A DNA stretch of 64,000 nucleotides from Zygnema circumcarinatum SAG 698-1b (taxonomy: Eukaryota > Plantae > Zygnematophyceae), in contig CM074804.1 of assembly GCA_037447605.1 (NCBI GenBank), forward strand, positions 6,301,909-6,365,908, written 5' to 3'. The notes below the pieces were generated by a model. That model saw nothing but the letters and a program-made list of their open reading frames with translations. It did not search any database and was not told the origin of the DNA. Positions 1 to 64,000 of this stretch are shown one piece after another; within the stretch, counting starts at the first letter, position 1; every line of letters begins with the position of its first letter. The position numbers were made by a program, and so were the translations under genes.

Positions 1-127
1 TGTATGGTTCTATACTTTCTTCTTCACCTAAGTGTAGCTCCGCTCGTCCTCATATATTGAATAATCGAGTAACACATAATCCAAGTAATCTAGCACTTAG
101 AAACAAAGATTTAGCAGTTGACCTTAC

Positions 128-1249
128 CAAATAGTACTGTTTGGCGCCATATGCCTGGCCACAGAAGGTTTCAAGAGCACTCGCTAAGGCAAGCTGCTCG
201 CCCTCCATCCCCACCCCTCCCCAACTGCTCCTTCAGCGGCTTCTCGAATGCATCAGCATTTGCATTGTTTCGGCTTTACTTAAATCCAGTCCCAAAGCAT
301 GCTTCTTGGCTTTACACCTCACCAGCATGATATGGCCCGTCAAGTTGACCATACTGGCACGATGTCACAACCGGCGAAGACGGGCCCGTGCACAACAACC
401 ACAAGCCAAAGTCAGGCCTACTTTCAGGTCAAGTCAAGTGAAGCGAAATCAAAATGGATTCGAGTCATTCGAATGAAGGGAGAAACGAAGGGCAAACGAT
501 GACACGCAATCATCATATGGCAATGAAAATACAAAGGAGGTGGAGAATCACACGTTGTGGCTAGAGAGGAAGCCGCCAACTCCAGCTTCCCAAGGTGCCC
601 AACGTAGATGAGGGAGACAAGGTTCAGCATGTACTGCAGAATATTCATGCCCACCATTGGGCCTGCATGCACACGTATCTAAACTATCTTTAGGAACCCA
701 ACCTCACAGTACATGCAGCGTGAATAACAAAGTTCGGGAAATCGTGTAAAATGCATACCTGCAAAAATGATTTGCTTTTTAGCCTCCTCCCAGGCAGCTG
801 TCCGCCATGAGTCCTGACGATCCAAACAGAACTTTTAGAATGCCGTAGCTCAAGCGGCCTCATTTATACCAATTCCTCAGCCCCCAGACCCCTCCCCCTC
901 TGCTTCACTCTAGCAATCAGTCTCTCGTCTCTCTCACAGTCGCAATTCAGCACAATCAAACAACTCTCTCCTTCCACTTGATTCCCCACCCTGCCATGAA
1001 ATGAAAATCAAGCTCCTTTTCCATGCAAGCGGAGCAGGCGGGACACCAAACAAGCTCCATGGAGCCCGTCAGCCGGACAAACCGTCGATCCGCCAAATGA
1101 GGTTGCAGATGCTTCAAACTCACTTCTGCCGCCGGGGAATGGCCCGCCTCCGCTGAGGCTGAAGTCGCCGCGGCCTCTTCCTCCCGCACCACCTCCACAT
1201 GCGCCGCTAGAAGAGGCGTAGCCGCGTCCGGCTCTGGTCCTCCCGCCAT
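128..1249 (-). CDS. MATE/DTX family efflux transporter, 5' part (spliced; continues beyond the left edge)
   Basis: ATG at 1249 (MAGGPEPDAATPLL...). GT-AG-bounded exons encode AWEEAKKQIIFAG, GPMVGMNILQYMLNLVSLIYVGHLGKLELAASSLAT, MVNLTGHIML and LALASALETFCGQAYGAKQYYL, matching plant MATE motifs (VGHLG.LELA; ALETLCGQAYGA). Confidence 0.93.
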
Positions 1250-2161
1250 GGCGCCCTCAGTCCCTCCCTGCCCGGGCGAGGCGCCGCGCACTCTCCCCAG
1301 CCCACAGCGGCCTTTTGGGCGCCCGTACGCCTGCCTGCCTCCGCCTGCCGACAGCCCCGACACTGCTGCCGTACGGTACTGCTGCGAGTGGTGACGTCAG
1401 CGCCGACCGGCCGCAAATTTCTGTTACCGTACGGTACTGAGGGCCGCCCGGCCGCCCGCCCGGCCGGGCCCGGGCCCCCCAGAAAGTCGCCGTGGACTCG
1501 CGCACGGGGCCAATCGCGGTGCGCCGTCGCGCGAGCGAACGAGAACGCCGCGACCACTCCGCGGCCGCCACGCCACAGTCGCAGGCTACGAGAAAAGCGT
1601 AAAACTGTAAACTGAAACGAACGCACGGAGTGCGGAGGCGCTACGGGCTCGACGACAGTACGGACGTCGACGTCAGCCTTTCCTGAGGTCAGATCTTCGA
1701 CATCCGCCGACCCCACCTTCGGGGTCCACGTGGCCTTTAGTCAATGCGCGTCGCGCGGGGTCAAGATGCCGCCCCGGGATCCTGCCCGCGGCGGCGCGGC
1801 ATAGACCCGCCCCCGAGCGTGCTGGGCGACGGCCCTTTCGTTCCGACGCTCAACTGGAACTGAGACGACACCTGCTGGAAAATTCCACAAAGCGCGGTGG
1901 AACTTCCGCGACAGTGCCGCCCGCCGAGAGCTGGGCCGTGCCGGGCCACTAAAAGGCTCGCTCGGGCGCGGGATCTAGGAAGGGAGAGGCTGTTGGTGAG
2001 AGAGGCAGGTTGGCGGCGTGGCTGTAGGAGGAGAGGGGAGGAGGGCAGGGAGGAAGGGCAGGGAGGAGGACGGGCGAGGAGCGGTTCCGGGGCAGACCGA
2101 AGGCGCAGCTTTCTTCCTCGCTTGGATATACGGCTGCCGATAGGCTGAAGTGAAGGAGAAG

Positions 2162-6784
<4,623 letters not shown>

Positions 6785-7798
6785 GGCGCTGCTACAAGGC
6801 ACTGTTGATAATTGTGAATTTTATAGAAACGCCTTGATTTCATTTTGTACGTTTTTTTACCAGAAAAGCTTTTAAAAAGGCTTGTGGATATGCTCTTTTT
6901 GCGTTTGCTATGCTCACCAAGAGACGGAGCAGACTTGACAGCATTTGTGATATGGAGTGCCGCTGCATGTGGCGACCTCCGACGGAGGGCGGGCCATGTG
7001 CCCCGTGCTGCAATTTTCAATATGCACTGGATATCCCCTCTGGATTTTCATTTCCCTTGCATGACCGCAAGGCATCTCCCAGGCGGTTTCAGCATCGGGC
7101 TAAGCTGGAGGGCTCTTGCATTCTGTGGAGTGTCGTTCAAGTGTGACGTAAAAGATGGAAAACGGTCAAGAGTGCTCCGCCGCCGTCCCTGCAAACTCTG
7201 CGGAAGATTCGTAGGACAAAAGTTCTCCTTAGCGGCGTTCTATTTATTCCTCGTTGGTGATTATCAGCTGTAGCGCTAATATGCTTTCGGAACTAGTGAA
7301 ATGAATGAAATCATGTGTAATGCAAACAAATTGATGAAAGCTGCAACAAGACTGGGTGCAATTCTAATGTGATGCCTGCTAGTTGTGTGAGATTTTCCCT
7401 TTTTGTTTTGAGAAAGCTTTCTCCCCCGTGAGCTTAGCAGTTAGCACGTATCATGGATACAGCTGAAGCTCAACATCAGGGCAATTGCGGAAAAGCGAAG
7501 TCTCTTGGCACCGCCACACTCCACTTCCTTAAGTTGTCCGTATTTCGTTCCTTTCCTTCCGCACGAAAAACACTTCCGTACCTGCATCGCGCAGGCCATT
7601 GTCCGCCGCCATTTTCCGCCCCGGCCCGCCCCGGCCCCGCCAGCAGCAAAGCCAGTCAGCAGCGCTGAAACCACGAGCCCCTCTCCGCCCGCGAGAGCTG
7701 AGGCGAGGCGAGTCCCGAGTGCGAGCACGACGCAAGCTGTTGTTGGAGCCCAGCGGGCTGACCCGGGCGGGCTCACGGCCAATTGCTTGCTGGCCCCG

Positions 7799-7875
7799 CA
7801 CGTGTCAAAGGAGAACGGCGCCACGTGGCAGAAAGGATAGTGTGACGCCGACGTGGCCAACAGTCGTGACGTGGC
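7799..7875 (+). promoter_or_regulatory. G-box/ABRE cluster upstream of PFP-alpha
   Basis: CACGTGTC (7799), GCCACGTGGC (7820) and GACGTGGC (7850, 7868), all within about 200 bp of the ATG. Confidence 0.55.
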
Positions 7876-7996
7876 GGAGGATATTTGGGCCGGCGGGGGG
7901 GCTGCAAGGGGAGGGAGGGAGGGCCGAGGCGGGGAGGGAGAGGAGAGAGAGAGAGGGAAGGGGAGAGAGAGAGGAGGAGCGGAGAAGAGAGGGACC

Positions 7997-10900
7997 ATGG
8001 GCGCTCTCAGGGAATTTCGTCCCAAGAGGAAGGAGGCCCTGAGCGACCTGCAGCTGTTCAGGGCGCAGTATCGGCCGCGCATGCCTGCACTGCTGCAGGT
8101 GCTTCTATCGAAGAATTCATTGAAAGGATGGCGAACGCACAATGTGCTTGTGTTGTGAAAAATGAGTAGAGAGGGGGGTTCTACTGCAGGAATTCAGAAT
8201 GCTGGAACATGCTGGAAAAAATTACAAGCAAAGAATTGTGATTTTTTTTGTGATGTTTATGTTTTTGTTTATGTGGGAGAGCTCATGTCGCGCCATTGAA
8301 ATGTCTGCGCACAGGATTAATTCAGGCTTGGAAACCTCAAAATGGCATACGTCTAGCTGGAATAACTGCTTTCTTCTTATGTTGAATCTCGTTTTTTGCT
8401 ATTTCACCTATGTGGTCCAATGCAGGCCCACGCGTGGCTCACCTGCCTGACTAAACATTGCTAATCTCTTCAACAAATATTTTCTTTTGTCCCTGTCCAT
8501 TTGCTCAGTTTTATAATTTGGAAAAGAATCCTCTAAAAAACTGAGCACTTGGCAAGGCTAGCTGTGACTTTGACGACAGGAAAAGAATTTTTCGTTGTCG
8601 GGAGCAATTAGCGTATATCAATTGAGCCAGACTTTACAACTACATTTTGACGCAGCTCTGTAGTGGAGTCAACACCTCCGAAAATTAAGAACGAGTTAAA
8701 TTACATTACATGTGGTCAATTGCAGCCATTCGCATTGAAGCTACAAACGCAATCCTTGAGTCAATGCTCAATTCGATCACATTTATTACAGCGAAATACA
8801 GACAGAATTTTCTTTTCAGAATTTTGATGAAATCATACAATTCCCTGATTTCCGAACGATACAGCCTTATGCAAGCATTGCTCAGTGGACCTTGTTTATT
8901 TCGTTGTCTTGTGTATGATTGTCGATTCCTTTCTCCTCCCACTCGCCTGTACCTTTGGATAACCTCATTGCTTTCCCTCTCCCGTTATCATTCCGCTCCT
9001 TTCTTTCTTTTTTCCCTCCTCCACGAGACTGCTAAACAAAGAAAGCTGCAATGGTTTTACATTCATCCATGTGCAGGCAGCATCAATCAATGTGGTTGTA
9101 GGAGAGGACACGACAGCTTCGGATTCCTCGGACGCATCTGTGATCCAACGATCGTACCCTGCTACCTTCGGACAACCGTTAGTGCATTTGGAGGATGCCG
9201 CTTCAACACAAAAGGACTCAATTGTGAAATCAAAACACGTCGGCCCTCTCAGGTATTCGGACCACTTCACTTCCCATGTTGCGAATCTGCTGCCAGGAAT
9301 GAACTGGTCATTTTTTTGGAAACAAGTTATCCGGATTGAAAGTGTTAGTTCTGACACGAGTTTCGACCTTCCTTTGCAAAACGGAAAAATGGTGCGTATT
9401 GGAGTACCAAGAAATGGGCTGAAGTTTTTCTTGGACACACCAGATAACCAGGGAAATATGGTGAGGTCGTGCTAATTCTCAGGACGGGCTATGGGATGTC
9501 CGACATTTAGCCGATATGTCACTTATGTATCATGTGCCGGGAAAGATGCAACGGACTCGACTAGTGTAATGCCACGAGCCGATGATAGACGAAGTATTTG
9601 ATAATTAACCGTATGTAAGTGAGGAAACAATATTAGTTGGAGCTTTCAGAGGTGACGCTTGAATAGTAAATTCTGCTTACTTTCAACTCTTATCCCTTTG
9701 TTTGATATGCGTCCTCCGCGTTAAGCTCTGGCCACGGTTGGGCAGGGTTGGAGTCGTCTTCTGCGGCCGACAGTCCCCCGGCGCGCACAACATCGTCAGC
9801 GGCCTCTTCGATGCTCTCGCGGCGCATCACGCGGAAAGCGCCCTTGTTGGGTTTGCAGGTCAGTAGCACTATTCAACTGCTGTGGCTTCTGAACGGGACG
9901 CACAGGTTGACCGCAACCTTTGTGATTTCGGCATCTAGCAGCATCATGATTTGCTATTCAATCAACTGGCAGCACGAGTTATCTCTTCTGGATGATATAG
10001 TTACGAACGTAATGCGCTGTGAAGGTCTTCATTTTGTTATATAAAGCGACCTTAGACGGTTAACGGGCCATGCCAGTGAAGACAGGGCTGATCAGGTCCT
10101 TCTATTGACATGGCTGCATGTGTAGATGGCACTGAGGGGCTATTTCGCCAGGAGACGCTGGAGATCACTGCTGATCTTCTCAACCACTACAGAAATCAAG
10201 GTCAAGTCACTGAAGCCAACTCGTCTGTTTCTCAAGCACCTCGCATCTTCACTCGAAAAACACGCCAATTGTTGTCAACAAACGATACGCCCTTCCTATC
10301 ATACTCGAACTCTGTGACAAACTTCTCACTCGCTCCCCTACAGAGCAATCAGCCGTAGCCTGCAGTCTTGCCTGAATGCAAACTGGCGGCATCTTGGTCC
10401 TTGCCCCGCCTTCCATAGAGCGCCCCTGCAGAGCTGACCGCGGCTCGGGCAGTGAGGGGGCGGGTGCGGGCGGCAGGCGGCTGCGACCTGTTGGGCCGCA
10501 CACGCGACCGCCTACGGTCGCCGGAGCAGGCGGGGGCGGCCGCCGCGGCTTGCAGCGCGCTCGGCCTGGACGGGCTCGTCCTCATAGGCGGTAAGCATGC
10601 GCATTTCCTTGTAGGAGCTGATGGGTTTCGGTTTTCGGTCGGACCTTGCAAGCTGGGCTGCGTAGAGTTCGAATGCACATCTCTGTGCTACTTTTATTGC
10701 AATCTATTGACCATTATTTCACTGAACCGTTCTTATTTTCATGCGATTAAGTTGTAAGAGGATATTCATTCATTTCAGGCTGCCAGACAAGTTCAGATGC
10801 TGCCCAGCTTGGAGAATCATTCGCTGCTTCCGGCATACAAACCAAGGCGAGCTTCCCTCTTCTTCAACCCCAGCAAGGGCACTATACTCCCTTCGCAAAT

Positions 10901-13900
10901 ACGCTCTCGAAATTACGAGATAGCGACGTGGAGCTTCACATTTTGCAAACATTGCTTCTCTGAAATGACTCAGTTCGTCGACGCGCTGTTTTCTTTCCAG
11001 GTCGTGGCGGTGCCTGCAACAATCGACGGCGACCTGCGGAATTCCTTCGTGGAGACGAATGTTGGATTTGACACGGCCTGCAAGGTGAAGACAGTTTCTC
11101 CTGCGAGGCCTCCCAGAAGGAGCCATGTATCAAATCTCTCTTCCTCACTTGATTTGGCAGCGGCTCACGGGGCATCATGTGATCTTGTGGAGGAGTGGCC
11201 AATTGAGATGATCCCTTGAACCGCAGGCAGCCGGTGGTTCATCTTATCGTATGCTTCTCTCAATTGTCTAAGTGGTTTCTCCAGGGATGGCTGTGGGGGG
11301 CAGGTTTACTCACAGCTGATCAGTAACATCTGCACTGACGCTCTTTCTGCAGAAAAGGTGTGCTCCAAGAAAGAGGGCGACCTTGTCCCTGGTGTGAATG
11401 CCTCAAGAGAAGCTGCTGAGCCTTCTAAAGCAACTTTCTGTATGTTACTTTGACAAGGACAAGCTTACGAGGGAGCACCGCTGAGTTACCTCTAACAGCT
11501 ATAGTTATCGAAAGTTTGTGCATTTTGCGTTAACAGAGCAACAGAGCTAGAGTAAGCCCAGCCATGCAAGCTCCGGTTTCTGGTCCTTATATCACTCCTC
11601 TCCAGCGTGTAACATCATTTGTTTGTGCGTCGAGTATGGGGAGACCAGTACTACTACTTCATCCGCCTCATGGGCCGCCATGCTTCGCACATCTCGCTGG
11701 AGTGCGCGCTGCAGTCGCAGCCCAATCTGGTGCCCCTTCCTCTCCTTTCTGCGCACGTCCGCTGCGAGCCTCTGCAAAGAGTGTCGGCCTGCAACCCCGA
11801 GGAAGGCTGACGAGAGAGGATGAATGATGCAGCTGCTGTCACGGGTACAGGTTGTTCTGGGCGAGGAAGTGGCAGCCTCCAAAGCAACCCTGTTCGACAT
11901 CACAAAGCAGATCTGCGACATGATATCAGCCCGCTCCGAGCAGGGTAATGCGCCGCACTTCTGTTCGCTTGTCTCAGAGTGGAATATGAGGGCCGCTGCC
12001 CCCTGCACAACATATGGTCTATGGGGTCAGCTTCACGGGCTTGGAAGCCCTTGAGCTGACACCAGGGACCATCTGTTGCGTAAGTGGTAAGGGAGGAGAC
12101 TGGAGGATTAGCAAAGGATAGCCCGTGCCTTGCCATGATTCAATGATCCCGTCAGTTGGAAGGCATGCAGGGTGCAGTTGAACCCTGGAAAATTCAGATG
12201 GTGCCACAGTTGGAAAAGGGTGATTTTTGCAATATCACTGGGCTACCTTCTGCAATCTTTAAATGAGTTAGGGATATGGGAAGCATTGTGGAACAGGAAA
12301 GCATCATGGTGTGATCCTTTTACCCGAGGGCCTTATAGAAAGCATTCCAGAGGTTCATGCCCTGCTGCAGGTATGTTCAGCAGCCACACATTCTACAAAG
12401 TTGTCAACAAAGGACTCTCAACGTCAAGTATCTCTCTCAAACTTTCAAAATAAACTTCCCTTATCGACGCATCCTGCCTACTTGTAAGCTCTCACACACT
12501 GGCTTGCCATGGTGTTTCTCAGGAGATGAATGATCTACTCAAGAAGGGGATAGCTCCCGAGGCGTTTTCCACCAAACTCTCGCCTTGGGCTGCTGCCCTT
12601 TTCGACTTCCTGCCCCCATACATCCGCAAGCAGCTGCTTCTCGACCGTGAATCGGACGGCTCTGTGCGGCTCTCACAGGTCGCCCTCTCTCCTCCCCATT
12701 CCTGTCAGGCCAATTGGTCATTCTCTCCCGTGCGCCTCATTTATCCAGACATTGCGCCTACTGCTCGCCTGCTTTGTCGTCTATCTCCTCTGCCCGAACT
12801 GGAGGGATTTGTGCCTTGAACTCCTCCTTGCCTGAGACTGCAATCCGTTTTTAAGTCCTCTTTAAACGACTGTTCACCCTGAACATGCACCGGAATTCCT
12901 TGCAGATTGAGACCGAGAAGCTCCTCGTGCAGCTGGTGGAGACAGAAATGGGGCGCCGTACGGTATGGCACTTTGCACCGGCCTACTGAGAGTGGAGAGG
13001 GACTGCACCATTCCATATGGATTTGCAGCTGATTAGGAAGACTGATGCCATGCTTGACATTCGTCAGTGTTTTTGTCAATCCTTTTGAACTTGGAAATAG
13101 GCAGCCAGCCAACTTGTGCGTCTGCGTCCCTGAATAGATCTGATGCTTTGGGAAAACTTGTCTAAGTGGGAAATGTGAGAATATGCCCAACTAAAATCCT
13201 CCGTTTAGTTCGATTGAACCTTCAACTTCCAGAGTTTCACTGGCTTTGCGTACAGCTTAGCTTCAACTCACCTTTTCCCGGTCTTACAGCACAAATTCAA
13301 TTATGGCTATTGATAAGGGGCCATCTGCCTTGAGTGGTGATTCTAGCGTCCAAGTTTGCGTGCTTAATGCCAGGCTGCCTTGAGAGCGGCGTGGTCTTGG
13401 GGGCGGATTTATTGCAGAAGGCAGGACTGTATAAGGGAAAAAAGTTCAATGGCATTTCCTACTTCTTTGGGTATCAGGCGCGCGGCTCTCTACCATCTAA
13501 CTTCGACTGCGACTATGGTTATGTAAGTGATTTCAGCATAGTTCCTCCTGAATTCTTCCTCAACCTGCACATTCTACAATGAACGACAGTTTTTGGACCT
13601 CAACCATAATTTCCATTTGAAATGTTCATTTCATGGTCTAATTGAGGACCCCTTAGCCTCCTCCGGCTTTGTCCTGGCGGACTGCACAGGCTCTGGGCCA
13701 CGTCGCCAGCCACCTCCTTGCTGCGGGTCTCAACGGGTATTTGGCCACAGTGACAAACTTAAAGGAGGAGCCTGCTTACTGGCGCTGCGGAGGTGTACCC
13801 ATTCCGGTATGGTCTCTATTGCCAGAAGAGATAACAGCAGTAATGCTCAATTCTTCTGACTCCGGTCGAACGAGTCTTTTGTGTCACAGACCTTAGGTGC

Positions 13901-15034
13901 TGAAACATGTAAAATTGAAGCGCATCACTTGTGCACTGTCAACAGTGGGCTCTACTACACCTTTGATTCTGCCACTCTTTCCGTTCTTGCAAACAGAGCG
14001 TGAAATCGCTTCATGCGCAAGAACAGGTGGAGAAAATGTGAAGCTGTGACATGGTGAATTGTGAAGGCGAGCATTGATGAACCTTGTCTGTCCTCCCCCC
14101 CCTACCCCTATGTCCCTGCGGGTCGCGCCCTCCAGGCGATGATGACTGTGAAGCGATGGCTGAGGGCCCCGGGAGTGTCGGACATCGCCCAGCCTCTTGT
14201 GCATCCGGCGAGCGTGGACCTCCGGGGAAGGCCCTATCAGTGCGTGCCTGGGCCTGCCTCCCTTCCGCAGCTCTCTTGAATCTGCATTGGTCGTTCTCTA
14301 CTTTTTTGGTCGAGGACAGTGATAGCAAGTGTTCATTTGCGCGTTTGAAGCGGAGGTCAACAACTTGTTCAGAGATGCTGCCTTGCATCCAGCAGGGTTG
14401 ACGCAGGCAATGTTTCCACTATGCTCGTGCTTGTGGGCAGACTGCATGGTGCTAGCTGCCATACAAAATGTCTATACTTTACGATGGCATTCGCTCTCTA
14501 CTTTGGTGTTCTCAATTCGTGTTGGTTATGTACCCCCGGCACTGCTTGTGCCAAGAGTGAAAGCGTGGAATTGCGCGACGCGTTTCTCAGCGGAGGCAGA
14601 AATTCGTCGTGCAGGTTGCTGGCGGAGCGCGCCGGCGCGTGGCTGCTCCGCGACTGCTACCGCAACCCGGGGGCGCTGCAGCTCACAGGCGCGGCGGCGC
14701 ACACCTGCGCCATGACGCTGCTCCTGCAGGAGGGGGGGGGGCAGGGCGGCTATGCCGCGTCCGCCGACCTGCTCAGGCGCAAACTGCAGCAGGTACGTAG
14801 GTGCTGGCCCTCCCTCCCTCCCTCCCTCCCTCCCTCTCAGCTGCCGAGCACGCCGAGCGCGAGGCTGACGCTGGGCCCTCCCCTGCCTGCCGCGGCTGCC
14901 TGCAGGTGAGGGACATGGTGCGACCGGGCTGCCCGCCGGAGGCTCTGAACGTCGCTTTAGCATCGACAGCGGCTCTCGTCGAAGTCCTCTCCGTCATAAC
15001 CTCTCCTTTCAATCGCAGCCAAATGCCGTACTAG
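7997..15034 (+). CDS. PFP-ALPHA: Pyrophosphate-fructose-6-phosphate 1-phosphotransferase alpha subunit, multi-exon
   Basis: Exons encode [118 protein letters not shown] and [10 protein letters not shown]. The C-terminal [16 protein letters not shown] extension is alpha-type. Confidence 0.95.
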
Positions 15035-15629
15035 AAGCATTCCCGGCATTATGTGCCTCGCATCATCTTGTTTATAAACCCAAAGTGTTATTGTGTGCTC
15101 AACCACCCCCGCTGCCATCCATGTCTGCGCGAACAATAAGAATCGTGTCTTCCAAACTCGACTCCATGTCGTCCTTCCGCCGATCTACGACTGCCGCTGG
15201 GTCTGTACATCGCATCGAAAGAAGGAAAAGATGTGGCATTGATCTCATCGAAGACAGTTCAGCGGCCAGCCATCCATCCATCCAGTTTAGAGAGGCCCGC
15301 CTCTCCCGTCCCCTCCCCTCCGCTTCCGACCGGACACGGACAAGCGCGACCTTTCCCCCGCACTCGCCACAGCGAGCTAGCGAGCGACACGGCGGATGTG
15401 TTCGACCCCACAACAAATCCATCCGTCCGTCCGTCCTTGTTGGGATATTCCATGAGCATTCCTTGCAATCAGTCACACTACTCGCACACCATGGAACTTG
15501 GTGTTCCATGCTGCTCCAGTTCTGACGGTCTCGGCGGCTCCGCCCCGCCTCGCCAGGCGGGCCGGCCAGCCTGCCTGCCGGCCTGCCCACTGCCCACTGC
15601 CCGAGGGGAGGGGAGGGAAGGGAGGGCAC

Positions 15630-16012
15630 TAAGGTTGGGAGCACGGTCCGGGCCCAATTCGTGCCCCGGCGCACGTGCCCTCCCCTCCGGGAAGCCCGGG
15701 GGCATGCCCCTTTCGTGCCCCGTGACGTGTCCATATGGGACATGTACGGACAAAGGTACGGAAAGTGTGAATTGTACGGAAGTCACGGACAGCGTGCCGC
15801 CAAATGGGAGTTCCGTCACCGTCCCTGCCCCGGCCGTGACGTGACGTGGTACGCGGACGTAGGGGGCACGGTGGAGGGGCAAGGTGGAGGGGCACGGTTT
15901 TGACAGTTTTTCGTGCCCCGGGCACGGCTGGTCGCGTGCCCCGGGGCATGCCCCCCCCCGGGCATGGCCGTGCCCCCCCCCCCAAGCGTTAAAGGGCACG
16001 CGTCGGCCAACT
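15630..16012. repeat. GC-rich patch with many CGTGCCC/GGGCACG motifs; possible degenerate MITE
   Basis: Motif is reiterated in both orientations with local palindromes (CGTGCCCCGGGCACG). No clean TIR or TSD found. Confidence 0.4.
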
Positions 16013-16636
16013 CGCTTGTGTCGCAGGAACGGTTTGAGCTGTCATCGCTGGGCAGGTGAGAGGCGCTCCGCAGGGCCTGTGTTCTCCTTGCCTGCTCACC
16101 TTTAGTCTGCATCCCAGGACAGCCTGCTTAGGGAAATTGGTAGTTGGCAGGCTTGATCTCATTTTATGAGAGTTTTCGCTGATGAGGACGGTGTGTAGGT
16201 AGAAGGAGAAGGGTGGTGCTGACATGGGGGGTGGCTTGCTGGACTGGGACAGACGGCCGCACTCTGCAGCGGAGTTGCTGCATGCCCTTTCGCTCCCTCC
16301 CCTGTGACCCAACACTGTCCACTCTGGCCTCTACGCTGGGGAGCGGTGCACGCGGCCGCGTGCACGCTCTGTGGCGCGGGCTGGGCTGCGCGGAAGTGAG
16401 GAGGCGGCGCAGCTGGAGGGTGGGGCGCATGGTGCACGGCGTGTGCTTGGACTTCGGCTAACGAGGAGGGAGGGGAGTCGCAGACTCGCAGATCAAATGT
16501 GAGCTTTTGGCCAGGAAGAGGGAGGCAGCACCTCTAGCAAGGAGCGAAGCTGCACAAGCTTGGTTGCAACTGGGGCCTGCTGTAGCGCGTTTCAGCCGCG
16601 GCTGGTAGGAGCTGGTAGGACGAATCAGCGTCAAAG

Positions 16637-19600
16637 ATGGGCCTGGGAAAGCTTGGCCTTTTTTCGCTTCTTAGCCGCCGACGTCCACTGAAAAAACCGG
16701 ATGATAAGGTGAGTCTGAAGGTCCGCGAGTGGGTTGTTGCGTTTTTTTCGCTCGTTTGGTTAGAGAGTTGAACAGAGCCAAGTGAAGCTCAACTACCCGC
16801 AGAACGCCTACGATGTTCTGAATAATTTCGACTTTACTGCGGCTCAGTACGACACAGACTAACATTTCTGATATTGACATCTCCAGCAGGTTGCGAAGTC
16901 CAATTCAACAGAGCAGCTTCCTTCCCTCGTCAGCACTGGCAGCATCCACTTTTTCAGCAATTCCCAGAGTGCGGGGGTTTCACCATCTGCAAAGCATGTC
17001 ACAGACTTCCCAACCCCCTACGGAGGCGAGGGAGAGCATTCTGTGGCTGAATATCTGAGCGATTCCGGGGTGTATTATGGAGAAACTCGGTCGAATGGTA
17101 ATCAAGCGGAGCTTCTTTGTGATGCCGTGGAGTTGGGAGAGGGATCGAGCAACAAAGGAGGACCCACTTCCGGCAGTGAGTGTGGTAACCGGAGTGCAAG
17201 CTTTGAGGTGGAAAGCATAGGTTTCAGACGATCTCGCAGTGATGCGGATCTGAGTCGCTGTGAGATTGGTTTGGCAACAGATGCAGACACGGGCTGTCAT
17301 AATAGTGATCCCGAGGTGATTACCGGCACGTCGGGAATGTTTGAATTTCCGGCAGGTACTTGGTCTGCTTGTAGCGAAGGTGGCGGTGACGCATGGATGG
17401 CCCAACCCACATTGTTCAGTCCTGTACTCGCATTAACCTCAGGGACAGAGGATGTGGCAAGATTCGAAGGATTTGCTGCTGGTATTGATCAGGACAGATC
17501 TACTACTTCGGACATTAAAGTAGATGTGGATGGAAATTCGCCTATTTCAAGTGAAACTGCATTTGCTGATGTACGCCAGGTTACAGAAGGAAGCAAGGAG
17601 TACTTGTCTGAAGCGTGGTGCTCGGCACGCCCAGCAAGTGAGCTGGAGGCAACTGACTGGCAGGCAAGAAGTGCGCGCAGTGCTCCTGAGATGTACGGCC
17701 ATGCCGAAGACAATGGTGGCCTTCAAGAACGGCCTCAGAAGGAAGCCTCCATTGCAGTGGCAGGAGTGATCTCTTCGGAGCTAGATGCGTCTGAGAAAGC
17801 CCGTCTTTTAAAGGTTGCACTATCATCAGGACAGCTGTCCGGGGGAGCTATGGCAAGGGTCTCTGAGTGGGTAAGCCAGTTGACCTTGGCGGAATCACTT
17901 CCTCCGGATGATATAGACGTTGAGTTGCCAGTGGAGGAGCCACCTACCTTGTCGCTTTCACCTGCACATGCCAAGAGATCGGCATTGTCGGGACAATTGG
18001 CGGCTCTCGGGTCATTTCTCCCATCCAACGAAGCATGCATCTTAGAGGCCGGATTGGCTGGGACCATCCATGACATTGACGTGGAATATGCGAATCGCTG
18101 TGCGAGAGCCTTGGATAGGACTGCAGCTGCGGCGAATATTTCCTCTCGTGCCCTGAAAGTGGTGCCCTCTTTGGCATTATTCCACTACCTGAAAAGCCTT
18201 TGTCTTTCACATAATGCCATTGGTGAGCATCTTCGTTACCTTTATATGTTTATGTTTATAGCTCTCAGTTTGGGTGTGAAATATGCAGAAGCGGGCCTTG
18301 GTACTGATGTTGGTACCTCTCGCCGCCTTACTGCTGTGCCCCCATTGATAAGTGGGACATTTCTGCTGCTGGATGAATTCTAACTATACTATTAGTAGGG
18401 CCACCCTTACGCTAATGAGATACGTGATGGTGTGCAGGTCGTTTGCATGGTGGCACGTTGCCCCGCAGTCTGCACACTCTCGACCTCTCTCACAATCGTC
18501 TCATAGTGGTCGAGGGACTGCGGGATTTGACTCGTCTGAGGGTTCTGAACCTAAGCCACAACCGCTTGTCGCGTATTGGGCACGGTGTGTTTCTTATTTC
18601 GCTAGCCAGGAACATATAGACCAAACTAGAGCAGCGAGCAAACGGTGGAATTTTAGCCGGGGAGTGCTCCATTAATTCTTCTTGGAACTGATTGTTTAGG
18701 CTAGAGTTATGGAGACGAGCATTATTGCATCAACGCTGAGTTGCTTTGTGATGGTCACCTGTTCTGCGGCAAAAGGGAAGGAAGGGGAGCTTTATTCCTC
18801 TGTTGATTCATGTCTGTTTGGCTCCTCTAATTGGATTCCTCTTGAAGCAGGCCTGGCCAGCTGCACGTCCCTGCGCGAGCTGTACCTCGCGGGCAACAAG
18901 ATAAGTGAGATCGAGGGGCTGCACCGCCTTCTGAAGCTGGTGGTGTTGGACCTGGGGGACAACAAGCTGACAAGCACCAAGGCCATCAGCCAACTCGCTG
19001 CAAACTATGGCTCCATGCGAGCGCTCAATCTGGCTGGCAACCCCATTCATGTCAATCTCGGCGAAGATGCATTTCGGCGTTTTATAAGTGGTATGCTGGG
19101 TGCAGTATGAGCTTAAGAAAAATCATTAATAAACTGCAGAGGATTGGGGCTTGCAGAGTCTTTTTGGTACCTAAGCAGTGCACATTATTCTTCTAGCTTT
19201 CTCAGAACTCTGGAGATGGACGTTGTTTATTAAAGCGAAAGTCCTGCCTGGTTCATTCAGCCTGAAGAACTGATTTTTTTTTTTTTCTGATTTTTTTTGC
19301 TCTGACGAAAATGCTGGTCCAAAGCATGAGGGCAAAATAGGCATGAGCTTGTTGAAGCTACTCCCTTTTCAAGTTAGGTCTGCTATTACAACTTTGTTAC
19401 TGGTCATAACTCGGCTCCTTGTCTTATGCAGGATTGCTGCCGCACTTGATCTACCTCAACAACGCTCCTGTGAAGACTTTGTCTGCACGAGAGGTGGCTG
19501 CAGATGGGGTCCGCGCCGCACTTGGAGCATCACAGGGACGCAGCAGCCGAGTCTCCGCCCGCGCCACCTCGGTCGGCAAGAAGGCGGGCGGCGGCCACCA

Positions 19601-19898
19601 TCGCAGCGCTGCGAGTTCCGTGCGCGGCAGCAAGAGCAGCACCGCCGGAAGTGCGCGGCCCAGCGGCCGGCAGGGGAGCGACCGCTCGGACAGGCCGCAG
19701 AGGCGGAGTGGCAATGGAAGCTTTCGGGACGAAGGGCAGAGCAAGGCCGTGAAGCGAACTGGCAGCACCCCGCGGCTTCTTCCTCAGGTTCCTGCAGCTG
19801 CGGCGACGAGGGTTGAAACTGGTGGCGGGCAAACCCTTGACGTCAATGTTGGAAACGGGATGGTGCGATCGAGCAGCATGAGCCTTCTGCAGGCCTGA
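16637..19898 (+). CDS. Leucine-rich repeat (SDS22-like) protein with long disordered N-terminus and basic C-terminal tail; resembles plant 'outer arm dynein light chain 1'/MASP1-like proteins
   Basis: LRR exons LKSLCLSHNAI, LHTLDLSHNRLIVVEGLRDLTRLRVLNLSHNRLSRIGH and GLASCTSLRELYLAGNKISEIEGLHRLLKLVVLDLGDNKL, ending LLPHLIYLN. ARVSEWV motif upstream. Confidence 0.85.
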
Positions 19899-21660
19899 GG
19901 GCTAATGAAGCGTGGCTGCTCGCATGTGTGCCTTATCTGCTACCTGTTGCTGCGAGAGAGGGCCAGATGTAGTTCTTGACGAACGTGCAAAAGGAACTAT
20001 AAATGTCTTAGAAAGGTTGAGGCGCAGTCATGTCTTTTTGAGCGAGCGCGGTTTGTGAGAAGGTGCAGTGGAGGGTGCAGGGGATGTGCCGCGTTTTTTG
20101 GTGTTTCATTACGTTCCATTGGTTGCAGCAATTGCAATAATGTCTAGTGCCAGTTGTCCTTTCAGATCTTTGGAAAACCCATAATTCGCATTGCCTTGTG
20201 CCGCAAGTCGTTCCATTGTCTGTGGAATGAGGACAGCTTCGGTGTTGCTATATCACGAAAGAGTTAGCCTCGCCTTCTGCGGTCTCCACCGTGCGTTTGT
20301 TTCGTCCCCGCGTTGAGTAAGAGTCACCCATTAGTTTCCAGTCTGATTCCACACCGATGGCAAACTGCAGGGAAAATCTGAAAATTTTCAGATGAAAATC
20401 CTTTCAAATATTGACTTTAGTTCGCTCTATGGACCATCTGAAAATAGTTCATCAAGGTATCCCATCACACTGTTTTTGATGATCGCCTCATTGCTATGCC
20501 TTGCCATCCATCTATAGCCGTTTAGACCCTGACAATGGCTGAACAGTGTTTTAAGGAAGCATACCCGGAGGCGAAGAAAGTGACGGGAGAATTGAGGAGA
20601 TATCAAGGCGCTGTGCGCAGCGGACGATGATTTTTTTCAAGTTTTTCCTGCAAGTACCCGCATCAGAGAACAAGCAGTGGACAAGGTTGTAAAGAACCCT
20701 AAAGTCTTCAACGAAAGCCGTTGGAAGAAAAAAACAAAGTATTCGTAATCGGATTAAACAAAAGGTATTTCCACTTTAGGTTTTTTTGTTTTCTTTTGAT
20801 CAAAGGTCCTTGTTCAAATGCGAAACCAATTGAACAGTGAACAATTAACTCCCGGTCGTGTTCAATTTCAATTTACTTTGCATCCACCGATCAACAATGA
20901 GATCTTGGCAATCGTAAACGCGCGTGGACCCAAGGTGAACACGAGTTCAAACTTTTCCCGTTTCCGTTTTCGTACCGTACGAGGTCGTTGATCTGTCGCA
21001 AAAATGTCGTATGGCGGAAATTGGGCCGGAGTCAACCATTTCTCGTATATTCCCTGAATCGCACTTGGCAAAATGTGGAATCCACTCAAGTAACCGATCA
21101 GATTGAGAATTTGAACAATTAAGCCATGATTTTATATTGTTCATTTCGCAGTTCGAGTGTTCAAAAGTTGAGATGAAACCTGTCCATTTGAAATTTGAAC
21201 AATTCAAAAAAAAAAGTTTACTAGTTCAAATTAATGGTAGTAGGCTATACAAATTAGGGGGGGGCCCACTCTCAGATCTTGAAAATTCAACTTTCTTTTC
21301 TTTTCCTTTTCATTTTACGTTTGTATTTCATGCAGAGAGGAGGCTTAGCTGCCGCCTCAGGGAAAACCCTGAATTCGCCACTGCTTTGAGCCTTATAGAG
21401 TCCATGCATTCAAGTTCCTTTCTGAACATACTTGCAATAATGTCTCATATTTGAACAAATGGAATGGAAGTGGCATTGATCGTCGAACAAAGATTCGAAG
21501 AACCATGAAATGCAGAGCAGCAGATATCCCCAAACACCATTTCTGACAAGAGCCGGAGCGCCTCCAAACGCTTTCCCCAGGGAGCGAGCGTAGCGTCCTT
21601 GCTTCCTTCCTGGAAAGCCTGCTTTGAACAGTACAGTGCCTGAGCAGCCGTGCGGCAGCC

Positions 21661-24600
21661 ATGGCGGCGGCGCTGAGCGGTTCGGCGCGTCTGCTCGCGC
21701 CTCTGCAGGCCCCCGTGCACTCCGCGTGGCCCTGCCGCAGCAGCTGCGCTCTGCGCGCTTCTCCCGCCTGCGACGGCGCTGCCACGTGTGCTCTGAGCAG
21801 CCATGGCGTGGCCGCAGAGGGAGGCGGGCGGTGCAGGAGACGGTGCTCTTCCGCGGCGCGCATAGCAGCGGCGGCAGGGGTGGCTGACCCTGTCACATTT
21901 GAGGTGCGCTCAGCTGCAGGTCGCCTCCCTGAAACCAGAGTGCCGCCGTCTGCATATGCGTGGGAGCATTGATAGTGGAAGACCCAGGGTGGCAGAGGGC
22001 AGCAAGTCTTGCTGTGTATAACAACGCAGCTGCTCGTTCCTCTTAGTTCTGTTATTTTGCATTTGTTGCAAGCTGTGACTTCATCTTGTTTGATTGTATC
22101 AACCTAAAGTAGTGTGACAATCCTCATGGTATAATAGGCTATCAAGTGCATGCCTGTAGACTCCAGTCATGCAGTCGTGGTCGGGTCCGTCTGATCGTCT
22201 GACCACCAAACGTGTTACTTGCAAAGGTTCTTCTGTGAAATGAGATCCTAATGCATCAAAGACCCATGATGTCTTCGCAATTAAGAAACCCAAATTTTTC
22301 TTGAATGTGGGCAGTTTCTAGACGAAGGTGATTGCCTGGAAGTGCGAGTGCCACTGGGCTGTGAGTCGAGTGCCTTAAACACGAAGCAGGTGGCAGTTAA
22401 CGCATATGCCGACTCGCTGCTTGTGACACTGACAACAGAAGATGGCCTTGTGCCTCTTCTTGTGGCCAGTCCTCTTTATGCACGTGTCAACCCCTCTGAC
22501 ACAGTATGGTGAGTGGCTATAACTCCGGTTAATTGACTGTCGGCACTGCAATCATACATGTAAGAGTGTCAGCACGTGATTGTGTTGCGCACATAGTCAG
22601 CTATGTTTTTTGCTTTAAGTTCAAAATGAGAATTCTTTTTCAAACCTGATCGTCGCCTCTGTGTTGATGGTTGGCATCACCTCTTGATGATTAACCAAAT
22701 TCCTTAGGAATTCACTTCGTCTTTCGTTGCTTTCTTTCTTGAAGCGTCTCCCGTTTGGATGGTGAACCAAATTTTGCATAACCAATCCGAGTGAACACTC
22801 TTTTGTGCTGTGCATGTCGCAGGTTCCTAGATGATGATGAAGTGGTTATTAATCTCCGCAAAGCGAACAGGGAGCTGCAGTGGCCAGAGCTTATCGAGGC
22901 CACCTCCGCGCTAGCAAAGGGTGTGAGCAACATGCTCAAGAGCTGCTCCATTAACGTGGTGGGAGGATCGTCTGATGCAAATTGGGGCCTTGCCCAGGAG
23001 CTTGCGTCGCTGTTGAAGTGAGGAGCAGGCTGTTGCCCCCTGTTGCAAGCTGCTTGATTTCTGGGCATTGAAGTGCTGTTTCTTTTGAAATGGAAGCTTC
23101 CTGTTTGAACCTTTTCCAATCAATCGAGTCACTGAAGGAGTGAATCCTTCCTTTGTCTTTCTTCGCCTTGCGTCTAGTTCTTCATGTTTTCTTCTCACTT
23201 TCGATATTGTTAGTATGGTCACTTCTTTCAGGGGGTAGTCTTCAAAATAACTCATTTTTTTTGCCAAGTTACGCATGGCGATTCACTTACAAGTGAAGGG
23301 GCCCATTTAGTGGCCATTTCGACAAATAGACAGCAAAGTGATTCAATTTTTTTCCGCCTGCAAGCCTGAGGAAAACAAGGATTCAATGTTGTTCTGGTCT
23401 GCATCGCATACTGCTACCGTGTACATGCTTGCCCAGAGACTTGTCAAGTTGGCTGGTGGCCCCCATTGCTCTAATGGCTTCTCTGCATTCGCCCTTAACA
23501 GTTAAATAAGGTGTTCATTAAGTAGAGGTCGTTAGAAGGCTCCTACCTTCGGCTGAACCTTGTCATGATTTGAACTGATCCTGCCTGCCATGTTCCCTTT
23601 GGTACTTCATCGAACAAGTTTGACAACACTGATCAGAAATTTGTATGTGGCAATGCTTCAGCTATGTTCCAATGAGCACGCAGCAGCTGATCGAAACTGC
23701 GATTGGGAAGACCACAACTGCATGTAGGCTTCTTCGCATGTTTGACATCTTTTCCCGCACTTCAAAAAGTTAGGGGCTCAATAGGTAATGGATAAACACA
23801 AAGCGTCTCTCCGGTCCTAGTTTGCTATCACGTAGGGTACATGCCTTTTCTTGGCTATGGCTGTAACAGGTACTGGCATAGGGGAGGCTCTCGGAGGGCC
23901 TGAGGAGGCTGTGCGTGCTGGGCTGTGGCAGTGGAGGACGAGGAAGGCGAGGCGGGATTGGCTGAAGCGGAGGCGGCGGTGCTTGAAGGCTTGACAAGGT
24001 ACCTTCAAAGCGGCCCTGTTGCGGCGTGCGCACGTGCTGCAGCTGCTCGTGAAAACTGAATAAGCAGGCCCCTTTTTCCTGACCAATGTTTCACGACCAA
24101 TTTTTCTGCAAGCAATGTTGCGACAATGCCTTGCATTTTATGAATGCGACACCTGCAGTCAGTTGGCATTGTAGGTATGATTGACGAGTTGCCTGACGTT
24201 GTAGTATGTTTCTCGATTCCAACCTATTCTTTAAATCCTCATGCCTTTTCTGTCATTCACTTGTGTGATTGATGGATGATTGTGGCTCCAAAGTTTTGCT
24301 CTCACCCGCTCCTCACCTGCTCCAACTTCCATCACTTTTACGATGAGGGGGCATATCGGCACCAGGATGCCTGTCCAAACATACTCAGCAGAAGATAGTG
24401 ATGTTGTCTATTGTTCGCCTATCGCTGTATCTCCCATGTGGGACTTTGACGCCATTGGCTTGTGGAGGGCTGTTCTGGAGTGTCAGCAACGTGCGATGCG
24501 TTGTGGCGACCCTGGGCGGCAGGACAGCTGGCGCTCGTGCAGGCGCTGCGCGGTGGCTCCACGCGGCTGTCACGGTGTGGCTGGAAGAGGCCGGGCCCGC

Positions 24601-25364
24601 CCCCGCAGCTCAGAGTGAGCCTCCCGTTCCCGCACTTCCGCCGCCTGCTTGATGCGTGTTCTGCGCTCATCCGTGCCAGTTTGGCGGCCGCCTCTGTAGG
24701 CATCCTCCTCACTGTGTCTGCGGGGGTTCATCGGCTTCCAGATGGTGAAGAAGGTGCCTCCAATCAAGGCGGTCGTTTCAGTTGGGCAGACGTCCATGTG
24801 CGGGCAGAATCTCCTGCTGGGGAGTGGGAGGCAGGGAACTTCCGCAGAACAGCACACAGCTCTCTCAAAGCCATCAAGGAGTTACTGGAAGACGACGTTA
24901 AACTGACCGGTGAGTCGTTCTGGAACTGCACGTGCTTTTCGGAGAATAGTTAAGGGTCACAGCCTGATGGAAAAGCATGCATGCTGTGCAGCCTCACAAT
25001 GGCGCAGTGTATGTTCGCATTAACTCTGTTGTAACTTATGCAGCACTGTCCATTTGCACAGTGTTCTGCCTGTTGATCACTTGCAAGTCACGCTTGGGTA
25101 AAAGTAGAAGAATATGCCTGTTTAAGTTGGCAAAGAATAGATTTGATACAATTGCTCAAAAGTGAAGTCCAATTGACGCTCGTCCCTGCATAGCGTCCTG
25201 TGCGCAATGGATTAGGTCGTTCAAATGCTAAAGTTTTTTGGGTGCACTGTTTCTCAGGTAAGAAGGGGCTGTATCTCCGTTTAGGTTGCCGAGGCGATTG
25301 GCCCGACATCATGCCCCCGGGATGGGCTCCAGCTTCAGCCCAACTGAAGGGTCTCTTTGGGTGA
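21661..25364 (+). CDS. SKL2: Shikimate kinase-like 2 (probably inactive; plastid transit peptide + CS/p23-like domain + SK-like domain)
   Basis: Ala/Ser/Arg-rich N-terminus, then exons LYARVNPSDTVW, FLDDDEVVINLRK, SINVVGGSSDANWGLAQELA, AEAAVLEGLTSNVRCVVATLGG and KKGLYLRLGCRGDWPDIMPPGW (SKL2 C-terminal signature). TGA at 25362-25364. Confidence 0.9.
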
Positions 25365-27145
25365 AGCCCAAACCCGTTTAATTATTGTATAGTCCAAGGT
25401 TTCCGAGCCATGTGCCTCACCTGCACCAGGGACTGTCGAAATGCCTGACGGATGAGGTGGCGGATCCTTCAGGTGTTAAGCTTCTTAGTGTGTTGAAGGG
25501 TTTGGGTATGAAGTTTTACGGCCCTGATTAAATATGGAGACGACCTCCATTGTGGAAGAAAGTCCATAGAACGATATTGACTCTATGGCGGCTGGTAGTG
25601 GCAGTATGTGTGTGATCTTGCGGTTGAACTCCATGCTGCATCGATGCCGGCGCGGTTACACGGCTCTTCTGCAATTCGAGGCTCCTTACCTACGGCAACC
25701 TCGATCTTGGAGCACATAACCCCCCCTGCTTGGCGGGTAGGCCCTCGATGCCCTCAGTGGCATGCGAGGGTCGGAGGGTGTTAGTGTTGGTCTCCTTGTT
25801 GCTAGGACGCCGGTGGCTGGTTATTTTCTTGTTGCTTCTTCGCGTCTTGGGAACGCCTCATTGGACGCCCCTGCACGGCAGCCAAGGCATGTCCTTTCCC
25901 GGTGGGCCTCAGGCCAGCGTGGGACGAGGCCCGAGGGTGGTCCGCCATATCGCACGCGAGTATTTGTAGATTGTGTACGGCAAAATAACTCAAAGAAATA
26001 AACGAAAATGTGAGGAAGCGAGAAGAAAGCGTCCGGAAAAAGTGAGACAAGGTGAGAACATAGAAGCCAATCCTTTGGTGGCGTGCCATGTCACGCGCGC
26101 TGGATAGAGCCTCGCCAGCTCGCCCAAAGCCCAAAGCCCAAAGCCCAGCCAGCCCAGCCAGCGCGGCGCGGAGGCAGTAGCCGGACGTAGCCGTTTTCGG
26201 GTTTTGGCAACCGTTTTTTCTTTTTTTTCTTTCCTTGATCTCACGATGGCGATGCTATCAAATGTACATGGACAAAGTCATCATGGGGGAACCACGAAGA
26301 ACTGGTCGCAAAGGACCTAAGCACAAAAGAAAAAATCTAAGAGGGGAAAGCTCCGCCTAGGCGCAACAACGCTTCAAGGCCTCCCTCCCTCGAAGCAGCC
26401 GCGACGGTCGCCGCTCGCCGCCGTTTCTTTTTTGTTTGGCACAATCCTCCTCCTCCGAGCGAGCGATCGATCGATCGAACCGACAACCTCTCCGCCCGCC
26501 GCCTCGTCCATACACCGACCACCGCCGGCCATCGGAGGGTGCGTTGCCTGCCCGCCCGGGCCGCACCGTACAATACCGTACAAAGTTGTACGAGGCCCGC
26601 CCGCCCTCCCAACTATCGGCGCCGCCGCCCTCTTTAAAGCGCGGCGGGCGGTCGCGGGCTCCTGCCACGTGGCCCTAACGCCTGCGCGCGCACACGCACG
26701 CGCCTCGGCCGCCGGGGGACGGACGGGGAGGAGCGGCCATGGCGGGCGGGGGAGGGGGCGAGGGCGGGAGGCGGTAGCCGAGGTGGATCGGTAGATGACG
26801 GGAGCAGGCGGAGCAGGCGCGATCGGGGCGGCTTCATCGTCCTGGCTGAGCCTGCGGTACCTTTTTCAGCTGTCTTTAGGGTTTGACCATTTCAACGTGT
26901 TACTGGCTGCCCGCGTGAAGTGCTTCTCCATTTTCCGAAATTCTGGTAATGGCACTTTGGCGAACACCAAGCTCCCAAGGTCTGCCTCAGGACTTTCTTT
27001 TGCGGATCTCTGCCCGACGGAAGTCAGTTCGCACCTGCTGCACCGCGGTGCACCTGCGCCATCCACTCTTCGCACAGGTGGATTGTTTAGTAGTGGGAAA
27101 GTTGAAGACTCAGCGGAGCAGGATAGGGTTGGGAACGCTGGGAAG

Positions 27146-30100
27146 ATGCAATGGTTGCAGAGGTTATGGGTTGGGAAGAAGAACGGGGGAAGGCTGTTGC
27201 GGTTAGGCCTGCTGCTAATTCCTCTCGCCTACATTCTCGCTCTGCGTGTCTTGTTCACTCAAGGAAGTGATAATCCCTGGCAGCAGAGGAAGTGGGAACA
27301 AAGGCAGGTGCAGCTGAGGGAGGAGCGGCGCGACGCTTTGCAGTTTGTTGGAATGGGGGACAACCTGGATTCTCTGAATGATGAAATTGTGGTGAATGGC
27401 ACCAGTGTGGCTATCATTCGACGGCGGAGAAGGAAGCATTCGGGCGCGGAGGAACGGGAGGAGAAGCTGGAGCGGCCGCGCTTGGCCCGGTTGCCGCAGC
27501 TCAGCAAGTCTCCACTGACCAACTGGCAACTGGTGCGTGCCTGTTGGCGCCCATTCACATTTCCACCGTCTCCGGGCGTCCACCTGTGACTGTGGATTGC
27601 CCCCCCTTGTGAACCATGGCCAAATTTGTAAAGGATTTATCGATGCAAGTTCCTGTAGGATTACATGATGACCTTGGCCGGTTCTTCAAGTAGCGGAGGA
27701 CAGCGTCCGAAGCAGCTGTTATCAAAATCGACCATACGTGCTTCACCAGATGCGCCAGCGGGATGTCCTTCCCAATCACTGTTTAGATTATGAATGGCTT
27801 CATACACCAAATTGTAGATGACCGTAACCTCTGCATCTTCTTTTTGGCTTGAGTGGTGATGATTAGCAAGGCAAACCAGTGGCCGTTGCATAAAGGGCGG
27901 ATTTTTGTTGTGGAAAGTTCTAACTCTGCAGAGACTGAGCTGTCTAAAAAATGTGGGCTGTCAGTGAGACGGGGTGGTGAATAGGAAGGCAGTGGTGTTC
28001 TGCTTTGAGAGTGCACGATGACCTTTCTGCCATTCTGCCTCTTTGCTGCTTCACCAGTAGCAGCACATTAGGAGGAAGATTTAAGCTTTCGATGGTAAAG
28101 CTTTAAGCTCGGCAGTTATTCAGAATACGGTCAAGTGAAATATACTGTGCAGTGCAAAAATGCTTTTCTAGTCGAGGGATTGTCTGAGTCTTTTGCTGTA
28201 ATTGTCTACTGTTGAGTTTGTGCCCTTTCGTATTCGTAAATTGCTCTCTGTTGTCCATTCAACCCCCCCCGAATTGCCGGTGCTGAGTAGAGCAGAGAAC
28301 TACAATCTCAAGTGAAGGACAGCCTGAAATTCGAGGTACATTGTGGAGGGGTGCAGAGGCCCCGCATCGCTATCTGTTTGGTTGGAGCTGCCCGCGACTT
28401 CCATCTGACCGGCCCCTCCATCGTGGAACACCTCCTCCGCGCGTACGAGCACAGCGACGTGTTCGTGCACGCCCCCCTCGACGAGAGCGCGCAGCGTCTC
28501 TCCCTCCTGCAGGCCGCGGCCCCGCGCGTCGTCAACCTGCGCATCGCGCCTGACGTGGCCATCAACGAGTCTGACGTCACGGACTACGTGCTGCGATGGG
28601 TGCGCAGCGGACCCGAGTACGTCACCAGACAGGTGAGAGGGCGTATTTTTCTGCCCCCACTTTCCTTGGGCAAGCCTTAGGGACTGATCTAGGTTTAGAA
28701 AGTGAGAACTCAGCAAGTAAGCAGCAAGGTTTCCTGTTTTTTCATATGTCGTTTGACTCCTACGTTTACTTCCTTCCATCGACTCCTTCGCGCTCTCTCA
28801 GTTGTTCCTTTTTGAATTGCTTTTATAGAGTGACAGAAAGTGAAGGGCTGAAAACCTGAAGCGTTGAATTAGTTAGATACTCTATCATGTCGCAGTTAAC
28901 GAAGCAAAAGTTGAAACGTTCAGGAGTTCACAGAGCTACTCCTTTGCTGGAGGTATTTCGAGCGTATAAATATCAAGCTTGCATATAGTGGAGGAACACA
29001 TGCAATCAAGATGTCAAGTAAATGTATTTGCATGACGTGAGTGATGATGAGCGATTGACATTTAGAAGCAGCTAACCTACAAGTTATAACCATAATTATG
29101 ACCTTACAGAATGCGTACCCACCGTCAGTCAACTCGAGAATCCTAACAGTGCCCATGTGCCGAAATGATGCGTGCGATGCAGCAACTGATGCAGCAGTTC
29201 AAAGCCATAGAGATGTGCGTCCCCATGATCACCGCCTTCGAGCAGCAGCACCGCTTCCGCTACCGTTGGGTCCTCCGCACCCGCGCGGACGGCTACTGGA
29301 CGGGCCCGCCCCCCCCCCTCCGCCACCTCGAGGCCGCGGCCTACACCGTCCCCGCGGGGTGCGACTGGGGGGGGCTCAACGACCGCCTCGGGGTGGGGCG
29401 ACGGGGAGTCAGCTGGAAGGGCCTCCGCCGCCTCAGCGTGCTCAAGGAGCTTGCCTCCTCCGGCAGCAACTTCAATCTCAACGCAGAGGGAGCGTTCCAT
29501 GCGCAGCTAAAGCACTTACATGTGAAAGTGGGTCGCGCAAGTTTTCCCTTCTGCATCCTCAGCAGGAAGAAAGGGAGTCTGGGGTTTCCGGTGGCGGCAG
29601 CTTTGAGCTCCACTGCAGCTCTGAATGGTGCCAAGTGTCGACCGTGCACTCCAACTGTGACTGGGAACAAGTCTGTAGAGTATATCTCACAGCTACCGGA
29701 AAAGAGAGTGTTTGGGCCCAGCGTTCATGGTGTAGACCTCTGCGAGGCAGAGGATGGCTGGGAGGATGGCTGGGAGGCGGTATACGATCGAGACGCTGGC
29801 CCAGAATTTGCGGCAGTGAGGAAATACATGAATCAGCGGAATCTGACAGAATGTGAGCGTGACTGGCGGGAGTTTCAAAGTTCAGTTCTTCGATGGGACG
29901 GACCACCCCCCCTTGTGATTTGCATGCGCTCGTTTTTGGGACCCGTGCAAAAATTAGGATATCCTGGAGGAGACTGGCCCCTGTTTCCACAGCTCCTTTC
30001 GCCTTCCAGCGTTGTATATGTGGTTGCGAGTGACAACTTCTCTTGGGACTATAAGCTCATCAGGCAGCACAAAGTGGTTCTTCACACCTTCGACAGCACA

Positions 30101-30816
30101 CCTGAAGGCCTGCGATGGGTGCAGGAGCACTTTGAGAATTTGCCCCCTCTCTACACACATCATCCATGGCTTATAGGGCCATCAAACACGCAAATAAAGG
30201 TGAGCAATATTTTTTGTCGACATTCTTTGAATCACGGCATTTTTTGTGCATAAATTTTCAATTCGAGAAGATTGTTGAAAGCATGTTCAACGAAACAGAA
30301 TATAATGGCACAGTCGTGAGTGCCATCCAGATGATCAAATTATTTGCTGAATATCCCGATGTGAAATGGGGACGGGTTTCTCAGGTCTACCCTATGGATT
30401 TGGTGGACCGGCCCTTCGAATATGCTCTGCAGCTGCCAGAGAATATGGTTGAGGAGACAGTTCCGGGCATCCCGGTTGAGAGTCGCTCTGTGGAGAGTAC
30501 AATGTTGAAGCTGAATCACACGCATGTGGATGTGCTTAGGATCGGCGGCCACAGAACGCTGCATGAAGCTCTTTTTAAAAAGTGGATCGCTGATGGGCGC
30601 TCCCCGCCTGTGTGCCAAGTGATCATCTCGTTTTTGAAGGCAGAAAAGCACTTTGGCAGTGAGGCCGGGAGGAAGGAGCTTCTAGGGCTGAGGGAGCTCG
30701 GGCTTGAGCTCGCGATCTGCATTCCCCGTGGAGCCATACCGGAAGAACGAGTGTTTGAAAGTTGCTTGTTTTTCTCAGTGCATCATTGTCCCAAACGAAA
30801 GTCAAACTTGCCTTAA
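27146..30816 (+). CDS. Paralog 1: type II membrane protein, DUF7796-like (putative GT-like) domain fused to degenerate FkbM/Methyltransf_22-like domain
   Basis: Exon 1 has one TM (LLRLGLLLIPLAYILALRVLF). Exon 2 (~28291-28632) RIAICLVGAARDFHLTGPSI. Exon 3 (~29183-30199) RTRADGYW, GGLNDRLG, LNGAKCRPC, then LSPSSVVY..HTFDSTP. Last exon STMLKLNHTHVDVLRI..PVCQVIISF; its acceptor position is uncertain. Confidence 0.8.
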
Positions 30817-32069
30817 ACCTTATTGTGCGTTAGTAGGTTCTCATTTTGTTGTTATCTAGCAGCCATTTCATTCATTCTTTGAGTCAGTTGCTTGTACAGG
30901 CATGGACTTTGTTTCTAGGGTAACCGCTTACTGCAGATTATAACTCCATAGACTCCCGTGGGTACCATGCCATTTAGAGCTCTTTGCCCGACATAGGAGA
31001 TCGTCAGTGTTCCTTTAATGCAGGAGCATAGGTGTTGATAGATGCGATTAGGGATTTTTCAGGCGGGCAATTCTGTTGTAATGAGTGGCGAGCCTGCGAG
31101 GTAGTGTGTCAGAAAGCAGGATAAGTTGTAAGCAGGGTGGCTGCTGCGGGCCTGTGCAGGGCACTCACAGCAAAACAGTGCCCGCATGTGTTTCTAATGT
31201 TGAGTGTATCGTGATGCCACTGCACAAATTTTGGAGCAGGAAGTTGTTTGCCTCTGCCCAGGCCTGGGGTCAAAGTTGCCATGCGACAGGAGGCTGATCT
31301 TTTCATTGGAATACTGAAATTAGGAGGGGATAAGGTGAAAGCAATGAAAGGGAATTAAATATTTGCCTCACCAGTAACTTGCAGCGGTGAATCTCTTAAT
31401 TGGGCCGCGATATGTGCTTTCCTTCCTTATTATAAAATTAAAATAACTTCCACATCTACATTCCCATTCCCTTTGCCCATTAAGCAGCGCATGACATACT
31501 TTAGAAACATTCAGAAGATGCCGTTCCATATGAGACCCCCAAGTGAGTGGAAATCGATAATGGGATTCTCCTCAACAGATACGATCAGAGGTTAGTTCTA
31601 TGTACAAATGTGAAGGTAACTGGAGATCTTCACTGAATCGGCATGCAAGCACTTAACCCCCCTCTAGTCTGCGCGGCCTCTGGCTTTCCAAAACAGAAGC
31701 CACGGGGGGAGTTTATACGGTCCACCACCTAGTTGGATGCTTCATCGGCGACCCTAACTATTGGTGCGAAGCATTTCTCGCTTTACTAAGTAACGCAGCT
31801 TAACAAATTGTCATTGCCTAATTTTCTACGCTTATCTTACCTGCTTGAATGGCGGTTGGCTGCCTTCTTTTGGCGTCCTTTGTGAGCATCTACGCCTACT
31901 GGACTTATTGCCTGCATAATGCACAATCAGAATAGATACACCCCAGAGCCTCTGCCTTTGTCTGCCGAACACAAATCGTCAGAAAACAAGAAGCGGAGAT
32001 ATGCCTTGTCACTCGGACGCTGCGCCATGGAGACTCAGCCGGCTTTGCAGGAGGCAGGCTTTGAACGTG

Positions 32070-35017
32070 TCAGTGCCAGCCAAGAGAAGAGAGAGCCGCC
32101 ATGGCCGCCAGGGAGAGAGGATACAGCGCGATGGCGAGCAGGCCCATCCACAGGCGGAAGGTGCTTCTCAAGCCGCCCACGGCCCCCACAGCGAGGCAGG
32201 CCAACACCACCACCGCCACCTGCACTCCCCACCGAACCATTTACTCGGCCGCCCGGCCCATGCAAATGCTTGAGAGAAGGAATTTCGTGCAGCGTTAGAA
32301 GGGCTCTAATTGACAGGAATGCTCACGCATACCCTGAAGACGAAGGGGGGATACGATTCAGCAAGGCCAGAGCAGGCACGGGCTTACCTCGGGAGCAAAG
32401 TTCCATTCCAGATTATGATAATATACAGCGCCATAAAGGGTGGCAAGGCAGAGCGTGTTTGTCATAATTACAGCACCATAAACCTGCAAAATAGACAGTT
32501 ACAGAATACCCAGCTAAATGCAAAGGCACAAGGAGTAAAGCACAATACGGTTCGCCGTTTCGTTTCTTTGATCTGCTTCGTTTTGTGCCTCACAAGCTCT
32601 GGACAGGAAATAACGGTGAAATTATGCGAGCGCTGAACCGTCGGAAGTTTTGAGAAGTTCTACACAAACCTGCCGCTTTCTACGACAGCGGCTCTGTTTG
32701 CAGCTGCGAATAATACTTCAGGCGGCACTGCAAATTCATTCAGGTACATACGTCCTCCTCCCCACCGAACACATTGTCCCATGCAATCTCTCGGTTTAAG
32801 TGTAGCTCTAAAGGAGTGGCGCCCGAAAAGTAGAGGAACGGAATTCACCTGGCTGTGAGCCAAAGCCATGCCCGACCGAGTCTTGCTTCTTGCGAAGAGG
32901 AGAGTGGACAAAAATTCACTTGAATCTGCAGCCATCGGAGATATGACAAACGAGACGTAGAAGGGCGGGATCCCAGTGGCAGTCGACAAATCTTGCAGAG
33001 CTTGCACCTGCAGCGACCAAAGCATGAAAAGATTTCACTTTCGAACGTTTTGCGGTAATCCTCTTTATCTGAGGTGGCCCAGTGCGGTTTTGAAACCACC
33101 CATTCCTGCTTCCGTCTCCAGTAACTATTTGCTTCTGCATTGTACCGCAAAATCTGTTGCTTGTACGCTCTTCTTCTGCTCTCCAGGTGCATGAATGGTC
33201 CTCACTAGTTTCTGATTCAAGAGGCAAGAGCGCACCATGGGATCCGAACACACGCCGACCAGGCCAAAGCCGAGAATAAGAAGTGAGAGAGCAGAGGGGA
33301 GCACGAGCCACCGCGGCTTCTTCTTCGCGGCCAACAGCAGAACAGGGCCCTCCTCTTCGTCCCTAAGCAGCGGAGCCTTGAGATTGTCCTCCGATTTCTC
33401 CGTATTCACAGAACTTAAGTTGATTATAGCCTTCTCCAGTTTCTGTCCCCTCCCAACAGATGGGATTTCAATACAAACCTTACAAGTTTTTAGGCTAGTG
33501 GGTATTGCTCGAAAGTTACCTGCGCTTGGGAGTAACAACAACCAAGAGAAAGATATCGTTGATGTCCTCTGATTACAAAACAACTGAGTTCGATTCGAGG
33601 CCCATGCGCTGAAAGTTGCGCCCAACTGCGTCGTCACTGCCAGTCTTTCTTTTAATGTAATTCAATTGCAGAGGATGAATGGCTGCACTCACTCCGTCAT
33701 CCTCCGCCGGCTGCAGTGTTGCACAAACACAGTCGTCCTCACCGCCTGCAGAGTGTGGCGACGAAACTCCGATCTGCTCCGCAATGCGAGGCCAAGTAGA
33801 AGAGTCAGACCCTTCTCAATACCACCTTTCCTGCGGGGAGGTTTTCCCGCCTCACCCCTCCTGGAGTAAATCATGGTCAACTATGCAAGAAGAGTGCGGG
33901 CGATTTTGAAGCGACCTACCAGTAGAGAGTGCGAGAGAGAGAGAGCGAGAGAGAGAGAGTGAGAGAGAGAGAGGCCAGGGGCTCGCCTGCTGCGCGCTGT
34001 ACAGCAGCGATGCAAGCAGTGCCAGAAGTGCCCCGACCAGCACCACAGGAGGGCTTTGAATTCCCAAGGACGCAGGAATCTGCCATGCCAGTCGCATCCC
34101 CTACCCACCGCATTACTCCAAAAGGCGGCAGCATCGCCCGCTGAAGGAGACTTCTGCATTCAGCCATGGCCTCCTTCCAGACGGAGGCTGTGCTTCCCAC
34201 CTGCACCAGCAGAAAGAGCGACGACGACGCAGCTACCATCCACGCCGCCGGCTGCACCGCTCTGCGCCCTCCCACCCACCCTCCCACACTCCTTCAACTC
34301 TCCGCAGCCCCCCTTCCTTCGCCCCCCCCCCTCGCCTGCTGTCCGAGCTGCAGCGAGAGGGCCGCCCGCCTGCGCTCACCGCAGAGGGGTGACGCCGGTG
34401 GCAGCGAGGTCCCACGCACGTGTGAGCGCGCCGTCCAGTGCTTCGCCGCCGGCGTCGAGGTCGCAGCGGCCCACGACAACGGCGCCGCCCCACGCCAGCG
34501 TCAGCAGCATCAGGGAGTCGCCCGCGATCACGCCCATGGCCGCGCCCACCGACTCCTGCAAGGGCAGCCTCCGCCTTTTCAGGGTGATCCCCCCTGGGAG
34601 GGGGGGCAGGGCCAAGCAGCTGCCATGGATTCGGAGTGGGGGCAGAAGGGAGGAAAAAAATAGAGGAGGAGGCGAACCTCCACGGATTCTTTGGAGCCAT
34701 ACGCCGCCGCTCTGAGGATGAGCAGGCAGAGAGGGCCCGAGTTAAGGACCGGCAGGAGGAGGCCGCCAATGAAGGTCGGAGGCCATACCTGCACCCTCTC
34801 TCCTACAGATGAATTCCGTGACATGTGTGCGTTTCTGTGAGTGTGATAGAGATAGAGATGGAAAGGGTGCGACGGAAAGAGAAAGAGAGACATCGACAGA
34901 GGCAAGGAAGAGGCCCCAACAGACCTCCAACAGAATCTCCGCGGCGCGAGAAATGAGCGACGCTCCCGTGAGGAGGAGCGGTCCATACAGCGCCACGAGG
35001 CCCGCCGCCATAGTCAT
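32070..35017 (-). CDS. NCL-like sodium/calcium exchanger (CaCA superfamily), apparently lacking the EF-hand loop
   Basis: Exons encode YGPLLLTGASLISRAAEILLE, IGGLLLPVL, AMGVIAGDSLMLLTLAWGGAVVVGRCDL, SDPMV, LSTATGIPPFYVSFVISPMAADSSE, YGAVIMTNTLCL..LEWNFAPE and STFRLWMGLLAIALYPLSL, collinear with plant NCL. Confidence 0.88.
33932..33973 (+). repeat. (GA)n microsatellite in an NCL-like gene intron
   Basis: Imperfect GA dinucleotide run. Confidence 0.85.
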
Positions 35018-35368
35018 GGCTGCCCCCGTCTCTCTCACTCTCTCCCTCCCTCCCTTTCTCCCTCCCTCCCTCCCTTTCTCCCTCCCTCCCTCCGGCAGGC
35101 GCGCAGGCGGAGAGAGGCCTTCGCCGACAGGGGCAGAGCGTTCGGGCGCTCCCATTGGTCCTCGGGCCACGTGGTGTGCCAGCTGGCACCCCGCGGTTGG
35201 CCGGAAACGGGCGCTGCTGAATGGCTTCCGCATTCTGCGGAGGGAGCCATACGGTTCTATGTGAGCGCCGTTCCGGTTCACGGTTGACGGGTGTCACGTT
35301 GACCTTCGCACGTGCGGCTGTTTGAAACTCGAGTTGGACGCGGGACGGCTTCAAGTGCTCTTTGGGTT

Positions 35369-35917
35369 GGGCGGAGGGCGAGGAAGAGGGGGAGGGCGAT
35401 GGAGAGGGAGGGGGAGGGAGAGTGGAGGGGGAGGGAGAGGGAGAGGGAAGGGGGAATTACCTGCAGGAAAAATCAAACACGGCTAGGGTTAGGGGTAAGT
35501 TTAGGGTGAGCGTTAAGGTTACGGCTACCGTTAGGTTTAGGGTTAGTGTTAGGGAAGAGGGACAGGAGGGAGAGGGGGCCGGAGAGAAAGTGGAAAGGAA
35601 GGGAAGTGAGAGAGGAGGGGGAGGGAGCGGAGAGGGAGCGGGAGAGGGTCTGCGAGAGAGAGGGATCGGGGGAGAGGGAGCGGGGGAGGAGGGGGAGGGA
35701 GGGGGCTGGAGAGGAAGAGGAGAGGGAGGGGGGTGGCAAGGGCGTAAGAGAGAGAGAGAGACGGGGAGGGGGGGGCAGGAGAGGGAGAGAGCCAGGGAGA
35801 GGAGGGAGAGGGGGCGGAGAGGTAGAGTGAGTGGGAGAGGAGAGGTAGGGGGTGGAGAGGGAGAGGAAGAGGAGGGGGAGGGTGACGAAGAGCGAGAGGG
35901 AAAGTAGAGGGAGGGGG
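35369..35917 (+). repeat. Polypurine (G/A) low-complexity tract
   Basis: About 550 bp composed almost entirely of G and A on the + strand, interrupted by the TTAGGG-like array. Confidence 0.9.
35483..35554 (+). repeat. Degenerate interstitial telomere-like (TTAGGG)n array, 12 units
   Basis: CTAGGG TTAGGG GTAAGT TTAGGG TGAGCG TTAAGG TTACGG CTACCG TTAGGT TTAGGG TTAGTG TTAGGG in strict 6-nt register. Confidence 0.7.
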
Positions 35918-36524
35918 CCGCTGCGCATAGTTCTGGGAGGCGGATAGCGTGGGCAGGTGGTGTGTGCTCTGCTCGCTCGCAGTCCAAAATGTGTGCATGT
36001 TTTGGGCAGTACGGCCAAGGATGGCTGGATGGACTCGTATGAAGGAGCACAAATTGGTGCATTGAGAGCACGGGTAGAAGAAGTAGACGTAAGATTGCAT
36101 GCCTTTTGGTTGCTGAGTGGACCTGTCTTTCTTTTTTGACTGCAGCCATGATTGTCTGCGTTTGTAACCGTCAGCTCCTTGAGAGAATAAGCGGAATGCC
36201 TTACCCCAAACAGGATGATAGTATATGAAAGGCGGTTGTGACTGAGGATTTTCCGGCATACGCCGCATTAATGAAATTGTAGCGCGCTGTCGACTGCTGC
36301 GTCCTTTGAAAAGCCCTCGATGAGCCATACAATGGTTTCACTGGTCTCGTTGACTAAAGCTCTAAAAGAACCAGGTGTTAAGTTGTCCAGCAAGATGTCT
36401 ATCGAGCAGCCGACAGCTTTTGTGGGCAGTTTCTTGACCAGCAGTATTGCCCCGTGTTGCAGGTGAGGAGCTCAGCTCCATTGTGGGCAGCTGCCGGCAT
36501 TGCTGTTAGCCAAACTTGGAAAGG

Positions 36525-39500
36525 ATGTTGTCATACGTGCGCCGCGGCCCAACAAAACGAAGAACTCTAGTGCCCGAGTCCCCTAGACGGATACCGTCAA
36601 GACGTCCTCAAAGATTTTCGTTTTTTTGTCTGTTAACTTTTTGGACGCTTGTCGTGGTTTGCGGCATCACTCAAGTATTTCTCTCTGGGACGATCTCTGG
36701 CATCCTCCGGGCATTTTCCAGATTATATGATGATGTGGATCACTTTCAATACAGGCTAACGGAGGTATGTAAAGTCCTTGTTAGTTGATCCATTGCTATA
36801 TTCACACAATTGAAGCAGGCCTCGAATTTGAAGGGTTTTAGCTGTAAATCGTTTCGTTTGCCAGCTATGGCTAGTGATGGTCGCCGAAGCAGCCATTGCT
36901 GAAAGTGCTGCTCTAGGACTGCCGTCTTGGCAATCATTGGTGGGCAAGCAATGGGAAAGCATTATTTCCTCGACTGCATGAATGTTCACTTTGCCCGACC
37001 GTACAGTTTCTGACAGTAACGAACGGCATTGTGAGTAGTCGGCCTTGTGAATATGAGCACTAGAGGTTGATCGTACAAACACGACTTCCTAGGAACTTGT
37101 CTTTGAATGAAAAGGCTTCTGGTCGATGTCGTCTAGTGACTAGGTGAGGCGGCCTTTGCTTTCTGTCCATTCGGATCGAAGGAGGGATTGGCTTGCAGAG
37201 TGTGGGCTCACTCGGCCTTCCTTTAAGGCTTCCTTATCCTGTATTTACGGAGTCTCTTCCTAAGCAAGAGTATGAAAGGAGTAACAGATATTGTGTTGAC
37301 ATCATAACTTACCCAATATCTCCAACTTAGCCATGTAACTGATAACAAAGACTAGGTTCGCATCACGTTCTACAATCGAACACATGATTGAAATGGAGAG
37401 AATGCTTATACGTGTAACTTTCATTGAACAGAACTCAATGAATTTTCAGTGGCTGTGCAATGAGAAGTTTTCAATGTGAATTTCAATGCATTTTAGTGCA
37501 TTTGTCATCCAATGCACGATCACCGCATCAAACAAAGCAGCTTGCTGAAGGGAAACTGCTTATCTGTTCACAGTCGTTCCCAGCATTGTAGGTGATAATT
37601 CCCGGGGTTAGGCAGTGGCAATGTCCTTGTGCAAGCAGCATGTCTTGGAAATCAACCTCAGGTGGCTTCATCCATGCGACATAAGGAAGCATTATGATGA
37701 GTGTTTGGGAAAACTCGCTAAATATGGCATGTTTGAAAACGACCTGTTTGCCAGACATTCGCATTCTTATGAGACAGGAAATCGAGACCATAATTGAAAT
37801 GTTGGAATCATCTCAGGCGTGTCATGCTCACGCATCAACTTTGCCCGTGATAGATGTCATTTGGCACAGGGCTTTCATGCGGAAGTGTAGTTCTTTAATT
37901 AGTTTTAGAATAAAAGACACTGACAGGCGTCATCCAGCAAGGGTTGCTTGACGGTTTAGTTCTGATTAGTGGCAGGGGCTACTCTGAGTTTCCATGGAAT
38001 ACTAAAAATAATTGAATGTGCCAGTGAGCAGTGCAAATGTTGAATCACAATGGAAGCGTTTCTTTCATGATGAAACATTGACATGCATTCTTGTCACTAA
38101 ATGTACGTCGTGGAAAGCGGCGTCCTTTGCCCTTCTTTAAATCTCTTCTCGGTATTTTCCTTGGGGCCATGTCAGGAGGGCTACATTCTGCCTTAAGTTG
38201 AAATGGGTAAAGGTCGTCCCAAGTGAGGCCCTGTGGTTGAAAAGGACCCTGTACGGCATTTTTTCACGATCGATAACACTAGCTTCGCATCTTAAGAAGG
38301 TTTTTTGGCAGAAGCTGCAGGAATGCCAACTTACAGACGGGCGTCTTTGCTTTAACATCTAGAATGAGTGAAATAGGGACCATGTCTGGATTAGGAGTTG
38401 GCATTTGCTCATGCTTGACAGATTGAAGAACACGACATGACGCAGGAATCCTGCATAAGGTAATCATGTGCAGAGGAGACATGCATTAAGTGCTCTTTTT
38501 TCATTCAAGGTAATAATTGTTAATAAAGAGAAAGACGTACGAGTGAGCTCTCGCTTAAGCATGCCGATACCTTCTCTCTCCCAAATTGCCATCCTCTGGT
38601 GTTTTGGAATGTCCAGGAAATCGAGGAGGAAGCACTTCCCTCACTATCAAGCACAGATCGTACTGCTCTGCCCACACAAAAGCCCCTGAATGTGGTAAGC
38701 GCAGAGACTTGCTCATAATGCAATGTAGCCAGTTGCGCGCTGCGCTAAACGTGTTTATGGCTGTCCTGTTCATAGTAGGACTGTTGTGGTTCAGCCTGTG
38801 GTGTTGAAACTGGCATAAGGAATACAACTCTAATCTTCAATTGGTCTGAGGTGACTTTGGAAATGGACATTGGACTTTGGACTTCGGACTGGAAATGTGC
38901 ATGTTATTTCTGACATGCTTTTTTGGCTTTCAGGAGAAAATACAGCTAACATTGCTTTTTTTCCGGTTGCTGGAAAACGGGTTCGACATATTTGTGATTT
39001 CGCAAAAAGATGTAACTTAAAGGAAACGTTGTTTTAAAGCTGGCGGAAGGAGCTTTGTTATTGTGATGTAGAATTTTGTTCGAGGAGCGATTTGCCTGGT
39101 GGGGGCAGCCCGAGACTTCGAGCTGACAGGACCCTCCATCAAGAAGCACTTGCTGGGCAGTTACAGGAATGCGGATGTGTTTGTGAACATGGCATTGGAC
39201 GACAAGAGCTACAAGCTCACGTTGCTCAGTGACATCAGCAACCTCGCTCGCGTGCGTCTCTTTGCGCAGTCGCCCATTGAGGAGGGGAACGCTACCACAG
39301 TGCTGGCTGCACACGGCTCTCCAAATGGGATTCAGGTAGGATATGGTAGCTGCCCGACAGCCCGTTTGTCAGATGACTTTAATCAGCCTATTGATAGCTT
39401 GGTTTTAGCACCTTAGAGCAACTGTAGAAACAGCCCAAGTTCCCAGGCCAGTTCCCCCCTCGCCCCTCCCCCTCCTCCTCCTCTGGGTTGGCTGGGCTCA

Positions 39501-41036
39501 AGGTGTCATACACTCTACTCTCCCAAGAGCTATAAAGTTCCGATTCCACACAGAGGTCAATTGCGTGTTTCGGAACGTTAACAAGGAGATGAGTTGGCTA
39601 CAACTTGTGTACACATGCAGGGTCTCTTGCAATATTTCGACCTTGTGGAAGGTTGCCTAGACTTGATTGATGACTACAGCAGTAACCACTCGGTGACTTA
39701 TAGGTGGATTATTCGCACTCGAGTTGATACTTTTTGGACGGGGCCACCCCCTCACTTCTTTCTGGAGAAGGGCATCTATGTGGTGCCGGAGGGTTCAAGA
39801 TTTGGCGGATTGAATGATCGTTTTGGATTTGGAAGCTTCGAGGAAAGTCGCGTAGCCCTTAGGCGCCTGACCATGCTGGAAGCGTTGTACAACGCAGGCC
39901 GGAAGGGCCTCAACTCGGAGCAGGCATTTGCCGGCCAACTCGACGTTTCGGGTATCAAAGTCTTGTCTGAAAAGTTCAATTTCTGTGTAGTCAGCAGACG
40001 TCTGTATTCGTGGTCGACCAAGGCTGCCAACTTTGGTGTTCCTGTTATTGCTTTATCAAGTCTCGGTCCCATGAATGGGGCCAAATGCAGGCCATGCACT
40101 CCCATTACTAATGCATCCGAGTCAGAGGAGATACTTCAGTCATTTTCCCGAAGTTGGGGCTGGCCAGGAGACAACCCCGAGTTAGAGCTTTGCAATGCCA
40201 CGGAGCCATGGGAGAAGACCTGGCGAGCAGTTTTTGACCGAGTAGCAGGGCAAGATATCGCTGCTGAACGAAAACGAATTGTGCGTCAAACTCGCCTTTC
40301 CTGTGTGAAGAAGTTCAATATGCTTCAGAGCATCCCTGGGGGGTATGAAGGCCCTCCCGGAAGTGTAGTTTGCCAATTAAGGAAGTGGGGTTCGTTTGAA
40401 ATATTAAAGTATGCAGCTGTGGCACAAGTGCCTGTCTTCCTCCCCCCATTGGATAAATCTAGTATCGTCTACTCCTTAGAATTCAGCAAGGACTTGGAGC
40501 TGGAAGCATTGATTCATCAACGGACGAGGTCTTCGATCCATCTGTTTCAAAGCCATTCTCCGAGGCTAACTTTGTATCAGCAAATGCTTGCATACTTCAA
40601 TGGCATAACCACTCATCAGTGGGTTGTGGGGGAGAAAAACGGTGGAGTGAAGTCTTCACTCTTATCGAGTTCCCTTACAAAGGAGGGATTTCGCCCAAAA
40701 ATAGCCTTGAAAGTCGGGCCTTCTGAGGTGGATTCTAAGGCACTGAAGTCTACAATGGCGGATTTGGGGCATAATAGTGTGGACCTCCTGATGCTGGCAG
40801 TGAGTGAAGCGACTCTGCCCGGAATCATAGGCAGGTTCTTCACCTGGGATAGCAAAATTCCTATCTGTCAGCTAATTCTTAGGTTGGAGCCGGTGATTGA
40901 AGGTGCAACGAGAAAAAGCTTTGTGAATCGAGTGAGGGAGGTGTTTCGAACAGTTGGGTTCTTCATGATACATTGTAAAGGAAAGTACAGCGAGGAATTT
41001 TGCTTATTTTTAAGGGGAGATCCTTGCAAAAAATAA
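36525..41036 (+). CDS. Paralog 2: type II membrane DUF7796-like + degenerate methyltransferase-like fusion
   Basis: Exon 1 (36525-~36764) has a TM (FSFFCLLTFWTLVVVCGI). Exon 2 (39072-39335) GAICLVGAARDFELTGPSI..GSPNGIQ. Exon 3 (39621-41036) GLLQYFDLVEGC, RTRVDTFW, GGLNDRFG, MNGAKCRPC, LDKSSIVYSL, TMADLGHNSVDLL. Splice phases are consistent. Confidence 0.85.
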
Positions 41037-42202
41037 AAATGAAAGCTGCTAGTCTTGTGTTGTTTTTGTGGCGGGACGATTGCCTGCCTGCTGGCCTCTC
41101 GGAGCCGTCGCACCTGTCTGGATGTAGGGCGGCTGATGCCTCCGTCCCTCTTTGAGCAGGGGTGCGCTTGAGAGCCGCTTGCAGGCAGGTGATTGGGCGT
41201 TCTAACAGCTTGAGAGAGGTTGCAGCCTGAAGATGCATGCATCGGGTTTGGTCAAAACACCAAAAATATTCTTCTATAGGTTTTCCGGGAGAGCTGCTCC
41301 GACCGTGCGCACCTGTAAGGTTGTGACTGACTGCTATGTAACTTCATAAAGGTACTTTGCTGAGCGAACTGCCTGGCAAGCGGCACTGCGGGATTTTGGA
41401 GCCCGCCCTCCATCAGGGAGGAGGCCCTCGTCGGGAAGTTGCAAAAGCACAGACAACTTCGTGAAGAGGGCGTCGGACGGTGAAGTATAGAAGGCGCCAG
41501 CACGTCAGCACTGCTCGCAGCCTCCCTTCCTCGCCCGACGGACTGGCAAGCACCCTGACTTGACTGACGTCATCACAGCAGTGGGTGGCTGCCAGTGGGA
41601 GGGCCGCCCGTCCTTGGAGATGTGCGTTGTGGCGCAGCTTGTCGAGGTGTCACGTTTGTCACGGTGTGCCACCGCCTTAGGAACAGTATGCGATACTCTG
41701 AGCCCAATGGTTGGCTGCCATTGCAATCGTTTGGAACCATCACCTAGAAAGTGCACAATGTTGTACGCCGACCGGCGGTTTGGACCTCTCATCACGTATC
41801 TAAATCGGGAGCATCGGGCTCCAACCTACCGCAAATTAGCGCGTGTCTAAATCTGAAAAAGTGGATCGAAAAAACGACGCTTCTTTTTTCTGATCCTAAA
41901 ACCCCATGCCATGCCATGCCACGGCCATGGCCAACAAGACCACCATGGGGAACCACGAGACGAGGGCCCGCCCTCCCAAGGATGAAACAAGCCAAACTTT
42001 GGCTCCTGCGTTTGTGCGCTAAACGACACGCGAAACGCCTCCGTACGGCGGGAGCGGAGGGGCGGAACGCGGCGGCTTCTGATTGGCGCATATGCTGACG
42101 TGGCCCCCTGGCCTTTTGCCTTTTACCGCCGGGCCGCGAGGGAGGGAACTTTTCGAAAAGTAAATGAAAAAAACGTTTCTGAGTTTCCTTTTCGGTACAT
42201 TA

Positions 42203-42359
42203 GGGGCTGTCAGACTTAACAAAATCTTACGAAAAGTGTTACGAAAAAAAAGGTTACGAAAGTACTCCGCCGCAGGAGGATCGCGATTATACTGGAGTAC
42301 TCGTTCTGATGTCAAACTTACGAACACGCGTACTGAAATTTTTTAAGTCTGACACCCCC
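42203..42359. mobile_element. 157-bp MITE, PIF/Harbinger (Tourist)-like
   Basis: TIRs GGGGCTGTCAGACTTAA / TTAAGTCTGACACCCCC (16/17 match), TTA on the left flank, no coding capacity. Confidence 0.75.
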
Positions 42360-42364
42360 AATTA

Positions 42365-42948
42365 GGGCGTGTCAGACTTAAAAAATTCTCGTAATACTAA
42401 AAACTCGATATTCGTAACATTTCGAGTCAACGTCAGTAAAACTAAAATTCCCGAGCCTAGTTTTTCGCACTCGCGGCGCGGTCCTGTTCGCACTCCGCGA
42501 TCGCCGTCTTCGCACTTCTCCAAACGCCGTCTTCGCAACTTCGCTCTCGCGCGGGGCCCTCAGACTTAGAACCAGCGCCGGCGCGGCGCGCGGAGACCGC
42601 TTGTCGTTGTGTCGTGTTGCGCGTCACGGGCGGGCGCGGGCGCGGGCGCGGGCGGGAAGCCGGGAAAACAACCATGACGTCACGTTGACGCGATTCTCGC
42701 CAGTATTTTCTTCGCACGTCCATTTCGGCGCCTCTTTTGGGTGCGAACAAAATCGTGCGAAGAAGAGCCCTTTTTAGTAAACCCCACGGGTCAATCTTCG
42801 AAACGTTGACCCGTTGACTTAGCACAGTTGACTTCCGTTCGGTTTGGTTTAGGTTCGGGGGCGCGATGATTTTTAGTACTTAGTAACCTCGATTCTCGTA
42901 ATACTAAAAACTCGATATTCGTAACATTTTGTTAAGTCTGACACGCCC
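42365..42948 (+). mobile_element. 584-bp MITE copy A, Harbinger-like
   Basis: Perfect 17-bp TIR GGGCGTGTCAGACTTAA, TTA on the left flank. A second, inverted copy lies immediately downstream. Confidence 0.85.
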
Positions 42949-43165
42949 TTCAATTTATGTCACATCCCTCTCTTGTCGCGATGCGAGGGCCCTAAGGCGT
43001 GTCAGACTTAACAAAATGTTACGAATATCGAGTTTTTAGTATTACGAGAATCGAGGTTACTAAGTACTAAAAATCATCGCGCCCCCGAACCTAAACCAAA
43101 CCGAACGGAAGTCAACTGTGCTAAGTCAACGGGTCAACGTTGCGAAGATTGACCCGTGGGGTTTA

Positions 43166-44910
43166 CAGTCTAATCACGTTATAGTGACTGTGTCGGTCCC
43201 CACTAGGGATGGATTAGTTACGACTATATAATATATATTATATTATACAACTGTGACGATTAGATAACGGCTGATATACAGGGTTCGTCAAATAGGGGAT
43301 TTCGGCTTAAGATAGGGGACTGTCCCCTAAATTGGTTTTGTAAAAACACGTAAATATGGACTGTACGAACGAAACCGTACATGTACGGACGAGACAGGAA
43401 TACAGGAAGACAGGAATTGTTTGGGAGAAAGACGAGTTTCGAAAGAGGTTGACAGACTTTTCATTGGAAGGAACTCTTCACTGCAAACAGTTTGATAGTT
43501 TGACCGCTCTTCGAGGGTCTCTTTGAGTAGTTTGCATCACTTCTATAGCTGTCTTGTTCAGCCTAAAACTCCTAAGGGAGTGGGACCATTTTTCATTTCA
43601 TTTCTAATTTTAGTTCCTATTTCAGTTTTTCTTTTGTGACTACACCTAGAATTTCAGAGGTTATGATTTGGAATAGAGTTTTTGTGAGGAAATTACAAGA
43701 CTATGATGGATTCTAAAGTGGTACTTGGAGTAATTAATGATGGATGGAAAAGGAAATAGAGAGCTTAGGATTGGATCTACAAAGTTTTCGAGCAATTGGG
43801 TTTTTGAATAAGCAACTATATGTTGTGATTGCCAAATGCACAGTTGTTCTAATTGATTGGTAAAATTTACCAATCTATAAGAGTCGAAGAGGTTGCACCA
43901 GTTTCTAAAGCCGTGTTGTAATACCAACAAGAAAAGTTCATATACATCATTGCTATCGTGGTTGCAAATGCAATTCATTTCCTTTTTGTTTTTAACCAAA
44001 AAAATGCTTTTTTGGGGCTTGTGTGGTATTTAAGTTGAAATCACGTAAACTAATCTCAAAATCTTACATAAATAAGCTATTTACGATATTTAGGGGATCT
44101 CCCCTATTTGACGAACCCTGCTGATATATATTAATTTACAACGCCTTTACAACATGTACGGACGTACGGACGTACGGTCGAACGACTGTACGGTATTATG
44201 CGGTACGGATGCACGAGCAGACTGTGTGAACCAGACGGACGCATTTCGCAACGCCAACGCCAAAACGACCTAATTTTGGTATGGTACGACCGTACGACCG
44301 TACGACCGTACGAGTACGGTCGTACGGTCGTTAATTGTTCAAAACGAGTGGGTATAATATATGTAATAAAGTGTTTTACTTTGTAATATATTACTACTTT
44401 TAAACCCGTTGTAAAATATATAATTTATTCGGAATTTATAACGCGGGCCATCCCTAGTCCCCACACATTTGTGTCACTATATCGGTAATGACCTGTTTGT
44501 CATTTCACATTTATAGTAACAATATTATTACATATGTTTTTGCGGTATATCCGTACTACTTTGATACCGTACATTGTACTTTTTGGGCAGTCCCACGTGG
44601 GTAGGTGTGTACGAACCCTAGTGAGCATGTGTACGGACAAGTTGATATGTACGGTCAAATCGATATTTGACGATATTAGTCGATAATATGTACGGTCGTA
44701 ATATATTTGTTAACGCATATTCCAATACGTGGGTGGATAATATCGACATTTTGAATATATAGCAACAATCAGGGTTTTTCAACGTCATTATATCCGTAAT
44801 GGCGTCACTACTGGCGCAGGATCTGCAGTGGTGCAATTCCGTTCCCGGAAAAAAAGTCAGTATATCCATGCTGTTCTTATAAAAAGTGTCACTATAACGT
44901 GATTAGACTG
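43166..44910. mobile_element. Non-autonomous Tc1/mariner (pogo-like) element
   Basis: Perfect 23-bp TIR CAGTCTAATCACGTTATAGTGAC. TA duplicated at 43164-43165 and 44911-44912. The empty site (single TA) is visible in MITE copy A. Confidence 0.9.
43279..44120. mobile_element. Non-autonomous hAT element (842 bp)
   Basis: Perfect 21-bp TIR CAGGGTTCGTCAAATAGGGGA. Perfect 8-bp TSD CTGATATA at 43271-43278 and 44121-44128. AT-rich interior with no transposase ORF. Confidence 0.92.
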
Positions 44911-45552
44911 TACTGAAAAGGGCACTTCTTCGCACGATTTTGTTCGCACCCAAAAGAGGCGCCGAAATGGACGTGCGAAGAAAATACTGGCGAAAATCGC
45001 GTCAACGTGACGTCATGGTTGTTTTCCCGGCTTCCCGGCCGCGCCCGCGCCCGCCCGTGACGCGCAACACGACACAACGACAAGCGGTCTCCGCGCGCCG
45101 CGCCGGCGCTGTTTCTAAGTCTGAGGGCCCCGCGCGAGGGCGAAGTTGCGAAGACGGCGTTTGGAGAAGTGCGAAGACGGCGATCGCGGAGTGCGAACAG
45201 GACCGCGCCGCGAGTGCGAAAAACTACGCTCGAGAATTTTCGTTTTACTGACGTTGACTCGAAATGTTACGAATATCGAATTTTTAGTATTACGAGAATT
45301 TTTTAAGTTTGACATGCCCTATTTACCGAAAAGGAAACGCAGACAGTCCGGAGAATAATAATGAGCGTGTCGGCGGGCGAGTGACAGGCTGGGGCATGCG
45401 CGCGGCGCGTGTCGGTGGGGCGAGGAGATAGGGGTCGGCGCGGAGAGGGAATCTGCAGATCGCCCAAAATACTCCGACTGCTCTCGACCGGACGACTCCA
45501 TGCAGCATCGTAAGGACCGACAGCATCCCTTGGAGGGGACTGAACAATAATT

Positions 45553-45753
45553 GGGAGAGTCAGACCTTGACCATAGCTTACGAAATTCCCGAATTCCTTA
45601 TACTAAAAAGTCACTTCTTTCGTGTACGAATTCCGGGTCGGGATCCGCGGCTCCGCCGAGGCCAGCCGTACCGAAATGCGTGCCTATCCAATGCTTAATT
45701 CGCCTGACAAGCTTACGAAATTGATTTGGCGATGGTCAAGGTCTGACTCCCCC
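45553..45753. mobile_element. 201-bp MITE, Harbinger-like
   Basis: TIRs GGGAGAGTCAGACCTTGACCAT / ATGGTCAAGGTCTGACTCCCCC (21/22 match), TAA on the right flank. Shares the GTCAGAC core with neighbouring MITEs. Confidence 0.75.
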
Positions 45754-46640
45754 TAAAGCAACCAGATTCTGTCGCCATCACAGCGAGACTTGTCTCTCCA
45801 GAATGTGCCTTCTACCGATACTTTGGAGCTTATTTTGAAGCCACTGCGTCCTTATACTTCGCTATCGACAAATCGGTGGTCGAGGTGGTTATTCGAGGTA
45901 GTAGCGAAAGTGGCGGTCGAAGAAAAGGAACTCGGCAGAGGGGGGTCACGAATATCGAAAACACTTGCACTTTTTTGGCGAAAATGTAGGGAGGGCAGCA
46001 GAGGGGTTTGGGTGAGGCCTTGGGTGGAACGAGAGAGGCATTTTCAATTGTTCAGTCCTTGGAGCAGTGAGCCGTGACTTGCGCCTCCGGAAACCACGGG
46101 GACAGCTGCGCTTTGTGGTTAAGTTCCCGTCTGCATCGATTCAACTCTACAAAAGAATTGAATTCAGTCATTTTGTTGTGAATGTCAACCCGGGGTGAAA
46201 ACGAAGTCGAACGACGATGCTTCTTCATGCGTCACTAGCCATATCAGCAATAATGTGAGAAAAACTGTGGCTTCGAATGCTACGAACAAGTCAACGACTT
46301 CGTTCAAAAGTACAAACAAAGTACCTGACAAGGTACAAAAAGTACCAAAATGTAACACAATCGGTACATGCAAGTACAAAAGAGTACAAAAGCGAAAAAA
46401 GTCCCTTGAATCCCGAAAATCAAAACTCAGAATGTTCCCGGAAATAAGTAAAATACGGGATTTTTAGGGAATTCCTTTATTTAACGATGCCTGGCCTGGG
46501 CGCGGCGCGCCCGGACTGTCCGTACGTACGTACGGGGCCGGCCCGGGCCGGGGCGGGCCGAGATTCCGAGAACCACGAATAGGAAGGCATGGAGGGAGAG
46601 AGGGGGGCGAGGGCGGGGCAGGGAGGCAGCGCGTGCCTGC

Positions 46641-49600
46641 ATGCGAGAAGGCGCGGGAACAACAAGCGGAAAAAGAATGTCCGGCCACGCTGATGGGAAA
46701 GAAGTAACACGATGGAGCTGCCTCTCTAAGGCAGCAGCGTTGAAATGGACTGCAATATTGCTCGGTTCCTTCGTTGTGGGGTGTTTGTCGCTGGTGGTTC
46801 TAGTCGTCCTCAGTGAATCAGTCCTCCCTGAGGACGCTGCGGCCTTATCGTTCCTCAGCAGTGGCCTCGACTTGTCTCGACAAGTTCCCAAGGAGGTGAG
46901 TGCAGTCGTTGCTGGTTCGCCCTACGCACCCTGCTGTGTTCTTCGGCTTAACGCGCGCCGTTTATCCGGTTCTAAGCATTGCATTTTTTTCTGGTGTATC
47001 CTCGGCTACTGATGCTAGCCAACGAAACCGAGGCAGGCGCAGTAGCTGCCTCACTTCCGCCGCCTTGGCCGAACGTACAAGGATCAGAGATTTGGAAAGG
47101 AAAGGATAAGAAAATCTGCGGGTGCTTAGGGTCCTGTTTTGTGTACTTATGCAGAAGAGAGCCTGAAGGAGTAATGACCTCTGGCTTGTCCAAAGCCCAT
47201 CATCTCAAGGGAACTGGCAGTGAAGATTGGGTTGTCGCACGCTCTATGTAACAAAAACCTTAAGGTACTTCACGAAAGAGATCCAGTTTGCAGTCTCAGC
47301 TGAACAATTAGTCGAGGTTTCCTAGATGCAGACAGCCGTTCTCTAAAGTGAGCGCATGCCATGAGGCAGGACTTCTGCATAAATTCAGGCTTTTGCAGAG
47401 GGGAATTTGATCAAAACATGTTAACAAGAAGAGATAGAGAGAAAGACATCTTCTTTGAGAAGATTACTTCGCCTCTTCTGCAATAGTTATGACCTCCTGG
47501 CGGTTTGGAGTACTCAGGCCCCTGAATTTGATGAAGGAGCCGCTTCAAATCCGGTTCCAGGGCCCAAATGCCCCTAGACCTGGTGAACGCACTCATGCAT
47601 CCATCATTTATAACGTTTGCAAGCGGGTGATGGGCCGAGGTTTTTAGTTGTAGAGCATTTGTTTAGAGTTGCCAATATCAAACGCATGACGTAATGAAAA
47701 GGGAGTGCATACAGTCCCGTGCGCTGGACGTCATGCACGTCTATTAGGCACGGAGTAGACATAGAGAAAGGTGTGTGGGTGCCAGAATTTACTTTGTAAT
47801 ACTACGTTCGCGCCAGTTTTTGGAGGAGCGAGGCTGCTGAAATTGTGAAAAGGGGAATTCGCATTTGCCTCAGTATCGAGCGCATATTGTGCAGTTTGGC
47901 GTACCCAAAAAGCTACTCAAAGCGTTGACCACTCGTTGCTTACGTGATGATGTTGGAAGTGTTACAAGAAAAATCTTCAGTCCGTTCACACATTTGCCAA
48001 CAAACGAAACACATGGAAGGACAACGAGAATGACTTAAGACATTTGGATTTAAACCTGGGATCTGGATCGGAAGTGTGAAGCGTACATGTAACGCGAGTT
48101 TACGGCTTCTGATGACTTGTCTGTTATTCTTAGTGCTTCTCCTTGTTTGAATATTTTCCATACAACTCTGGACCTGAACAATTTGACTGGGATGAGACTT
48201 TTGAGGAAACGAGCAGAGGGAACTTTGGAATTGCGATGCAGGAAACTCCTCGAGGAGCGATTTGCCTGGTGGGGGCAGCCCGAGACTTCGAGCTGACAGG
48301 ACCCTCCATCAAGAAGCACTTGCTGGGCAGTTACAGGAATGCGGATGTGTTTGTGAACATGGCATTGGACGACAAGAGCTACAAGCTCACGTTGCTCAGT
48401 GACATCAGCAACCTCGCTCGCGTGCGTCTCTTTGCGCAGTCGCCCATTGAGGAGGGGAACGCTACCACAGTGCTGGCTGCATTCGGCTCTCCAAATGGGA
48501 TTCAGGTAGGATATGGTAGCTGCCCGACAGTCATTATTCAGATGATGGAAATCAAGCCTACTCAGTTTTTCAGTTTTCAGCCTATCAGTTTTTGGCCTGT
48601 AGGCTTCAGCTCACAGCTGGTCTGGCACATTAAGCAGGTTCCGTGTTTGCTGAACTTGTGTACAAGTGCAGGGCCTCTTGCAATACTTCGACCTTGTGGA
48701 AGGTTGCCTAGACTTGATTGATGACTACAGCAATAACCACTCGATGAATTATACGTGGATTATTCGCACTCGAATTGATACTTTTTGGACGGGGCCACCC
48801 CCTCACCTCGTTTTAGAGGAGGGCATCTATGTGGTGCCGGAGGGTTCACGATTCCTCGGATTGAATGATCGTTTTGGATTTGGAGGCTACAAAGAAAGTC
48901 GTGTTGCTCTTAGCCGATTGAGTATGCTGGCAGATCTGCAAAGGGCAGGACTTAGGAACCTGAACTCGGAGATGGCCTTCGCCGGCCAACTCAATGTGTC
49001 TGGAATTCATGCTTTGCCAGAGAAATTCAATTTCTGTCTTCTCAGCCGAAGGAGCTACAATTTGACTGCGGAACCTCTTCCGTGGGAGGCTCCAGTACTT
49101 GCTTTGACAAGTCGGGGTCCCATGAACGGGGCCAAATGCAGGCCTTGCACTCCCGCCCTTGACGCGGACCTGTCCAGAGAGAGACTGATGAAGCTTAAGC
49201 GAGTATCTGGGTGGCCGGGAGACAACCCCGACATGCAGATTTGCAATGCCACGGAGCCCTGGGAGAAGGGCTGGGAAGAGATCTTCGACGGATTCGTAGG
49301 CCAAAATATGGCGGCTGAACGCAAACGTATTGTGCACCGAATGGGCCGTTCTTGCGTGGAGAAGTTCAATATGCTGCAGACCATTCCGGGGGTATATGAA
49401 GGACCTCCCGGAAGTGTAGTCTGCCAATTACGGGAGTTGGGGTCCTTTGACGAAATGTTGTATGCATCTGTGGCACAAGTGCCAGTCTTCCTACGCCCAT
49501 TGACGAGCTCTAGTGTCATCTACTCCCTAGGATACAGCAAGGATTGGAATGTGGAAAAACAGATTTATCTACACACAAAGTGTCCTATCCATCTGTTTAA

Positions 49601-50027
49601 CCAGTCTACTTTAGGCTTAACTTTAATCCGGATATTGGATGGGAATAGTACAGTGAAGGCTTCTCCCGCGATGAGAATCCCGGCGATAACCTTGAAGGGC
49701 GGTGCTTCCGGGGTGGATTTGACGACGCTGGAGTCCACAATGGCGCATATGGGGCATGAAAACGTGGACCTGCTGATGTTGGCAGTGAATGAAGCGACTC
49801 TGTTCGGAATCGTAGGCAGGCTCTTCACTTGGGAGGGCAAAGCTCCTGTCTGTCAGCTGATCCTTAGGTTGGAGCCAACAAAGATTGCCGGCGCAAGGAG
49901 AAGTTTACTGGGAGGAGTCAGATTGCTGTTTAAAAAAAATGGGTTCATTATGATACATTGCAAAGGAAAATATAGTATGGAATTCTGCGTGTTTTTAAGG
50001 GAAGATCCTTGCGCACTAAAGCATTAA
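46641..50027 (+). CDS. Paralog 3: type II membrane DUF7796-like + degenerate methyltransferase-like fusion
   Basis: Exon 1 (46641 or 46677 to ~46895) has a TM (WTAILLGSFVVGCLSLVVLVVL). Exon 2 (48242-48505) is nearly identical to paralog 2. Exon 3 (48672-50027) carries the same motifs (RTRIDTFW, GLNDRFG, LTSSSVIYSLG, TMAHMGHENVDLL). Confidence 0.85.
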
Positions 50028-51187
50028 GTTATAGTTTAGTCAACGTTTGACTGTGGGCAGACTGACCTTGAAATATTTGCCTCTTCTAATGGACGTTTGT
50101 TGTCACCCAGCCAGCCGCAAACGCAAGTCCATGTGATTTCAGGTTGGATCCGGCATTGAAAGTGTGGCCCTTCTCTTCGCTGTCGCTCTATCAGCACAAG
50201 CTCCTCATTGCTTTTGACACTTGAATCGGCAGGAGTCAGAAAAAGAGTGAACTTACAAAACGAGAGCTTACACACATTCAGGTAGATGGCACTTCTCTCA
50301 CGGTATCGGGTTGGTCATGATCTCGGCCATTGCAACCTCTCACACTATTGTTTCCTTTTGCAGAGTAAGCGTGTGCTGCTTTACAGCAAGAATGGATTTT
50401 CTTCCACGGTGCAGTCAGAAGCAAACTCAGCATTGAGCAGTCCTTAATGGGGAAGACTTCTGCGTCGAAGCAAGTGGGGAAAGGCACCAAAGGCCAGAAA
50501 AGGAGAAGACAGAGGAAAAACAATGAAATTTCAAAGAACGCAAAGAATGTATTCAACAGCAGCGTTCCCTCATACATATGTGTGGAGGAGAATTGGCAGC
50601 CTGAATGAATGTTTGCTTGGACGTTTCCCGCACTATACAGACCTACACGCGTCACTTTCTGCACCATTCTACACCTTTTGGGCTGCTAAAATCGCCCCTG
50701 GAAACAGAAGCCCGCATACGCGCAGGGATCCTTAGCGTATGTTTCATCACTTTCTAGCATCTATATGATAAAGGGCGCCACCTGCAAATGCTGCGATGGC
50801 AAAGCAATGCAAAATCTCTATATGTATCGACAAGAACTTTGTCGTTAACACTGTCACAGCTACTTCGCTAAATTCTAAGCCATCATCCTGACAGCCAATG
50901 CAAGCGCAACAAACTTTCTAGTAGCCAACGTGGCGGACGGGAAATGGACTTCTTCGAATCCAGTCTTCTGTCAATAGTCGCGCCTCTCGTACCGAAAATA
51001 ACATCAGAGTAGCTTAAATTGGACGAGAGTGGGAACGGCAACTTGCCACGGAAAGAATATGCTGCCTTTACTACAGGTAAAGGAGACAGGAGTGCCGTCA
51101 GACTACTGATGCGCACGTGAACCCTGGAGGAGAGTACACTGTGCTTAACAGAAGGTCGGAAAGAACCTTGCTCAAGACGACCTAACC

Positions 51188-52900
51188 TCACCCCATCTTC
51201 TTCTGACCTCTGTGGTGGCCTGGTATCCTCCAAACAATCTCAAAGTGCAAAGGAAACAGTTTTTGTAGACCAAGTCGGGCTGCAATACACGAGCGAAAAT
51301 GGTTTTGCTGCTTGAGACTGCCCACTTTCTCTCCAAGAAGGCCAACTCCTGGCAGTCTCTGCACTTCTGACAGCCCAATGTCCTGCTCTTCACCGGGATG
51401 CGTCACTTTTGCGACCACTCCATTTCGACGAACATATCTAATGCCCGCCCAGGTGATATCAGGCTTTATATACGTGTACAGCGCAATCACCGGCAAAAGG
51501 AGAAGATTGACCACCATTCCGGCAATGCTGAGGGTCAGCGAAATGTTGGACAGCCGAAGGTCGGGTGCCTCGGGCGAAAGCTTATTGCAGAGCCGGGTTA
51601 CGGCTGAAAACAGGCAAATTCCGCAGCCAATGAGAAACCCTGCTGAGAGGAGGTTGGCGGCCGACATGGCCAAGCCGAGAGGGCAGCTCGCGTGCGTCAG
51701 CAGCCATTGGGCCCAGCTCCGACCCAGTACGGCGGCGGCCATGGCTGCGGAGGGATTGTCAATCCATACAAAGAGGGCCCAAAGGAGGGAGGCCAGCCAA
51801 GCAGCCACCTGCAGCGTGCTGAGGAGGACGGGGAGGACGCACGCCCACGACAGGTACATGTAGCACACCCAGCCTAGCCTATTCGTCCTGTAGGCGAAGC
51901 CGGAGCAGTAAGTTAGAAGCGCAAATGTCTGCCTCCTCACATAGTTCCAGTAGCGCACCATGGTCCAGCCGCCGGACATCCGTCCAGGGAAGATGGCCAC
52001 AGGCGTGCTCCAAACCTTGCGCTTATTGACGCCAGCGACGGACGTAAGAATGAGATCGTTGGAATATCCGTTCTGCTGCAGAGCGGTCATCATACCATGC
52101 CGGTTCTGCCGCAAGTCCTCGGCTCGGACGAATATGCACCCCCCCCAAACAAAGAACACTTGCGCTCCAGAGGAGAGTCCCACAAGAAGGGGCAGTCGGT
52201 ACGCCATAGCCGCGTACGCCGCCAGAGAGGGCTGCGAGGGAAGATCAAACGAATACCCGGTCGCCACGAAGACGTCGGGACGAGTTTCCATGGTGTCCAC
52301 CAGCGAGCCGATGGTTCCAGGGTGGCACTGGATGTCGTCATCCAGAAAGAGCAGGTACTTGCTCTCCGCGCTGCACGCCTTCGCCCCCGCCAGCTGGTTG
52401 TGGATCTGCTGCGAGCACTGCGAGGCGAGCCCGGCCACCACTACACGCACGTCGGAGGCCCCGCGCAGCTCCTTCTGCAGCGCGTGGATAGCGGCGTAGG
52501 CGGCGTCCTCCTTCGACTCCACGCAGAACAGGAACTCGATGGGCCCGCCGTACATGGTCACCAGCTGCGACCGCCAGTTCGCCGCGCCCTGCTCGCCCAC
52601 GCCCTTCACCGCCAGAATCACCGACACCTTGGGAAGCACTCGCTGACGCGCGCTCTCCAGCGCCGCATCGTCCGTCGAGATGAACGCCATAGAATTCCCC
52701 CTGCTTTCCGCCTGCTTAATTTTCTGCAGGTGGCGTATGCGGCACAGGCTTGCGTAAAGCCACGCGATGCCGAGGAAGATGCAGACGAGGCAGCCCTGCA
52801 ACTGGAACAGCCACATTGCGGGCTGGCAGCAAATCTTCCCCCAGCTTCTGAGCAGGGCCTGCCCCACTCCCATCGCGCTAGTCGCTAACGAACCCTCCAT
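51188..52900 (-). CDS. GCS: Glucosylceramide synthase-like protein (ceramide glucosyltransferase, GT2/GT21), intronless, 570 aa
   Basis: Single uninterrupted ORF with PKVSVILAVKG, NWRSQLVTMYGGPIEFLF, CSQQIHNQL, YLLFLDDDI, FFVWGGC, GYSNDL, RYWNYVRRQTF and ITWAGIRY, matching plant GCS. Confidence 0.92.
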   Translation of the reverse strand: MEGSLATSAMGVGQALLRSWGKICCQPAMWLFQLQGCLVCIFLGIAWLYASLCRIRHLQKIKQAESRGNSMAFISTDDAALESARQRVLPKVSVILAVKGVGEQGAANWRSQLVTMYGGPIEFLFCVESKEDAAYAAIHALQKELRGASDVRVVVAGLASQCSQQIHNQLAGAKACSAESKYLLFLDDDIQCHPGTIGSLVDTMETRPDVFVATGYSFDLPSQPSLAAYAAMAYRLPLLVGLSSGAQVFFVWGGCIFVRAEDLRQNRHGMMTALQQNGYSNDLILTSVAGVNKRKVWSTPVAIFPGRMSGGWTMVRYWNYVRRQTFALLTYCSGFAYRTNRLGWVCYMYLSWACVLPVLLSTLQVAAWLASLLWALFVWIDNPSAAMAAAVLGRSWAQWLLTHASCPLGLAMSAANLLSAGFLIGCGICLFSAVTRLCNKLSPEAPDLRLSNISLTLSIAGMVVNLLLLPVIALYTYIKPDITWAGIRYVRRNGVVAKVTHPGEEQDIGLSEVQRLPGVGLLGEKVGSLKQQNHFRSCIAARLGLQKLFPLHFEIVWRIPGHHRGQKKMG

Positions 52901-53228
52901 GGAACTCCCCCGTCCGCACCAACCTCCAAGCAGGCGCCTTCTCCCTCGCCCTCCGCGCGCTGCCTTGCAGCCCTCCCTCCGAAGCGGGTGCTGTCTCCCT
53001 GCCCTCCTGCGGTCGGGTTTTTCAGCGCGCGGCGCCGAGAGGGCGGGGCGGCGAGGCGGAGGCGTGTGCGGGCGCCATGGCGGGCGGAGCGGAAGTGGCC
53101 GAGAGGGACAGCCGGCGGGCAGACGGACGGGCGGGCGGGCGGGGGCGTTCGCCGAACCCTACGGCCTCCTCCTCCCCCCAACGGGCGTCTGAGCGCCCGC
53201 CCGCCCGCATTGACCGCCAGGGCGGCCC

Positions 53229-53310
53229 GCCACGTGGCAGTCTGCAGCGACTCGCGCGCGGGCGGCCAGCGAGGGCGGGCGCGCCACGTCGCAACGCGCT
53301 GCCACGTGGC
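53229..53310. promoter_or_regulatory. Paired palindromic G-boxes upstream of GCS
   Basis: GCCACGTGGC at 53229 and 53301, GCCACGTC between them, and another copy at 53800. Confidence 0.5.
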
Positions 53311-53628
53311 GCGCGGCGAGGCGGAATGATTCGAATAATGCGCATACTCGAGCCGCAATAATAATAATGCGCGATCCGCCGCGTCGCCCGCGCCTGCCTG
53401 CGACCGCGCGCGACCAAACCGTCCGTCGCCGTCGTCCGCGGGCGGTCGCGGGCACGCGGCGGACCGCCAAGGAGGAGGAATCTCCGCGGAAGGTGCGCCC
53501 GCCCGCCCTCGCTCGCTGCGCCCGCGGGCGGAATCTTCGCCGCACCCCGCCGCCCGCCGCCTGCCGACCGCCGCCCCGCGGCCCGCCAGCTCGGCCCGGA
53601 CCGGCTGGCCCGGCCCGGTGGGGGACAT

Positions 53629-53683
53629 GGCATCACGGCATCATGGCATCACGGCATCACGGCATCATGGCACCCATGGCATC
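53629..53683 (+). repeat. 8-bp tandem repeat (GGCATCAY)
   Basis: ggcatcac ggcatcat ggcatcac ggcatcac ggcatcat ggcacccat ggcatc. Confidence 0.85.
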
Positions 53684-54624
53684 TCCAGAGAGATGAGATG
53701 AGAGAGAGATGCCATGGGGGGGGGGGCGGGCATATGCGCTGCCGCAATGCCGGCAGCCGCGCTGGCGCCCGCCAACTGGCGGCGATCGCATCGCGCGTGG
53801 CCACGTGGCGGGCGGCGGTCCCACTGCTCCCTCGCATTTTTCAAGTTGGGCGTTGGGAGGGGGGCGGCGGATGGCGAGGGCCAGAGCCGCCAGGCGCGGG
53901 CCGGGGGAGGCGGGCCTGCGGGTGGGCGGGGGGAAGAGGGCGGCGCGCCCGCGGGCAGCCGGCCTGCCTGCCTGCCTGCCTCCTTGCCTGCCTCCCTGCG
54001 CGTGTGGCTGGAGCTCCTGTAATGGAAACGTGTCACCTGCACAGTGGCAGATCTTGCAAGGCATTGCTTGGCAGATGCATGCATGATCGAACGCTTGTTT
54101 TGAGGGCGGCGGAACACACATTACCAGCATCTATTGTGAAAGATTTCTCTCTACAAATTTAGACCTGCGGTAATAAATTGAATAAGCGAGAGTCGTTCAT
54201 ATTCGAAGGTTTTCTTTAACTTCGGTACGGATAGGTCTTCACCAACCAAACGGCTTGGACAGACATAGATCCCTCCCACAGACCGGCCAGAGGAAGGTGT
54301 TACAATCGACATAGTTCTCCTGAACTTGAAGCACCTCGAAGATAGTCAGGTATTTAAGTGGAAGAGAAGAAGAAATAATAGCAAAATTTGATGATTTGAG
54401 GGTGGTTAAAAGAGTACTGTCGAGCTTAACATGCCCTTCAAAAAGTAGGCATTGGTGAACAAAGTACTTCAAAGGGATAAATATTGTACCGTATCCAACC
54501 AAGCGACTGGATAGTGCCTATGCTAAATTGCTAACCCCGAAACTGATGGTATCGTAGAGGCAAGACAAGCAAAAGCAAAGCGCAAAAAACCGGTGCTCCA
54601 AAGGAGCACAACACGGGGCTCGCT

Positions 54625-54626
<2 letters not shown>

Positions 54627-54658
<32 letters not shown>

Positions 54659-54661
54659 CCC
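54627..54661 (+). repeat. (CCTG)n tetranucleotide microsatellite
   Basis: About 8 tandem CCTG units. Confidence 0.9.
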
Positions 54662-55191
54662 TGAGTGCCCTCACCGTTTTTACGAGTCACGAGTTTCCTC
54701 GTCATAAACGACCTGACGTTTAAGATAAGAAAATGAAATCCTTTCTTTACATATCACGCAGGCTCTGAGCCTCAAAATCATTTCTTTAGGCGCGTGGTGA
54801 CAATCTGCAAAGAACATTCGATTACATCAAACTCTAATCATACATCATTTGACCCTCGACAACCAAAACGAGAGAAGATTGACATCCTGCACCTTGCGCC
54901 TGTCCGGCTCGGCAAGAGCTGTCTATTGACAGCAGATTCTCCCCAAGGCCAAGCGCGAGGAGGGCCGGCTCTGACCCCGCCCCACAGCGCGCCCTCGCGC
55001 CGCCGCCGGCGCTTGCCAAGGTCGCATTCTCCATCTGGTAACGCTGGACAGAACTGCCTCCCAACGCTGGCAGCATGGAGCCAGGACAGCGAGGGGAGGC
55101 TCCCTGTCCTGGTCGCGCCCTCGACCGGACGAGTGACGACTGGCGAGGGTCGTCGCCGGCTCCTTGAAGTTGAAGGGCGACCGCGTCAGCC

Positions 55192-58100
55192 ATGGTTTCC
55201 CAGGAAGGCGAGGAGGAGGCGGGGGCGGGGCTCGGCCTGCCTGCCTTCGGCGGCGAAGATGGTGGAGGAGACGCGCAGTCTACGCCGCTCCTCTCCGCGA
55301 AGGAGGAGGCTCCGGCCGCCAGGCCGCAGGAGGAGGAGGTACGCCAGGCGAGCAGGAAAGCAAAGCGTCCTACAGTGTTTGAAAGGTGAGACATCTGCAG
55401 ACGCACTGGACGGAGCAGGAATTTTTGTAATGATAATGGTGAAGGCGTGTCTAGGGTTCATAATTTTAAGCACCACGTTGAGAGAGGTCGCGAGAGGAAT
55501 GGCGTATGCACTCAGAGATATTGGATTGGGAGGGAGTTCATATGGCATGCTGATTTATTTCTGAATTTCCATGACCAAAAGTTTCCAGGAGGCTGGAATT
55601 GTTATTCGCAATGCGAGAGTAGTGAAAAGACACTGCAAGAATGAAAAGAAAGGGAAAGGAAGTTCATGGACTACTCTGCGCTTTTGTTTTGATCACAAAG
55701 GCGCAATTCATGGCTATTTTTAGCTCGCTTCCGATGGAACTGAATGCTTGAGTCTTTAATGACTCTTGAGAACTTTTCGTATTAATGACACTATTTAATG
55801 CTTCAACCTTTCAAAGCGTTTATTTGAACGGATGAAGCGGTCGGTGAGAGCTGAAGCTTATTGACGTCCGTGCTGAAATTCTATTTAGCCGTGGGGCAAT
55901 AGTATTCAAAGAATTCTAGTGATGGACGACAATGTAGGATATTGGCTGTTTTTGCAGGCTGACTTTGGATTGTGATGGCTGGTGAAAGAAGATAATCTGA
56001 TTGCGATTGTTAGTTGATGATTATTTACTGTAAAGTGTGGTCAATTGTCTTGTTACACAACACCGGCTGATTAAGCAGTAGCGTGTAAATGGTTCAAGGA
56101 TTTTAATCTACAACGGAGGATCATGTTTAATGATTAGTTGCTGTATGCTTTGCCTTGTCCGGAAGTTTGGAAAACATGGATGAATGTGGTGCGTTGAAGC
56201 CAGACAGATTTTGTTGTAACGCAGAAGTCACCATTGTAACAGCCGGCCTGAAACACCACAGTCTGGCTCACCAGCAACCTGTACTCACTCTATCAGGAGA
56301 GCTGTCTACAAGGAATTGCTGATTCCAACACGCATGCGAAGTGAATACATTTTTTGCCGCCGGCCTCTTGTTGTTGTTCGCCTGCCCCTCTGCAGGATGG
56401 TGATGATTGGAGCAGAGCATGTCGCCCCTGTGCTGCACGAAGCCGTGGCAATATCGCAGAGGGTTTGGACCAAGCATGGCCGGCCGACCGTACAGGGGAT
56501 CATTGCATGGCCCGTGCTGGCGCACGTGGTGCTCGCTGTTCTGCTCACATGGCTCCTCGGACGCCTCCATTTCAACGTGCTTTTGGTGGTGACATGGATG
56601 GTTGCCTTCCTCTGGCAGGTGAGCGATGGACAGTAAGCTTAGTCCTCCATAGAATGATAGAGCTTGAAATCCGAAGGCAAGTGCATGTGAACCACATGCC
56701 AGTTATTTGGCCAACATCTATTCGTCTATTCTCCAGAGACGCTACCTTTGAGTAAGGTGGATATTGGATCGCGTTGGTAGCAGGATGCTTGAACAAGTGG
56801 GACAAACCGAGAGGCGAGGTTCTGGATGGGTTGTAGATTCATGTGAAGCATCTGGAACGTGAGCGTATCTCTATTCGAGCTGATCTACTGAAGGAGCAGC
56901 TAGTAGGAGAGGTGAGCAGTTTTTACATGTTCCTGCACGGAGCAACGAGAAGAATACATCTGAAATTGTTAATTCAACTATTGCCAGTCTTGAAGGACTG
57001 GGAACGTATTGCACGGATGACAGTATTTAATGCGCCAAACCTGATAACAGTTTCATGTAAGGAAGCATGCCGCCGAAAATAATTGTAAATCTTTAACTTA
57101 AAAAGCTATCGGTCTGCCTCTCCTACTGCTCTAAGTTTGCCAGCAAGTTTTCATCGTTCCGCACACCTAATATGCACCGCTTTGACACCAATGATTCATG
57201 TTTGTAATGATTCTGTCGAATGCTGCTCAATTCGAATATATTACAAACCTGACTTGCTAGCTACACCATTGTCAGACCAAGTCCTGTCTTGACAACATCT
57301 GCTTAACGTTTTCCACGATTCCAGTGCAAATGAGCCAATCTCTAGCAAAACGCGAAGCATGTTTGCACGAACAATTTAGAGCCTCGAACAGACGGACCTT
57401 TATGTAGCTTGCCGCACGAGTGCCCCCCTGAAGGGGAGTGCCCCCCTGCTGCGGCAGCTGCCGACGCGGGGCAGTGCCGGCGAGGCGGCGGGTGCAGAGC
57501 GCGCCCGACGAAGAGACCGTGCGGTGGCTCAACGCGGCGCTCGAGCGCGCGTGGCCGCAGTGGCTCGAACGCGTGGTTTCCCTCAAGGCGGTGCCGCTGC
57601 TCGCCCCGTGGTTTCTGCAGACCTACAAGCCCGGAGTTTTGGTCAGCCCAACGCTCTGAATTGCAGTGAGCTGGAAGAGACTATGGTTTGAATGTGCATT
57701 AGTTTTGTTTTGTCTGAGCACGGAATGGGGTGCATGGAGAGTTGTCGTCCCGTCCTATTGATTTTCTGTATTTTTTTTGGGGGCTGGGAATGCCAGACAA
57801 AGCTGGACTTGAAGAGTGTGAACATGGGCAGCAGGCCGCCCATGGTGACCTCTGCGCGGGTCTATCAGCACGCGTCACGTGACAACCATCTGGTGAGTGA
57901 GGAGGTTCCGGAAGCGGCTATGGAGGGGGGGCAGTTGAGGAGAGCGGCTCACAACTCCTGCATCTCTCTACCGCTGATGTTGAAAGTTTCTCACATGTGT
58001 CATGCGTGTCCTGACAGGTGGGGCTGCGAGGGGGGTTGCAAAACAGGATATAGAAATGAGCGTGGAAATAGCGAGTGCTAATGACATGTTTATGGAGTTC

Positions 58101-61100
58101 GTTGCCAAAGTTGGCTCTGCGGGGTGGGCGGGTTTGGGCCTCATTCCGTGGACTGCGTATGCCACCGACCTCAATCTTGTTGGCAGAGTAAGTTGCCGCT
58201 GTTGGCAGGGTGTGTGCAGCCATGCGTAGCAGGAGAGAGCACTGACCGACTCAACATAGGCAAGAGCTAGCTTTGCTTCCAGGAATGCTCACCGCCGCTA
58301 TGATGGTAGTCGAACTGTATTTGTTTGGTGTGCCTGCTCAGGCGATGCGCCTTGCCCATTTTTGGGATTGTGGAGTGCTTTCAGCTGTCCCTTTCACTAG
58401 CAGCATATCCTCCCGTAGATGAACGGACAAACGTGCATGGCTGCACACATTCAGAACATGTTCAAGAGGGAGTCGAGAATGATTTTTTTTTTTTTTTTTG
58501 CTACTTCTTTATGAGTTTATCTTTAAGCTTCCGGAGCGAGTCCTGATGCTTCCTTTTGTTCCTGGTCTCTACCCGTGGGAGGGCGGCGCAGATGCGTGTG
58601 GGAGTGCAGTTTTCGCGCAACCTTCCCTTCGTGCGGCGATTGGAGGTGGCCTTTGTGTACGAGCCGCAGCTCTCGCTGGCCATCAAAGTGATGGGCCTCG
58701 GCCTCGGGAAGGGCTTCGACGCGGGGGGGCTGCCCCTCGTGGCCTCCTATGTGGTAAGCTGCCACCCTTGTTCCTTGGCAGAGAAGGATGTCCTTGGTTT
58801 CTGACAACTCGCAGAGCAGGATTGGCTGGGGTCATGTGTGATAAAACATCCATGTCGGTTGATTTAGGTTAACAATATATTTGGGTTGACCGGAGTCTCC
58901 TCCATTTTTGTAAACAACAAAGGTTGAGCTACGTTGAGTTGGGTTGAGCTGAGTTGGGTTGGGTTGAATTGAGGGTCTCTGAAGAAGCATGAAGCGAGAT
59001 CCCTGTCTCCCCCTTCTTGCCGCAGGCAGGGCCCATGTCTCACCAGTTGCTTTACCCCTCGCTCTGTGCAGGACGCCACCCTCAAGCGCGCACTGCGGGG
59101 CTCCATCGTGGCGGTGGGTCTGAACCGTTCATGTTTCCCCATCTCTCGCTGTTTACTGTTGGGTAGGCCGTGTTGGGTTGCTTCGTGCCATACTGATCGC
59201 AACCGTTCCTACTGCCCTTCCCAGCCCTCCAACTCCCTCTGCTCGTGTGGCCTGCTTGCCAAAGGCAGAATGATTGAGGCACATGCTCTCCTGTTGAGTG
59301 CAAGACAGATTTTTCCCTGAAATTTGTCTCACCTCTCCTTTGCCCTCCTTCTCTAATGCACGCGGGAGAGTGGGGTGCAGCCCAACAAGCTGGTCATAGA
59401 GGACATGGCACTGCTTGCCAAGGCTCTGCTGAGTGACTTCAGTCCCGAGGACCCGCTCACGCTCTCTGGGGGGCGCAGCGCAGCGGCTATCATACCGCCA
59501 ACCGGTAAGCTTCACTCTCGTCCTCTCACGAGAAGTCAGCGCGTATGGCCATATATGATATTCCGGCTCTCCCTTGATCATGTTGTTTTGATTCCGTTTG
59601 GGCTTCAAGTTGTGGCTCTCAATGGACGTTTTGCATCAGCTGTATGTGGTAGCTAGACTTGAAACACCCTTTTCTGACGATGAGATCACCTTCAAAGTGC
59701 CTGCACTGGGGCTGCACGTGGTAGCCGGTTCCGCACAGAAGATCTCTTGATGCATCTTGATCTCTTGATTGATGATCTCTTGATTTCATCCGTGCCTTGG
59801 ATGAAAATGGCGATGCATGAAAGCCGCTGTGGGATTCTCACTGCTCATCTGTTTTGTGTGTGCTCGAGGACCTAAACAAGCAGCTGACAGCGGTGATCGA
59901 TCGTCGCCACCCACCAAGCCCAGTCAGGCCGAAGCTTTTGTGGTGTTAGAGATTCTCGAAGCGGAGCAATTGTTGGCGGCCGATTCAAATGGTGCGAAAC
60001 GCTGCTCTCCGGATTATGCACTCTGCTGCGGCGACCTTCAGTGTGGCGGAGCCGGTCCTGCAGGGGCCATTGAGAAGTGCTGCCGACATGTTAAGGTTTT
60101 GTCTTTCCTTCATGCTCCGTGTTCTGACCAGTGATATTTCGGGCAAGGGCTGCAGGCTTCTCTGATCCTTACGTAAAGGGGCAGCTTGGACTCTGCAAAT
60201 TTGTCACAAGCATTAAGCGCACTACGCTCAACCCAAAGTGGTTGGAAGAGTTCCGAGTGCCCGTTCCTCAGTGGGAGGAGAAAGTCGTCTTGCGTCTGCA
60301 TGTGCGCGACTATGATAAATTCACGTCAGATGATGACTTGGGCACTTGCGAAATCGATGTTGCCAAATTGCGGGACAGGCATCGCCATGACATGTGGATC
60401 AAGCTCAGCGGTGTGAAAACAGGGTCACTTCATCTCGCTGTTACTGTTCTTGAAGAGGAGGATGGCGACAATGGCAAGCTCCTTCACCCTCTTCAGTCTC
60501 CTTCCTCTTGCATCTGCTCTCCCACTCTACTCTTCCCGGCATCCTCGCTTATCCCCTCAAAAGCCCCTCCATTCCCATCTTGTCCCATGTATCCTAAGCT
60601 CACATTGTCTGGTCAGCCGGTGGACATCAGAATTTTGTAAACGCATTGTTTGGATTGGTCAAGGCGAGGATAAAGGCTGGAAGTCGGGAAGGCTTGGCCT
60701 GGAAAAGGCATGCTATTGCTTGCAGCTCGTCCCTAACCCCGGACATAGGGAAAGATTGATGATGTATGTGAAGGGAAGTAAGATAGTACCTATGCATTTG
60801 AGCATCCATATTGTTTGCAGCATCAGCAATTTGCCCAGCAGCGAGTCCCACTGCAGCCCTACCCAGCAAGCAGGGCTGTTGACCTCACTAGTGAGATGCG
60901 TTTGGCCGGATGCTAAGCAGCGACACGTATATGGCGTGTGCAGTGGAAAAGGGAGTCCAACAGGGCGAAACTGCGGACGGGCAGCCTGCCACCTTCCACA
61001 CGAGCACGGTGACCAAGGAGACGGGCGATGTAGTGGCCGCCACAGTGACCCTCAAAACCCCGAACGTGCTGACCTCTGCAGCAGAGATCGGCAATGCCCC

Positions 61101-61233
61101 CCCTCCCTCTGGCCCGCCGCCTTCGTCCAAGCTGCCGCCCTCCGAGACTCAGCTGCGAAGGCGGGCGGTGCATCTCAACGAGTCGTCGTACAAAGTGGCC
61201 CCGGGGTGCGTTGTCGTGGCCTGGGACATGTGA
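55192..61233 (+). CDS. N-terminal TM-SMP-C2 domain protein (synaptotagmin-like, NTMC2 type 6-like)
   Basis: TM exon (VLAHVVLAVLLTWLLG), SMP start EETVRWLNAALERAWP, C2 domain LEILEAEQLLAADSNGFSDPYVKGQLG..TLNPKWLEEF..VRDYDKFTSDDDLG. The first exon (55192-55385) is inferred from splice phase. Confidence 0.88.
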
Positions 61234-61828
61234 GCTCAACCCAGGAGCTTTGTATATGTGGCTCATAGGAAGTGTTGTATTTTTGTGAAAATGTTTCTTG
61301 CTTATTTGAGACACGTTGCGGGTCTATCTTGTACATACCCAATCCCTTATGTACGATGGAGGACCACAACAGCACAGATGGCAATTGTGTACGCCAAGTT
61401 TCTTTTCCACATTGGGCGGTAATGTAGATTGTGTATCCAATTTGTTGTGCGTTTCTCAGGAGTCTCCTCGGTGGTAGGATGTCTTAGTGTCAACACCTCT
61501 GCTAGCGTGTGCCCGGGAAGGCGTCAGCCAAGGTTCTCTTCAAGTCAGCTACTAGTCTCCAATCTCACAAACAAAACACATACCGCGTCGGAAAGAGGAT
61601 ATGCAGCTTCAAAAGTGGGAACAAATCGCTTCGGTTTCTGTAGGAACAACCAAACCATGCCTATAACATGTTCTGATTGAACAAAAAGCGAATATCGGAT
61701 GATTTACCGAATGTTACACGGAACGCACTAAAGCCATTGCGTCCTCACGTCGTGTCATCAGCTTCTGAGGACAGACCATGAACAGCACTTGTTTGTGACA
61801 AGGCCACTCATCCAAGCAGCCAAATGCC

Positions 61829-64000
61829 CTACCTGGCAGGCTTACTGTTTCGCCCGTCCTGGCTGCTATGACAGCCCTCAGCTTGCTTCCTAACAGAGAG
61901 CAGATTTGCTCTGATCTCTTTGGTAACGATGCCCTCCACAATCGCGACAGGGAGCCAGCGTTGAGGCATCACCTCAACTGAATATGAAAGCACGGTGCTG
62001 ACACCACCTTCCGCACCGAGTGCTTCCCAGCCGTCCTGCAGTTTGAACGGCGGAGGAAGTGTCCAATAAGTAAAGAATTCGCCTCCTTTCACGCATACAG
62101 ACGGAAACTGCCAGTATTGCTGCAGTCCAGCGCTGTTGAACTGATGTGATGCAATTCAGCCTTACGATAGAGATCCCCGGTCTCACCTGTCTCATTTGCC
62201 AAGTTCCTTTGAACAACTTGAAGTCGCCCTCCACCATGTTGAACAGGATTTCTCTTTGTGGACCTCTGGGCAGTTCCAGCAGTGGCTCCTCGTCTACATC
62301 CACTACTACCCTAGCTCTGAACTTCAATCCGAAGGCCAAGTTTTGGAGGCCCACCTGTCACAATTTTCCCACACATTCATGTCATTCACGACAGTCATGA
62401 TCCGTGGGTCGGCGAAGACATTGGTCTGTGATTCTCTTCACTTTGGTACTCGCATTTCTTCACCCCTGTTCGTGACGTAACTTGCTTTTCCTTCTAGACC
62501 TGCTCGACCCCTTATTTGTGAACGTAAGAAACGAAGGAAAGCCAATACTGCCTCGCATTTGAAAGGAATCTACCGAATACTTTTTCTTCAAGACTGTGCC
62601 TAACCACAAAGCTTTAGGATTTTCGTTTTTGGTCGGCATCAACAACAAGTGTTCGTAATTGTTTTGCCAGGGAGGGGGGTCGTACGGACTGTGTAGTTCA
62701 GATGCCTGCATTGACAAAGAGGATTCGAACATTCAAAGCTCAAATTCGTTTTCCTTGCATTGGCCTTACGTCAGGTTCAACAAAATGAAATTCCCTTAAA
62801 TGGAAATTTGAGTCATTCTTACGAAACAATTCCCTAAAACAAATGGGTCCATTCCAATTCCCAAGGCATGGCTGGAACTTAACCTAAGAAGGTGATACAA
62901 CCCTTCCACATTCTAGGCAAGCGCTACTGAAACTTTTTTGGTGCTAAGTGCCTGCTGTCACACACAGCTCATAGTGATGAGGCCGGCTTGAACAGAAGAG
63001 CATTAACTTACAATTAAAAAACTGCTCCTGTACTCGTTCAGTTACAAAAGCGCAGGCCCCAGAATTGGTAAGCGTTTTCATATCCATGCATCAGCTTACA
63101 GGCTGGCATCGACTTAACCAACCAACACTGCTTGGTCTTTTCAACAACCGCTCCTTCTTCCAAAGCTGGTTAGTAGTTGCAAATTCCTAACTCTTATTAT
63201 TCACACGACTTTTACAAACTCGAAACGCTTCCGTTTAATCATTAAAATGAATTAGTAATCGATATGCCTTTCCGCCGGACATTATCTCGAACCCTACGCA
63301 TTTCCGCATGTGTGTGGGTGACAGGACCCAGGAGTCGAGTCTAGCTCCCGACATCGTTTCACAGTCCGCTCAGTTTTAGAAACTACCCTGAAGGATATCT
63401 CTTACAGCTGGGTAGTTCCAAATAGCTCTGTGCATTTGCACGACGATTGCCTGTTTGAGTTCCTTCAATCAACATGCCGTAATATATGAACAAGATGACA
63501 GTCTCTCGTTATCTTTCCTTTTTCCGTCCCTAAAGCCCGACACCGTTCCCTCTGCACGTGACGCCATGCCTATCTGCTCACCTGCAAGAGTCGTGCTCCA
63601 TTTGGCCGTCTTTCCAGGAGCTCGCTAGCATCAAGATTGGGAATAAAGTCGGCCAAGTGCGCGTAGTCTGTGAGCACCGCCCACACGGCCTCCAGCGGCG
63701 TCCTAACCACGATACTCGCACTCACGCGCCTGCAGTTGGGCCCTACAGCCTCCACCTCTACCTGCAGCTCTGCGCCCTCCTCCTCCTCCTCCTCCTCCTC
63801 TGCTACTCCAGCCACTGCTTCCCGCCCCTCTGGCACCGCCTCTGCCACCCTACCCCGCCCTCCAGCTCCAGCTCCAGCTCCAGCTCGCGCGCTGTGCACG
63901 GCCCCACCCCCGCAGCGCGCACGCAGAGGCGGGGCCCACGCGCAGGACCCCGCAGGCCGCGTGGCGCGCGACACGTGGCCCGGGCAAGGCGACGGCGCGC
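61829..64000 (-). CDS. Polyketide cyclase/START (SRPBCC, Coq10-like) domain protein, probably plastid-targeted; start beyond right edge
   Basis: Exons RRVSASIVVRTPLEAVWAVLTDYAHLADFIPNL, VGLQNLAFGLKFRAR..FNMVEGDFKLFKGTW and TVLSYSVEVMPQRWLPVAIVEG. Confidence 0.9.

Follow-up and report, generated by a model that had tools for sequence, protein, structure and literature searches.

Predicted DUF7796 glycosyltransferases with an eroded methyltransferase-like domain in the alga Zygnema circumcarinatum

Introduction

Three paralogous genes of Zygnema circumcarinatum (here g1, g2, and g3) encode a DUF7796 domain followed by a C-terminal extension, which raises the question of whether their products transfer a sugar and then methylate it. 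A preliminary description of the locus had suggested this by analogy to A064R of the chlorovirus PBCV-1. In A064R, domains D1 and D2 are rhamnosyltransferases and D3 is an O-methyltransferase; D2 is an inverting enzyme that needs no cation, and D3 then methylates the newly attached rhamnose (PMC9614988). WsaE of Geobacillus stearothermophilus likewise combines an O-methyltransferase with two rhamnosyltransferases, adding sugars and capping the chain by 2-O-methylation (PMC2943079).

Gene arrangement and transcripts

We analyzed a stretch of 64,000 nt (the window, with positions counted from its first base) and found three plus-strand paralogs where the preliminary description had placed them (Table 1). 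All modelled introns are of the GT-AG type and in phase 0, and the exons contain no internal stops. The three introns of g1 were matched to the base by spliced contigs from four runs of two studies, exons 2–4 were covered by single spliced contigs, and contigs extended past the stop codon to about 31200–31370. These runs carry no RNA label on record; the exact skips of GT-AG introns indicate spliced transcripts. The g1 contigs run through both domains, so transcription reaches the C-terminal region, as had been presumed. The read comparison covered g1, and g2 and g3 are models from sequence. A single exon of g2, and likewise of g3, encodes the C-terminal three quarters of DUF7796 together with the entire extension, and the fusion is therefore independent of any splicing assumption. 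This single exon, the spliced g1 contigs and orthologs of the same layout ruled out a chimeric assembly or read-through artifact.

Table 1 Features of the three paralogs and other elements within the window
Feature	Position	Strand	Evidence
g1, 4 exons, 703 aa	27146-30816	+	
g1 exon 1, coding part: basic tail, TM helix (27203-27259), stem	27146-27532	+	donor at 27533 confirmed by spliced contigs
g1 exon 2: DUF7796 N-terminal quarter, first predicted GT-A strands	28357-28632	+	PF25072 E 1.4e-24; both splice sites read-confirmed
g1 exon 3: remaining DUF7796 (to ~29929; R-x-D, ND-R, N-x-E, GAKCRPC), then MTase-like N-half (motif I eroded, beta-2 Asp retained)	29183-30199	+	PF25072 E 1.2e-69
g1 exon 4: MTase-like C-half (DxEGxE lost), stop	30385-30816	+	intron 30200-30384 confirmed
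NCL-type gene	31500-34800	-	TM motifs; Pfam E only 0.12
g2, 3 exons, 639 aa	36525-41036	+	
g2 exon 1 (model): basic tail, TM helix (36615-36671)	36525-36764	+	predicted
g2 exon 2: DUF7796 N-terminal quarter	39072-39335	+	PF25072 E 2.3e-24
g2 exon 3: DUF7796 C-part (to 40379), whole MTase-like domain (40380-41033)	39621-41036	+	PF25072 E 4.9e-90
Near-identical g2/g3 tract	39080-39360 and 48250-48530		exon 2 and start of intron 2
Nested DNA transposons	42363-45321		outer inverted repeats 289 nt, 97%
Hairpin, 171 nt, in transposon nest	42777-43166		
TIR pair in transposon nest	43166-43188/44888-44910		TA-flanked
hAT-like pair in transposon nest	43204/44456		8-bp target duplication
Inner pair in transposon nest	43279/44120		
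g3, 3 exons, 612 aa	46677-50027	+	
g3 exon 1 (model): short tail, TM helix (46755-46811)	46677-46895	+	predicted
g3 exon 2: DUF7796 N-terminal quarter	48242-48505	+	PF25072 E 3.8e-28
g3 exon 3: DUF7796 C-part (to 49430), MTase-like domain (49431-50024)	48672-50027	+	PF25072 E 2.4e-84
GT2/GT21 (ceramide-glucosyltransferase-like) ORF, 570 aa	51188-52900	-	single exon, several TM segments
CDC48/p97-like AAA ATPase	3375-4659	+	identified by eye
C2-domain exon	60131-60640	+	
Polyketide-cyclase/START-domain exons	61974-63974	-	

The first exon of each gene encodes a basic tail (5, 10, and 4 K/R before the TM helix in g1, g2, and g3) and a single hydrophobic 19-mer with a mean KD of 2.2, 2.1, and 2.9, respectively. 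With the helix behind a basic tail, type II topology is predicted for each protein. This tail and single helix, the conserved motifs quoted in the preliminary description, and the roughly 200 extra residues reported there (about 200–230 beyond the DUF7796 end) were all found in the three paralogs. The description of a three-gene array stands as far as shared strand and paralogy are concerned; the row itself is interrupted by an NCL-type gene between g1 and g2 and by DNA transposons between g2 and g3.

The NCL-type gene resembles EF-hand Na+/Ca2+ exchangers. Its 3′ end lies a few hundred bases from that of g1, and its last intron is spliced in contigs with the joint at 32221. The 3′ ends of g3 and the GT2/GT21 ORF face each other.

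g1 shares 38–40% identity with g2 and g3 in the GT part of exon 3, no more than with sequences of other species, and g2 and g3 are 70% identical to each other there, with an exon 3 dS of about 0.6. Within exon 2 and the adjoining 24 bases of intron 2, these two genes differ in two bases in about 280 bp, with zero synonymous differences in 85 codons. This near-identity despite the dS elsewhere indicates recent gene conversion, with local assembly collapse of exon 2 as the alternative source.

DUF7796 as a predicted GT-A-fold domain

PF25072 (DUF7796), a streptophyte family of undescribed function, matched the second and third exons of g1, g2, and g3 with 86–302 bits against a cut-off of 27. In these searches, made exon by exon rather than with the joined protein, the two exons of each gene spanned positions 2–342 of 346. 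The window genes have the full domain and a phase-0 intron in common with the family and retain its invariant GT residues. The first domain is thus DUF7796-like, as had been proposed; its description as a land-plant family proved too narrow, since it is also present in the algae Spirogloea and Mesotaenium. At3g26950, considered as a possible Arabidopsis member, was dropped, as it is described as a 548-aa GT-B/FucT-like protein. Among papers accessible without subscription, our literature search found none naming DUF7796.

A GT-A fold had been predicted for this domain, and a structure model with fold search bore this out for DUF7796, using residues 97–442 of the Spirogloea ortholog P0003 rather than a window protein. 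The best Z and all top-50 Foldseek matches were glycosyltransferases. The GT-A matches are distant (rmsd 3.3–4, 8–14% identity) and include the nucleotidyltransferases IspD and GlmU at similar Z. Sequence searches of the PDB found no relatives of DUF7796.

The DxD metal-binding motif that follows beta-4 in canonical GT-A enzymes has no conserved counterpart in the alignment of 94 DUF7796 sequences. Instead, an R-x-D motif stands at the end of strand 119–124, with R124 in 93 and D126 in all 94 of them. Metal-independent GT-A enzymes without DxD exist (PMC12595478). From the structure model and the R-x-D motif, we suggest that DUF7796 is a GT-A-fold glycosyltransferase and probably metal-ion-independent. 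Judged by position, the Arg of R-x-D and the conserved K/R of GAKCR would bind the diphosphate of the donor, and N-S-E, whose Glu is invariant, may supply the catalytic base through this residue.

The DUF7796 model also matched uncharacterized chlorovirus and giant-virus proteins (MT325 M177L, E 5e-10), and the scanned viral contigs, bacterial genomes, phage records and PHROGs contained no relatives. By language-model features, the nearest named clusters were WavE-like (PF07507) and viral “capsular biosynthesis” GT-A-like proteins (0.91, 161 shared), which also resemble the GT domain in shape (TM 0.55–0.64). PF07507 gave no match at E ≤ 1 in the window exons and relatives, and we treat a WavE-like kinship as a lead only.

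Fold and motif state of the C-terminal domain

For the extension, predicted structure and fold search agreed on a class I SAM-methyltransferase (MTase) fold with FkbM/Methyltransf_22 affinity, in line with the preliminary description. In g2, the AF2 model and fold search yielded a complete seven-strand fold. The domain resembles FkbM/Methyltransf_21 (PF05050, TIGR01444) and Methyltransf_22 (PF13383) in its class I Rossmann fold, in the order of its strands and in the flanking sequence pattern. The FkbM-type sequence pattern noted earlier was recovered both in this flanking pattern and in profile scores. The window domains scored 14–72 bits against a profile of standalone members; g1 exon 3 reached 37 bits with a standalone-FkbM profile (shuffles <1) and g1 exon 4 48.5 bits with an algal-fusion profile (shuffles ≤2.2). 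These independent scores far above shuffles ruled out a wrong-frame artifact of the Atlas match. A word-index search with the g2 extension alone gave no match, and one with the Spirogloea extension matched only Spirogloea.

The window copies differ from these families in following a GT domain in the same chain and in having conserved cysteines of the kind expected in a luminal protein. They score below every curated cut-off, and most of the family motifs are missing. PF05050, PF13383, and TIGR01444 found no match in exon searches of g1, g2, and g3, while Spirogloea and the ortholog P0121 reached MTase families at E 1e-4 to 1e-7. Scores of the relatives lie just under the curated cut-offs (21.9 vs. 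22.7 and 31.1 vs. 37.7).

Motif I (SxGxGxD), intact in Spirogloea P0003/P0004, reads VVASDN in g1, SLEFSKD in g2, and SLGYSKD, a partial match, in g3. The acidic residue at the end of beta-2 (FD/FE) is kept in g1 (FD) and lost in g2 (FQ) and g3 (FN). The K-x-D-x-E-G-x-E motif after beta-4 is missing in all three; Spirogloea keeps EGxE and P0121 has DxDGxE. Thus, all three motifs are eroded in g2, and g3, with motif I partly kept and the others eroded, also shows a deletion of about 20 aa relative to g2. Motif loss was scored against sequence relatives rather than a solved FkbM-type structure; PDB sequence searches found no such relative for the SAM pocket.

The fold and cysteines are kept in the three window copies and several lineages. 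Between g2 and g3, dN/dS is 0.65 in the MTase part and 0.35 in the GT part; with approximate site counts, the MTase part is under purifying selection (pN < pS, p about 0.015). Class I MTases tolerate much motif drift. The sequences suggest that the MTase module of g1, g2, and g3 is most likely folded, catalytically dead and weakly constrained.

A JGI sample contained a stand-alone, membrane-anchored FkbM-type protein (P0124; L003, 3-1031) that has the PxCQLLV block and a C-terminal cysteine in common with the fused domain. By sequence, the family of this protein is a candidate source of the MTase module.

Distribution and history of the fusion

A search with g2 exon 3 yielded 233 matches, 120 of them listed. 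Five of the matches listed, namely three Spirogloea clusters, Mesotaenium and one ENA contig, span the query from end to end, and only these have a tail fitting the MTase profile; the closest full-length relatives among them come from the zygnematophyte algae Spirogloea and Mesotaenium. The other matches listed cover about 54% of the query and belong, where named, to mosses, liverworts, ferns and angiosperms. Land-plant DUF7796 members differ from the window proteins in that they stop about 100–140 residues after GAKCR, with no MTase domain behind the GT. The MTase tail was also absent from 45 of 45 metagenome loci, and the domain is present in every algal-side homolog. P0122 and P0126 were rejected as homologs, their matches being driven by repeats.

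The eight Spirogloea copies fall into three clusters (P0002, P0003, P0004, P0129-P0133). Two Spirogloea scaffolds each hold two paralogs about 70–90 kb apart, and P0132 is a 1868-aa model containing the fusion.

The fusion is absent from the land-plant matches listed. It also appears undescribed: in literature available without subscription, we found no paper on such a fusion, and searches for FkbM-GT fusions, for METTL24/Methyltransf_22 in connection with glycans and for the FkbM motif yielded no papers.

Algal-type and land-plant-type loci have the same phase-0 intron position before the “GLLQYF” block. In a tree of the exon 3 GT part, the nine fused sequences and the 34 short ones all fall on opposite sides of a single branch (96/89). 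The fused sequences form a star of long branches in which g2 groups with g3 and g1 stands apart. This split and the long-branched fused side indicate that the fusion is old within these algae. The pattern would fit a gain in algae or a loss in land plants, with Klebsormidium, Chara and Coleochaete absent among the matches listed. The MTase state forms a series from near-intact (Spirogloea) through eroded (this alga, Mesotaenium) to absent (land plants).

Discussion

We favor, with somewhat more than even confidence, the view that g1, g2, and g3 encode secretory-pathway GT-A glycosyltransferases whose ancestor both transferred and capped a sugar and whose O-methyltransferase module is now dead. 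They would be type II membrane proteins, probably of the Golgi, with a cytosolic basic tail, one TM anchor and luminal domains. The DUF7796 domain probably puts one sugar on a wall or mucilage glycan or glycoprotein. The C-terminal domain would derive from an FkbM/Methyltransf_22-type SAM O-methyltransferase, and in the shared algal ancestor the protein may have transferred a sugar and then O-methylated it. Transfer and capping probably persist in Spirogloea and P0121, the remaining role of the window module could be acceptor binding, stability or dimerization, and land-plant members would be the GT domain without the MTase.

The activity of the MTase module is the point at which we depart from the preliminary description. 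That at least one of the three proteins is an active glycosyltransferase and O-methyltransferase, capping its own product via a diverged SAM pocket, agrees with the complete fold in g2, the dN/dS below 1 in the MTase part, the domain's retention in every algal-side homolog, the part of motif I left in g3, and g1, whose transcripts run through the domain and which still has the beta-2 Asp (TFDSTP). We nevertheless consider it unlikely. Each copy has at most one of the three MTase motifs, the DxEGxE acids common to standalone relatives are missing from all, family matches are seen in Spirogloea and P0121 and not in the window genes, and the copy-specific erosion resembles decay rather than a new shared motif. 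With eroded SAM and catalytic motifs, no family match and the relaxed dN/dS, the term bifunctional was not upheld for the window proteins and appears to fit the Spirogloea and P0121 orthologs better.

The DUF7796 domain could instead be a non-classical member of the nucleotide-diphospho-sugar-transferase fold, either moving a sugar phosphate or polyol phosphate from a nucleotide donor or using a glycolipid, for example a GIPC head group, as its acceptor in place of a wall polymer. Here, the fold-search ranking favors glycosyltransferases, type II membrane anchoring is typical of Golgi GTs, an O-MTase partner suits sugar capping as in A064R and WsaE, and gene neighborhood is weak evidence in eukaryotes; we regard this reading as improbable. 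Highly improbable is that g1 alone is functional and g2 and g3 are decaying duplicates with frames open through recency: read support comes from g1, the gene compared with reads, a transposon nest lies upstream of g3, and the MTase part is relaxed, with a deletion in g3, but at a dS of about 0.6 there is no stop or frameshift in 450 codons, the GT part is constrained (p about 5e-10), and invariant GT residues, splice sites and signal anchors are intact.

Compared with known systems, the reading of the three genes as glycosyltransferases with a dead module agrees with A064R in architecture, a predicted GT followed by a class I MTase-like domain in one chain, and to this extent the analogy drawn earlier was borne out. 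A064R differs in being viral and in having two GT domains. WsaE resembles the window proteins, again by architecture, in joining GT and O-MTase in one polypeptide; unlike them, it is bacterial and soluble, with the MTase N-terminal and its activity proven. One-chain capping by GT and O-MTase is thus already known; the window proteins share this layout, and their second activity is doubtful.

O-methyl-rhamnose and O-methyl-galactose occur in the rhamnogalactan-protein of Spirogyra, a zygnematophyte proteoglycan (PMC7612518), and the rhamnosyl- and methyltransferases for such AGP ends have been described as unknown (bioRxiv 10.1101/2025.03.14.643249). The DUF579 methyltransferases (GXMT, AGM1/2), whose methylation targets are the terminal sugars of wall glycans and AGPs (bioRxiv 10.1101/2025.03.14.643249), belong to another family and stand alone rather than being fused to a GT. 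We hypothesize that the DUF7796 fusion could be a source of O-methyl-sugar ends. Because land-plant DUF7796 has no MTase, bryophyte 3-O-methyl-rhamnose would need another methylase.

A wider scenario, which we offer as speculative and itself improbable, would make DUF7796 an unrecognized GT-A family that works without metal, occurs in land plants and their sister algae, and is related to A064R-D2 and WavE-like enzymes. The algal form would be a one-chain secretory capping enzyme that adds a deoxyhexose and then O-methylates it, active in Spirogloea and possibly in g1, making the O-methyl-rhamnose or O-methyl-galactose ends of algal proteoglycans; land plants would have kept the transferase, which could be an AGP rhamnosyltransferase.

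The second activity is probably lost in the window genes, which weakens the claim for these three. The fusion nonetheless hints at what DUF7796, spread over mosses, liverworts, ferns and flowering plants, may do: the fold points to a probable GT without DxD, and the partner domain to a product that was probably O-methylated in algae. The gain lies in a fold assigned to a plant family that has received no study and in the near-intact fusions of Spirogloea, which lend themselves to tests. The series from intact through eroded to absent is a candidate for a difference in wall chemistry at the boundary between algae and plants.
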